Source: a virus. Taken from it: a DNA stretch of 42,123 nucleotides. Below, piece by piece: positions 1 to 42,123 of this stretch. The stretch covers positions 1-42,123 of the IMG/VR virus record IMGVR_UViG_3300045988_118927, one strand, 5' to 3'. The notes beneath the pieces are model-generated. The model was not told where the DNA came from. It made no database searches and saw only the letters and a program-made list of their open reading frames with translations. A program made the position numbers and the translations under genes. Within the stretch, counting starts at the first letter, position 1. Each line of letters starts with the position of its first letter.

Positions 1-129
1 AATTATTCGGCGGCAACGAACACAGGCTATCGTTCGGCGGCAACGAACACAGGCGATTATTCGGCGGCAACGAACACAGGCAATTATTCGGCGGCAACGA
101 ACACAGGCAATTATTCGGCGGCAAGCGTT
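1..129 (+). repeat. 27-bp tandem repeat (21 invariant nt plus a 6-nt variable hexamer), 3' portion of the array
   Basis: Five units of tcggcggcaacgaacacaggc + NNNNNN are read directly. The array is in frame and coding. Confidence 0.95.
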
Positions 130-354
130 GAGGGTAAGAGCAGTTTTGCAATTGCGACAGGGATTAACAGCAAAGCAAAGGGAAAACTCGGTTGCTATAT
201 CGCTGTTGCAGAGTGGGTGCAAAAAGATGATGGAGAGTATGAGTTAATCAATTTTAGAACGCATAAAGTTGACGGAAAAACCGTCAAGGAAGACACATAC
301 TATACGTTAAAAAACGGAAAATTTGTGGAGGTAAAAACGAATGAAGACATATAA
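1..354 (+). CDS. 3' part of a wrap-around gene: nonapeptide-repeat protein continuing from 41566..42123
   Basis: Frame 1 is open from nt 1 to TAA at 352-354. It has the same SAATNTGxx 27-nt repeat and the same frame as the ORF leaving the 3' end. C-terminal domain reads SVEGKSSFAIATGINSKAKGKLGCYIAVAEWVQKDDGEYELINF... Confidence 0.8.
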   Translation, partial: NYSAATNTGYRSAATNTGDYSAATNTGNYSAATNTGNYSAASVEGKSSFAIATGINSKAKGKLGCYIAVAEWVQKDDGEYELINFRTHKVDGKTVKEDTYYTLKNGKFVEVKTNEDI

Positions 355-613
355 GGTAATCGCTTTCTTCATTGCACAGTTCCTGCGTATATGGGTATCA
401 GCGGCAGTGCTTGTTGCTACATATGTGCCGATGTCAGCTTTAGCTTATGCTGAACGTGGATACAAGGCAATCGGTGGCGAGATTATCCCACCAATAATGC
501 TCACGGCTGTTGCGTGGGTAGGTATGGGATGGCTTACGGAAACGTTATACAAGGAATACGTTGCTGAGATAAGGCTGATAAGAGCGGCAAGAAAAAACAA
601 GAAAGACAAATAA
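341..613 (+). CDS. Small membrane protein (2-3 predicted TM segments), function unknown
   Basis: The ATG overlaps the preceding stop (ATGA-type junction) and GGAGG lies 7 nt upstream. Hydrophobic stretches VIAFFIAQFL, VSAAVLVATYV and IMLTAVAWVGMGWL, with a basic C-terminal tail. Confidence 0.6.
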   Translation: MKTYKVIAFFIAQFLRIWVSAAVLVATYVPMSALAYAERGYKAIGGEIIPPIMLTAVAWVGMGWLTETLYKEYVAEIRLIRAARKNKKDK

Positions 614-679
614 AAAAAATAAGCCGTCCGAAGACGGCAAAAGAAAATGCACAAGACAAGTATAACACAGGAGGACAAA

Positions 680-1000
680 ATGTCAATACCACAGATAACA
701 GATGACGAGAAAGAGATACTTCAGAGTGCAATCGCATCCTATGGCGAGATGGCACAGGAAGATGTGTTGTTTGAAGAGATGTCCGAGCTTGAGAAAGCAA
801 TTTTGAAGCTCAGACGCACAAGATATATGGACGAAAGCAAACGTGTTGATGTAATTGAGGAGCTTGCAGACGTGTACATAATGATAACACAGATGTACAT
901 GCGTTTCTGCTGTACGAAAGAAGAAAAAGCTCTGTTCGGTGTCAATCTTCATAAGAAGATAGAGCGACTCAGTCAGTACATAAAGAGGGATTTCCAGTGA
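680..1000 (+). CDS. MazG-like nucleotide pyrophosphohydrolase-type small protein (tentative)
   Basis: The internal ATG at 680 is preceded by caggagga, unlike the track start at 647. EExxE / EELADVYIM acidic helix motifs (EEMSELEKAIL...EELADVYIMITQM) resemble the MazG/NTP-PPase four-helix family. Confidence 0.5.
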   Translation: MSIPQITDDEKEILQSAIASYGEMAQEDVLFEEMSELEKAILKLRRTRYMDESKRVDVIEELADVYIMITQMYMRFCCTKEEKALFGVNLHKKIERLSQYIKRDFQ

Positions 1001-1197
1001 ACGAGCAAGTTAAGAAAATGATAGACGGCGTAACAGATGCAGAATTTCATTCCGCTCTGATCAAGGCGGTGTATAAACTGTTACGCATCGTGGACAGATT
1101 CGGCGATGCAGACGGTAGGCGTTTGACGATGGAGTATCTGACGGCACTTGTTGTCGAGCAGATAGAGTCTGACAGGATGACGGAGGCAACGATATGA
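997..1197 (+). CDS. Hypothetical protein, 66 aa
   Basis: Start overlaps the previous stop (GTGA); co-oriented in a tightly packed operon. Confidence 0.5.
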   Translation: MNEQVKKMIDGVTDAEFHSALIKAVYKLLRIVDRFGDADGRRLTMEYLTALVVEQIESDRMTEATI

Positions 1198-1370
1198 TAA
1201 GATGTGATATCTGCGGATGGGTAGGAAATCGTGAGGACAAGCTCAAGGTAAAGCAGGATGGTGGCGAATATCAAGGTATCCCGGTAACGTTTGAAACGAG
1301 CTGCTGTCCGAACTGTCACGGTGAAGATTTCACGGACTTGGATTTAACCGATGACGAAGACGATATGTAA
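1194..1370 (+). CDS. Small zinc-ribbon-like protein, 58 aa (below the ORF track cutoff)
   Basis: ATGA overlap with the previous gene. Translation MIRCDICGW...CCPNCHGEDF has CxxC...CxxC and an acidic tail. It fills an otherwise empty 210-nt gap. Confidence 0.45.
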   Translation: MIRCDICGWVGNREDKLKVKQDGGEYQGIPVTFETSCCPNCHGEDFTDLDLTDDEDDM

Positions 1371-1409
1371 GCGGGCAGAATGATGAATCAGCATAGAAAG
1401 GACTAATAA

Positions 1410-2786
1410 ATGGATAAGTATAACTCGTTTATAGCAAGCAAAGCTATAACAGTTGAAGCTAAAGGATTTAAAGTTGATATAAGTGAACTGAATCCGATGC
1501 TCTTTGATTTTCAGAAAGATATAGTCCGTTGGGCTCTTGCAAAGGGTAAAGCGGCAATATTTGCTGATTGTGGTGATGGCAAGACTGCGATGCAACTCGA
1601 ATGGGCGGAACAGATACGGAAGAGGACGGGAGCAAAAGTGCTCATAATAGCTCCACTCGCAGTATCGGCTCAGACACAGAGAGAAGGTCAAAAATTTGGT
1701 ATAGCGGTTAATATCTGTTCTTCTCAAAGTGATGCAACAAACACTGCGGTCAACATCACTAATTATGAGAAACTTGATAAGTTCATATCATCAGAGTTTG
1801 AAGCAATTGTGCTTGACGAAAGTTCTATCATTAAGAGTTTTTCGGGAAAGATACGTAATCAGATAATGGGTATGTTTGCAATGACACCATACAAACTTGC
1901 TTGCACCGCTACGCCTGCTCCTAATGACTATATGGAACTCGGCAATCACTCTGAGTTCTTAGGGGTAATGACACGAGCTGAAATGCTTGCAATGTACTTC
2001 GTGCATGATGGCGGAGAAACGTCAAAATGGCGGCTTAAAGGTCATGCTCAGGATTTATTCTGGAAATGGCTATCGAGTTGGTGCGTTGTAATGGATGATC
2101 CTAAAAAACTCGGATATAAATGCGATGGCTATGATTTACCAGTGCTAAACGTGCATGAAATAGTTGTTGATGCAGAGTACGCCGAGAATGTAACAATGAC
2201 GCTAACAGAGCGGCGTGAAGCACGTAAAGAATCGCTCGATGCAAGGTGCTATGCAGCGGCTGAACTTGTCAATTCATCTGAAGAAACATGGTTATGTTGG
2301 TGCGATTTGAACGCAGAAGCGGAGAAACTCCGTAGCACAATTTATGGTAGCGTGAATGTGCAGGGCTCAGACACTGCTGAATATAAGGCGAAATCTATGC
2401 TTGATTTTGCAAGCGGAAATATAAAATGTCTTATAACAAAACCTAAGATAGCGGGATACGGTATGAATTGGCAGAATTGCCATAACGTTATATTCGTAGG
2501 GCTATCAGATAGCTTTGAAGCGTATTATCAGGCTATACGGCGTTGTTGGCGATTTGGGCAGAAAAACGACGTTAATGTGTATATAGTTATTTCTGCACGA
2601 GAGGGAGCAGTAAAAGAAAATATTGAACGTAAGCAACGTGACAATGAAAAAATGAAAGAACATCTTATTGAACTGACTAAGGATATTACACGGCGTGAAT
2701 TAACTGCTACAGTTCGCATATCAACAGAATATAAGCCTATGCAGTCTATGATATTGCCGTTATGGGAGGAATTTAAGTATGCCTAA
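1410..2786 (+). CDS. SNF2/DEAD-like superfamily 2 helicase
   Basis: Motif I-like DCGDGKT, motif II VLDESS, and a SNF2-type motif VI region YYQAIRRCWRFGQ. GGA-rich RBS upstream. Confidence 0.8.
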   Translation: MDKYNSFIASKAITVEAKGFKVDISELNPMLFDFQKDIVRWALAKGKAAIFADCGDGKTAMQLEWAEQIRKRTGAKVLIIAPLAVSAQTQREGQKFGIAVNICSSQSDATNTAVNITNYEKLDKFISSEFEAIVLDESSIIKSFSGKIRNQIMGMFAMTPYKLACTATPAPNDYMELGNHSEFLGVMTRAEMLAMYFVHDGGETSKWRLKGHAQDLFWKWLSSWCVVMDDPKKLGYKCDGYDLPVLNVHEIVVDAEYAENVTMTLTERREARKESLDARCYAAAELVNSSEETWLCWCDLNAEAEKLRSTIYGSVNVQGSDTAEYKAKSMLDFASGNIKCLITKPKIAGYGMNWQNCHNVIFVGLSDSFEAYYQAIRRCWRFGQKNDVNVYIVISAREGAVKENIERKQRDNEKMKEHLIELTKDITRRELTATVRISTEYKPMQSMILPLWEEFKYA

Positions 2787-3705
2787 TGTGATAGAGCAGA
2801 ACATAAAAGAACGATACTCGCTGTATAACGGCGATAGCTGTGAGATAGTTAAGGGAATACCAGACAACAGTATTCACTACACTATCTTTTCACCGCCATT
2901 TGCAAGCCTGTATACATACAGCAATAGCGACAGAGATATGGGCAACTGTAAGAACGATGACGAGTTTTACACGCATTTTAAGTATCTTGCCGCCGAACTG
3001 TTCAGAATAACTATGCCAGGACGTTTACTTTCTTTTCACTGCATGGATTTACCGAAAATGAAAGAGCGTGACGGTGTGATAGGTCTTAAAGATTTTCCTG
3101 CAATAATTCGTCAGGTATTCGAAGATTGCGGTTTTATCTATCACAGTCGTGTAACGATATGGAAAAACCCAGTCACCGAAATGCAGAGAACAAAAGCTCT
3201 TGGATTGTTGCATAAACAGATAAAAAAAGACAGTGCTATGAATCGTCAGGGAATACCTGATTACATTCTGACAATGCGTAAGCCCGGAGATAATCCGGAA
3301 CGTGTAACTCATACTGACGAGAGCTTCCCGTGCGATGTGTGGCAACAGTACGCTTCTCCTGTGTGGATGGATATACGTCAGAGTGATACTCTACAAAAAA
3401 ACTCGGCACGAGAAGAAAAGGATGAACGTCATATATGTCCTTTACAGCTTGAAGTAATTAAACGCTGTGTAGAGCTATGGACTAACCCGAATGATATTGT
3501 TCTTGATCCTTTCGGCGGTATAGGATCTGTTCCGTTTGTAGCCCTCGGACTTGGTAGACGTGCGATAGGTATCGAGCTTAAAAGCAGCTATTATAAACAA
3601 ATGGTAGCAAACGCAGAACAGGCAGATAAGAGCTTTAACGGTAGCACATCAGCTATAGGTGAACAGATGAATTTATCAGAGCTGTTCTCATCAAAAAAGG
3701 AATGA
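2779..3705 (+). CDS. DNA methyltransferase (N6-adenine or N4-cytosine, beta-class motif order)
   Basis: Catalytic motif IV FSPPF is near the N-terminus and the AdoMet motif I VLDPFGGIGS is near the C-terminus. Overlaps the helicase gene by 8 nt. Confidence 0.85.
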   Translation: MPNVIEQNIKERYSLYNGDSCEIVKGIPDNSIHYTIFSPPFASLYTYSNSDRDMGNCKNDDEFYTHFKYLAAELFRITMPGRLLSFHCMDLPKMKERDGVIGLKDFPAIIRQVFEDCGFIYHSRVTIWKNPVTEMQRTKALGLLHKQIKKDSAMNRQGIPDYILTMRKPGDNPERVTHTDESFPCDVWQQYASPVWMDIRQSDTLQKNSAREEKDERHICPLQLEVIKRCVELWTNPNDIVLDPFGGIGSVPFVALGLGRRAIGIELKSSYYKQMVANAEQADKSFNGSTSAIGEQMNLSELFSSKKE

Positions 3706-3872
3706 CCTGCTCTCACTGCGGCAAGAACGCAGAGCAAAACAACAACTGGGTATTATGCCCGTTTTACAAATATGAGCCTATATGTATGGCTCATTGCCAC
3801 AACGAATGCAAAAAGTTTGACAGAGCAAGCGGCAAGTGCTTGTTCTTACAGAAGAAAACAGGAGGAAAATAA
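3702..3872 (+). CDS. Small Cys/His-rich protein, 56 aa (below the ORF track cutoff)
   Basis: ATGA overlap with the methyltransferase stop. Translation MTCSHCGKN...LCPFYKYEPICMAHCHNECKKF...GKC. Ends 1 nt before the next gene's start. Confidence 0.4.
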   Translation: MTCSHCGKNAEQNNNWVLCPFYKYEPICMAHCHNECKKFDRASGKCLFLQKKTGGK

Positions 3873-3873
3873 A

Positions 3874-4530
3874 ATGGCAACAGCAAAGAAAACAGAAACG
3901 GTTGAAATCAAGCCGATAGAGATAAAGCAAGTGACACTGAGGATAGAGGGCGATACGCCTATCATTATGCACGCTTGGAGCGAGAAAGCAAAGAAGATGA
4001 TGCTCGATGCTCAGATGGGACTTGCCAAAGGCAAGAAGAAAGAAGCAAAGAATCCGATAGATGATTTCATCCAGTCAATGTACTGGCTGACCGACAAGCC
4101 CAAAGAAAGCACAGAAGAAGCCTTTATGCAGGCAATAAAGGACGGAGCAAGGTTCGGCTTCCCTGCTACATCGTTTAAACAGGCGGCAATCTCTGCGGCA
4201 TACAGACTCGGATATGTCAAGGACAAGATGGGTTTGCGTGGTGCGTTCTTCATAAACGGAGATGAAAACGGAATGGTTGAAATTCATTCAGATGTGCCGA
4301 TTATGCGTGAGGATATGGTCAAAATCGGTATGGGAACGGCTGACTTAAGATATCGTGGAGAATTCCGTAACTGGTGGGCAGAGCTTCACTTAACCTACAA
4401 TGTCAACAGCGGATTCTCACTTGAGAACATAATCAACGCTATCAACGCAGGAGGATACGCTTGCGGTGTGGGCGAATGGAGAGTTGAAAAGGACGGTCAG
4501 TTTGGAGCATTCCACATAGCCGTTGATTAA
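3874..4530 (+). CDS. Conserved-looking phage protein, function unknown (218 aa)
   Basis: The internal ATG at 3874 is preceded by acaggagga, so the track start at 3772 is rejected because it would overlap the small ORF. I could not name a family. Confidence 0.6.
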   Translation: MATAKKTETVEIKPIEIKQVTLRIEGDTPIIMHAWSEKAKKMMLDAQMGLAKGKKKEAKNPIDDFIQSMYWLTDKPKESTEEAFMQAIKDGARFGFPATSFKQAAISAAYRLGYVKDKMGLRGAFFINGDENGMVEIHSDVPIMREDMVKIGMGTADLRYRGEFRNWWAELHLTYNVNSGFSLENIINAINAGGYACGVGEWRVEKDGQFGAFHIAVD

Positions 4531-4780
4531 GGCAGGCAAGGCTTGTTCCGGTAAGGTTGGGTAAGGCAAGTCAGGGTACAGCAGGTAAGGCAGGGTATGG
4601 CATGGCAGGCGAGGTTTGGTGTGGCATGGTACGGTTGGGCTTGGCAAGGCAGGCAAGGCAGGCAAGGCGAGGTAGGCTAAGGCACGGTCTTGTTCGGTAT
4701 GGTGTGTTACGGCAGGTTAGGTGCGGCAAGGTGTGTTTGGGCGAGTTCCGTTAAGGCTCGGTATGGCAGGCTTGGAAGCC
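4531..4780 (+). repeat. G-rich, strongly strand-asymmetric tract of degenerate short repeats (GGCAAGG / GGCAGG / GGTAAGG / GGTATGG), non-coding
   Basis: Hand count over 250 nt gives about 43% G and 16% C, with about 43 separate G-runs (GG or GGG) spaced on average about 6 nt apart. The core GGCAAGGCAGGCAAGGCAGGCAAGGCGAGG lies at 4643-4672. CC occurs only three times (ttccgg at 4545-4550, ttccg at 4746-4750, gcc at 4778-4780). Confidence 0.9.
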
Positions 4781-4803
4781 TAATAATAATCAGGAGGTCA
4801 AAT

Positions 4804-5277
4804 ATGGTCTACGAATGGAAAGGAGCATCCCGAATAAAAGCGGATGCTCAGAAGGCAGGAGAGCTGTTTGAACAGCTTGAAGCCGAGAATGACTTGACAG
4901 CGGCAAGAGTTGTCGAGGAAAGCAGAGCCGAAGATGCGGTTCTGCACGATGAGTTCGAATGGAATGACTCGGAAGCGGCAAACAAGTACAGAGAAGGACA
5001 GGCAAGGCATCTCATAAATGCTATCACTATTGCAACAGTAAAAGCAGAAGGTTGTGATAAGCCTATCCCGGTGAGAGCGTTTTTTAATGTATCAGCCGAC
5101 AGCACTTACACAAGTGTAGTCAGCATCGCCAACAGTGCAGAAAAAACGGCAAATTTGGTGGCACAGGCAAAAAGAGAGTTAATTACCTTTACGAACAAGT
5201 ACAACGCAATACAGAGCTATCTGAGCGGCGTTTTCGATGCAATCAAGGAGGCAACCGATGTCAAGAGTGATAGTTAA
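4804..5277 (+). CDS. Hypothetical phage protein, 157 aa
   Basis: ATG at 4804 is preceded by caggaggtcaaat. Contains an HDEFEWNDSEAANKYREGQARHLI motif that I recall from phage proteins, but I cannot name the family. Confidence 0.6.
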   Translation: MVYEWKGASRIKADAQKAGELFEQLEAENDLTAARVVEESRAEDAVLHDEFEWNDSEAANKYREGQARHLINAITIATVKAEGCDKPIPVRAFFNVSADSTYTSVVSIANSAEKTANLVAQAKRELITFTNKYNAIQSYLSGVFDAIKEATDVKSDS

Positions 5278-6196
5278 GACGGTAGGGTTGAGCCGAGAAG
5301 ATTGGCTTGAATATCGCCGTAAAGGTTTAGGAGGCTCGGATGCCTCAACAGTATGTGGTCTGAATCCGTACAGTAGTAAACTGACACTGTGGGCAGATAA
5401 GACAGGCAGACTTCCCGAAAAGGAAGATAGCGAGGCAATGAGAACAGGGCGTGATCTTGAACAGTATGTCGCATCACGTTTCGAAGAAGCTACAGGCAAG
5501 AGGGTACATCGCAGAAACGCTATGTTCGCTCACGATAAGTACGATTTCATCACTGCGAACGTTGACCGTGAGGTAGTCGGCGAAAACGCAGGGCTTGAAT
5601 GCAAGACAACATCTGCGTATGCGAGAAGCGACTTTGAGAATGGCGAAATCCCCCTCAATTACTTATGCCAGTGCAGGCATTATATGAACGTAATGGGATA
5701 CGAAAAAATGTATCTCGCAGTGCTTGTAATGGGCAGAGCATTTTATTGGTTTGAAATACCGTATGACAAAGCCGAAGGCGATGCTTTGCTGAAGATGGAA
5801 ATTGACTTTTGGAATAAGTACATCGTCCCCGATGAGCGACCCGAAGCTGATGGCTCTGACTCAGCGGCAAGCACAATAAGAACGTTGTGGCACACAGAGA
5901 TTGAAGAATCAGCTTGCTTGCTTGGAGATGACACAAACTTTGATAGATATCTCAGCCTGCAGGAACAGAAGAAAGCTATCGAAAAAGCGATGAACGAAGT
6001 AAAGCAGAACGCTATTCTACATCTTGACGGAGCGGAAACAGGCTACACGAACAAGTACAACATAAGCTACAAGGAGTCTTCACGCACAAGCGTTGATACA
6101 AAAGCTCTCAAGGAAAAATATCCGCAGGCATATGCGGATTGCTCAAAAACAACAAAAACAAGGACATTCAGATTATCTGAAAGAAAGGATGTTTAA
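5258..6196 (+). CDS. YqaJ-type viral recombinase exonuclease
   Basis: N-terminal WLEYRRKGLGGSDASTVCGLNPYSS is the YqaJ signature. RBS aaggagg precedes ATG 5258. Sits immediately upstream of recT. Confidence 0.8.
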   Translation: MSRVIVKTVGLSREDWLEYRRKGLGGSDASTVCGLNPYSSKLTLWADKTGRLPEKEDSEAMRTGRDLEQYVASRFEEATGKRVHRRNAMFAHDKYDFITANVDREVVGENAGLECKTTSAYARSDFENGEIPLNYLCQCRHYMNVMGYEKMYLAVLVMGRAFYWFEIPYDKAEGDALLKMEIDFWNKYIVPDERPEADGSDSAASTIRTLWHTEIEESACLLGDDTNFDRYLSLQEQKKAIEKAMNEVKQNAILHLDGAETGYTNKYNISYKESSRTSVDTKALKEKYPQAYADCSKTTKTRTFRLSERKDV

Positions 6197-6198
6197 CG

Positions 6199-7047
6199 AT
6201 GGCAAACACAGTTACAAACGCAAACGGCATAATCGCACAGGCAGCACAGGCACAGATGGAGGCAAGCAAGCCGAAAAAACCGGGTGCTATAATGCAGAGT
6301 CTGCTCGACAACAAGCAGACAAAGAAAATACTGCAGAACGCTCTGCACGAAAACGCAGATAGCTATGCAGCAAGCATTCTCGATCTGTACAACAGTGATA
6401 AAACTTTACAGCAGTGTCAGCCGAAACTCGTTTTCGGCGAGTGCTTAAAGGCGGTATCGCTTAAGCTGCCGATAAACAAGCAGTTAGGCTTTGCATATGT
6501 GGTAGCGTACAAGGGTATTCCTCAGTTCCAGATTGGCTACAAAGGCTTGATACAGCTTTGTATGCGTACAGGACAGTACAAGCATATCAACGCAGGAGAA
6601 GTATACGAAGGCGAATATCAGGGCTACAGCAAACTCACAGGAGAGCTTGATATCTCAGGTGAAAGAACAAGCGACAAGGTAGTTGGCTACTTTGCATACC
6701 TTGAAACGCTTAACGGCTTTACTCACAGTATGTACTGGACAAAGGAAGAGGTCGAAAGACACGCTAAGAAGTACAGCAAGAGTTACAGCTACAGTTCGTC
6801 TGCATGGAAGACAGACTTTGACAAGATGGCGGTTAAGACGATGCTCAGAAATCTGCTGTCACACTACGGTTATATGTCCGTAGAGATGATGAATGCGTTC
6901 TCAGCTGAAGAACCGAAGAAGGCAACGGAGGAAACATCCGCAGAGGATGACAATATCGTGGATGTAGATGCTACGGTTGTTGATACGGAAACAGGCGAAG
7001 TGACAGAGCAGGAGCTTTTCGACAATGACATATCGGTACAGAATTAA
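6199..7047 (+). CDS. recT: RecT-family single-strand annealing protein
   Basis: GYKGLIQLCMRTGQYKHI and surrounding RecT-like sequence. Paired with the YqaJ exonuclease. Confidence 0.85.
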   Translation: MANTVTNANGIIAQAAQAQMEASKPKKPGAIMQSLLDNKQTKKILQNALHENADSYAASILDLYNSDKTLQQCQPKLVFGECLKAVSLKLPINKQLGFAYVVAYKGIPQFQIGYKGLIQLCMRTGQYKHINAGEVYEGEYQGYSKLTGELDISGERTSDKVVGYFAYLETLNGFTHSMYWTKEEVERHAKKYSKSYSYSSSAWKTDFDKMAVKTMLRNLLSHYGYMSVEMMNAFSAEEPKKATEETSAEDDNIVDVDATVVDTETGEVTEQELFDNDISVQN

Positions 7048-7396
7048 AGCAATTCCTCCGAGCAACAACAAGTTCATCGGTCGCAATGCCCGATGGGAAT
7101 ATCAGAAGGTCAAAAAGGAATGGGCGGACTTAGTCCGCTTTTCCTGCCGACCATATCCGAAACAGCCGATAGATAAGTCGGTTGTGCAGATTACATACTG
7201 CTTTCCGACAAAGGTACGGCATGATCCTGATAACTACAGCGGCAAGATGATACTTGACGGCTTGACTTCGGCAGGAATTATAGCGGATGACAGCTTCAGC
7301 CACATCACGCTGATGCTGAGAGCAAAAGTGGATAAGCAGAATCCACACACAGAAATAACGATAACAGAGGTAGACGATTTATGTACAACAGAGTAA
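7025..7396 (+). CDS. rusA: RusA-family Holliday junction resolvase
   Basis: RHDPDNYSGKMILDGLTSAGIIADDS matches the RusA acidic catalytic motif pattern. Size is 123 aa. Confidence 0.8.
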   Translation: MTYRYRIKAIPPSNNKFIGRNARWEYQKVKKEWADLVRFSCRPYPKQPIDKSVVQITYCFPTKVRHDPDNYSGKMILDGLTSAGIIADDSFSHITLMLRAKVDKQNPHTEITITEVDDLCTTE

Positions 7397-7824
7397 CTAT
7401 GATGGGCAGAATTGCAAATGATCTTGAAATCAAGACAACGCAATCAGGAACGAGTGTTCTCACATTCAGACTCGCCGTTGACCGTTCATACAAAGATGCG
7501 GACGGCAACAGAGATACCGACTTCTTTAATTTCACTGCGTGGAGATCGAATGCAGACTTCATCGCTAAGTTTTTCGACAAAGGAAGATTGATTCTTCTCG
7601 ATGCAGAAGCACAGAACAGAACGTATACCGACAAAAATGGCACTGAGAGGCTCGTCACAGAGTTTTTGGTGAATAGGGTATACTTTACTGGGGAGAAGGC
7701 AAACAACGCAAATACGGGGCATTCTACGCCGTCTACGGCGGTTGTGGCAAGCACTCCTGCTCCTGCATCCGCAAATTCAAGCAATCCTGACTTCAATGCT
7801 CCCGAAGATGACTATCCGTTTTGA
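7381..7824 (+). CDS. ssb: Single-stranded DNA-binding protein
   Basis: N-terminal OB-fold sequence NRVTMMGRIANDLEIKTTQSGTSVLTFRLAV...DFFNFTAWR, a Gly/Pro/Ser-rich linker, and the acidic C-terminal tip EDDYPF. Confidence 0.9.
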   Translation: MYNRVTMMGRIANDLEIKTTQSGTSVLTFRLAVDRSYKDADGNRDTDFFNFTAWRSNADFIAKFFDKGRLILLDAEAQNRTYTDKNGTERLVTEFLVNRVYFTGEKANNANTGHSTPSTAVVASTPAPASANSSNPDFNAPEDDYPF

Positions 7825-7836
7825 TGGTGATAGGCT

Positions 7837-8517
7837 ATGAACAAATTTGATGATGGGTTTATCAAAATACACAGGAAGATACTTAACTGGCAGTGGTACT
7901 CCGATGAGGTTACGTTTCGAGTATTTCTGCATCTGTTGCTGACCGCAAACTTCAAGCCAGCAACGTGGAAAAACATAAAAATCGAGCGAGGACAATTGGT
8001 TACAAGCATCACACATTTATGTCAAGATTTGGGCTACAGCCGAGATACAATCTACAAGGCATTGAAGCGACTTGAAACATCAGGTGAAATACAACGCTCA
8101 CCGAACGCTCGATATACGATTATCACTGTGGTTAACTATGCTGACTACCAAGAAGAACGAACGCAAAACGAATGCTCATCGAACGCAAAACGAATGCTCG
8201 CCGAACGCAAACTGGACTCAATAGAAGAAAGAAAAGAAAGAAAAGAAAGATATACTACTACTACTACTACGAGCGGAGTTTGCGAGGAAAATCTTGTAAA
8301 TCTGTACGGCAGAGAGCAAGTCGAGAGATACAAGAAAAGATTTATTGCTTGGAGCAAGAAGAACGGTGTCAGCAATATGGATTGTATCACTACCATAGGC
8401 GAGTGGATGATGAGAGACCGGGTAAAGAGAATCACAGAGGAAGAAAAGAATGCAGGATATGAAGACGATGACGGATGGAACAATACCGATGACTACAAGC
8501 GGTGGTTGTCAGAATAA
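7837..8517 (+). CDS. Replisome organizer / replication initiator (winged-helix N-terminal domain, DnaD-like context)
   Basis: N-terminal FIKIHRKILNWQWY...ERGQLVTSITHLCQDLGYSRDTIYKALKRLE is typical of the phage replisome organizer N-domain. It is followed by the DnaC-like loader and contains DNA iterons internally. Confidence 0.6.
   Translation: MNKFDDGFIKIHRKILNWQWYSDEVTFRVFLHLLLTANFKPATWKNIKIERGQLVTSITHLCQDLGYSRDTIYKALKRLETSGEIQRSPNARYTIITVVNYADYQEERTQNECSSNAKRMLAERKLDSIEERKERKERYTTTTTTSGVCEENLVNLYGREQVERYKKRFIAWSKKNGVSNMDCITTIGEWMMRDRVKRITEEEKNAGYEDDDGWNNTDDYKRWLSE
8158..8270 (+). repeat. Putative origin: three CGAACGCAAA(A)C iterons at 22-nt spacing, a 28-nt all-purine A-rich tract, and (TAC)6
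   Basis: CGAACGCAAAACGAATGCTC starts at 8158 and 8180, and CGAACGCAAAC starts at 8202. The purine run is at 8223-8250 and tatactactactactactac is at 8251-8270. All lie inside the organizer gene's linker. Confidence 0.5.
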
Positions 8518-9388
8518 TCACGGAGTCATCTACACAAGCAAAGAAATACTTGAGCTTGGCATACCAAGCTCTGATCCGATACCTGAGCCTAAGACTTGCA
8601 AGTATTGCGGTAAAACGCTGTATCACGAATGTATAGTGCTTGCAGGCAAGGCACTGGTATGGAGATTGAACGAACCACAGAGATGCGATTGTGAGCAAAG
8701 CAAAGCATTCTGGGTACGATGGGAAAAGAAACAAGAGGAACAGAAAAAAGCGGAAGCCGAGCGGCAAGCACAGGAAGAACGCAAGCAGAAGATTGACAGC
8801 ATACTTGGCAAAAGCGGAATCAGACAGCGGTTTCTATCGAGAACGTTTGACAGCTTCAAGTTGACAAGCGAAAACGAGCAGGCTTATGACATCGCTGTTG
8901 AGTATGTACATAACTGGGATAAACACAAAGCAAACGGCGAAGGGCTTCTGTTCGAAGGTTCTTGCGGTACAGGCAAGACACATCTTGCTGTTGCGATATC
9001 GCTTGCACTGATACAGCAAGGTGTCCCGGTTGTTTGCAAAACATCAATTGATATGCTGTCGGATATCAAGCAGTGCTACCAAAAAGACAGCACGGTAAGC
9101 GAAGAAGAAGTTGTCGGCGTGTATAAGACGGTCGACTTGCTAACGATTGATGACTTGGGCAAAGAACAGGCTACAGAGTGGTCGGTATCTGTGCTGTATA
9201 ACATCATCAACGAGCGATACGAAGCGATGCTTCCGACAATAATCACAACAAACTACAAGACATCAGCTTTGATAGACAGGCTCTCAGCAAAAGGTGACAA
9301 GGAAACAGCTTCGGCGATTGTCAGCAGATTTGTTGAGAGCAGCCGCAGAGTGACGATGGCTTGGGAAGACTACAGGAGGAAAAGATGA
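8450..9388 (+). CDS. DnaC/IstB-like AAA+ helicase loader (start uncertain: 8450, 8459, 8468 or 8489)
   Basis: Walker A GSCGTGKTHLAVAI, Walker B LLTIDDLGKEQ, and an N-terminal Cys cluster (CKYCGK...CDC). Confidence 0.8.
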   Translation: MQDMKTMTDGTIPMTTSGGCQNNHGVIYTSKEILELGIPSSDPIPEPKTCKYCGKTLYHECIVLAGKALVWRLNEPQRCDCEQSKAFWVRWEKKQEEQKKAEAERQAQEERKQKIDSILGKSGIRQRFLSRTFDSFKLTSENEQAYDIAVEYVHNWDKHKANGEGLLFEGSCGTGKTHLAVAISLALIQQGVPVVCKTSIDMLSDIKQCYQKDSTVSEEEVVGVYKTVDLLTIDDLGKEQATEWSVSVLYNIINERYEAMLPTIITTNYKTSALIDRLSAKGDKETASAIVSRFVESSRRVTMAWEDYRRKR

Positions 9389-9714
9389 TGCCTGAATATC
9401 TCGAAAAAGAGGCTTTTAAGTCTTGGATGGAAGAAAACATAACCAAAAATCCGATGATTTTAGAGGCGATAGACTACGCACCGCCAGCAGATGTTGAGTC
9501 AGTAAGGCACGGACATTGGATAACCGATGAGGTTGAATTTTACAAACTATTGAGCGAAAAAGGAGTACCGCTTGAAAAACAACCGTATTTGACTTCTGAT
9601 TGCGTTGCATGCTCGGAGTGCCTGAGGGTTATTAACTGCATGGATAACTGTATGGAAGACGCTATGTATTGCAAGTATTGCGGTGCAAAGATGGACGAGG
9701 AGAACAGCGAATGA
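9385..9714 (+). CDS. Hypothetical protein with a C-terminal Cys-rich (zinc-ribbon-like) region
   Basis: ATGA overlap with the loader stop; caggagga RBS. Contains CVACSEC...CMDNCMEDAMYCKYCGAKM. Confidence 0.55.
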   Translation: MMPEYLEKEAFKSWMEENITKNPMILEAIDYAPPADVESVRHGHWITDEVEFYKLLSEKGVPLEKQPYLTSDCVACSECLRVINCMDNCMEDAMYCKYCGAKMDEENSE

Positions 9715-9896
9715 GCGTATGCTATCAATGCCCGAACAGGCATCCGAGATGCCACAGCAAGTGTGAGAAGTACATAGCGGAGAACGCTCGGAATGCTTCT
9801 AACTGTGAGAAACGGCACAATATGAAGTGGCTCGATTTCTACAATTACGAAACGAGCATAAGGCTCAAAAAGCAAAGGAGGATAAGAAATGGTTAA
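9711..9896 (+). CDS. Small Cys-rich protein, 61 aa
   Basis: ATGA overlap with the previous gene. Translation MSVCYQCPNRHPRCHSKCEKY... Confidence 0.45.
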   Translation: MSVCYQCPNRHPRCHSKCEKYIAENARNASNCEKRHNMKWLDFYNYETSIRLKKQRRIRNG

Positions 9897-10554
9897 AATC
9901 GAAAACACAGAGGTTTACGGCTTCGAAGCGGCAATCAGAGGAATGCGAAATCCGATGAACAGTTGGGATAGAAGCGATAGTGACTGCAAAACAATCATTC
10001 GTGATAACGGAAAGTATGTCGAAGATTTTATCGGAGATAATGACTTAAAGCTGATGAAACAGCTTGCAAAGTCAGGATCCGTACACGCAAAGTACCGCAG
10101 AATGATAACCGTAACGTGTGACATAACCGCACCAATGTTTTGGTGGGCTGAATTTGACACATACAAAGTCGGAACGGTCAGAAACTCTTGCAGTAAGATG
10201 CACAAGATACACAGCAAAGAGTTGCTTTTAAACGAGGACTTTTCCTGCGAGGGATGCAAGGAGGTTGGATCGTGGGCAACACTTTGCTTTATCACAGTGC
10301 AAAACACCTGCAACAAGCTGAGAGAAAAATACAACGAAACCAAAGAGAAAAAATACTGGAGAGCGTTGATTGAGTTATTACCCGAAAGCTACAATCAGAG
10401 GGCAACGGTACAGCTTAACTACGAAGTGCTTGCAGGAATGTATTACTGGCGAAAAGACCACAAACTCGATGAATGGCACACGTTCTGCGAATGGGTGGAA
10501 AGTCTGCCGTACTCAGAGATAATCACAGGAGGAAACGAAAATGGAGAAGATTAA
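9889..10554 (+). CDS. Conserved phage protein, possibly with a ThyX-like fold (tentative)
   Basis: The N-terminal YGFEAAIRGMRNPMNSWDRSDS resembles phage proteins I recall annotated as ThyX-like. No canonical RHRxxS motif is seen. Confidence 0.3.
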   Translation: MVKIENTEVYGFEAAIRGMRNPMNSWDRSDSDCKTIIRDNGKYVEDFIGDNDLKLMKQLAKSGSVHAKYRRMITVTCDITAPMFWWAEFDTYKVGTVRNSCSKMHKIHSKELLLNEDFSCEGCKEVGSWATLCFITVQNTCNKLREKYNETKEKKYWRALIELLPESYNQRATVQLNYEVLAGMYYWRKDHKLDEWHTFCEWVESLPYSEIITGGNENGED

Positions 10555-10957
10555 TCATCCCGAACACTACAAAGGCAACAAGTATGAAGCAATAGACATC
10601 ATTGATGACTATCAGCTTGACTTTAATCTCGGCAATGCCGTCAAGTACATACTCCGAGCAGGCAAGAAAGGCGATGCTGCCGAAGACTTGAAGAAGGCTA
10701 AGTGGTACATCGAACATGAGATATGCAAGCTGATGAATGAGCAGGAGCGGAAAAAGGAAAAAGAACAGGTAGACGAAGCAGACGTGTTTTTTGCAAAAAT
10801 GTATGCAGCAAGCAAAGCACAGAAAAAAGAGGCTCAATCCAAGCGTTGTCCTGAGTGCAAACGGTATGGAACAAAGGATTGCACGATGACTTATTGGGTA
10901 TGTCAAGGCACTGACATATCAAATTATACTTGCTCTATGTGGGAGGCGAAAAAATGA
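10541..10957 (+). CDS. DUF3310-family phage protein
   Basis: INHPEHYKG...EAIDII...LGNAVKYILRAGKKGDAAEDLKKAKWYIE matches the DUF3310 signature as I remember it. Confidence 0.7.
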   Translation: MEKINHPEHYKGNKYEAIDIIDDYQLDFNLGNAVKYILRAGKKGDAAEDLKKAKWYIEHEICKLMNEQERKKEKEQVDEADVFFAKMYAASKAQKKEAQSKRCPECKRYGTKDCTMTYWVCQGTDISNYTCSMWEAKK

Positions 10958-11292
10958 AATCCCATATCGCAGGAAGCACAATGACAAGTAAAGCAAACGT
11001 ACAGACGGCAATTGCACATAGCGAGATGCAACAAGTGGTCGCTGTGTACAGAATCTGCACGGCACTTGCTTTAAACAAGCTTTATGGCTTCGGAAACGAA
11101 AGGCTCAAGAAGTTTAACGAGGCTGTCGAAGAATCGCTTGTCGAGTTTGGCAAATACGCAGGCAGTACAGGCATAAGCAAGGCGAGAGGCTTTACAGACT
11201 TGGAAACAGGCGAAGAAATGCTGATGCAAGCAGTTAGAAGCAGGGGAATAGATATCGAGTACACGCTTGGTATCAAAGCACTGGAGGTATGA
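10954..11292 (+). CDS. Hypothetical protein, 112 aa
   Basis: ATGA overlap with the DUF3310 stop; gggagg RBS. Confidence 0.5.
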   Translation: MKSHIAGSTMTSKANVQTAIAHSEMQQVVAVYRICTALALNKLYGFGNERLKKFNEAVEESLVEFGKYAGSTGISKARGFTDLETGEEMLMQAVRSRGIDIEYTLGIKALEV

Positions 11293-11317
11293 AGTGGAAC
11301 GGCAGAAAAGGCAACAG

Positions 11318-11533
11318 ATGGCTCGTGTGATGGAGTGTCCGTTTTTTAAAGCAAGCGGAGATACAAGCGTTTACTGCAACGGCTTTGCTACCGGGATAAA
11401 CGCAAAATTCTCGTTCGAAACACGGACAGTGTGCAAAAGATGGGTAAAAAACGTTTGCAAAAGCAAGGGGCATTGCGGATTTGGTAGCTGCCCGTACTTC
11501 TTGTTGCTCGAAAAAATGTGTGACATGAAGTAA
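11318..11533 (+). CDS. Small Cys-rich protein (start uncertain: 11267, 11318 or 11330)
   Basis: ECPFF...YCNGF...CKRWVKNVCKSKGHCGFGSCPYF. It is the last gene before the lysis cassette, so it could be a late regulator; that is only a guess. Confidence 0.4.
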   Translation: MARVMECPFFKASGDTSVYCNGFATGINAKFSFETRTVCKRWVKNVCKSKGHCGFGSCPYFLLLEKMCDMK

Positions 11534-11593
11534 AAACGCCACATAAAATCTCTCGCTGTGTTATACTTAGGAAAAACGCAGTGGGAGATTTTT

Positions 11594-11839
11594 ATGGATA
11601 TAACAGTGATAAATGCTGTGATATCGGGATGTTTTTCCCTCGCAGGAGCTTTAATCGGCATACTTGCGAGTGCAAAACTGACTACATACCGCATAGAACA
11701 GCTTGAAAAAAAGGTTGATAAGCACAATCAAGTTATCGACCGGGTTTATAAACTGGAACAGCGAGGAGCTGTAATCGATGAGGAAATCAAGGTGGCAAAT
11801 CACAGAATTGCTGATCTTGAAGAAAGGGAAGTAAAATGA
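11594..11839 (+). CDS. Lysis-cassette membrane protein: N-terminal TM segment plus coiled coil
   Basis: gggag RBS. One TM (VISGCFSLAGALIGILASA), then the heptad-like EQLEKKVDKHNQVIDRVYKLEQ...HRIADLEE. Overlaps the holin start (ATGA). Confidence 0.5.
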   Translation: MDITVINAVISGCFSLAGALIGILASAKLTTYRIEQLEKKVDKHNQVIDRVYKLEQRGAVIDEEIKVANHRIADLEEREVK

Positions 11840-12054
11840 AAGTTAACTGGAAAAGAAAACTTACAAGCAGAAAGCTGTGGCTTGCTGTCGCAGGCTTTGT
11901 TACTGGTCTGATCATCGCATTCGGCGGTGCGGAAGAAACTGCAAATACCGTGAGCGGATGCATTATGTCGGGAGCGGCGGTCATCGCCTATATCATCGGT
12001 GAAGGTCTTGCTGACAGCGGCAACGGAGGAAACAGCAATGGCTCTGAAAATTAA
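11836..12054 (+). CDS. Holin (two TM segments, 72 aa)
   Basis: Basic N-terminus MKVNWKRKLTSRK, two hydrophobic segments and a polar Gly/Asn/Ser tail. Lies directly upstream of, and overlapping, the endolysin. Confidence 0.75.
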   Translation: MKVNWKRKLTSRKLWLAVAGFVTGLIIAFGGAEETANTVSGCIMSGAAVIAYIIGEGLADSGNGGNSNGSEN

Positions 12055-13129
12055 AGGCATAGATATCAGCAGAGCCCAGACGGATATAGACTTTGACAAG
12101 ATAAAAAAGGCAGGCGTTAAGTTTGTTATTCTCAGAGCAGGCATCGGCTCGGATGAGGATACATACTTTCGCAGATACCTTAAGCAGTGCGAAAAGTACA
12201 AGATACCTTACGGCTGTTACTGGTATGTAAAAGCTGTAAAGAATGCAGAGTTCCGCAAGGAAGTTAAAGCCTGCATAAACACACTGAAAGGCTTGAAGCC
12301 GTCATATCCCGTGTTCTTCGATATGGAGGAGCAGGCACAGATCGACCATCTGACAAACGAAGAACGCACAGATATGGCAAAATACTTTTGTCAGATGGTC
12401 GAGAAAGCAGGCTTGCCATCGGGTATATACGCAAATCCGGCTTGGCTTGAAACATACTACAACAAGTCTGAGCTTGTCGGCAAGTATGACATATGGCTTG
12501 CACACTGGACAGGATCGCCCGACAATCCAAGCAGATATGACTATGGGCAGACAATGTGGCAGTGGGGAATAACAAGCATAGATGGCAGAGATGTTGACGG
12601 CAATGTGTGCTTTGTCGATTACCCGGCAAAGACGAGTTACTGGTACAAAGCACACACCACAAGTGCAGGAAATACTCAGAAGCCCTCTCAGACAACGCAG
12701 GATGCCTCTAAAAACGATTTTGGCATCGAGGCAGGGAAATATGTCACAGTAAAGTCTAACGCCGTTTTTAAGGGTAATATAAAGCCTCTGAGCTTTGTGT
12801 ACGAAACTAAGTTTAGAGTGCAGAATATGTCAAGCGATGGAATCTATGCTCTCATCGGTCTTGACGGAGAGCCGACAGGATGGATGGATAAGAAGTATCT
12901 GACGGTAGTATCGGACACAAAAAAAGTGCCGACTCTTAAGGTCGGCGATAAGGTCAAGGTAAAGACGGGAGCGAAAACCTACAGCGGAGGTAGTCTTGCA
13001 GTCTTTGTCTATACGCAGGTCTATGAGGTAGTGCAGGTCGGAGCAAACGGCAAGAGCGACTACATAGTCATCGGTCAGAACGGACAGGTCACAGCAGCAG
13101 TAAAGGCAGCGGATCTGAGGAAAGTATAA
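12038..13129 (+). CDS. Endolysin: GH25 muramidase domain plus C-terminal SH3b-like wall-binding repeats
   Basis: KGIDISRAQTDIDFDKIKKAGVKFVILRAG...FFDMEE is the GH25 pattern. The C-terminus has two KVGDKVKVKTGAKTY / KYVTVKSNAVF SH3-like segments. cggagga RBS before ATG 12038. Confidence 0.85.
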   Translation: MALKIKGIDISRAQTDIDFDKIKKAGVKFVILRAGIGSDEDTYFRRYLKQCEKYKIPYGCYWYVKAVKNAEFRKEVKACINTLKGLKPSYPVFFDMEEQAQIDHLTNEERTDMAKYFCQMVEKAGLPSGIYANPAWLETYYNKSELVGKYDIWLAHWTGSPDNPSRYDYGQTMWQWGITSIDGRDVDGNVCFVDYPAKTSYWYKAHTTSAGNTQKPSQTTQDASKNDFGIEAGKYVTVKSNAVFKGNIKPLSFVYETKFRVQNMSSDGIYALIGLDGEPTGWMDKKYLTVVSDTKKVPTLKVGDKVKVKTGAKTYSGGSLAVFVYTQVYEVVQVGANGKSDYIVIGQNGQVTAAVKAADLRKV

Positions 13130-13130
13130 A

Positions 13131-13170
13131 AGATCCCCAATGGAGTTATGCTCTGTTGGGGATCTTTTTT
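13131..13170. terminator. Bidirectional rho-independent terminator between the endolysin (+) and the 328-aa gene (-)
   Basis: agatccccaa (13131-13140) pairs with ttggggatct (13156-13165). A T-run follows on the + strand and an A-run precedes. Confidence 0.8.
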
Positions 13171-14155
13171 ATTTTACTTTGTGTACTGTTGTGCCAGAAT
13201 TGTCGCTATCGTATTCCGAGCTTCCAACGAACACGGATTGTAACCATTTTACAACGAGTTTTCTGTCATCTGGATTGCCTTTTTTTCCTGTCCAGAAGCT
13301 ATGAAAATGACTTCTGCGTATGTGCGGAGTCTTTTTCACTCCTTTTCCTCCTCTGCTGTGGGAAACGGATTGCGATGACCGCTCTGTGTTATCACGCTTG
13401 TATCGTCTGTATTCGTTGCCGAATCGATATCCTACGGTTGATATTTGCGTTTTGCTTTGCGTTTTGTTGCTGTACTCGTTAATCGCAGGAGTTGTAAGTT
13501 TTTTTGTTATTGCTTGCTTTGTCACAGGCTCGATCTCGGCGTTAATTGCCGTAAGATAGATGATATATTGCATTGTGTTAAAAATTAACTCTACGGCATC
13601 ATCCTTTTTGCCGATTATGCCGTTTACATGTATGCCTCCGCTTAAATCAAGCGTTTTGATTAGCCGCTCTGCCTCAAGGTGTATAGACCTTTTGACAAAC
13701 TCCTTTGACTTTCCTCGCCTTGTAAAGTCGGTAATCAGCACGGAATCATTTGATGCGATGTAAGTAAAAATGAATCCCACACTATCGTGCCATTTACGCT
13801 CGACAAAGAATGTGTCAACGGGTAGATGCTCCAGAGCGTATCGCTCTAAAGCGGTTTCTCTGCATTGCTCCGAGAGCAATGTGCTGAGGTCATCGTCAAA
13901 CAAGTAAGTTTGCCGTCCGTGCGTTGTAAAACGCTGTAAAGCAGTAGCAGGAAGCACTTGTAATGTTATCGTGTCCTCGTTTTTGTAATAAATTTTTTGT
14001 GCGTCCGCACCATAATCGTCCCTAAGCTGACGGACAACTAAATCTATTACATCATCCACCTTGCAGTTAAACGGCAAATTGCTGAGCGGATATTTATTCC
14101 GCTCAGCCTTGAGTATCTCGTTGATTACAGGCGAGTATTGCTGTTTACTGCCCAT
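13169..14155 (-). CDS. Unknown 328-aa protein, last gene of the counter-oriented operon
   Basis: GGAGGT RBS. The start overlaps the upstream HTH gene by 11 nt. Basic C-terminal motif TPHIRRSHFHSFWTGKKGNPDDRKLVVKWLQSVFVG. I recognise no family. Confidence 0.65.
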   Translation of the reverse strand: MGSKQQYSPVINEILKAERNKYPLSNLPFNCKVDDVIDLVVRQLRDDYGADAQKIYYKNEDTITLQVLPATALQRFTTHGRQTYLFDDDLSTLLSEQCRETALERYALEHLPVDTFFVERKWHDSVGFIFTYIASNDSVLITDFTRRGKSKEFVKRSIHLEAERLIKTLDLSGGIHVNGIIGKKDDAVELIFNTMQYIIYLTAINAEIEPVTKQAITKKLTTPAINEYSNKTQSKTQISTVGYRFGNEYRRYKRDNTERSSQSVSHSRGGKGVKKTPHIRRSHFHSFWTGKKGNPDDRKLVVKWLQSVFVGSSEYDSDNSGTTVHKVK

Positions 14156-14651
14156 TTTGTACCTCCGAGATGTGACGTTTGATGCCGTTGTAATATCCGA
14201 GTAAAAACGCTGTCTGCTCTGCGTTACTCGCCGTCTGATCGCCTGTCAGATAGTCGCAACGATCAATATCCGATATAGTTTTTGCAATCCACATATTGTC
14301 CTGCTCTGATAAAATGCACATCGGGATTGCCTTTTTTGCAAGCTCAAGCAATGCAAGTGTTGGATGCTCAACAGCGTATGCAAGTTTGGCAGGATCGGCA
14401 ATGCTCGGTATTTTTGCCGACACAAAACCGTAAACCTGACCGATGCTCTCAAACATGTCCGCTCTTGTAAACTTGGCTCTCTCGGCAATATCAAAGCTGC
14501 CGAGAACGGCGGTTAACTTATCTATGAGGTCGTCTGACGGATTCCTTGTTCCGTTCTCGATCCTGCTTAAATGTCCCTTGTTGGTTCCGCACACTTGTGC
14601 TAACTGCTCAAGCGTGTATCCCTTTTCTTTTCGTGCGTCTTTAAGTGTCAT
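14145..14651 (-). CDS. XRE-family HTH protein with an unknown ~100-aa C-terminal domain
   Basis: KGYTLEQLAQVCGTNKGHLSRIENGTRNPS is a canonical XRE/Cro-type HTH. ATGA overlap with the upstream gene. Confidence 0.8.
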   Translation of the reverse strand: MTLKDARKEKGYTLEQLAQVCGTNKGHLSRIENGTRNPSDDLIDKLTAVLGSFDIAERAKFTRADMFESIGQVYGFVSAKIPSIADPAKLAYAVEHPTLALLELAKKAIPMCILSEQDNMWIAKTISDIDRCDYLTGDQTASNAEQTAFLLGYYNGIKRHISEVQNGQ

Positions 14652-15016
14652 TTGCTTTTGTACTCGCTTTCATAACTTTTTAGTTCATATTCCGGGCGAT
14701 AAAGATACCAGGGCATCATGCATCCATACTCGTATCTTGCAAGGCTGTTTGCCGTGTAAAACAGTGCGTCAACGTTATCGGGTATGCCGTCTAACAGCTC
14801 TGCTACTTTTGCTCTCAAAGCATCCGTCATATATATGTTTGCCCAATCGTTGAGTAACTTTATTGTCCTAAACGGATGTATCTCGCTGTTATCGTTTAAC
14901 AGGCAGATAGGGCTGCGGTAAGGTTTTAAAACCTTTTCATACAGACAATATGCTTCACAAAGTCTATGTGCGATTTCCTTTTCCTTTTCGGGAGTGTTGA
15001 TTTCTTCAAGTGTCAT
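14648..15016 (-). CDS. Unknown 122-aa protein
   Basis: aaaggaaagga RBS. Translationally coupled to the HTH gene. No recognisable motif. Confidence 0.6.
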   Translation of the reverse strand: MTLEEINTPEKEKEIAHRLCEAYCLYEKVLKPYRSPICLLNDNSEIHPFRTIKLLNDWANIYMTDALRAKVAELLDGIPDNVDALFYTANSLARYEYGCMMPWYLYRPEYELKSYESEYKSK

Positions 15017-15073
15017 TGTTTTGTCCTTTCCTTTCTCCCTCTGCCCTGTTGCAGAGGGAGGTGACCGATTGCC

Positions 15074-15409
15074 TTAGTCCTTGATTTCTTCATTTTCGTT
15101 GATCCACTCACAGCCAGTAAGCTCATACTCACCGTCCTCGTCATACTCACGCTCCTCGATGTAACTCACTTCACACTCAAAAAAATATACTGCATTTTTG
15201 AGCAGACGAGCTGTAGTCGGAAGCTTGGCAAGCTTTGCCTGAGCTTCTTCAAGCGTATCGAACAGCTTTTCGTCAAAGCCGTTATTGCGTAATCCGTCCT
15301 CAGCGTTAAACGCTTCACGGACTGTCATCGTTCCTCGTCTGACTGCTTTGACATCTCTGCTGTCACTGATTTCGCCGTACTTTGTCACTAAAGCAAATTT
15401 CTTTTCCAT
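15074..15409 (-). CDS. Unknown acidic 111-aa protein
   Basis: Own RBS (agaaagacgagga). The C-terminal third is very acidic (EEREYDEDGEYELTGCEWINENEEIKD). Confidence 0.6.
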   Translation of the reverse strand: MEKKFALVTKYGEISDSRDVKAVRRGTMTVREAFNAEDGLRNNGFDEKLFDTLEEAQAKLAKLPTTARLLKNAVYFFECEVSYIEEREYDEDGEYELTGCEWINENEEIKD

Positions 15410-15508
15410 GATTTTATCCTCGTCTTTCTCCGGGAGTAATCCGCTCCCGGTCGGTTTAAAATTTGTTCCTGTCCTCGTTTTTGCCCCGTAGAGCGAGAGC
15501 CGAAGTTC

Positions 15509-15697
15509 TCAGTCCTCAATCTCGTAAAAAGCCGTTACCAGTGCATCTCCGTCATCCGTTATCTCAGCGATGCGACCGTCTGCGTTTGTGTAGTGATGCT
15601 CATTGCAACACTCTCTGCACTCCTCAAGTGTTCCGTTGATGATGTCATCTGCATAGCTGTTGCTCTCAAGCTCCACACTGTAAAATACCTTTGCCAT
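15509..15697 (-). CDS. Unknown strongly acidic 62-aa protein, first gene of the operon
   Basis: acaggaggtaatcaaa RBS. About 17 Asp/Glu versus about 3 Lys/Arg by eye. Confidence 0.6.
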   Translation of the reverse strand: MAKVFYSVELESNSYADDIINGTLEECRECCNEHHYTNADGRIAEITDDGDALVTAFYEIED

Positions 15698-15766
15698 TTT
15701 GATTACCTCCTGTGTTTTGCACGTTTAGATTGATTTTTTATCAGCCTCTCGTTTGGCTGTGTCTAT

Positions 15767-15795
15767 ATGATATCACACGTTTCCCGTTTTGTCAA
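15767..15795 (-). promoter_or_regulatory. Sigma-70/SigA-type promoter of the counter-oriented operon
   Basis: The minus strand reads TTGACA (15795-15790), a 17-nt spacer, then TATCAT (15772-15767). This is about 70 nt upstream of the ATG at 15697. Confidence 0.65.
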
Positions 15796-15830
15796 CACCA
15801 AATTGGCAACATTTCAGCGTTTTTGTAGAC

Positions 15831-15871
15831 TTGCACAAAAAAATCTGCAAAGATTGTGCAAACTGCACAAT
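15831..15871. promoter_or_regulatory. TGCACAA half-site cluster including the 19-bp palindrome ATTGTGCAAACTGCACAAT
   Basis: TTGCACAA at 15831-15838. Perfect 8-bp inverted repeat with a 3-nt spacer at 15853-15871. Lies 35-75 nt upstream of a TATAAT at 15907-15912 and of terS. Confidence 0.5.
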
Positions 15872-15950
15872 GCAGTCAAATCGCCACAGATGATTGGGCG
15901 GTTTTGTATAATATATATAAACGCACACGAACATCTAAGGGGGCGAGAAC

Positions 15951-16448
15951 GTGAAGTATGACTACTGGATGACAGACGAAGGCTTAGAGATCATCGCAGG
16001 ATGGGCGAGAAGGGGCTTGACGGATGCGGATATATCGCATAACATCGGCATAACAGAGCGGACTCTGAGGGATTGGAAGCGGCGATACCCCACCATAAAC
16101 GCCTGTCTAAAAAACAGCAAAGACCTTGCTGATACTGTAGTTGAGAATGCTTTATTTCGTAAGGCAACGGGATATAAAACAAAGGAAGTGTCCTATAAAG
16201 CGGACAGCGATGGCAATCTTGTGCCTGTTTCTGCGGTCGAGAAGGAAGTGCCACCGAACACTACAGCCCAAATCTTTTGGCTCAAAAATCGCCGACCTGA
16301 CCTATGGCGAGATCGGCGTAAAGAGGCAGAGAGCGACACTCAGAGCGGCGGCGTAGTAGTCTTGCCTGAGGTGGTAGCAGATGCTATAAAGACTATAGCT
16401 CCTCCACCTGAGCATACTACATCTTGTGGTGATGACGATGAGCAGTAA
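15951..16448 (+). CDS. terS: Terminase small subunit (GTG start at 15951 or ATG at 15969)
   Basis: N-terminal HTH (RRGLTDADISHNIGITERTLRDWKRRYP), then ...TTAQIFWLKNRRPDLWRD, typical of small terminase. aaggggg RBS. Lies immediately upstream of TerL. Confidence 0.75.
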   Translation: MKYDYWMTDEGLEIIAGWARRGLTDADISHNIGITERTLRDWKRRYPTINACLKNSKDLADTVVENALFRKATGYKTKEVSYKADSDGNLVPVSAVEKEVPPNTTAQIFWLKNRRPDLWRDRRKEAESDTQSGGVVVLPEVVADAIKTIAPPPEHTTSCGDDDEQ

Positions 16449-17877
16449 CACTATATGGACACCACAGCCGAAGCAGGCGGTCTTTTTAAGCCGTCCTGAG
16501 TATGAGGCACTATACGGCGGTGCGGCAGGCGGTGGCAAGTCTGATGCACTGCTTGCAGAGGCTCTGCGGCAAGTACATATACCACACTATAAGGCACTGA
16601 TACTCCGTAAGACATTCCCTCAGCTTGCGGAGCTTGAGAGCAGATCGACAGCTATATATAAGCAAGCCTTTCCGACCGCAGTATACAACGCATCTAAGCA
16701 TGTATGGTGCTTCCCTTCGGGAGCGAGGATATACTTCGGGGCGATGCAGAGAGTGCAGGATCGCACTAAGTATCAAGGTCAGCAGTTTGACTTTATCGGC
16801 TTTGATGAGCTTACACACTTTACATGGGATGAGTACAGCTATATGTTCTCCCGTAACCGTCCGAGCGGATCGGGGACGAGGGTATATATGCGAGCGACAG
16901 CCAATCCGGGCGGTGTCGGTCACGGATGGGTAAAGCAGCGATTTATCACAGCCGCAAAGCCGATGACACCCATCATCGACACATACACAGTCACAGATAC
17001 AGCAGGACAAGCACATACCTATCAGCGTAGCAGGATCTTTGTGCCTGCGAGTGTCTTTGACAACAAACAGTTACTTGCAAACGATCCTGCATACCTTGCA
17101 TCGCTTGCGATGTTGCCACAAGCGGAGCGAGATGCCTTGCTATACGGCAATTGGGATAGCTTTTCGGGGCAAGTGTTCGCCGAGTGGCAGGACGATCCGA
17201 CACACTATGTCGACAGACAGTGGACACACGTTATAGAGCCGTTTAAGATACCACAGCACTGGGTAATAGTCAGAGGCTTTGACTTTGGCTATGCAAAGCC
17301 GTTTTCGGTCGGTTGGTATGCGATTGACGAGAGCGACACGGTCTATCGCATCAGGGAATACTACGGCTGTACTGATGTAGCCAACACAGGCTTAAAGCTC
17401 AATCCTGCAGAGATAGCATCGGAGATACGGCGTATCGAGAGCGATGACGAGAACCTCCGAGGCAAGACTATCACAGGGATTGCAGACCCGTCTATCTTTG
17501 ACAGGAGCAGAGGCGAGAGCGTAGCGGACATTATGTCAAAAGCACCAAACTTTGTTCTTTGGTCACCGGGCGATAATGCAAGGATCGCAGGCAAGATGCA
17601 GTATCACTACAGGCTTGCGTTTAATGCTGATGGATTGCCTAAGTTTTACTGTTTCTGCACTTGTAAAGGTTTTTTGAGAACGATTCCTGCTTTGGTCTAC
17701 GATGACGTACACGTTGAGGATATCGACACAACGCAGGAGGATCATATCTATGACGAGTGCAGATATGTCTTGATGGATCATCCGATAGCTGCTCCGACCG
17801 TGTCGGCAAGCGTACCGAGAGGCGATGATCCGCTTGATCAGCGAGTACACAAAAACTACAGCTTTTATAACATTTAA
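16426..17877 (+). CDS. terL: Terminase large subunit (start ambiguous: GTG 16426, ATG 16432 or ATG 16438)
   Basis: Walker A YGGAAGGGKSDALL and Walker B FDFIGFDELTHF, followed by a C-terminal nuclease-type region. Confidence 0.85.
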   Translation: MVMTMSSNTIWTPQPKQAVFLSRPEYEALYGGAAGGGKSDALLAEALRQVHIPHYKALILRKTFPQLAELESRSTAIYKQAFPTAVYNASKHVWCFPSGARIYFGAMQRVQDRTKYQGQQFDFIGFDELTHFTWDEYSYMFSRNRPSGSGTRVYMRATANPGGVGHGWVKQRFITAAKPMTPIIDTYTVTDTAGQAHTYQRSRIFVPASVFDNKQLLANDPAYLASLAMLPQAERDALLYGNWDSFSGQVFAEWQDDPTHYVDRQWTHVIEPFKIPQHWVIVRGFDFGYAKPFSVGWYAIDESDTVYRIREYYGCTDVANTGLKLNPAEIASEIRRIESDDENLRGKTITGIADPSIFDRSRGESVADIMSKAPNFVLWSPGDNARIAGKMQYHYRLAFNADGLPKFYCFCTCKGFLRTIPALVYDDVHVEDIDTTQEDHIYDECRYVLMDHPIAAPTVSASVPRGDDPLDQRVHKNYSFYNI

Positions 17878-17904
17878 CCGCAATTTGAAGGGAGTTGAAA
17901 ACCT

Positions 17905-19716
17905 ATGGAAAGCACTTATATCCGTGACACACCAAGCTCACGAATCCGCTCTGCGACTACATTTGGAGGTATCAACCGAGCAAACGGAACGCCGCTCGGA
18001 GAGTGGGATAGACTTAACGGTTTTGATCTTACGGCGTATCCTGCACTGCGGACTTGCTTACCATATGCATACAGCGACATAGTGTCATCAGGCGAGATTA
18101 CTGGGTACACATACCGCAACGGCATACTTGTATACACAACGGCAGAGGGCATATACCTTGACGGCAAAGGCACACTGACAGCGATAGAGGGCTTGTCAGC
18201 AGGCGATAAAACGCTTGTCAACATCGGTGCATATATTGTGATACTGCCTGACTGGAAGCGTGTAAATATTGCTTCGTCTCCGATAGAAGTCGATAGTGGC
18301 GGCGTTGAAAACGATATCGTTGGCACGGTCACAGAAAAAAACAGCAATACAACAAAGCCGACCGTAGCAATTTACAAACGTTGGTATATGGTGACGCCAT
18401 ATGGTGATGATATGACACAATCAAAAAAAATTTCACGTTTACATCGTGGCGATTCCATGCATTTGATATGGACTGACACTGATGGCAATCGTCAAACGAG
18501 AGACGTCAGAGTGAAGGGTACATGTATATTTAACGATTCAGGAAAATTGTACTTTAGTGTGGAGTTTGATGTTTCAAAGCTAAGTACATCGTACTTCTAC
18601 ATGGCAGACGAACAATCTGACGGCAGCACAAGCGAAAAGGTATATCAAAATGTTACGTTGACCAGAAGTGCAATTCCTGACATGGACTACGTTATAGAAT
18701 ATAACAATCGCCTGTGGGGATGCTCATCAAAAAATCACGAGATATATTGCTCGAAGCTCGGAGATCCGTTCCAGTGGGGAGAATATAACGGCATCAGCAC
18801 TGACTCTTGGGCGGTAACGGTAGGTACAGACGGCGATTTTACGGGAGCTTGCGTGTTTAACGGCTGTGTTCTTTTCTTCAAGGAGGACTGCGTACACAGC
18901 GTTTATGGCACAAAAGCATCAAACTTTACGATTACCACATACACGGTCAGAGGAGTGCAAAAAGGCAGTGCAAAATCGCTCTGCATCAGCGAGGGATTGC
19001 TGTACTACAAAGCTCCCGAAGGCATATTTACGTTTAACGGCTCTGCTTCCTCACGCTTTGACGGTAAGCTATGCGTAGACCGGGACAGCAGAACAGCCTG
19101 TGGTGCAGCAGATGACCGTTATATTGTTATGGCAATGTCGGACGGTACGGTGTTTTACTATGACAAGCTGCACAGCGTATGGTACACTCGCACACTGCCT
19201 AACGTGATATCTATGCATAACTTTAGCGGTAGCTTGTACGCTATCACCAAAGACAGCAAAAAAGCTATGCAAAAGGTGATGCTGACAACGGATGTAGGGA
19301 TGACGGGAAGAATGGCGGAAACAGCCTTTGAAGCCGTTACAGGTGAGTTATGCAGAGGCGAGTTGACAGCGACAAGCAGTTACTCACGCAAGGCTATGCA
19401 TACGGTAATCAAGAAGCTAACAATGTCGGTTGAGGAGTGGCATCAGCGAGGCGAAACATCTGTACAGTTTACTGTATCCGTCCAGTATGACGGAGGCGAT
19501 TGGCAGACGGTATACAGCTATGACGGAACAGCCGAAGAAGCCGATAACAACGTTGTTACACTAATACCGACTATACCGATGCGGTGTCAGCGGTTACGCA
19601 TCAAGATAAGCGGCAAACTGACAATGGGTCCTGATGCAACGGCACAGCCGTATTTAACGCTTTACGGCTTGTTTATCGACACAGAGGAGGCGAGCGAAAT
19701 TGGCGGAAAACATTAA
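17905..19716 (+). CDS. Virion structural protein, 603 aa (tail/adaptor candidate; family not recognised)
   Basis: Position between TerL and the tail fibre; beta-rich sequence. No enzymatic motif seen. Confidence 0.45.
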   Translation: MESTYIRDTPSSRIRSATTFGGINRANGTPLGEWDRLNGFDLTAYPALRTCLPYAYSDIVSSGEITGYTYRNGILVYTTAEGIYLDGKGTLTAIEGLSAGDKTLVNIGAYIVILPDWKRVNIASSPIEVDSGGVENDIVGTVTEKNSNTTKPTVAIYKRWYMVTPYGDDMTQSKKISRLHRGDSMHLIWTDTDGNRQTRDVRVKGTCIFNDSGKLYFSVEFDVSKLSTSYFYMADEQSDGSTSEKVYQNVTLTRSAIPDMDYVIEYNNRLWGCSSKNHEIYCSKLGDPFQWGEYNGISTDSWAVTVGTDGDFTGACVFNGCVLFFKEDCVHSVYGTKASNFTITTYTVRGVQKGSAKSLCISEGLLYYKAPEGIFTFNGSASSRFDGKLCVDRDSRTACGAADDRYIVMAMSDGTVFYYDKLHSVWYTRTLPNVISMHNFSGSLYAITKDSKKAMQKVMLTTDVGMTGRMAETAFEAVTGELCRGELTATSSYSRKAMHTVIKKLTMSVEEWHQRGETSVQFTVSVQYDGGDWQTVYSYDGTAEEADNNVVTLIPTIPMRCQRLRIKISGKLTMGPDATAQPYLTLYGLFIDTEEASEIGGKH

Positions 19717-21490
19717 CATCAGCTTTGCTCCGAACAAGTCAGCAAGTGAATCACAGCGTATCGCAGACCTTGAGCAGTATGTGTTAACACTTACGGAACG
19801 CACGAAGTTTGCGTTTGCAAGCATCATCGAGGAGTACAACGATACCAGTGCCGATGACGAGCAGACGGTAAATATGATTTACCAAACGGCATCCGAGTCG
19901 GGAAGCGATGTCGGGCAGTTTACTGACACTGGCAAAAACTGCGAGATCTTCAATAACTACGAAAATAATATCGCAAGCTCACTTTACGCACACGCCGAAG
20001 GAAACGGCACGAAGGCAACAGCACCAAGCACACACGCAGAAGGGAACAGCACCACAGCAAGCAACACATACGCACACGCTGAAGGATACGGCACCACAGC
20101 GAGCGGAATGAGCTCGCACGCTGAGGGAGAAAGCACCACAGCAAGCGGTTATTGTAGCCACGCAGAAGGATACAATGCCGTTGCGAGCGGCGGATACAGC
20201 CACGCAGAAGGATACAATGCCGTTGCAAGCGGTTGGTACAGCCATGCAGGTGGTATTAACAGCGAAGCGAAAGCGGAAGCATCCTTCGCTCACGGTATGT
20301 ATGCAGTATCCAATTATCGAGGCGGTGCGGCTTTCGGCATCAGCAACAAAACCAAAAACGCACTTTTTGTTATCGGAAACGGCTCGCCTCAAGGAAATTA
20401 CGAAAGCGATGCACTGGTGCTTGACGATGGCGGGAATCTGTGGGTGGCAGGTAGTATAAAGTGCGGCGGTGGCAGCGGAGGTTATACCTTGTCGCCTGCG
20501 ACAGCTGACACGCTCGGCGGCGTGAAGATTGGTGATAACGTATCAGTTACGGCTGACGGTACGATATCCGTTGATTTATCAGCCTATCTCAAATCGACCG
20601 ACATATTCGAATGGGCAAAGCAATCGGAAAAGCCGACATACACAGCAAACGAGATAGGGCTTGGCAACGTGAATAACACAGCAGATGCTGACAAGCCGAT
20701 ATCTACAGCAACACAGGCAGCACTTGACGGTAAGGCAGATACAGGACACACGCACACGGTATCTGACATCACAGATATGCCTGCATATCTGACGGAAGAA
20801 ACCGATCCGACAGTGCCTGCGTGGGCAAAAGCTGAAAGCAAGCCTGTGTATACAGCGGAAGAAGTCGGAGCGGTGACACCTTATGAGCTTGACAGCAAGG
20901 ATTATCTCAAAGCTACAGAAATATCCGGGCAGACTATTGATTTAAACGATATTACGATGAACACGGCATCAGACAAGGGCAAAAGCAGACGGTATTTTTG
21001 TACATCACTATCTGCACAGAATATTGAGAACCGTCCGATATCTGCCAATGAACCGTTTGAATTGTCGGTCGACAATATTCGAAATATCAACACAGAGCAT
21101 TTTAATACCATACAACGCTATACTTCCGTAGCACGAAAACGGACTTATACAAGATGGTGCAATGACGGGGCGTGGTCAGCATGGAAATGCGATACAGATG
21201 TTGTTGTATACGGCAGTGTAACAGAGGACAGTCCAAAAACGTTTGCGTATGCAACATACGGAGAAGGTTTTGGTGTGGTAGAAATCGAGGCATATTACGA
21301 TAACGCCACAAATCCTGTGCGCAATCGTAAAGTGTTTGCATTATCGCCGACCGCAAGCATAGAACGTGTAATGTTGACTATAAGCAATGGCTCGTCAGAG
21401 AGCGTAACTCTTGCTAACGGCACAATCACAATGTCTATGACAGGCACAACGGCTTTGTCATTTGTGATCAGATACACAAACAGCAGATAG
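19700..21490 (+). CDS. Tail fibre with Hep_Hag/YadA-head-like repeats (TTG start)
   Basis: gaggagg RBS 9 nt before TTG 19700. At least seven 14-aa repeats of type SHAEGxxTTASGxx. Later the typical fibre motifs ATADTLGGVKIG and LGNVNNTADADKPISTATQAALDGK. Confidence 0.8.
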   Translation: MAENINISFAPNKSASESQRIADLEQYVLTLTERTKFAFASIIEEYNDTSADDEQTVNMIYQTASESGSDVGQFTDTGKNCEIFNNYENNIASSLYAHAEGNGTKATAPSTHAEGNSTTASNTYAHAEGYGTTASGMSSHAEGESTTASGYCSHAEGYNAVASGGYSHAEGYNAVASGWYSHAGGINSEAKAEASFAHGMYAVSNYRGGAAFGISNKTKNALFVIGNGSPQGNYESDALVLDDGGNLWVAGSIKCGGGSGGYTLSPATADTLGGVKIGDNVSVTADGTISVDLSAYLKSTDIFEWAKQSEKPTYTANEIGLGNVNNTADADKPISTATQAALDGKADTGHTHTVSDITDMPAYLTEETDPTVPAWAKAESKPVYTAEEVGAVTPYELDSKDYLKATEISGQTIDLNDITMNTASDKGKSRRYFCTSLSAQNIENRPISANEPFELSVDNIRNINTEHFNTIQRYTSVARKRTYTRWCNDGAWSAWKCDTDVVVYGSVTEDSPKTFAYATYGEGFGVVEIEAYYDNATNPVRNRKVFALSPTASIERVMLTISNGSSESVTLANGTITMSMTGTTALSFVIRYTNSR

Positions 21491-21504
21491 CGAAAGGAGC
21501 ATAT

Positions 21505-21654
21505 ATGCAGATATTTGAAGATGAAACGTTTGTTCTTGGCGGTGTCGAAACAGAGGATGAGAAACTGAAAGGTGCAATAGTAGTGCCTGATGACAGCGAA
21601 GAAGCACATATGATTCTTGCACAGCAAGGAGAAAGGACAGAAAATGAATCTTGA
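21505..21654 (+). CDS. Small acidic protein, 49 aa (below the ORF track cutoff)
   Basis: gaaaggag RBS 6 nt upstream of the ATG. Overlaps the portal start by 11 nt. Translation MQIFEDETFVLGGVETEDEKLKG... Confidence 0.35.
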   Translation: MQIFEDETFVLGGVETEDEKLKGAIVVPDDSEEAHMILAQQGERTENES

Positions 21655-23629
21655 AGAAGAAATCACAAAGTTCCGAGCAAAGAAAAAAGGACAGCTTGCT
21701 GAGTCTGTGACCGAAAATGCAAACGAAGACGGCACACAGCCTGTCGAAACTGCAGATAGCAGAGTACCGAATGATGACGGCAAGAAGATAGGCACAAAGG
21801 AAATACACGAAGCACAGGAGATACTCAACAGATACAAGCAAGGCAAAGCAAACCTTGAAAAGCGTATCATATCCAATGAGCAGTGGTGGAAGATGCGACA
21901 CTGGGGAGAGCTGTCAGACTCTGCATCTGCTGTAGAATCCGATCCTCTCAGACCTCGTCCTGTGTCTGCTTGGCTGTTTAACTCGCTTGCAAACAAACAC
22001 GCAGATGCTATGGACAATTACCCTGAGCCTACCATACTGCCGAGAGAGTTAAGCGATGAGCAGACAGCACAAACGCTATCCGATGTACTGCCTGTTGTGC
22101 TTGAGCATAACGATTATGAGCAGACATACTCGGACGGATGGTGGCAGAAGCTCAAAGGCGGCTCTATGTGTCAGGCTGTCTTGTGGAACAGCCGAAAAGA
22201 CAACGGCATAGGTGATATTGACATCTGCAATATTGACTTGCTTAATCTGTATTGGGAGTCGGGCGTATCCGACATACAGAAATCGCCGAATCTGTTTTAT
22301 CTATCGCTTGAGGATACAGAGGCTCTTAAGCAGAGATATCCCGAATTTGCAAACAAATCTGGCGGTGATTCGATTGCTGTAAGCAAGTACAAGTACGATG
22401 ACAACGTAGATACAAGCGAGAAGTCAACGGTTGTCGATTGGTACTACAAGGTTTGGGATGGTACAAAGTGCAAACTGCACTACTGCAAATTCTGCGGAGA
22501 TACCGTACTGTATGCAAGCGAGAACAATCCCGAATATGCCGACAGAGGCTTCTATGATCACGGCGAGTATCCGTTTGTAATCGACACAATGTTCCGTGTG
22601 GAAGGCTCTCCGTGTGGTTTCGGATACATCGACATTATGAAGGATTGTCAGATGTACATAGACAAGCTGAATCAGGTAGTGCTTGAGCATACGGTCAAGA
22701 TGACAAACAAGCGGTATTTTGTCAAGATGAACGGCAATGTCAACGAAGACGAATTCGCCGATCAGAGAAAACGTTTTGTACACGTTCAAGGCAATCTGAC
22801 CGATGAGGATATAAGGGAGATAAAGGTTGAGCCGCTTGACAGTGCGGTTATGAACGTACTGCAGCTTAAGATAGACGAGCTGAAGGAAACGAGCGGAAAC
22901 AGAGATTTCTCGCAAGGTGGCACAACAAGCGGTATCACAGCGGCATCTGCTATTGCGGCACTGCAGGAGGCAGGAAGCAAGCTGTCAAGAGATATGCTGA
23001 AAAGTACATACAATGCATATACCAAAGTGTGTTATTTTGCAATAGAGCTTATGCGGCAGTTTTACGATACGCAGAGATATTTCCGCATCACAGGCAAGGA
23101 CGGCTCACAGCAGTTCGTACAGTTTGACAACAGCGGATTAATACCACAATCAGCAGGCAGTGTGGGCGGTTTTGATCTTGGCGAAAGAACGCCTATTTTC
23201 GACATTGTCTGCAAGGCAAGCAGACGATCTCCGTTCTCAAAGGCAGCACAGAACGAGCTTGCAAAAGAGCTGTTCGGTGCAGGATTTTTCAATCCTCAAC
23301 TTTCCGATCAGGTGCTTGCTTGCCTTGATATGATGGATTTTGACGGTAAGCAGGAGGTTGTACAGCGAGTACAGCAGAACGGCACTATGTATCAGCAGAT
23401 AATGCAGTTACAGCAGCAAGTGGCACAGTTACAAGCTATCATAACTGGGCAGATGCCACAGCAGATAGGCACAGTACAGGGAGTAGGACAGCCAATGCCG
23501 AGCGAACAGGCACAACAGACAGGCGGCGATAGCTCACAGCTTGCGAAGATTTTTGACGATGCCACAGAAAACAGCATAGTCAACAAGGCAAGAGAAAAGG
23601 CACAGAATGTAACGAACATCAGCCAGTGA
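21644..23629 (+). CDS. Portal protein (661 aa) with a Gln-rich C-terminal tail
   Basis: The ATG at 21644 is preceded by aaggagaaagga, so the track's TTG start at 21617 is rejected. Called from size and its position directly upstream of Prp-scaffold-capsid. N-terminal region NLEKRIISNEQWWKMRHW. Confidence 0.65.
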   Translation: MNLEEEITKFRAKKKGQLAESVTENANEDGTQPVETADSRVPNDDGKKIGTKEIHEAQEILNRYKQGKANLEKRIISNEQWWKMRHWGELSDSASAVESDPLRPRPVSAWLFNSLANKHADAMDNYPEPTILPRELSDEQTAQTLSDVLPVVLEHNDYEQTYSDGWWQKLKGGSMCQAVLWNSRKDNGIGDIDICNIDLLNLYWESGVSDIQKSPNLFYLSLEDTEALKQRYPEFANKSGGDSIAVSKYKYDDNVDTSEKSTVVDWYYKVWDGTKCKLHYCKFCGDTVLYASENNPEYADRGFYDHGEYPFVIDTMFRVEGSPCGFGYIDIMKDCQMYIDKLNQVVLEHTVKMTNKRYFVKMNGNVNEDEFADQRKRFVHVQGNLTDEDIREIKVEPLDSAVMNVLQLKIDELKETSGNRDFSQGGTTSGITAASAIAALQEAGSKLSRDMLKSTYNAYTKVCYFAIELMRQFYDTQRYFRITGKDGSQQFVQFDNSGLIPQSAGSVGGFDLGERTPIFDIVCKASRRSPFSKAAQNELAKELFGAGFFNPQLSDQVLACLDMMDFDGKQEVVQRVQQNGTMYQQIMQLQQQVAQLQAIITGQMPQQIGTVQGVGQPMPSEQAQQTGGDSSQLAKIFDDATENSIVNKAREKAQNVTNISQ

Positions 23630-23636
23630 GGACAAA

Positions 23637-23951
23637 ATGACAAAGATAACAATCAAACGCAACAAGAACGGTCATGAGATAATCTGTGACGGTCACGCAC
23701 ACGAAGCTCACGGAGCTGACGGCAATTTAGTCTGTGCGGCGGTAAGTACAATCGCTCAGACAATCGCTTATTATCTGTACAATAACACGGACAAGGCTCA
23801 GATAGGCGATATAACGCTCAAGGACGGCTTTTTCTCTGCAAGCTATATAACTGACTATGACGATATCAAAAACGGCGTAGAAGCCATTCTGATTGGCTTC
23901 TCGCTGATATCGGACAGCTATCCCGATATTGTAAAAATATCGCAAAAATGA
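23637..23951 (+). CDS. prp: Prp-family (DUF464, ribosomal-processing cysteine protease-like) protease
   Basis: 104 aa with the His/Cys dyad context ICDGHAHEAHGADGNLVCAAVSTIAQT. Sits between portal and scaffold. Confidence 0.75.
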   Translation: MTKITIKRNKNGHEIICDGHAHEAHGADGNLVCAAVSTIAQTIAYYLYNNTDKAQIGDITLKDGFFSASYITDYDDIKNGVEAILIGFSLISDSYPDIVKISQK

Positions 23952-24035
23952 ATTGCAAAACGCACAGCATAATTTTTGTTATGCTATACTTACAGTAATG
24001 ACTCGCAGGAACAGACTGCAGAAAGGTGAAAACCG

Positions 24036-24956
24036 ATGATTTTCAAATTGAATTTAAAGATGTTTGACGGTGCAGGCGGTGCTTCTTCAGGAACAGGAGA
24101 TGGCACAGGTACAGAAACATCAGGAGTGAGCGAAGGCACTTCCTCCGGTGCAAACAACGGCAAGGACTTAAGCAAGGTTGTTTACGGAAAACAGCCTACG
24201 GTAGCTGAGAACACATCGTCCGATACACAGGATGATGCACAGTCAAGGTACAATGAGTATCGCAATGGCGAAGGCAAGGATTTCATCAACAAGGAAATTG
24301 AGAATGCGGTAAAACGCAGATTCAAAGACCATTCGGAGTTGAAGAAATCAAATGGCAAGATGCAATCAGTTATGAATGCTGTAGCTATGAAGTACGGAAT
24401 TGACCCGACAGATACCGATGGAATACTTAAGGCTGTTGCTGAAGACGAATCGTATTACGAAACGGCGGCTGATGAAGCAGGAATGTCCGTTGAGCAGTAC
24501 AAGAAGATGAAACAGCTTGAAGCGGAAAATGCACAGCTTCAGGCTATCAGACAGGAAGAAGACAGACGGAAAGAGTTTGATGCCAAGTATGCCGAGTGGA
24601 GCATGCAGGCTGATTTCGCAAGGAACGAATATCCGAATCTCGACCTTAACACTGAGATGCAGAACAAGGACTTCTTCGGGCTTCTGACAAGAGGTATAGA
24701 TGTCAAGACCGCATATCAGGTTATACATCAGGACGAAATCGTTCAGAGTGCGATTAGCACAGCGACACAGCGTACTGCACAGGCAGTGCAGCAGCAGACG
24801 GTAAACAATATCCGCTCTAAAGGCTTAAGACCTGACGAAAGTGCAGGAAGTTCACAGGCAGGCTTTACGTTTAAGGCTGATCCTCACAAGTGGACAAAAG
24901 CAGATAGAGAGGAAATTGCCAAGCGTGTTGCAAGGGGCGAAAAAATCACGCTGTAA
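24036..24956 (+). CDS. Scaffolding protein with an L27-like N-terminal leader
   Basis: MIFKLNLKMFDG leader, a Gly/Ser/Thr-rich segment, then long charged helical/coiled-coil sequence. Lies directly upstream of the capsid gene. Confidence 0.7.
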   Translation: MIFKLNLKMFDGAGGASSGTGDGTGTETSGVSEGTSSGANNGKDLSKVVYGKQPTVAENTSSDTQDDAQSRYNEYRNGEGKDFINKEIENAVKRRFKDHSELKKSNGKMQSVMNAVAMKYGIDPTDTDGILKAVAEDESYYETAADEAGMSVEQYKKMKQLEAENAQLQAIRQEEDRRKEFDAKYAEWSMQADFARNEYPNLDLNTEMQNKDFFGLLTRGIDVKTAYQVIHQDEIVQSAISTATQRTAQAVQQQTVNNIRSKGLRPDESAGSSQAGFTFKADPHKWTKADREEIAKRVARGEKITL

Positions 24957-24988
24957 CTTCTTCTTGACGGAAAGAAAGAGGTACACAT

Positions 24989-26119
24989 ATGCACAGATTT
25001 TTACTTAACCTGCGTATGTTCGATACACAGGTAACTACACAGGAATCTCTGTCAGCAGAGATGAAGACTTACTATGAAGATACTCTCATAGACAATGCCG
25101 AGCCTAAACTGGTACACGATCAGTTTGGCGATAAGTATCCTATTCCCAAGAACAACGGTAAGACCATAGAGTTCCGTAAGTATGCGGCACTTCCTAAGGC
25201 ACTTACTCCTCTTACCGAAGGCGTTACTCCTACTGGTAACAGTTTATCCGTAAGCACAAAGGAAGCAACAATCAATCAGTTCGGTGATTACATCAAGCTG
25301 TCTGATATGCTCCAGCTTACTACTATCGACAACAACGTTGTACAGTCTACAAAGTTACTCGGTAGTCAGTCGGGCAGAACGCTTGACACAATCACAAGAG
25401 AGATTGTAAATGCAGGCACAAACGTTATCTATGCTGATAAGGCAGACGGTAGCGAAGTGCTTTCAAGAAAAGCGTTAACTCTTGACTCAGAGCTGACAGT
25501 TGACACCATCTTCAGAGCGGTAGCACAGCTTAAGAGTATGAATGCTGACGGCATCAGCGGTGGCGAATTTGTTGCTATCATTCATCCGTTTGTATCGTAT
25601 GCTCTTATGAGATCGGACGATTGGGTGTCTATCCACCAGTATAAGAATCCCGAAAACATCTATCAGGGCGAAATCGGTACAATCGGTGGTGTAAGATTCG
25701 TTGAATCAACAGAAGCAAAGATATTTGCTGAAGATGGTTGCCCTGAATTCTACGCACTTACAAAGGACACAAAGTTCGTAGCAGGTAAGACATATTACAC
25801 CAAGTCGGGCGAAACATACTCTGCCGCTTCGTCCGTAACACCGGGCGGTGCAGTAACGGCTGACACATACTATGAGAAGCACTACACAGCTATATTCTCA
25901 ACACTTGTTATCGGCTCACACGCTTATGCGGTAACCGATGTAACAGGCGGCGGTCTTGAGCATATCATCAAGCAGCTCGGCTACGGTGATGATCCTCTCA
26001 ATCAGCGTTCAAGCGTAGGTTGGAAGGCAACAAAGACAGCGGAAATCCTGTCAGACGAGTATATGGTAAGAATCGAATCTTGCGTAAAGAGATACTCAAA
26101 CAAGATCGAAGCAAACTAA
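24989..26119 (+). CDS. Major capsid protein, N4-gp56-like HK97-fold family, with an L27-like N-terminal leader
   Basis: KTIEFRKYAALPKALTPLTEGVTPTGNSLSVS...INQFGDYIKLSDM...LDTITREIVNAGTNVIYA matches my memory of the N4-gp56 capsid family. Leader MHRFLLNLRMFDT. aagagg RBS. Confidence 0.8.
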   Translation: MHRFLLNLRMFDTQVTTQESLSAEMKTYYEDTLIDNAEPKLVHDQFGDKYPIPKNNGKTIEFRKYAALPKALTPLTEGVTPTGNSLSVSTKEATINQFGDYIKLSDMLQLTTIDNNVVQSTKLLGSQSGRTLDTITREIVNAGTNVIYADKADGSEVLSRKALTLDSELTVDTIFRAVAQLKSMNADGISGGEFVAIIHPFVSYALMRSDDWVSIHQYKNPENIYQGEIGTIGGVRFVESTEAKIFAEDGCPEFYALTKDTKFVAGKTYYTKSGETYSAASSVTPGGAVTADTYYEKHYTAIFSTLVIGSHAYAVTDVTGGGLEHIIKQLGYGDDPLNQRSSVGWKATKTAEILSDEYMVRIESCVKRYSNKIEAN

Positions 26120-26135
26120 ATGGAGGTAATCCAGT

Positions 26136-26405
26136 ATGGCAACAAAAGCAACAGCATCTGAGATAAAGAACGTTGTGCCTGAATACGATCCCGAAGAGAT
26201 GGTTGACATCAAACTCTTCAAGGATGCGAAAAACTATAAAGACCCGGTCTTTGTAGGAGTAAACGGCAGAACGTATCTTGTTGAACGTGGTGTTACCGTT
26301 TCAGTTCCTCGCATGGTAGCAGAGGTAATTGAACGTAGCGAAGCACAGAAGCAGAAGGCAGAAGCGTTTATATCAGACGTGGTATCACGTTCTCAGAGCA
26401 TATAA
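26136..26405 (+). CDS. Small head-module protein, 89 aa, function unknown
   Basis: ggaggt RBS. Lies immediately after the capsid gene and before a terminator. Confidence 0.55.
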   Translation: MATKATASEIKNVVPEYDPEEMVDIKLFKDAKNYKDPVFVGVNGRTYLVERGVTVSVPRMVAEVIERSEAQKQKAEAFISDVVSRSQSI

Positions 26406-26418
26406 GCAAGTCGCAAAA

Positions 26419-26455
26419 CGGCGGTGGCGGTAATTCGCCGCCGCTTATTTTGTTT
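26419..26455 (+). terminator. Rho-independent terminator after the capsid block
   Basis: ggcggtggcgg - taat - tcgccgccgc stem with G-T wobbles, followed by ttattttgttt. Confidence 0.65.
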
Positions 26456-26467
26456 ACAGGAGGAACA

Positions 26468-26833
26468 ATGACAGCAAACGAAGCAATTACAAAAGCTGAC
26501 ACGTTACGTCCGAATCAGATCCCGAAAGCAACAAAAACGGAATGGATTCGTCAGCTTGAACAGACGGTATATAACGAGATATACAAAACACACGATACAA
26601 CGGATATCGAATTTACGGATATGGATTCAGAAACATTTGCAGACGATAAGCTGTTTGTTCCTGCTCCATATGACGAAATCTATATGCAGTATTTATGCGT
26701 TAAGATAGATTATTACAATGCAGAGTACGAACGTTACAACAATGACACAGCAACGTTTGCGGCTCTGTACAACAGCTACGCCACACACTATAACAGAGAG
26801 CATATGCCTGTCACAGCAGAGCTTAAATATTAG
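26468..26833 (+). CDS. Hypothetical head/neck protein, 121 aa
   Basis: acaggagga RBS before ATG 26468. Tyr/Asn-rich C-terminal half. Function not recognised. Confidence 0.5.
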   Translation: MTANEAITKADTLRPNQIPKATKTEWIRQLEQTVYNEIYKTHDTTDIEFTDMDSETFADDKLFVPAPYDEIYMQYLCVKIDYYNAEYERYNNDTATFAALYNSYATHYNREHMPVTAELKY

Positions 26834-26844
26834 GAGGGATAACT

Positions 26845-28131
26845 ATGGCAAAAGTAAGGAAAGAGAGAACATCGAGCATTTACGAAAAAGCTCCCGATAG
26901 ATTCAACGCTAACAGCAGTTCGGCCACCAACAGCAACAGCACAGGCTACAAACCTTCCAATGCGGTCAATACAGCAAAGCAGGCATACACCGTACACAAC
27001 AGCGAAAAGCCGTCCGCATACACAGGCAAGTATGATAACCTGATAAACGATAACCTTAACAACATTCTCAATCGCAAGCGGTTCGATTACGATGCAAGCA
27101 AGGATGCACTGTACAATCAGTACAAGGATATGTACACACGCAACGGTCAGACAGCTATGCAGGATACAATGGGCAATGCGGCTCTGCTGACAGGCGGTTA
27201 CGGCAACAGCTATGCTACAACGGCAGGACAGCAGGCATACAACAGCTATATGCAACAGCTTAACGATAAGATACCTGAGCTTGAGCAGAGAGCATATGAT
27301 CGTTACCGTGACGAAACAAATGACCTTTACAATCAGAATAATCTGCTGACAAACCTTGACTCCACAGACTACAGCAGATACCGTGATAAGATGAGCGATT
27401 ATCTCAATGACAGAGATTTCTATTACAATGCGTATAACAACGAACGCAATTTCGATTACGGAAAGTATAGAGATGATGTCGGAGATGCAAAGGATGACAG
27501 AAACTTTAACTATCAGAAGGAACGTGATAGTGTAAGCGATAATCAGTGGCAGAAAACGTTTAACTATAACCAGTACCGTGACAAAGTGGGCGATGATCAG
27601 TGGCAGAAGCAGTTTGATTATCAGAAACAGAGAGATGCGGTGAGCGATGATCAGTGGAACAAAAATTATGCTATGAACATCTCAAAGGCAATCGGATCAG
27701 CACAGAAAGAATCTGAAGATGATACATACTTCGATCCCAACAAAGCGTACAAGTTTCTTACCGACTATGATGATTATTTCAATGTTAAAGATAATCCGTC
27801 AGAAGTTGCGGAAGCCTTATTCCAGTCATACGGCGATAAGGACGGCTTTTGGGAATGGGCGGACGAAGCATCGATTGGCAAAGGCTCTCTGACAGATTTG
27901 ATTTATTCGCTGCATCCTGAGCTGATAGACAGCTCAACGCTCAAAGGCGTTAATTCTTGGGGAACGATAGGCTCGGCAGGAATACAGTCAAACGCAAACG
28001 CAATTGCTGAAGATAACAAACGATACGGTGATTATAAGAGCCTGTTATCCGATTCAAACAACTGGTCTACATCCCGTCAGCAGTGGTTGGATGATAACAA
28101 GAAGGCAAAGAAAGCAAACAGCAAGAAATAA
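26845..28131 (+). CDS. Virion-module protein with tandem 18-aa FxYxxxRDxVxDxQWxK repeats
   Basis: aggaggg RBS. Four clean 18-aa units occupy nt 27451-27666, with degenerate units upstream. Asn/Tyr/Asp/Gln-rich throughout. Confidence 0.6.
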   Translation: MAKVRKERTSSIYEKAPDRFNANSSSATNSNSTGYKPSNAVNTAKQAYTVHNSEKPSAYTGKYDNLINDNLNNILNRKRFDYDASKDALYNQYKDMYTRNGQTAMQDTMGNAALLTGGYGNSYATTAGQQAYNSYMQQLNDKIPELEQRAYDRYRDETNDLYNQNNLLTNLDSTDYSRYRDKMSDYLNDRDFYYNAYNNERNFDYGKYRDDVGDAKDDRNFNYQKERDSVSDNQWQKTFNYNQYRDKVGDDQWQKQFDYQKQRDAVSDDQWNKNYAMNISKAIGSAQKESEDDTYFDPNKAYKFLTDYDDYFNVKDNPSEVAEALFQSYGDKDGFWEWADEASIGKGSLTDLIYSLHPELIDSSTLKGVNSWGTIGSAGIQSNANAIAEDNKRYGDYKSLLSDSNNWSTSRQQWLDDNKKAKKANSKK

Positions 28132-28146
28132 ACGGAGGTTTTGAGA

Positions 28147-31100
28147 ATGGACGAAGAAAGACTCAAGCGTATAAGGGCAAACATTGCGAAACACGAAGAA
28201 CGCAAGAAAACGCAGAATATAATGGGCGATATTGATTCGTCTAAACTTGACCGCAGTAACACAAGCTACAATAAAAATGATGCCGCTTTCGAAATGGCAA
28301 AGCAGCACTATCAGAATAGCTATCTACCGAAGAAGGCACAGGAATACTACAAGGGCGTTGAAAACTACAGAAATTCATATGAGCAGATGGCGAACAAGCC
28401 GAGTGCGAATAACTATACTGTAATGACTCCCGAAAACGAATCAGCGAATCTGATTGGTGACGATATCAACACATACGTTTCTCCGCAGATGCGTGAAAAG
28501 GCACAGAAGCACTATAACGAGGTATTTAACAACGAGAACAAGAAGTATGCTGAACAGTACGCAAGGTTGAACGAAAAGAGCAAGCCTGCGTACAGTTATG
28601 CACAGGCAAAGAGCAAAGCAGCGAAGGAAGTCGATAACAGCATCAACGCTTTTTCTTCTCAGTTTAAAGACGAGAACGAATACAACGCTTATGCTGATAA
28701 TATGGCACAGGCAAAGGAACAGCAGAGATTGCTTGACTACAACGTAGCTGAGGCAAAAAACAAACTGCTGACAATGAAAGCTGATACAGACGAATACAAA
28801 CAAATTGAATCAGATATAAAGAAAGCGGAAACTGTACAGGAATTTGCAAAGAATATGCAGGACGAAAACTTCCGCAAAGAATACGCCGAATACGAACAGC
28901 ATCAGAAGGACTATGAGAACAAAAACTGGTTTGGCAAGGCGGTTGAGCAAGTCGGAAACGCTATAGATGATGTTATCTATAGTTACGGTGGCGGTATGTA
29001 CGGTGTGGCAGAATCGGTTAGTGGAATTGCTGACTCTGTTTTCGGTAGAAATCCGAATGAAGAAGGAACACTTTCGAAAAATATTCATGACTTTTACAAT
29101 TACATCCATAGCGAAACAGAACGCAGGCAGCGTTATAGCAATTATACAAAGCAAGGGCTTACAACAGACATCTACAACGCAACTAATAACGAAGAATTTA
29201 GCAACATCGCAAGCAATGTTATCTCAATTACGCTTAACTCTCTTGCCGATGCAGGCGTAAGTATGGGAATGGCGGCACTCACTGGTGGAACATCTCTCGC
29301 ACAGAAAGGTTTACAGTCAACAGTAGGACTTACGAAAACACAGAAAGCTACGCAGATGATGTCAAGTATGGCTAAAGGAATGACAAAAGACCTCAACTTC
29401 TGGACATCGTTTGCGAGAGAAGGCGGTAGTGCGTACAATGATGCCATCGCCGCAGGAGCATCAAACGAGGAAGCTACAATTGCTATGCTTGCAACAGGCT
29501 TACCGAATGCTTATATCGAAGTCGGAGGCGGTGTCGAAAAGTTTAAAGACTTAGCAGGAACAGGCGTTAAGGGATGGCTCAGAGATTTCGCAAAAAGCAC
29601 AGGCGAAGAAGCGACCGAAGAATTGAAGCAGGGCATTATATCAGAGCTTGTTAAGAAGCTGACGTATGCTCCCGAAACAGAGCTATTCTCGACAGCCAAT
29701 GACGGTAGTGGTATTATCAATCCGATAAGAATGTATCAAGAAGCATTCGGTGGTGCTGTAGGCGGTGCTTTTGGTGGCTCTGTCGGTAAAGCTATAAACG
29801 TTGCAAGCTACACTGTAGCAAACAATATGTATAAGTCGGACAGTATGAGAGAGCTTATACAGAGCGGTAAGTATACTGAAATGCTTAAAGCACTTCCCGA
29901 TTCCGACTTTAAGAACAGCGAGATAAGCAAAACGTTCAGTGCTGAAATGGATGAAAAGCAGACTCTTGCGAAGCTCAAAGGCATAAGCAACAGACAGCTT
30001 ATCAAGCAGTACGATTCTATGGTTGATACGCTCAGTTCTGTGTCAGAAGGCAATGTTGCCAGTCTTGCACTTATAGCGACAGGCGATACAAAAACAGCCA
30101 CAGAGGTTGCTCCTATTCTCAGAAAGCTGTATGACGGTAAAGTAATAACAGAGGAAGAAGCTAAGATTATCTCACGCAATGAGAACGTTGTTAATATGCT
30201 CAGTGAAACCACAGGCTTGGATATGACGAATTCTTCGTGGGAAGAATTCGTTACACTATCGGAGCAGGCACAGTTTGAGAATATAACAGGCACAAGTACA
30301 GGCAACGCTATTGCTGATGTTGTTCTTGGTAATGCTCAGAGGGCTGAAGCAGGAAGAAACTACATAGCAGAAGAACAGAACAAGTATGCAAACGATCTCT
30401 CAGGCACACCTACATTCACGGCACAGATAGGTGATGAGTCTGTTAAGATAACAGGCATAGATCACATTGAAAACGGCGAAGTGTATGTAAATCTGTCAAA
30501 CGGCACAACGCAGGAGGCACAGAGTCTTAACACAGATGAAGTTACTACTGCTCTACTTTCCTATGCATCTGAGTATGATGCAAAAACTGCATCGGCATTT
30601 ATCGGTGGATACACAGGCAATATCTCTGTTGGTGAGTATGCGAGAAGTTTTGCAGGAGTAAACTCGGCAGCGAAAGCCGGGCTTAGCTATGATAATATTG
30701 TAAAAAGTGCTCCGACTATGATAAACAACGTAGGCATCGATACAGCAAAAACACTCACAAAAAGCGGCAACGCATTTGCTTTAAAACAGGCAACAGCCGA
30801 TATCGAAAACACGGTATCAGCACAGCAGAGACAGGCAACACGCAACGACAAAACCTCTGTAAAAAACAAGACAGGCGGCACTGTTACAAGAGAACACAGA
30901 ATACTTGCCCGTACCGTATCAAAGGTGACAGGCTATACCGTTGTGCTTGTAGACAGCACGAACGTCAAAAACGGAAAGACAGTTAACGGCAGAAAGGCTA
31001 TAGGTGAGTTTAACTCCACAAAGGGCGAAATCGTTCTTGATATAGGCTCTGATGATGTAGTAGCTACTACTCTGCACGAAGTTACCCACTACATAAAACT

Positions 31101-34100
31101 TAACGCACCGACACAGTATAACGCTTTGCGTGACGCTGTAATTGAATATGCGACAAAGACGGGTAAGATAGAGTATTATCTTGAAAAGTACGCAAATTCA
31201 TACGGTACAGATAATGTGTATGAGCTTACCGAAGAGATGACCGCAGACGCCGCCGAAGCTCTGCTGACAAACGAGAAGTTCATCAACGAGTTGTTAAGCG
31301 ACAAGTCGTTCGTCAACGCTGTTGTAGGCGAAAACAAAGGCTTTGTGCGCAAGTTCCTTGACACTCTGCACGATATAATCAGCGCTATTAAAGACTATCT
31401 CAAAGGCAGAAGCGTAAATCATCAGATAGCAAGAGAACTGTCGGAAGACGTAAAGGCGCTTGAAAAGATTGAGAAGCTTTGGAGAGATGCTTTGAAGGCG
31501 GCGGTTAATAATCATGCTGAAAGCTCGGCTGTTAAGCAAGATACGAAAAAATCCGCTACAGAGAGCGGAACAAAATTTTCTATTAAAGAAGATATGTCGG
31601 AGCAGGAACGTTACGAAGAGCTTAAAGATAAGTCTATAGTTGTCTCAAAGCCTGACATGAGCAAAGTATCCGATATAGACATTGAAGCATATAAAAACCT
31701 CAGCACCAAAGAAGCCAAAAAGCCGATCAGAAGAATTGCGGAGATGCTCGGAATACACAACGTCAATTACAAAAACAGCAATATCAAATTTGATTTTGCA
31801 TTTTCGAAAGGCAGCCTTGATACAAGTCTTAATCATCAAAGAGAGTATGGCGGAAGTTACACAGATTATGCTGAGATGCTTACCTGTCTTGAAAAACTCA
31901 TTGAAAATGCAGAGCTTATAGAAGTACATAAAAACTATAAGGATAACGAACAACTTAAAAGGACATTTGTGTTGATGAGTGCGTTAAGCGGCAAAGATGG
32001 TATTTATCCTGTTCAATTTGAAGTTAAAGAGTTTTACAGTAGCACCAAAAAGTTATATTTAACTGCTGTTCTGACAAAAATAAAAGAACCAGCCGTCGTA
32101 ACGGAGAGCCACACCGATTACTCGGAAGCATCAACTCCGCTGGTAGCTGATTCTACAATCAGTTTATCACAGCTTTTTGCAAATGTCAACCCCACTGACA
32201 AAAGGTTTTTAAAATATGTGCCGGATAACTTCTTATCAGCAGAGCAAATCGAAGCAAAGCGTAAAGCTCAGAAGAGTGATTACAAAAATTACAACAGATA
32301 TGTTGAGGTGTTTGAAAATGACAAAAACGGTAGCGACAACAAATTCTCCCTCTCCGAACCCGTTGAAGAAAAAGGCAATCTCATAGCTGTACATAATATC
32401 TATACAGATAAACTCGTCAAGTCATTAAAGCTCGGCGGTTTCCCGATGCCCTCAATAGCAGTCACAAAAGCGGATATGGGTCACGGGAATTATGGCGAGT
32501 GTTCGTTTGTTTTTGACAAATCAACGATTGATCCGAAAGCTGATAAAAGAAATAAGGTTTACGGTGGTGATGCGTGGACTCCAACATATCCGGCAATCGA
32601 GTATAAAGTAAGCGAAAAAATAGCGGACAAGGCACGAAAAAAATACTATGACTTATACGAACAGTACGGAGAAAAAGTCAGAGGTATGTATCGCTATGGC
32701 GTTACACTTGAAGATACTCTCAACAGCGAGGGTGGCGAGCAGAAAATGCTCAACAAGTTATACGATGATCCTGCTATGATGCAGGTGTATAGGCTTGACA
32801 ACGGTATGTCGGCAGTAGATAATGTTGTAAAAAGAAGAGAACGCCAGACGCTCAACGAGCAGGAAATAGCGTTGTCAAAACAGCTTTTGTCAGCGTTGGG
32901 AGACAAAATAGAAGAAGCAAGTGCAAAGAACGGCGAAAACCCTCTGCCGATAAGAAAAGCGTTTTTCAACAAATATCACGATGAGGTTATCAAGGCTTTT
33001 GAGGATTATTACAAAAGCACCGGAACGAGTGTCGAAGAAACTGAAACAAAGATAGCAAACACAAAGGCGTTTACGTTTGTTTCGTCAATAGCAAAAGCGC
33101 TGAGATACAAACAAAACAAAGGCATTGTTGCCGAAGAAATCTTTGATAACGAAGCAACAGATAAAGCTGTTCGTGATAGTGTTGACCAGTCTGAGTATCA
33201 AAAATGGATTGACGGACTGTTTAAAGGTGCTGAAGAAAAGAGTGGCATATGGAACGGTAAAGATTTTTACACACCAAGCGGAAGAACTCGAAACTTTGAT
33301 GCGCTCCATTACGAAGAAACTCTTGAGAACGTTGTTAAAGTAATGCGTTCCGAAATGAATGGTGACACTCTTTTTGGTGGCATGGGAATATGGGGCGTGG
33401 CGCAGAAAGAATACTCGTCTATTGATAAATTGAAATCAGACTCAGCTCGTTTGCAAAAAATGAGCGATGACGAATATTCAAACATAAAAAGTGGCTTTGC
33501 TGAACAGCTTAGCGAAGTGACTAAGGCAATCAAAAACGATTACTCCGGTAACAATTTCATTGATAGTGATATTGTCGCAGGTAATATTGTTGATGCAGTA
33601 AGAGAGTCAAAAACAAAGTCAGGCATAAAGAGCTATCTAAAGGAGTATTATCCCGATATAACCGATACGGCTGTAGATGATATCGTAAACCTTGTTCACG
33701 GCATTATGGAAATGCCGACAGGATATTTTGAAGCCAAGCCACAGAGAGCGGTACGCTTCGATGAAGTCAAGTATGCTGTTGTGCCGGAAACACTGGACGA
33801 GAACATAAAGAAACAGCTTTCCGAGTACGGCATTCAGGTTGTCGAGTACGAAAATGGTAACGAGAAAGACAGAACAGCAAAACTTAATTCGCTTGACGAT
33901 GTTAAGTTTTCTATTTCTGAACAGACATCTGCTGAGTATGAAATGCTCAAACAGGAAAACAATGATCTCAAGGCACAGATAGAAGCATTAAAAAAAGAGA
34001 TGGAATTGACAAGCGGTCACACTGTAGATGCCGAAGCAGTAAGCAAACTTGCCAAGAGATATATCAGAGAATACAAGAGCAAAGCCAATGTTGAAGAAGT

Positions 34101-37100
34101 GTCTGCAAAACTCAAACAGATTTTTGAGTACATTGCGAATGAAGATGCAAATGCCGAAGAAGCAAACAAGGCAATGTTTGAGCTTGCAGCACAGATAGTC
34201 AACAAGTCGGAAACGCTGAACGCTGAAATGCGTGATACATTCAAGGATGAGCTTGACATTATTCGTTCAGCGAGAATTTACGTTGACGATGCAACTAAAG
34301 CTGAGATAGAATCTCTGTACGGCGATTACAACACCTTCCGCAAGTCAATGTTCGGCAGAATGAAATTGACTACCAACAAAGAAAGTCACGGTCAAACAGT
34401 AGATATGCTTGTGCAGGAGCTTGCAGAGCTTGCACCGGGACAGTTTGATACAAACGTATCTGAGGGAGAATGTCTTGAACAGCTTGTCAGCTTTATAGAA
34501 GCAACAAAGCCGAGAATAGAAAATCCCTTCGGAGATTCTGTTGCTGAAGCGGCAAGCGAGTTAGCGTGGCAGATATTTGACGATTACTTCGATACTCCCG
34601 AAGTTAAAACGTTTGCCGACAAATACGAAGCAAAACTGCAGAAGGTTATCAACGAAAACCGTATAGCGAGAGCCGAATTACGCAAGGCTGAAAGGGCGAA
34701 AGCGAAAGCATTTTACGATGAAAAGCTCAAGGCTCTGCGTGATGAGAAAAACGAAGCTATAGCTAAGTTACGCAAGGAGAAAAACGATAAGTACGATAAC
34801 GATATTAAAAATCTGCGTGATGCCAAAGACAAGAAACTGAACGATGTCAGAGCTGACCGTGATGCCAAACTCAAGGCTCTGCGTGAACATTACAGAGAAC
34901 AGCAGAGAGAGAAGAGAGAAAACGCTGCCAAATCTGAACTGAGAGCAAGGATAACTACCGAGTACAAAAAGTTGTACAAGGATCTAACATCAAACAGCAA
35001 AGAGCATCACATTCCTGAAGTGTATAAGGAAACCGTTGCAAACGTGCTTGCAAGCATTGACCTTATAAGTAAAGCATCAAAGGAGAAAGCGGCTAAAACA
35101 GGTGAGGTTACAAAGGTTGCTGAAAAATTGAACAATCAACTGACGGCACTTGAAAACTTCATTTTGAATTATTCAATGTATGGAAACAAAGATGACGGCA
35201 CGAGCAGTGAACAACTGTACAATTTCGACCCCGACCTTGTATCCAACATTCAAAAAATCAAAGAGTATTTTAAGAGATATGCGAATAGCGGTACTAAAGC
35301 AATATCTGATATGAACATAGAAGAGTTAGAAGCCTTACACAATACGCTTAAAGCGTTGCGCTATGCTGTCAAAACAGCTGATAAAGCACTTTCTGCAAAC
35401 ATTACTCAGAGAATAACCGAGCTTGCTGAGAGTTCTATTTCAGAGATGGCAACGGATAGGACAAGAAGTCCGTTTAACAAAAACAAAGCGGCGCAGGCTG
35501 TCGGAGCGGTTGATACTTATATCAATTCTCAAATGCTTGACGCAAGGAGCTATTATCGTGGCATGGGCGATTCAGCATTTGAAATTTACAAGGCATTCCG
35601 CTCTGGCTTAGATTCCTTCATCAAACACACGCACGAAGCACAAGATTACTTTGCAAAAGTGCGTAAAGACAGTGGCTATACAGACAAGCAAATAAAACAC
35701 CTTGTGGACGATTACAAAACCTATACCGTATCACACGGCGAAATAGCAATGTCAAAAGCACAACTTATGTCGCTGTATTGTCTGTCGAAACGTGAACAAG
35801 CACTCGAACACATCTACAAAGGTGGTATCAGACCGACAGATCTTAAAGGAAAACGGCAAATAAAACCCGTGATGATTTCACCTGACGAGCTTTCAAGCCT
35901 ACTGAAAAATCTTAACAGTAATGAAATAGCTATGGCTGATAGGCTACAGCAGTTTATGGCTACCACTTGTGCAGAATGGGGCAATGAAGTGAGCATGGCT
36001 ATGTATGGCTACGCAAAGTTTACAGAAAGAAACTACTTCCCAATAAAGTCATCTGACACGAAGATACGGACAAACGATCAGAATTCGGGTGGGGACGCTG
36101 GCCTTTATTCAGTGCTTAATTACGGCATGACAAAAAGCCTTGTCAAGAACGCAAATAATTCTATTGACGTGGGAGATATTTTTAGTGTTACAAGACAGCA
36201 CATTGAGGAAATGAGCAGTTACAGTGCCTATGCATGTGCCGTTGCCGATAGTATGCGTTGGTTCAATTACAACAATCGTGAAACAGGCGAAAGCGTAAAG
36301 CAGTCTATGCTTAACAAATTCGGCACGAACGGTAGCAAGTATTTTATTGAGCTAGTGCGTGATATCAATCGCAACAAGCCTACGGGAAATTACGGCGGTG
36401 AAATATCAAGTGTACTTACATCCGCTCAAAAGGCGGCGGCTATAGCTGGTAACCTGTCAGTCGTTGTACAGCAACCTACGGCAATTGCGAGAGCTTGCAC
36501 CGAACTGTCGCTCGATTTAATCACAGAGGGAATAGCAATATCAGCTACGCACATCAAAAAGTCGGTACAAGAAGCTCAGGCACATTCAGATATTGCATGG
36601 TGGAAATCGCAAGGCTTTTTTGAAACTAATATGAGCAAATCAATGGACGAAATTATCACAGGAAGAAGCACTGCAAAGGATAAGATCGTTGAAATGGCTA
36701 TGAAGCCTGCCGGACTTGCCGATGATGTTACATGGGGAGCAATATGGGAAGCTACAAAGCTGTGGACAAAGAAATTCCATCCCGAAATAGAAGTTGGTTC
36801 GGATGAATTCTTCAGCATCACGAAAGAGAAATTTGATGATGTTGTCGATCAGACTCAGGTTGTGGACAGTGTACTGCACAGACCGATGATATTGCGAAGC
36901 AAGAACGCTTTAGTTAAGATGGATATGTCCTTTATGGCAGAGCCTCTTAAGTCAGCAAATCTGCTCAGAAACGCTATCGTTGATGTAAAGAACAAAAAGC
37001 CTAACGCTACAAAAAGACTGATCCGAGTATACGCATCCTGCGTAATGGCAAACGTTTTAGCGGCGGCGGCGAAAGCTATCGTAATGGCATTCCGTGATAC

Positions 37101-38247
37101 AGGAGATGATGAGTGGCGTGAAAAGTGGCTTGAGTCATTCGTGGGAGATTTGCTTTCCTCGCTTAATCCTGTCAGCATCATTCCGTTTGTCAAGGATATT
37201 CTCACGTTACTTGATGGTTATGATGTTGAACGTATGGATATGTCAGCAATCTCAGGAATTATCAAGTTCGGACAGCAGATGGCCACATCGGCACAGAAGG
37301 GGGAGCTTGATACATCGCTCAGTTTACAGAACGTTTATAAGCTGACAAGGTATCTCTCACGGCTTGCAGGCATTCCAGTGTACAACGTTCTCAGAGAGGT
37401 TGACACTATCATTGACATCTTCGGAGAGCCTATCTTCCGAGCATCACAGGCAACGCCCAATACGGAGAGATACGAAACTCTGTACAACGCTGTGATGAAA
37501 AACGATGAAGCCGAAATGCAGAACGAATATGACAGGCTCAGCAAGACACAGAGAGAAATTGAACGACGGTTAAAGTCGAAAATAATTGATGACAGCAAGG
37601 GCAACAAGATGTTCAATGCGGATGTCGATAAGGCGGCTAAAGCAAGAATAAGCGGAGATGTTAAAACGGCTGTAGAAATTGTGAAAAACCTTGCAGATAC
37701 AACGGCTCTGTCGAAGGATTTCTGGACAGCTTGTGTAAATGCGAGAGTAAACAAAATCAGCAAGGCACAGGAAAACCGCACACAGCTCATCGAAGCAGGC
37801 ATATCCAAGCTGACGGTTGACAATATGAGCGACACTGAAGTAAACGAGGCTCTTAAGAGTTACGAAACCGAAGCAGACACATCTACAGCAAGTGACTTAA
37901 ACGAGGACACCAATACCGAATCGCTCTACACAGCCGATGATTTAGTCAAGGCTCTGCAGGACGGCAACGAGTCTGATTACAACACGGCATATGACGATAT
38001 GGTGTCCACAAAGGCTGTATCTCTGATAATGCAGGCAGAAGCTGATAACAAGGAGCTTACTGCTGACGAAGCAGAAGAAAAGGCTGAAAGCTCGATCAAG
38101 TCGGCAATTACAAAAGTGCTTAAACCTTTAATGCGTGAGCTGTACAAAACCGATAAGAAAAAGTTTAACGAAATGAGGAAGAAAATCATCAAAAAATTTG
38201 GTTATACATCAAAACAGATAACAAAATGGTTGACTTCCGAAGAATAA
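28147..38247 (+). CDS. Giant multidomain (polyvalent-type) virion protein, 3366 aa, with a zincin-like HExxH module
   Basis: Single uninterrupted ORF of 10.1 kb. ggaggt RBS 7 nt before ATG 28147. HEVTH at nt 31075-31089 in the context GEIVLDIGSDDVVATTLHEVTHYI. Gly-rich hydrophobic segments (about aa 280-560), long coiled coils (about aa 1930-2400) and C-terminal hydrophobic segments. Confidence 0.8.
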   Translation: MDEERLKRIRANIAKHEERKKTQNIMGDIDSSKLDRSNTSYNKNDAAFEMAKQHYQNSYLPKKAQEYYKGVENYRNSYEQMANKPSANNYTVMTPENESANLIGDDINTYVSPQMREKAQKHYNEVFNNENKKYAEQYARLNEKSKPAYSYAQAKSKAAKEVDNSINAFSSQFKDENEYNAYADNMAQAKEQQRLLDYNVAEAKNKLLTMKADTDEYKQIESDIKKAETVQEFAKNMQDENFRKEYAEYEQHQKDYENKNWFGKAVEQVGNAIDDVIYSYGGGMYGVAESVSGIADSVFGRNPNEEGTLSKNIHDFYNYIHSETERRQRYSNYTKQGLTTDIYNATNNEEFSNIASNVISITLNSLADAGVSMGMAALTGGTSLAQKGLQSTVGLTKTQKATQMMSSMAKGMTKDLNFWTSFAREGGSAYNDAIAAGASNEEATIAMLATGLPNAYIEVGGGVEKFKDLAGTGVKGWLRDFAKSTGEEATEELKQGIISELVKKLTYAPETELFSTANDGSGIINPIRMYQEAFGGAVGGAFGGSVGKAINVASYTVANNMYKSDSMRELIQSGKYTEMLKALPDSDFKNSEISKTFSAEMDEKQTLAKLKGISNRQLIKQYDSMVDTLSSVSEGNVASLALIATGDTKTATEVAPILRKLYDGKVITEEEAKIISRNENVVNMLSETTGLDMTNSSWEEFVTLSEQAQFENITGTSTGNAIADVVLGNAQRAEAGRNYIAEEQNKYANDLSGTPTFTAQIGDESVKITGIDHIENGEVYVNLSNGTTQEAQSLNTDEVTTALLSYASEYDAKTASAFIGGYTGNISVGEYARSFAGVNSAAKAGLSYDNIVKSAPTMINNVGIDTAKTLTKSGNAFALKQATADIENTVSAQQRQATRNDKTSVKNKTGGTVTREHRILARTVSKVTGYTVVLVDSTNVKNGKTVNGRKAIGEFNSTKGEIVLDIGSDDVVATTLHEVTHYIKLNAPTQYNALRDAVIEYATKTGKIEYYLEKYANSYGTDNVYELTEEMTADAAEALLTNEKFINELLSDKSFVNAVVGENKGFVRKFLDTLHDIISAIKDYLKGRSVNHQIARELSEDVKALEKIEKLWRDALKAAVNNHAESSAVKQDTKKSATESGTKFSIKEDMSEQERYEELKDKSIVVSKPDMSKVSDIDIEAYKNLSTKEAKKPIRRIAEMLGIHNVNYKNSNIKFDFAFSKGSLDTSLNHQREYGGSYTDYAEMLTCLEKLIENAELIEVHKNYKDNEQLKRTFVLMSALSGKDGIYPVQFEVKEFYSSTKKLYLTAVLTKIKEPAVVTESHTDYSEASTPLVADSTISLSQLFANVNPTDKRFLKYVPDNFLSAEQIEAKRKAQKSDYKNYNRYVEVFENDKNGSDNKFSLSEPVEEKGNLIAVHNIYTDKLVKSLKLGGFPMPSIAVTKADMGHGNYGECSFVFDKSTIDPKADKRNKVYGGDAWTPTYPAIEYKVSEKIADKARKKYYDLYEQYGEKVRGMYRYGVTLEDTLNSEGGEQKMLNKLYDDPAMMQVYRLDNGMSAVDNVVKRRERQTLNEQEIALSKQLLSALGDKIEEASAKNGENPLPIRKAFFNKYHDEVIKAFEDYYKSTGTSVEETETKIANTKAFTFVSSIAKALRYKQNKGIVAEEIFDNEATDKAVRDSVDQSEYQKWIDGLFKGAEEKSGIWNGKDFYTPSGRTRNFDALHYEETLENVVKVMRSEMNGDTLFGGMGIWGVAQKEYSSIDKLKSDSARLQKMSDDEYSNIKSGFAEQLSEVTKAIKNDYSGNNFIDSDIVAGNIVDAVRESKTKSGIKSYLKEYYPDITDTAVDDIVNLVHGIMEMPTGYFEAKPQRAVRFDEVKYAVVPETLDENIKKQLSEYGIQVVEYENGNEKDRTAKLNSLDDVKFSISEQTSAEYEMLKQENNDLKAQIEALKKEMELTSGHTVDAEAVSKLAKRYIREYKSKANVEEVSAKLKQIFEYIANEDANAEEANKAMFELAAQIVNKSETLNAEMRDTFKDELDIIRSARIYVDDATKAEIESLYGDYNTFRKSMFGRMKLTTNKESHGQTVDMLVQELAELAPGQFDTNVSEGECLEQLVSFIEATKPRIENPFGDSVAEAASELAWQIFDDYFDTPEVKTFADKYEAKLQKVINENRIARAELRKAERAKAKAFYDEKLKALRDEKNEAIAKLRKEKNDKYDNDIKNLRDAKDKKLNDVRADRDAKLKALREHYREQQREKRENAAKSELRARITTEYKKLYKDLTSNSKEHHIPEVYKETVANVLASIDLISKASKEKAAKTGEVTKVAEKLNNQLTALENFILNYSMYGNKDDGTSSEQLYNFDPDLVSNIQKIKEYFKRYANSGTKAISDMNIEELEALHNTLKALRYAVKTADKALSANITQRITELAESSISEMATDRTRSPFNKNKAAQAVGAVDTYINSQMLDARSYYRGMGDSAFEIYKAFRSGLDSFIKHTHEAQDYFAKVRKDSGYTDKQIKHLVDDYKTYTVSHGEIAMSKAQLMSLYCLSKREQALEHIYKGGIRPTDLKGKRQIKPVMISPDELSSLLKNLNSNEIAMADRLQQFMATTCAEWGNEVSMAMYGYAKFTERNYFPIKSSDTKIRTNDQNSGGDAGLYSVLNYGMTKSLVKNANNSIDVGDIFSVTRQHIEEMSSYSAYACAVADSMRWFNYNNRETGESVKQSMLNKFGTNGSKYFIELVRDINRNKPTGNYGGEISSVLTSAQKAAAIAGNLSVVVQQPTAIARACTELSLDLITEGIAISATHIKKSVQEAQAHSDIAWWKSQGFFETNMSKSMDEIITGRSTAKDKIVEMAMKPAGLADDVTWGAIWEATKLWTKKFHPEIEVGSDEFFSITKEKFDDVVDQTQVVDSVLHRPMILRSKNALVKMDMSFMAEPLKSANLLRNAIVDVKNKKPNATKRLIRVYASCVMANVLAAAAKAIVMAFRDTGDDEWREKWLESFVGDLLSSLNPVSIIPFVKDILTLLDGYDVERMDMSAISGIIKFGQQMATSAQKGELDTSLSLQNVYKLTRYLSRLAGIPVYNVLREVDTIIDIFGEPIFRASQATPNTERYETLYNAVMKNDEAEMQNEYDRLSKTQREIERRLKSKIIDDSKGNKMFNADVDKAAKARISGDVKTAVEIVKNLADTTALSKDFWTACVNARVNKISKAQENRTQLIEAGISKLTVDNMSDTEVNEALKSYETEADTSTASDLNEDTNTESLYTADDLVKALQDGNESDYNTAYDDMVSTKAVSLIMQAEADNKELTADEAEEKAESSIKSAITKVLKPLMRELYKTDKKKFNEMRKKIIKKFGYTSKQITKWLTSEE

Positions 38248-38311
38248 TAAGCTATAATAAAAACGTAGCCAGATCACCTCCTCAAAGATTGGCTACGTTT
38301 GGATTGAATGC

Positions 38312-38342
38312 AAGGCACACAGAAATGTGTGTCTTGTTTTTT
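38312..38342 (+). terminator. Rho-independent terminator of the late operon
   Basis: aaggcacaca - gaaa - tgtgtgtctt stem (one G-T pair), then g + T6. Confidence 0.8.
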
Positions 38343-38350
38343 ATATAAAG

Positions 38351-38382
38351 AAAAAAGCCGTACATTGCTGTACGACTTTTTT
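38351..38382. terminator. Second, bidirectional terminator
   Basis: A6 - gccgtaca ttgc tgtacgac (one mismatch) - T6. Confidence 0.6.
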
Positions 38383-38486
38383 CCACAAAAGAATCAGGAA
38401 TCAAATATATGAAACTTAAAAACTGACAAAACCCACCCGGTTACATTTATGATTATACCACATCTTTTTTATAAATGCAAGCGGAT

Positions 38487-38525
38487 TTCTGACCGTTTTT
38501 TGACCGTTTTTTCAAAATTTTTTAT
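38487..38525. repeat. attP arm block 1: two TGACCGTTTT copies 11 nt apart, plus TTCAAAATTTT
   Basis: About 85% identical by eye to block 2 at 38693-38732, in the same orientation. Confidence 0.6.
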
Positions 38526-38630
38526 TTTACCTATGCAATTGTGATAAAATGTAAAACGGCGCAAAACCCTTTGGCGATGCGGTTTCACAGAACACAAACA
38601 TAAGTTCGCAAAACATCACAGAACAACGTT

Positions 38631-38653
38631 TTCAAATCCTGTCACCTCGACCA
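38631..38653 (+). other. Candidate attP core: tRNA 3'-end mimic (T-loop, T-stem, acceptor strand, ACCA)
   Basis: TTCAAAT-CCTGT-CACCTCG-A-CCA has exactly tRNA spacing. An acceptor end pairing as C1:G72 with A73 is the tRNA-Pro pattern. The upstream sequence does not complete a T-stem, so this is only a fragment. Confidence 0.5.
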
Positions 38654-38661
38654 TAATCCTT

Positions 38662-38693
38662 GCAAACCGCATTGTTATGCGGTTTGCTTTTTT
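38662..38693 (+). terminator. Strong + strand terminator abutting the integrase stop codon
   Basis: gcaaaccgcat - tgtt - atgcggtttgc (11-bp stem), then T6. Confidence 0.75.
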
Positions 38694-39846
38694 ACTGACC
38701 GTTTTCTGACCGTTTCGTTTCAAAAATTTTGTTGAGTATGCCTACAGCACGTTCTTCTTCCTGCGGATATAGGTGAGAATATGTGTTCCAAGTCATCTCA
38801 ACATTGCTATGACCTAACCGCCTTGCTATCTCCTGTATATTGATGCCTTCGCTTGCAAGAAGAGATGCGTGGCTGTGTCTGAAATCGTGTAGCCTGATGT
38901 GTGGCAATCCTGCCTTATCCGCAAACTCAAAGCCCTTGTTGCATACGGTGCTATCTCTTATACAATCTATCCCTCCGCAGATACGATAATCTTCTGTAAA
39001 TTTTTTATCTTGCATTTGTCGTTGCTTCTGCTCTTTGAGGATAGTTTCAAGCGGAATTGGAATTTGTAGTGTGCGGATAGATGAGCTGTTCTTAGGTAAC
39101 GTTTCAACCAATCTTCCGACTTTTTGATTTACACTTCTTGATATGCTGAGTGTATTCCCTTTTATATCGGACCATTTCAGCGCATAAATTTCGCCTTTTC
39201 TTGCTCCTGTAAAGTACGCAATGCAGAAGAAAACATAATAGCTCCAGTCGTTTATAGTATCCCTTTCTTCTGCTTGTTCTCTTGCAACGGCGATGAATTT
39301 CTTAAATTGATCTGGCGTATAAAAATGAAGCTCCTCTTTGGGCAAGGCTTGCGTATCTTTTTTGAAATTTCCGACAATCGTCAGATTGTTTTTCGGAATA
39401 TATCCCATCTTAACGGCATAGTTAAGCATCTGCCTTAGCTCTGCGTAATAGTTTTGCTTTGTACTGATTGATACATCAATTTTAGCTATATCGTTTTTCC
39501 AAGTCTGCAAAGCCGGAACGGTCAGCTTATCGAGTTGTTTGTCTGCAAGATATGGTAATGTGCTTTTTACAAGGCAGTTTTTAATAGGTACAAGTGACGT
39601 TGCTCTTACCTCATTCTCCTTCGTAGCGATGTATTCATCGTACAACTGCTGTACCGTCATTCTCGCTGTTGCAGGCTTTTCTTTACCGATCTCTTCGAGC
39701 AGATCCTTTTCGGCTTGTTTTGCTTCTGCAAGTCCGTAAACGAGCTTTGCTCTGTTGTGTGGCTTGCCGAATTGATCAATGTAATTTATACGGACTCGGT
39801 ACTGTTGCAGACCGTCCTTTTTGTTTTTTGTTTTTGTAATTGGCAT
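38692..39846 (-). CDS. int: Tyrosine integrase
   Basis: C-terminal catalytic region LRIHDFRHSHASLLASEGINIQEIARRLGHSNVEMTWNTYSHLY (R, HxxR, H/W, Y). The N-terminal arm-binding-type domain reads KDGLQQYRVRINY. Confidence 0.9.
   Translation of the reverse strand: MPITKTKNKKDGLQQYRVRINYIDQFGKPHNRAKLVYGLAEAKQAEKDLLEEIGKEKPATARMTVQQLYDEYIATKENEVRATSLVPIKNCLVKSTLPYLADKQLDKLTVPALQTWKNDIAKIDVSISTKQNYYAELRQMLNYAVKMGYIPKNNLTIVGNFKKDTQALPKEELHFYTPDQFKKFIAVAREQAEERDTINDWSYYVFFCIAYFTGARKGEIYALKWSDIKGNTLSISRSVNQKVGRLVETLPKNSSSIRTLQIPIPLETILKEQKQRQMQDKKFTEDYRICGGIDCIRDSTVCNKGFEFADKAGLPHIRLHDFRHSHASLLASEGINIQEIARRLGHSNVEMTWNTYSHLYPQEEERAVGILNKIFETKRSENGQ
38693..38732. repeat. attP arm block 2 (inside the last 13 codons of int)
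   Basis: tactgaccgttttctgaccgtttcgtttcaaaaattttgtt carries two TGACCGTTT copies 11 nt apart, mirroring block 1. Confidence 0.6.
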
Positions 39847-39870
39847 ATCAATTCTCCTTTATATAGTTTA

Positions 39871-39905
39871 CTCCCGGCACGAGGTCGGGAGCTTTTGTTT
39901 TATTT
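39871..39905 (+). terminator. Hairpin plus T-rich run between the 87-aa gene and int (+ strand polarity; function uncertain)
   Basis: ctcccgg ... tcgggag stem of 7 bp including one wobble, followed by cttttgttttattttt. Confidence 0.35.
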
Positions 39906-40163
39906 TTCTTCGTTCTGCTTTTTACGTTCCTTGACTTCGGCTCTCCACAAAATTGCATCAACAATCTTGAAAATTACTACGGCAGGAACAATATAAAAGC
40001 CGAGCAAGACCGTTATTATTCTAAGTATAATACGCACAGGCTTGTTAACAAGTTTAAACAAATGACAACTGTTAAGAAGCAAAACCATTAACGCACCGAT
40101 AATTAAACTGATTGCTATAGGTATCATCATAATTATCGTACCTTCGGTTGAGTGATAATTCAT
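39900..40163 (-). CDS. Small two-TM membrane protein in the superinfection-exclusion position (between int and repressor)
   Basis: aaaggagg RBS. Two hydrophobic segments and a Lys/Glu-rich tail. Has its own promoter and operator. Confidence 0.6.
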   Translation of the reverse strand: MNYHSTEGTIIMMIPIAISLIIGALMVLLLNSCHLFKLVNKPVRIILRIITVLLGFYIVPAVVIFKIVDAILWRAEVKERKKQNEEK

Positions 40164-40179
40164 TGAAAAAGCCTCCTTT

Positions 40180-40229
40180 AAAATCTTAAGTTTTCAAGAT
40201 TATTATACCACCAAATTTGGAAAAATCAA
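40180..40229 (-). promoter_or_regulatory. Promoter of the 87-aa gene with an overlapping operator-like site
   Basis: The minus strand reads TTGATT (40229-40224), a 16-nt spacer, then TGGTATAAT (extended -10, TATAAT = 40207-40202). AAAATCTTAAGTTTTCAAGATTA at 40180-40202 resembles the operator at 40657-40680. Confidence 0.6.
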
Positions 40230-40240
40230 CACTTTTCAAT

Positions 40241-40286
40241 AAAAAAACGCCCTGAAGCCATAATAGCCTCAGAGCGTTCTTTTTTA
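40241..40286 (-). terminator. Terminator downstream of the repressor gene (bidirectional shape)
   Basis: A7 - acgccctgaagc...gcctcagagcgt (imperfect stem) - T6. On the minus strand the stem is followed by T7. Confidence 0.55.
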
Positions 40287-40622
40287 CTCCGTGTTCGGAG
40301 GTTGATCGCATCGTACAAATTCCTCGTTGACAACATAATCAACCATTCGTCTGCCGTGTGCATCAAGTTTGCGGTACTTCTCAATTATTGCTTGCTCGGA
40401 AATGCTTAGTGTTTCTGTAGTAGTTGTAAAGTAATCTGAAAATAAGTAGTTAATGTCGCATTCAAGTGCATTTGCAATAGCAAGTATGTTGTTTTCGTCA
40501 GGCTCGGAAATCCCAGTTTCATAATTGCTTATCGTACCTTTCCCTATACCCGATTTTTCACCAAGTTGCTTTTGAGTAAGCCCAAGTTCAAGTCGGCGTT
40601 CTTTGATTTTCGCACCAATCAC
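40284..40622 (-). CDS. XRE/CI-type repressor (GTG start at 40622)
   Basis: ELGLTQKQLGEKSGIGKGTISNYETG is an HTH. The sequence AAAGGAGGTGA, which the track translates as MKGGDS, is better read as the RBS, 7 nt before GTG 40622. Confidence 0.8.
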   Translation of the reverse strand: MIGAKIKERRLELGLTQKQLGEKSGIGKGTISNYETGISEPDENNILAIANALECDINYLFSDYFTTTTETLSISEQAIIEKYRKLDAHGRRMVDYVVNEEFVRCDQPPNTE

Positions 40623-40640
40623 GGAATCACCTCCTTTCAC

Positions 40641-40872
40641 TTATTATTGTAACGCCAAAATCTCGAAAAGTCAAGATTTTTTGGACTAAAAATCCGAAAA
40701 AGATGAGATTTTTGGATATTATGCACAAATTTCGTAACCAAATTTGTTGGATTTAAGTATGAATTATTTGAGATTATAATCTTGACAAAATGAGATTTTC
40801 GATTTATAATTAGCTTAAGCTCAAAAAACTCATACAGAGTGTGAGAAATTCAGACAGAAGGAAGTGTGAAAA
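40641..40872. promoter_or_regulatory. Divergent early control region with repeated GAGATTTT/AAAATCTC operator half-sites
   Basis: CCAAAATCTCGAAAAGTCAAGATTTTTTGG at 40655-40684. CTAAAAATCCGAAAAAGATGAGATTTTTGG at 40686-40715. The 12-bp palindrome AGATTATAATCT at 40771-40782. AAAATGAGATTTT at 40787-40799. Confidence 0.7.
40782..40810 (+). promoter_or_regulatory. Consensus early rightward promoter (TTGACA - 17 nt - TATAAT)
   Basis: TTGACA at 40782-40787 and TATAAT at 40805-40810. An operator-like AAAATGAGATTTT lies in the spacer. Confidence 0.75.
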
Positions 40873-41085
40873 ATGGTAGCTGATAGCATCAAAAAAATAA
40901 TCAAGGAAAGAAGGCTTCTTCAAAAAGAAGTCGCAGAGGACGCAGGTTACACTTACAAAGTGCTAAACTACATTCTCAATGCAAAAGCTCCGATGAGAGA
41001 GAATGACATAGTTAAGTTATGTGAAGCTCTCAAGGTATCCCCAAACGAGTTATTCGGATGGGATGACAAGCGAAAGGAGGACTAA
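40873..41085 (+). CDS. Cro-like XRE HTH protein, 70 aa
   Basis: RRLLQKEVAEDAGYTYKVLNYILN is an HTH. Divergent from the repressor. Confidence 0.75.
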   Translation: MVADSIKKIIKERRLLQKEVAEDAGYTYKVLNYILNAKAPMRENDIVKLCEALKVSPNELFGWDDKRKED

Positions 41086-41268
41086 ATGGACAAGCTGAAA
41101 TTTGTTGCTGACGGTGGCTCGGAATTAAGAGTTATGGTCAGCGAGGCGGCATACAAGACCGTCAAGGACATTGCAAAGGAAACAGGGCTGTCGACAAAGG
41201 CTGTCGCTACAAAGATGATAAACTTTGCAGCGAAGCACGTTGAGATTGCCTACGAGGAGGAAACATGA
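41086..41268 (+). CDS. Hypothetical protein, 60 aa
   Basis: Starts 1 nt after the Cro-like stop; aaggagg RBS lies within the upstream gene's end. Confidence 0.5.
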   Translation: MDKLKFVADGGSELRVMVSEAAYKTVKDIAKETGLSTKAVATKMINFAAKHVEIAYEEET

Positions 41269-41579
41269 GCGAAATCAGAGTACGCATACCGCAAGTGCAA
41301 AACGCAAGAGTGGCTCTCGCCATTTACTACAGCAAGTCGGAGATTGGCAATGCCGATATCAAGATGCTGTTCGGCAATATGGGGCAGGAGCGGATAACTA
41401 AACTCAAGGCGGTTGCAAGAGAGCGGATGCGAGAAGAAAACTGCCCGACATACAACGCACGTTATGTCAACACAGAGTGTGCATTCGAAGCGTGGGGCAT
41501 CGATGTAAAAAGACTTACAAAAGGATTAGGCATCCTTGAGAAACTCGGATTGGAGGTAAAAACGAATGAAGGGCTATAA
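41265..41579 (+). CDS. Hypothetical protein, 104 aa
   Basis: ATGA overlap with the previous gene. Ends ...LEVKTNEGL within the 21-bp junction repeat. Confidence 0.5.
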   Translation: MSEIRVRIPQVQNARVALAIYYSKSEIGNADIKMLFGNMGQERITKLKAVARERMREENCPTYNARYVNTECAFEAWGIDVKRLTKGLGILEKLGLEVKTNEGL

Positions 41580-42123
41580 AGGCTTCAACAAAGATTTAAC
41601 TTGTAGAGGAAAGCAGTACGCTGAGAATACTATTTTTGAAGAAGAAGCTGCCGAAATCTGTAAAAGCGGTATGCACTTCTGCGAAAACCCATTTGACGTG
41701 TTAGACTATTACGGTTTTGTCAACGAGAATGCTGAAATAAACGAATTTGCAGAGGTAGAGGCATTAGATGATTGCAAAACAGATGATGGCAAAAAATACA
41801 CAACAAAAAAGTTAAAAATCGGTGCAAAGATAGGCATTAGCGGACTGATAAAGGCTTTTGTTGATTTTACGTTATCAAAAGCAAAAGCAGAAGGCACAGC
41901 AACGAACACAGGCATTTGTTCGGCGGCAACGAACACAGGCAATCGTTCGGCGGCAACGAACACAGGCGATTATTCGGCGGCAACGAACACAGGCAATTGT
42001 TCGGCGGCAACGAACACAGGCAATCGTTCGGCGGCAACGAACACAGGCTATCGTTCGGCGGCAACGAACACAGGCAATTGTTCGGCGGCAACGAACACAG
42101 GCAATTATTCGGCGGCAACGAAC
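41566..42123 (+). CDS. 5' part of the wrap-around gene: Cys/His-containing N-domain followed by SAATNTGxx nonapeptide repeats (continues at 1..354)
   Basis: ggaggt RBS. The N-terminus MKGYKGFNKDLTCRGKQY...CKSGMHFCENPFDVLDYY is a recurrent phage/plasmid repeat-protein N-domain that I recognise but cannot assign a function. The ORF is open to the window end, with exactly 186 codons. Confidence 0.8.
   Translation, partial: MKGYKGFNKDLTCRGKQYAENTIFEEEAAEICKSGMHFCENPFDVLDYYGFVNENAEINEFAEVEALDDCKTDDGKKYTTKKLKIGAKIGISGLIKAFVDFTLSKAKAEGTATNTGICSAATNTGNRSAATNTGDYSAATNTGNCSAATNTGNRSAATNTGYRSAATNTGNCSAATNTGNYSAATN
41897..42123 (+). repeat. 27-bp tandem repeat array, 5' portion (8 units in the window)
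   Basis: Invariant tcggcggcaacgaacacaggc alternates with the hexamers atttgt, aatcgt, gattat, aattgt, aatcgt, tatcgt, aattgt and aattat. Confidence 0.95.

What the first reader, a model, noticed from the sequence alone, without database searches (positions are those of the whole stretch)
4531..4790. 250-nt intergenic tract of about 43 G-runs with extreme G over C skew, upstream of the recombination module
Between the stop at 4530 and the RBS at 4792 the + strand is about 43% G and 16% C by hand count. It consists of degenerate GGCAAGG / GGCAGG / GGTAAGG / GGTATGG / GGTTGGG units. These include a near-perfect (GGCAAGGCAGG)n core at 4643-4672 and three longer related segments (cttgttccggtaagg at 4542, cttgttcggtatgg at 4690, gagttccgttaagg at 4743). 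Nothing else in the window looks like this, and the ORFs over it are low-complexity artefacts. The transcript would be G-rich with NAG/NGG triplets every 5-6 nt. Four hypotheses fit, and I cannot discriminate them from sequence alone. (a) Two-tetrad G-quadruplex or R-loop formation acting as a replication or recombination entry site. (b) A cluster of strand-specific G/T-rich Chi-like sequences that attenuates host AddAB/RecBCD just ahead of exo-recT. (c) A binding array for an oligomeric RNA-binding regulator, by analogy with the TRAP and HutP NAG-triplet arrays. (d) A structured non-coding RNA.
Basis: seen in the sequence. Interest (0 to 1): 0.65.

Follow-up and report, generated by a model that had tools for sequence, protein, structure and literature searches.

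The report
Phage VIPR guide-RNA repeat array
The G-rich tract is the guide-RNA array of a VIPR system, a CRISPR-like, phage-encoded RNA-guided DNA-silencing system first described in 2026 preprints, and one of its guides exactly matches a DNA-binding-protein gene of rival phages.

Summary
Window 4531-4790 has 41% G, 15% C and 43 GG runs, against 11±4.5 per 260 nt elsewhere in the window.

The tract is a tandem array of 5-nt GGY-NN units, with GG autocorrelation at lag 5 of 0.47. The 4-nt unit GGCA interrupts it every 45-55 nt.

The gene just upstream (3874-4530) encodes a RAMP-fold protein. Its profile matches the solved "SUSP1 Vipr protein" (E 1.6e-6), and the RNA-contact residues are conserved.

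The order vipr, array, accessory gene recurs in about 40 IMG/VR phage loci. In those arrays GGY is conserved, NN is hypervariable, and array length varies widely.

This is a VIPR (Viral Interference Programmable Repeat) vrRNA array, as described in bioRxiv 10.64898/2026.04.26.720920 and .720927.

I applied the published 1-nt-skip code to the guide at 4715-4764. It gave at least 240 exact matches. All lie in frame on the motif YANVW(E/D)PKSI of the Enc34-type (PF10991) ssDNA-binding-protein gene of other Bacillota phages and prophages, with every skipped base at a wobble position. About 0.2 matches are expected by chance. The window contains no self-target.

The "array bound by an oligomeric RNA-binding protein" reading is the closest.

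This is a new member of a recently described kind.

The parts
3874..4530 (+). vipr gene: a 218-aa RAMP-fold protein starting MATAKK. The mechanical ORF extends upstream to 3772.
   Evidence: A profile of 21 homologues matches PDB 36pp_D 'SUSP1 Vipr protein' at E 1.6e-6 across the glycine-rich loop: CGVGEWR here, CGVGDWR in SUSP1. The AF2 model has pLDDT 78 and pTM 0.75. The 50 best Foldseek PDB matches listed are all CRISPR RAMP-containing effector chains (mostly Csm, plus type VII, Cas7-11/gRAMP and Cascade), with best E 1.1e-4. The residues that contact GGY in SUSP1 (H17, R138, D177, W178, R179; paper .720927) align to H33, R161, E201, W202 and R203. These are invariant or nearly invariant in alignment A1. 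The H17/H33 pairing lies in a weak segment of the alignment. The family is PHROG 4652, function unknown. More than 5,500 homologues exist, with no Pfam domain and no informative name (a few are labelled hypothetical protein).
4531..4768 (+). vrRNA array: 42 pentamer units (GGY-NN) in blocks separated by seven 4-nt GGCA-type units.
   Evidence: The array starts directly after the vipr stop codon (TAA|GGCAGG). In 29 related arrays (1,762 pentamers), position 1 is G in 90%, position 2 is G in 73%, position 3 is C or T in 90%, and positions 4-5 are variable. Of the 4-nt units, 136 of 174 are GGCA. Their spacing peaks at 44-59 nt.
4535..4579 (+). Predicted guide vr1: 9 units, NN = AA TT CC AA TG AA AA AG AC.
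   Evidence: Parse. The 1-nt-skip pattern gave 4 IMG/VR matches, which is chance level, with no shared peptide. Target not identified. A near-identical first guide is present in relatives L001-L005.
4584..4603 (+). Short block vr2: 4 units after a degenerate AGCA punctuation.
   Evidence: Too short to search. It may be a remnant or may belong to vr1.
4608..4647 (+). Predicted guide vr3: 8 units, NN = GA TT GT AT AC TG TT AA.
   Evidence: The same NN string is kept in L001, L002 and L003 while the Y position differs (GGTGT versus GGCGT, GGTAC versus GGCAC). This suggests selection on NN. The 16-base pattern gave 51 IMG/VR matches, about chance, and the only recurrent peptide comes from one group of near-identical contigs. 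Target not identified.
4648..4660 (+). It is two punctuation units enclosing a single pentamer.
   Evidence: Probably a slippage or recombination scar between punctuation units.
4661..4710 (+). Predicted guide vr5: 10 units, with an irregular stretch GGTAG GCTAA.
   Evidence: Identical in L001 and L002. The 20-base 1-nt-skip pattern gave 0 IMG/VR matches. Target not identified.
4715..4764 (+). Guide vr6: 10 units, NN = TA GC AA GT TG GA CC AA TC AT. Predicted target is the PF10991 (Enc34-type, formerly DUF2815) ssDNA-binding-protein gene of other phages.
   Evidence: All 240 sites encode YANVWEPKSI (201) or YANVWDPKSI (39) in frame, with every skipped base at a codon third position and many different wobble variants. 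The protein is PF10991, E 3.5e-76 and 5e-81. The site lies near the 5' end of the gene, and the guide has the sense of the coding strand. vr6-like guides (18-19 of 20 NN bases) are kept in L006 and L008-L011.
4765..4781 (+). Last GGCA punctuation plus the terminal hairpin GGCTT-GG-AAGCC (4769-4780). This is the array's 3' cap or 'tail'.
   Evidence: After the last GGCAGG, the next unit is followed within 12 nt by its reverse complement in 15 of 26 related arrays. This happens at 0 of 135 internal GGCAGG sites. Six different compensating stems occur: GGCTT/AAGCC, GGCAT/ATGCC, GGCTC/GAGCC, GGTAT/ATACC, GGCAA/TTGCC and GGCT/AGCC. No T-run follows and no terminator was called.
4804..5277 (+). Candidate vipr-accessory gene (vap-like), 157 aa starting MVYEWK, with RBS AGGAGG at 4792-4797.
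   Evidence: A homologue with the conserved Y-x-W N-terminus and the (E/Y)-(W/F/Y)-(N/D)-D motif follows the array in 23 of the 31 arrays examined, window included. The family is PHROG 15946, function unknown. There is no match in Pfam, NCBIfam, PADLOC or PDB sequences. The AF2 model is confident (pLDDT 89.8), but Foldseek finds nothing in PDB and only uncharacterised viral proteins in BFVD. Its role is inferred from position only.

Best explanation
The tract is the vrRNA array of a VIPR (Viral Interference Programmable Repeat) system carried by a temperate Bacillota phage.

Shown here:
- The tract is a run of GGY-NN pentamers.
- It sits directly after a gene for a Vipr-type RAMP protein.
- This pairing is conserved across distant relatives. 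GGY stays fixed while the NN dinucleotides and the number of blocks change freely.
- One block, vr6 (4715-4764), read with the published 1-nt-skip code, spells exactly the coding sequence of a conserved motif in the Enc34-type SSB gene of many other phages and prophages.
- The window has no such site.

Taken from the two 2026 preprints (experiments on phage SUSP1 and a Pseudomonas fulva prophage):
- One Vipr protomer binds each repeat and sequesters GGY.
- The NN bases are displayed for pairing.
- They pair with double-stranded DNA while skipping every third base, forming an R-loop triplex.
- The bound complex blocks transcription.

Inferred for this locus:
- The array is transcribed together with vipr.
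- It is cut, or simply delimited by the break in register, at the GGCA units into RNAs of about 45-55 nt.
- It is capped by the terminal hairpin.
- The vr6-Vipr filament sits on the 5' part of a rival phage's SSB gene and silences it. This would favour this phage, or its lysogen, over phages that use the DUF2800 / DUF2815-SSB / PolA / D5-primase replication module.
For: Anatomy.

Protein: PDB profile match to SUSP1 Vipr at E 1.6e-6, with the glycine-rich loop and thumb residues conserved. RAMP fold by AF2 plus Foldseek.

Synteny: 43 IMG/VR loci carry the protein at 37-100% identity. About 38 have the G-rich tract directly downstream on the same strand, 76 to about 850 nt long.

Cassette-like variation: relatives with 99-100% identical Vipr carry 1, 6 or 8 blocks and share some of them.

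Target: at least 240 exact, in-frame, wobble-skipping matches for vr6. Empirical chance levels from the other guides were 0 matches for 20 specified bases, 4 for 18 and 51 for 16.

No self-target at 80% NN match or better. The window's own SSB is the unrelated PF00436 type.

Independent check of the code: 134 other guides from related arrays were scanned against the 1.9 Mb of target loci. They give 159 hits (11 guides) with a 1-nt skip, against 0, 1 and 5 hits with skips of 0, 2 and 3, and 1 hit for reversed patterns. The hits fall on PolA, DUF2800 and D5-type primase-helicase genes of the same module.

Literature.
Against: There is no expression, processing or binding data for this locus. No promoter or terminator was called convincingly around the array.

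Only one of the four searchable guides has an identified target.

The Vipr match to the solved structure covers mainly the C-terminal third. The N-terminal alignment is weak.

The published vrRNAs carry an invariant structured 3' tail after each guide. Here only the end of the array has a hairpin, and only in 15 of 26 relatives.

According to the preprint, the 'staggered array' architecture that this resembles was not among those confirmed by small-RNA sequencing.

The accessory protein shows no recognisable DNA-binding or nuclease domain.
Confidence: 0.9

Rival explanations
1. The tract is a cis-acting leader in the mRNA. An oligomeric RNA-binding protein (TRAP- or HutP-like, or Vipr itself) coats the repeats to control translation or stability of the downstream MVYEWK gene. 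On this reading it does not guide any DNA recognition.
For: The tract lies between two co-oriented genes and ends about 10 nt before the downstream RBS. The repeats are periodic. A small hairpin lies just upstream of the RBS.
Against: The conserved bases are GGY, not the GAG/UAG triplets of TRAP sites. A pure binding platform would not need hypervariable NN or block gain and loss between near-identical phages. It also would not explain an exact 20-base, wobble-skipping match to a foreign gene in at least 240 loci, or the fact that only the 1-nt-skip rule gives hits for related arrays. In some relatives the array lies elsewhere: upstream of vipr in Mycobacterium phage Brocalys and probably in L042 (where only a G-rich stretch upstream of vipr was flagged, not read), and after the second gene in L043.
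Confidence: 0.04
2. The tract is a DNA-level element. The G-rich non-template strand forms two-tetrad G-quadruplexes or a stable R-loop that serves as a replication or recombination entry site for the adjacent exo/RecT/SSB/DnaD module.
For: Extreme GC skew (+0.46) and 33 overlapping G2-type quadruplex patterns. The tract lies in the replication/recombination region.
Against: G4Hunter peaks at 1.0 and there is no G3+ motif. The tract's constant neighbour is the RAMP gene, not the recombination genes. In L007 and L036 the downstream genes differ (an SSB gene in L036), and L226 has no exo/RecT. The 5-nt register with a fixed pyrimidine at position 3 and free NN has no rationale for a quadruplex or an R-loop. 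The NN content carries sequence information that matches foreign genes.
Confidence: 0.02
3. The tract is a cluster of Chi-like sequences that attenuates host AddAB/RecBCD ahead of the phage recombination genes.
For: The sequence is G/T-rich and strand-specific, next to exo-recT.
Against: None of the known Chi motifs tested (B. subtilis, E. coli, L. lactis, S. aureus, H. influenzae) occurs in the tract. No fixed 5-8-mer is repeated apart from GGCA(GG). Block content differs between near-identical phages. The same kind of tract occurs in actinophages, whose hosts have different Chi sequences.
Confidence: 0.01
4. The tract is coding or pseudo-coding low-complexity sequence, for example an N-terminal extension of the downstream protein as gene callers annotate it.
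For: An ORF runs from TTG 4690 to 5277. Database homologues are called at 187-243 aa instead of 157. In Gordonia phage UmaThurman the equivalent array is annotated as CDS gp40.
Against: The period is 5, not 3. Array lengths among close relatives differ by non-multiples of 3. The conserved protein alignment begins at MVYEWK, which has its own strong RBS. Stop codons occur in all frames of the tract; only short ORFs cross it.
Confidence: 0.01

Closest known systems
VIPR systems (Vipr protein plus vrRNA), bioRxiv 10.64898/2026.04.26.720920 and 10.64898/2026.04.26.720927. Characterised examples: Escherichia phage SUSP1 and a Pseudomonas fulva prophage (type II).
   Same: - A phage-encoded minimal locus with a RAMP gene, an intergenic array and one small accessory gene.
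- Tandem YNNGG (GGY-NN) pentamers with hypervariable NN.
- Guide blocks of 8-10 units here and 9-12 typically in relatives; the published range is 9-16.
- Conserved GGY-contact residues in the protein.
- The 1-nt-skip code gives exact matches in coding sequences of rival phages, with skipped bases at wobble positions.
- No self-targeting.
- Several arrays converge on one kind of competitor.
   Different: - The protein is very distant from SUSP1 Vipr; only a profile detects it, mainly over the C-terminal third.
- Guides are not separated by structured or pseudoknotted tails. They are separated by a 4-nt GGCA unit that shifts the register by one base, which fits the preprint's 'staggered arrays', reported there without small-RNA confirmation.
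- Only the array's end carries a hairpin.
- The host range is Bacillota gut and rumen phages.
- The accessory protein has no recognisable winged-helix, HTH or nuclease domain.
- The VIPR type (I-VII) could not be assigned because the preprint's classification data are not in the text held here.
Class 1 CRISPR-Cas (Cas7/Csm3 backbone filament on crRNA; CRISPR array)
   Same: A RAMP-fold protein is predicted to polymerise along a guide RNA. The closest solved folds are Csm3-type Cas7 subunits. The array is hypervariable and aimed at foreign genetic elements, and it is lost and gained in cassettes.
   Different: There is no repeat-spacer architecture and no Rfam CRISPR repeat match above threshold in the tract. 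No cas1/cas2 or other cas genes are present. The guide is non-contiguous, with 2 of every 5 bases read. The periodicity is 5 nt rather than 6. The system is carried by a phage.
TRAP (trp RNA-binding attenuation protein) and HutP binding arrays
   Same: These work alike in one respect: a protein oligomer reads short conserved motifs spaced every 5 or so nt on a single-stranded RNA.
   Different: TRAP reads 9-11 GAG/UAG triplets in a leader RNA to control attenuation in cis. Here the conserved motif is GGY, there are more than 40 units, the partner is a RAMP protein, and the variable bases carry targeting information in trans.

Membership tests
VIPR system | A Vipr protein (minimal RAMP: RRM core, glycine-rich loop, thumb) is encoded next to the repeats. 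| tested here: met
   The profile of the 3874-4530 product matches PDB 36pp_D 'SUSP1 Vipr protein' at E 1.6e-6. The AF2 model's 50 best listed Foldseek matches are all CRISPR RAMP-containing effector chains (mostly Csm).
VIPR system | The residues that hold GGY in the SUSP1 structure (H17, R138, D177, W178, R179) are conserved. | tested here: met
   They align to H33, R161, E201, W202 and R203, all invariant or at least 90% conserved in 21 homologues. D to E is a conservative change. The H17 alignment lies in a weakly scoring segment.
VIPR system | Tandem YNNGG repeats; the preprint's search criterion is at least 4 units. | tested here: met
   Perfect consecutive runs of 8, 4, 3 and 3 units. 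Overall there are 43 in-register pentamers, 35 with GGY. Lag-5 autocorrelation is 0.47.
VIPR system | GGY is conserved and NN hypervariable across related arrays. | tested here: met
   1,762 units from 29 loci: G 90%, G 73%, Y 90%, then two positions where no base exceeds 40%. Of 151 guide blocks, 138 have unique NN strings.
VIPR system | Individual vrRNAs have 9-16 repeats. | tested here: met
   Blocks between GGCA units are 9, 4, 8, 1, 10 and 10 units in the window. In relatives the spacing peaks at 44-59 nt, or 8-11 units. The block boundaries are inferred, not mapped.
VIPR system | An invariant, structured 3' tail follows the repeat tract of each vrRNA. | tested here: inconclusive
   No tail lies between blocks. 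A covarying hairpin follows the last GGCAGG in 15 of 26 arrays and at 0 of 135 internal sites. This is compatible with the 'staggered array' variant named in the preprint, but its figure is not available.
VIPR system | Targets obey the 1-nt-skip rule, lie in rival mobile elements, and have skipped bases at codon wobble positions. | tested here: met
   vr6 gives at least 240 exact matches, all in frame on YANVW(E/D)PKSI of PF10991 SSB genes. The rule was confirmed independently with 134 guides of related arrays. Targets of vr1, vr3 and vr5 were not found.
VIPR system | No self-targeting. | tested here: met
   No site in the window reaches 80% NN match for any guide under the 1-nt-skip rule.
VIPR system | A vipr-accessory (vap) gene with a DNA-related function. 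| tested here: inconclusive
   A conserved 157-aa gene follows the array in 23 of the 31 arrays examined, window included, but no domain or fold match was found.
VIPR system | vrRNAs are expressed, processed and co-purify with Vipr, and the RNP represses its target. | not testable with these tools
   This needs small-RNA sequencing, pull-down and reporter or plaque assays.
CRISPR array | Identical direct repeats of about 25-40 nt alternate with unique spacers, with cas genes nearby. | tested here: not met
   The repeat finders report only degenerate short-period families. There is no Rfam CRISPR repeat match in the tract. No cas genes were found among those annotated.
TRAP/HutP-type leader | NAG (GAG/UAG) triplets spaced by 2-3 nt, in the leader of a regulated operon. 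| tested here: not met
   The conserved bases are G-G-Y. The two bases preceding GG are the variable ones.
G-quadruplex-forming element | G4Hunter score of 1.2 or more, or four G3+ runs with short loops. | tested here: not met
   The maximum score is 1.0 and there is no canonical motif.

The most novel reading that the evidence does not exclude
This clade may represent a VIPR array architecture that has not been characterised experimentally. It has three proposed features.

First, guides are laid head to tail with no tail, ribozyme or repeat handle between them. They are delimited only by a 4-nt GGCA unit that breaks the 5-nt register, so the Vipr filament itself could measure out each guide. 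One covarying hairpin closes the whole array.

Second, guides are aimed at invariant peptide-coding motifs. Because the code skips wobble positions, a single 50-nt RNA (vr6) covers the SSB gene of rival phages in more than 100 bacterial species. That would make it broad-spectrum interference that silent mutations cannot evade.

Third, the near-identical guide variants in relatives (for example CC to GC at one unit) may be tracking target variants.
Probability: 0.35. Interest if true: 0.6.

Novelty: new member of a known kind. Interest (0 to 1): 0.45.

Why it matters
VIPR was described only in 2026, and the experiments so far are on two proteobacterial systems. This locus is a clear, easily testable Bacillota example.

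- It has a compact 0.9-kb vipr-plus-array unit.
- It gives a concrete guide-target pair: vr6 against the YANVWEPKSI site of Enc34-type SSB genes.
- It shows natural allelic series of arrays between near-identical phages.

The locus suggests how temperate gut phages exclude competitors that use a different replication module. It also shows that a wobble-skipping code lets one guide hit a very broad set of rivals.

There is a practical consequence. These arrays are currently mis-annotated as protein-coding sequence or as N-terminal extensions of the neighbouring gene, both in metagenomes and in cultured actinophages.

Tried and rejected
- Rfam scan of 3500-6000 at E up to 10: nothing in the tract.
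- blastn of 3772-5277 against GenBank phages: no match.
- Pfam, NCBIfam and PADLOC on both flanking proteins: nothing.
- The G-quadruplex, Chi and structured-RNA readings were tested and rejected.
- Target searches for vr1, vr3 and vr5 gave chance-level or zero exact matches. They showed no enrichment at 80-85% NN match or better in the 1.9 Mb of vr6-target loci.
- The one recurrent peptide among vr3 hits (EFVITWL, 10 of 51) comes from a single group of near-identical environmental contigs, so I did not accept it as a target.
- The accessory protein could not be identified. PDB sequence search, Foldseek against PDB and Foldseek against BFVD returned only uncharacterised proteins.
- The host could not be named. 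The contigs carrying the same or similar Vipr are metagenomic.
- The VIPR type (I-VII) could not be assigned. The preprint text held here has no taxon names and no supplementary tables.
- The promoter/terminator scan around the array was uninformative.
Full report
**1.

Window 4531-4790 (+ strand) is 41.2% G and 15.4% C. It contains 43 GG-or-longer runs but only 5 GGG-or-longer runs and 3 CC runs. Sliding 260-nt windows over the whole 42-kb sequence average 11.0±4.5 GG runs, so this tract is the single maximum. The local skew peak also shows in the composition profile.

The three 'longer segments' are at 4542, 4689 and 4743.

GG-start autocorrelation is 0.47, 0.36 and 0.39 at lags 5, 10 and 15, against -0.01±0.06 in shuffles. 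A dynamic-programming parse reads the tract as 43 pentamers, 35 of them canonical GGYNN. Seven 4-nt units (six GGCA, one AGCA) interrupt them, and each shifts the register by one base. The 'longer segments' are in-register units in which GG has decayed to GT, such as GTTCC.

**2. Context**

The window is a near-complete temperate phage. It encodes integrase, terminase, portal, major head protein and endolysin. It also carries a replication/recombination block: SNF2-type helicase, DNA methylase, YqaJ exonuclease, RecT, RusA, a PF00436 SSB, and DnaD-like and DnaC-like loaders.

The tract lies between two genes of unknown function: PHROG 4652 (3874-4530) and PHROG 15946 (4804-5277). It has no Rfam match and no DNA match in GenBank phages.

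**3. The tract travels with the upstream gene**

A search of IMG/VR with the upstream protein returned 43 loci at 37-100% identity. In about 38 of them a G-rich, C-poor tract starts right after the gene's stop codon on the same strand. Its length ranges from 76 nt to about 850 nt.

In 23 of the 31 arrays examined (window included), a homologue of the downstream MVYEWK gene follows the tract. The genes further downstream vary.

Over 1,762 pentamers from 29 loci, the positions are G 90%, G 73%, C/T 90%, then two variable positions. Of the 4-nt units, 136 of 174 are GGCA, spaced mostly 44-59 nt apart.

Phages whose upstream protein is 99-100% identical to the window's carry arrays of 50, 295, 369 and 398 nt, against 250 nt here. 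Whole blocks are shared, missing or recombined. These lengths do not differ by multiples of 3, which excludes a conserved reading frame.

**4. Identity**

A profile of the upstream protein matches one solved structure, PDB 36pp_D 'SUSP1 Vipr protein', at E 1.6e-6. That name led to two 2026 preprints.

The first (10.64898/2026.04.26.720920) describes VIPR systems:
- They are phage-encoded loci with a minimal RAMP protein (Vipr), a small accessory gene (vap), and vrRNAs made of 9-16 YNNGG repeats.
- GGY is conserved and NN is hypervariable.
- The NN dinucleotides pair with double-stranded DNA while one target base is skipped per repeat.
- Natural targets are competing phages and satellites. The skipped base usually falls at the codon wobble position, and no self-targets were found.

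The second (10.64898/2026.04.26.720927) shows that one Vipr protomer binds each repeat. H17, R138, D177, W178 and R179 hold the GGY bases.

In the window's protein these residues align to H33, R161, E201, W202 and R203, which are invariant or nearly so among 21 homologues. The AF2 model (pLDDT 78) finds only CRISPR RAMP-containing effector chains (mostly Csm) among its 50 best listed PDB matches.

The tract therefore meets the sequence definition of a vrRNA array, and the neighbouring gene meets the definition of Vipr.

**5. Functional test by target prediction**

I split the array at the GGCA units and converted each block to a 1-nt-skip pattern. No block has a site in the window itself at 80% NN match or better.

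Exact-match scans of IMG/VR gave the following:

| Guide | Specified bases | IMG/VR matches |
|---|---|---|
| vr5 | 20 | 0 |
| vr1 | 18 | 4 |
| vr3 | 16 | 51 |

The vr1, vr3 and vr5 counts fall sixteen-fold per two bases, as chance predicts, and the hits share no common protein. That scaling puts the chance expectation for vr6 at about 0.2.

These are mostly Bacillota: Lachnospiraceae, Oscillospiraceae, Veillonellaceae, Bacillaceae and others.

All 240 vr6 sites encode YANVWEPKSI or YANVWDPKSI in frame. Every skipped base is a codon third position, and many different wobble variants occur. The gene is the Enc34-type ssDNA-binding protein, PF10991, formerly DUF2815. The site lies near its 5' end, and the guide has the sense of the coding strand.

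The window's own SSB is of the unrelated PF00436 type.

**6. Independent check of the code**

I took 134 guides from related arrays, excluding the vr6-like ones, and scanned them against the 1.9 Mb around the vr6 targets:

| Skip length | Hits |
|---|---|
| 0 nt | 0 |
| 1 nt | 159 (11 guides) |
| 2 nt | 1 |
| 3 nt | 5 |
| Reversed patterns (control) | 1 (0 at skip 0) |

The hits fall on conserved motifs of family-A DNA polymerase, DUF2800 nuclease and D5-type primase-helicase genes in the same module. So arrays of this Vipr clade converge on one class of rival phage replication module. This parallels the convergence reported in the preprint.

**7. Architecture particular to this clade**

Guides are not separated by structured tails. 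The GGCA unit reads as two pentamers sharing one G (GGCAG|GGYNN). This fits the preprint's description of 'staggered arrays' whose vrRNAs overlap by 1 nt. By the preprint's own wording, small-RNA sequencing confirmed only the other two alternative architectures it lists.

After the last GGCAGG, the next unit is followed by its reverse complement in 15 of 26 arrays and at none of 135 internal sites. Six different compensating stems occur. In the window this hairpin is GGCTT-GG-AAGCC at 4769-4780.

The repeat part itself is no more structured than shuffles (z = +0.31).

**8. Rejected readings**

- G-quadruplex: G4Hunter peaks at 1.0 and there is no G3+ motif.
- Chi: none of five known motifs is in the tract.
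- Coding: period 5 and non-triplet length variation.
- TRAP-like leader: the conserved bases are GGY, and the variable bases carry information that matches foreign genes.

**9. What remains inferred**

- Transcription of the array with vipr. No convincing promoter or terminator was found.
- Processing at the GGCA units.
- RNP formation and silencing of the rival SSB gene.
- The role of the 157-aa downstream protein. It models confidently (pLDDT 89.8) but matches nothing annotated.
- The VIPR type.
- The targets of vr1, vr3 and vr5.

**10. Verdict**

Its identity is now known: a VIPR vrRNA array with its Vipr gene. This one is a new, uncultured Bacillota-phage member of a kind described in 2026.

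The added value here is a specific predicted guide-target pair, a clade-level confirmation of the 1-nt-skip code, and a description of the GGCA-punctuated, hairpin-capped array form.

Noticed in passing
window 4690-5277; proteins P0121-P0135: Gene callers extend the MVYEWK gene upstream into the array. Database homologues are called at 187-243 aa instead of 157, and in the window an ORF runs from TTG 4690. The array is therefore being annotated as protein.
   Followed up: partly
L351 2625-2948 (Gordonia phage UmaThurman NC_031249 33362-33685); L352 1596-1841 (Mycobacterium phage Brocalys NC_031262): Cultured actinophages carry Vipr homologues at 37-40% identity (gp39 and gp45). In UmaThurman the GGYNN array, also punctuated by GGCAGG, is annotated as 'hypothetical protein gp40'. 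In Brocalys the array lies upstream of the gene and overlaps its annotated start.
   Followed up: partly
L001 5068-5112, L002 2748-2792, L003 3478-3522, L006 about 4972: Relatives carry a variant of vr6 (NN = GC AA GT TG GA GC AA TC AA). It differs at one unit (CC to GC, proline to alanine codon) and at the ends. It may track a variant of the same SSB motif.
   Followed up: no
L034 4700-5150, L037 4700-5480, L043 4800-5050: More distant loci have long degenerate tracts punctuated by GGCAGT(C) instead of GGCAGG, with many GG units decayed to GT. In L043 the tract lies after the second gene and is followed by a tRNA-like sequence.
   Followed up: no
L041 5401-5680; L032 5806-6120; L035 5771-5995: A second G-rich repeat tract lies downstream of the accessory gene in some loci. 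This recalls the upstream-plus-downstream vrRNA layout of SUSP1.
   Followed up: no
window 4648-4660: The only perfect tandem repeat, (GGCAAGGCA)x2.9, is two GGCA punctuation units around a single pentamer. It looks like a slippage or recombination scar and may be a hotspot for block loss. L003 shows a fusion between the start of vr5 and the last guide.
   Followed up: partly
window 28141-38247 (+): A single 3,368-aa ORF lies in the structural region. It was not examined.
   Followed up: no
L175-L225 (10 of 51 vr3 pattern hits): Ten near-identical environmental contigs encode a 90-aa protein containing EFVITWL at the vr3 pattern. I judged this one chance hit multiplied by redundancy, but it was not excluded as a real target.
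   Followed up: partly

Follow-up and report, generated by a model that had tools for sequence, protein, structure and literature searches.

In the window, a 42,123-nt stretch of the virus record IMGVR_UViG_3300045988_118927 that belongs to a temperate phage as judged by its encoded integrase and repressor-like HTH protein, five genes lie on the minus strand among neighbours on the plus strand. They are, in reading order, p62 (positions 15697-15509, 62 aa, pI 4.05), p111 (15409-15074, 111 aa, pI 4.5), p122 (15016-14648, 122 aa), p168 (14651-14145, 168 aa, with an N-terminal HTH_3 domain, E = 6e-14) and p328 (14155-13169, 328 aa, pI 9.3). The genes p122 and p168 overlap by ATGA (14648-14651), and p168 and p328 overlap by 11 nt (14145-14155). 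The plus-strand neighbours are an XhlA-like gene and a GH25 endolysin gene upstream; downstream are a terS-like gene, which encodes a small HTH protein, and the large terminase gene. Inverted repeats were also observed in the divergent intergenic region adjoining terS.

This layout agrees with the original prediction, made from the letters alone, which had described a self-contained, moron-like unit of five counter-oriented genes between the lysis and packaging genes, with a consensus promoter, two acidic proteins, an XRE-HTH protein and the two overlaps; all five ORFs were recovered at the predicted sizes. Proteins homologous to p111, p122, p168 and p328 were found in other contigs, thus these four are real genes rather than chance ORFs, and p62 is supported as a gene only by a strong ribosome-binding site (AGGAGG) and by its position. 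The five co-oriented genes are separated by short gaps or overlap, with one consensus promoter before and one terminator after them, which is consistent with their co-transcription. The terminator hairpin (13128..13168, 19 pairs, 7 of them G-C) lies between the convergent endolysin gene and p328, is common to both and abuts the p328 stop codon (13169-13171). It had been predicted to be bidirectional; the hairpin and a T-run on its plus side are present, and the minus-strand side carries UUUU only, so that bidirectionality holds in part.

Promoter, control region and RNA hairpins

The promoter TTGACA-17-TATCAT (15795-15767, minus strand) matches the consensus at 11 of 12 positions, has TG before the -10 element and is the sole site scoring at least 10/12 between 12500 and 16500. 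Since promoter-like sites in this region are no more numerous than in shuffled sequences (6 versus 6.6 expected), the main support for the promoter is its conservation as TTGACA-17-TAT[C/T/A]AT in all ten related cassette loci. These ten loci also share an upstream element, TTGTGCAAGTCTACAAA (15822..15838, minus strand), about 42 bp upstream of the -35 element, and its exact core TTGTGCAAGT occurs once each in L001, L006, L008, L021, L022 and L026-L030. The element is present independently of the type of regulator carried by the cassette; because it is also found in cassettes without p168, it is probably not the p168 operator.

A better candidate is a block at 15789..15819 (minus strand), directly upstream of and overlapping the -35 element, which is specific to the regulator type. 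It contains an imperfect dyad, GTTGCCAA-N7-TTGACAA (15810-15789), that lies over the -35 element and pairs at only 6 of 8 positions. Over the 24 nt that precede the -35 element, p168-type cassettes share 67-92% identity with one another but only 12-33% with the 140-aa-type cassettes, a comparison that covers two regulator types only. In the 140-aa-type cassettes the block is replaced by two copies of TTACACRAAA, and the flanking promoter elements are common to both types. From this pattern we infer that the block with the GTTGCCAA dyad is a candidate p168 operator.

Three further hairpins are predicted within the transcript. The first, a stem-loop of the form CAGCC-N8-GGCUG (15742..15759, minus strand), stands at the 5' end of the leader and is followed by an A-rich run; its predicted energy is -8 kcal/mol (z = -4.9). 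Stems of other sequence are found at homologous positions, namely GGGAAC/GUUCCC in L006, CAGGAU/AUCCUG in L021 and GGGUU/AACCC in L026, and since both sides change and the stem still folds, the pairing is maintained. The second (15430..15450, minus strand), which lies together with an AGAAAG ribosome-binding region just 5' of p111, is weak (-13 kcal/mol, z = -1.7), and a nearly identical hairpin precedes a 236-aa gene in L006. The third, a 10-bp GC-rich hairpin (15035..15060, minus strand) directly 5' of the p122 ribosome-binding site, has a predicted energy of -20.7 kcal/mol (z = -5.2) and the same sequence in L006, where homology with the window begins directly past the stop codon of an unrelated preceding gene. 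Judged by this alignment, the third hairpin marks the upstream border of a conserved trio, p122-p168-p328.

Membership of p328 in the AcrVA2/FinQ family

The protein p328 is assigned by homology to the AcrVA2/FinQ family (Pfam PF26125, AcrVA2-like) and is the anchor of the cassette. PF26125 is recorded on the exact p328 protein and on 36 of 36 homologs; our Pfam scans of p328 were empty because the copy scanned did not contain this model. The single p328 sequence matched AcrVA2 of the PDB with E = 4e-7 (phmmer), and the profile of its subfamily matched the AcrVA2 crystal sequence with E = 2.4e-19, residues 87-317 corresponding to chain residues 84-320. By hhalign, the subfamily profile matched FinQ at 99.1% probability (E = 5e-19, 237 columns) and a Moraxella phage homolog at 99.0%, and tblastn matches include plasmid genes annotated 'protein finQ'.

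The original prediction had recognised none of the four non-HTH proteins and had quoted the basic C-terminus of p328 as an uninterpreted motif. This view is now superseded, as HIRRSHFHSFW...VVKWLQSVFVG contains the AcrVA2/FinQ signature HIRRSHFHSFW...VKW. Within P277-H278-I-R280-R-S-H283 of p328, the residues H278, R280 and H283 align with AcrVA2 H286, R288 and H291 (the numbering of the 7CI1 chain equals the published numbering plus 1); none of the three varies among 21 subfamily sequences, and FinQ and the Moraxella homolog carry them as well. In AcrVA2 these three residues are required for mRNA down-regulation (10.1101/2022.11.29.518452), and mutation of the N-proximal W79 or D89 weakens the protein. 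D89 corresponds to the invariant D87 of p328, in a Y-x-F-D motif, and the position of W79 is occupied by F76 in the clade of the window and by W in most family members and FinQ.

The remainder of the protein is much more variable. The first ~85 residues of p328 have no detectable similarity to AcrVA2. Distant family members share 0-19% identity with it over the N-terminal 75 residues and 64-76% over the region of the C-terminal motif, and even inside the subfamily alignment the N-terminal and middle regions show 0-23% identity. A variable N-terminus with a conserved C-terminus fits the published model, in which recognition lies in a variable part and the effector function in a conserved one, and p328 is probably the effector of the cassette. 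The top PDB match of the p328 model in Foldseek was likewise AcrVA2 (7CI2_A, E = 2e-3, probability 0.94). The superposition on 7CI2 is weak (TM 0.23, rmsd 13 A) because the conserved C-terminal region of p328 (residues 205-320) is poorly modelled by AF2, with pLDDT below 50.

These data bear on whether the locus is a true type V-A anti-CRISPR locus, in which p328 would down-regulate host Cas12a as AcrVA2 does, the acidic proteins would be further Acrs and p168 would be an Aca. Cas12a is present in some gut Clostridia, for example Lachnospiraceae; the functional residues of the family are kept in p328, and the operon resembles an acr-aca locus in layout and has a strong promoter. The divergence of the N-terminal and middle regions within the subfamily and the dissimilarity of the first ~85 residues to AcrVA2 speak against this, and members of the family are typically found in bacteria without Cas12a (Marino et al., 10.1101/2022.11.29.518452). 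We regard this explanation as unlikely.

Companion genes and the cassette in related prophages

In related prophages the same promoter is followed by variable small genes and then by a DNA-binding-type gene that overlaps an AcrVA2-like gene, always opposite the lysis genes or at the end of the prophage. The trio p122-p168-p328 itself, whose absence outside this phage had been named beforehand as evidence against a functional unit, was found again in two other prophage backgrounds, where it lies opposite the lysis genes and beside tRNA-Pro/att. The Moraxella homolog is located just inside attL, on the strand opposite to the tail genes. The prophages that host the cassette differ in endolysins, tails and genome positions. 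We concluded from these comparisons that the five genes form a genuine accessory cassette, driven by its own promoter and mobile between gut prophages.

This mobility is difficult to reconcile with an ordinary phage regulatory module that would govern late genes or lysis timing and have no role in conflict. Such a module would suit the place between lysis and packaging genes, the HTH protein and the inverted repeats near terS; but the cassette moves among otherwise different prophages, lies there at the att end and not on the terS side, and has an anchor gene from a conflict family, all of which makes this explanation the least credible of those considered.

The first two genes occupy a slot in which genes are shuffled from cassette to cassette. 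No match to p62 was found in Pfam, PHROGs, PADLOC, NCBIfam, the PDB, isolate phages or any fetched locus, and its position is taken in other cassettes by a 236-aa, 98-aa or 57-aa gene; by these searches p62 is an orphan unique to this phage. For p111, 27 homolog clusters were found, none of them named, and all five distinct contexts examined are AcrVA2-like cassettes: L021/22 (64% identity), L026-28 (87%), L029/30 (58%), L009 (30%) and the window itself. On this evidence p111 represents a small family without a name whose members accompany AcrVA2-like genes.

The next two genes form a pair of near-orphans as far as the databases searched can tell. For p122, exhaustive searching with HMMER yielded 3 matches among 1.84 billion representatives, and PDB, family and isolate-phage searches gave none; a PADLOC match to Cas6 (E = 0.011, 26 residues) was rejected as noise. 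In L006 (97% identity) and L021 (61%) p122 stands directly upstream of a p168 homolog, and it was always found paired with p168. In p168 an XRE/SinR-like HTH (residues 1-55) is followed by an all-helical C-domain of ~110 aa; among 5.8 billion proteins only 3 clusters contain homologs of this domain, which is restricted to the cassette's own lineage. The AF2 model of p168 (pLDDT 79) gave no structure match beyond the HTH at E <= 0.001; the likeness of the C-domain to the ligand- or protein-sensing repressors PlcR, ComR and Stl is not significant. The closest solved HTH is that of SinR; the PDB matches are SinR, CapH, C.BclI, ClgR and PezA, none of which is named Aca, and p168 resembles no Aca of solved structure. 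Taking its HTH and the co-variation of the block at -35 with regulator type together, p168 is probably an Aca-like regulator of the cassette. Between the window and L006, p122 (97%) and the p168 C-domain (93%) are more conserved than p328 (87%), which suggests that they may have an important function of their own beyond simple regulation.

The pair is dispensable to AcrVA2-like genes. Two p328 homologs of 72-74% identity (P0009 and P0011), embedded in other operons, have no adjacent p122 or p168 homolog, two of 53-59% identity (P0015 and P0017) have neither alongside, and more distant homologs are solitary or have unrelated neighbours. Pairing is therefore not obligatory, and a regulatory role of p122/p168 fits better. 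One of two readings offered by the original prediction had been a lysogen-expressed defence or exclusion system with the HTH protein as regulator or sensor and the 328-aa protein as effector. Its strict form, a defence, abortive-infection or toxin-antitoxin module in which p168 (with p122) is antitoxin or sensor and p328 a toxic effector freed on infection, finds some agreement in the tight translational coupling of the three genes, in weak matches of the p168 HTH to antitoxin-type and CapH-type models and in the faint echo of PlcR, ComR and Stl. The occurrence of close homologs without p122/p168 argues against any obligate sensor-effector or toxin-antitoxin pairing; in the defence-system search PADLOC matched no model apart from a generic HTH on p168; and characterised AcrVA2/FinQ members act for the mobile element rather than for host suicide (10.1101/2022.11.29.518452). 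A module of this kind is very improbable here.

Proposed function and comparison with known systems

What survives of that reading is a lysogen function against another mobile element, which is possible since FinQ excludes a rival plasmid. In its fullest form, p328 expressed from the prophage would silence a competing plasmid, conjugative element or superinfecting phage and thereby protect the lysogen. FinQ, which lowers the mRNA of F transfer genes (10.1101/2022.11.29.518452), is of the same family, and the location, opposite the lysis genes or at an end of the prophage, and a promoter and terminator of its own are typical of a lysogen-expressed moron; the same layout, however, is equally compatible with early anti-defence expression. 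Exclusion from the prophage is thus a minority explanation, somewhat better placed than an attack on Cas12a.

We favour, with some reservation, the explanation that the locus is a mobile moron cassette of temperate gut-Clostridia phages, in which a promoter-driven variable slot is joined to a trio with p328 as silencer and p168 as regulator. By analogy with characterised members, it is most likely an acr-aca-like conflict locus whose effector would silence one target mRNA after recognition of a nascent peptide. One strong sigma-70-type promoter would drive the variable slot, whose small genes are mostly acidic (here p62 and p111), and then the conserved trio. The variable N-terminal and middle parts of p328 would, by homology, bind one specific target protein at its nascent N-terminal peptide, and the invariant C-terminal P-H-x-R-R-x-H...VKW motif would cause loss of the target mRNA during translation, a mechanism carried over from experiments on AcrVA2; the outcome would be loss of a host defence protein or of a function of a rival mobile element. 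In the part of an Aca, p168 would probably bind the type-specific block at -35 and damp the strong promoter after an initial burst, and p122, translationally coupled upstream of p168, may, more speculatively, modulate it as SinI does SinR. The other reading of the original prediction, a locus of acr-aca type, was the closer of the two, with the roles reversed: recognisable anti-CRISPR ancestry lies in the basic 328-aa protein and not in the acidic ones.

A bolder version is tentative and less likely than not. In it the cassette is a nascent-peptide-directed silencer aimed beyond CRISPR, at another defence system or at a rival gut-Clostridia phage or conjugative element; p122/p168 would be a dedicated anti-repressor/repressor switch (SinI-SinR- or Stl-like), and the slot genes (p62, p111 and the 236-, 180-, 98- and 57-aa genes) a reservoir of undescribed anti-defence proteins.

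The cassette is a new example of the AcrVA2/FinQ family and not a new system. The family is known for switching off one chosen target gene, in known members a CRISPR nuclease or genes of a rival plasmid, and no bacterial protein other than AcrVA2 has been reported to recognise a nascent peptide and destroy the mRNA under translation. Roughly 1,800 AcrVA2 relatives in Cas12a-free bacteria raise the question of their targets. The locus is a compact and presumably self-regulated Firmicute example: its promoter is defined, its regulator likely and the catalytic-type motif of p328 invariant, which should make target discovery straightforward. The conserved promoter (TTGTGCAAGTnTACAAA ... TTGACA-17-TATAAT) also offers a search handle for the shuffled small cassette genes, candidates for anti-defence proteins in gut phages.

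Among known systems, SinI-SinR of Bacillus subtilis likewise has a small gene directly upstream of a regulator with an HTH and a helical domain. Likeness to p122/p168 outside the HTH is absent in sequence and structure and p122 is twice the size of SinI, so that this is an analogy only. With acr-aca operons the cassette shares a single strong promoter for a variable set of small acidic genes and a conserved HTH gene, location in a prophage accessory region and mosaic shuffling of the small genes among relatives. Its HTH gene, however, is not the last but precedes the large AcrVA2-like gene and overlaps it; p168, unlike an Aca, carries an additional helical domain of 110 aa and has in p122 a dedicated partner encoded upstream, and comparison with the PDB found no homology to characterised Aca proteins.

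FinQ, the IncI1 plasmid's fertility inhibitor of F, is of the same family as p328, has the same C-terminal motif and serves one mobile element against another by lowering target mRNA; it is plasmid-borne in Enterobacteria, has 361 aa and an N-terminal region unlike that of p328, and the genes flanking finQ in the one plasmid examined are annotated as hypothetical proteins, with no named regulator. AcrVA2 itself (Moraxella bovoculi prophage; PDB 7CI1/7CI2; PF26125) differs from p328 in its host, Moraxella versus a gut Firmicute, and the two are only about 25% identical, with the first ~85 residues not alignable and W79 of AcrVA2 replaced by F. A coupled HTH gene and p122 precede p328, whereas the homolog of Moraxella phage Mcat1 has no annotated gene directly upstream. 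In Moraxella catarrhalis phages, AcrVA2 homologs are found at the end of the prophage, on the strand opposite to the structural genes. AcrVA2 and p328 are both prophage-encoded, are similar in length (322 and 328 aa), and their homology extends from about residue 85 as far as the C-terminus; they keep the YxFD aspartate and have identical P-H-x-R-R-x-H-[WF]-H...W and V-[KR]-W motifs, including the three residues on which activity depends.

Structure of the minus-strand cassette and its surroundings

The original prediction described a five-gene unit on the minus strand, and all five ORFs were found, with the long neighbouring genes all lying on the + strand. We named the genes and their products by length in amino acids: p62 (15697-15509), p111 (15409-15074), p122 (15016-14648), p168 (14651-14145) and p328 (14155-13169). 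The ORF coordinates agree with the overlaps proposed for translational coupling of the last three genes (hereafter the trio), an ATGA between p122 and p168 and 11 nt between p168 and p328. The proposed promoter, TTGACA-17-TATCAT at 15795-15767, matches at 11 of 12 positions and has a TG extension, with the 5' end of the transcript predicted near 15760, and a 19-pair hairpin is present at 13128-13168, where a terminator had been placed.

The flanks carry, on the + strand, a GH25 endolysin gene (11999-13129) preceded by an XhlA-like gene, and the genes for a small HTH terS-like protein and a Terminase_6N large subunit. Since the window also harbours a tyrosine integrase gene (38692-39846) and an HTH_3 repressor-like gene (40284-40640), we regard the phage as temperate. 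It had no match in a DNA-level search of isolate phages. The base composition of the cassette (GC 0.42-0.46, against 0.43-0.52 in the flanks) gives no mark of foreign origin. Located 3' of the tail genes, a single ORF of 3368 aa (28141-38247, +) accounts for roughly 24% of the 42 kb; because it contains a PBECR5 nuclease domain (E = 8e-61, residues 1400-1644) and an LPD3 domain, it was assigned to the 'large polyvalent proteins'.

p328 is a member of the AcrVA2/FinQ family

The p328 protein had been described as unknown, and this did not hold: a PDB sequence search matched it at E = 4e-7 to AcrVA2, the anti-CRISPR of a Moraxella bovoculi prophage (7CI1), and the Pfam family PF26125 'AcrVA2-like' is present in the precomputed annotations of p328 itself and of 36 of 36 database homologs. 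A profile of 21 subfamily members matched AcrVA2 at E = 2.4e-19 (residues 87-317 against 84-320 of the chain), and the subfamily profile also matched FinQ, the IncI1 plasmid inhibitor of F, and a homolog in the Moraxella phage Mcat1 with probabilities of 99.1% and 99.0%, respectively. Genes annotated as 'protein finQ' and 'AcrVA2' were reached by tblastn as well. Local scans of Pfam, NCBIfam and PADLOC returned nothing for p328, and PHROGs gave phrog_6160 alone, a family of unknown function. The Pfam-A miss is an artefact, because the scanned copy does not contain PF26125; a plain scan thus wrongly makes p328 look like an orphan. A ComFB match (E = 0.14) was dismissed as noise. The top PDB match of the p328 model in Foldseek was again AcrVA2 (probability 0.94), with a poor superposition (TM 0.23); the weakness of this fold search is explained by the AF2 model, whose conserved C-terminal third has a pLDDT below 50.

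In the work of Marino et al. (bioRxiv, 10.1101/2022.11.29.518452), the nascent N-terminal peptide of Cas12a is bound by AcrVA2, with translation-dependent loss of the cas12a mRNA as the result; H286, R288 and H291 are needed for this loss and dispensable for binding. The equivalents in p328, H278, R280 and H283, are all invariant in the subfamily alignment, as is the aspartate D87 of the Y-x-F-D motif, which aligns with D89 of that paper; W79 of AcrVA2 is replaced by F in the p328 clade. The basic C-terminal motif of p328, PHIRRSHFHSFW...VVKWLQSVFVG, aligns to PHIRRGHWHGYW...RVRWQPAVFVN of AcrVA2. When p328 was compared with distant subfamily members, identity was 0-19% over the N-terminal 75 residues, 9-23% over residues 131-192 and 64-76% over the motif region 275-310, the pattern expected of a protein in which recognition lies in a variable part and the effector function in a conserved one. 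We concluded that p328 is an AcrVA2/FinQ-family protein and has kept the functional motif. One p328 copy on another IMG/VR contig (L003:6001-6517) is 92% identical and lacks residues 148-245; it appears to be an internally deleted version or a pseudogene.

The cassette is mobile and its promoter is conserved

Scanning the genome and viral collections for patterns gave only 1 and 3 loci, respectively; the contexts of the cassette were therefore taken from exact-protein look-ups, from which comparison loci on other contigs (numbered with L) were fetched. The trio recurs outside the window in two settings (context A). In L006-L008, from another siphophage, whose endolysin is of the M23 type, it is 97% (p122), 93% (p168) and 87% (p328) identical, and the cassette lies opposite the lysis genes, adjoining tRNA-Pro and the host dnaG-rpoD. 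In L021/L022 the corresponding values are 61%, 60% and 72%, and the trio is located between an integrase gene with a tRNA fragment and a GH25/holin cassette. A second cassette type (context A', L026-L030) occupies the same host integration locus behind the same promoter, and its terminal pair consists of a 140-aa gene and an overlapping AcrVA2-like gene of another subfamily (e.g. L026:6128-7530, 27% identical to p328). The 140-aa gene has no match in Pfam, and kinship with p122 or p168 was ruled out, BLAST similarity being absent; by eye only, its C-terminus has a ribbon-helix-helix look.

Context B comprises AcrVA2-like genes 53-74% identical to p328 that occur without p122 and p168; a conserved 130-aa gene follows them, and the operons, which belong to other elements, are co-directional. 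A reverse transcriptase lies just upstream of one group: in L016-L019 (e.g. L016:6573-8984) a gene 72% identical to p328 directly follows that of a 382-aa enzyme (RVT_1, E = 3e-17) and has its own perfect TTGACA-17-TATAAT promoter within the 280-bp gap. Three B-type carriers (L009, L015, L020) have genes for an S24 repressor, a GmrSD_N protein, a PemK toxin and an MrpR-type recombinase a few kb off, which look like a conflict-gene island. Context C consists of more distant members, followed by a 165-aa gene, that again lie opposite a lysis cassette. The Mcat1 homolog is also found just inside attL, on the strand opposite to the tail genes. The B- and C-type genes have perfect TTGACA-17-TATAAT promoters of their own.

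The genes in the slot between promoter and trio are shuffled among cassettes: p62 and p111 in the window, a 236-aa gene in L006, a 98-aa gene and a p111-like gene in L021, a 57-aa gene, a p111-like gene (87%) and the 236-aa gene of L006 (95%) in L026, and 57-aa, 180-aa and p111-like genes in L029. All five distinct contexts examined for the p111 family lie within an AcrVA2-like cassette. Homologs of p62 were found nowhere outside the window in family libraries, isolate phages and the fetched loci. No isolate phage was matched in tblastn by p62, p111, p122 or the p168 C-domain, and local Pfam, NCBIfam and PADLOC scans returned nothing for p62, p111 and p122; a DUF3856 match of p111 (E = 0.028) was considered noise.

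Promoter-like sites in the cassette region are no more frequent than in shuffled sequence, so the promoter was validated by conservation instead. Together with a 17-nt upstream element, TTGTGCAAGTnTACAAA, it is common to all ten A and A' loci. Identity over the 24 nt that directly precede the -35 is 67-92% within a regulator type and only 12-33% between types; p168-type cassettes have here an imperfect dyad, GTTGCCAA-N7-TTGACAA, overlapping the -35, and 140-aa-type cassettes have TTACACRAAA twice. This co-variation, seen across just two regulator types, is the best available evidence that the gene overlapping the AcrVA2-like gene may encode the cassette's own DNA-binding regulator. The TTGTGCAAGT element was ruled out as the p168 operator, as it is also carried by cassettes in which the 140-aa gene replaces p168. 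The inverted repeat in the 5' leader was ruled out likewise: its sequence is wholly different between the window and L006, with pairing kept, despite p168 proteins 93% identical. An RNA stem-loop is the likelier reading.

Ahead of every gene block of the cassette there is a hairpin (15742-15759, 15430-15450 and 15035-15060, minus strand), and after it an AGAAAG-type ribosome-binding region. The pairing of the first, in the leader, is maintained in four cassettes with entirely different stem sequences, and the third (-20.7 kcal/mol), which precedes p122, falls on the recombination border of the trio; these hairpins may stabilise the mRNA or serve as junctions between modules. In the divergent region between the promoter and terS, 15831-15871 is occupied by nested inverted repeats, TTGCACAA-N15-TTGTGCAA and ATTGTGCA-N3-TGCACAAT. 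One arm (15831-15838) belongs to the upstream element kept in all cassettes, and conservation of the partner arms in L006 and L021 is only partial.

The partners of p328 and relation to known systems

The p168 protein consists of a SinR-like HTH and an all-helical C-domain (AF2 model, pLDDT 79), the latter with three homolog clusters in 5.8 billion proteins. Beyond the HTH, no structure was matched at E <= 0.001; faint whole-chain resemblances to PlcR, ComR and Stl were not counted as evidence. In BFVD, two phage proteins of about 100 aa, both uncharacterised, can be superposed on some 100 p168 residues (TM 0.72-0.78 on the target, E ~0.03). For p122, an exhaustive search of 1.84 billion representatives gave three hits, and PDB and isolate phages gave none. 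Its only distant relative, the 247-aa metagenomic protein P0042, has two tandem copies of the segment matching p122 residues 57-116 (W-x-N-x-Y...FY...E-x-GC...WYL). Since near-identical AcrVA2-like genes occur without p122 and p168, the pair is dispensable and not needed for the basic activity of the effector. A regulatory role fits the pair best, and its very high conservation (97% and 93%; p328, 87%) would allow functions beyond regulation.

By homology, p328 would recognise a nascent peptide and eliminate the corresponding mRNA. Judging from the layout, p168 would autoregulate the strong cassette promoter in the manner of Aca, the HTH autorepressor of anti-CRISPR operons, and the cassette would be expressed early and/or in the lysogen; p122 might, speculatively, modulate p168. 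As the target of p328 we consider a non-Cas12a host defence protein likeliest, then a function of a rival mobile element, then Cas12a. A reading of the cassette as a defence or toxin-antitoxin system is disfavoured, because the PADLOC scan of the four non-HTH proteins was empty and AcrVA2-like genes akin to p328 occur without p122 and p168.

In the literature searched, we found no description of a conserved-promoter, variable-slot cassette in gut prophages, of coupled HTH (p168) and p122 partners of an AcrVA2-like gene, or of p111 as a constant fellow traveller of such genes. The locus is real, and the family of its key protein is already described, curated in Pfam and known as widespread on mobile elements; the locus is thus a new member of a known family rather than a new system. 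About 1,800 AcrVA2 orthologs occur on diverse mobile elements, mostly in Cas12a-free bacteria (10.1101/2022.11.29.518452), and their homolog FinQ, the IncI1 inhibitor of F transfer, lowers tra mRNA (10.1101/2022.11.29.518452; PMC8744291). The locus offers a good experimental entry to the question of what the relatives of AcrVA2 target outside Cas12a hosts.
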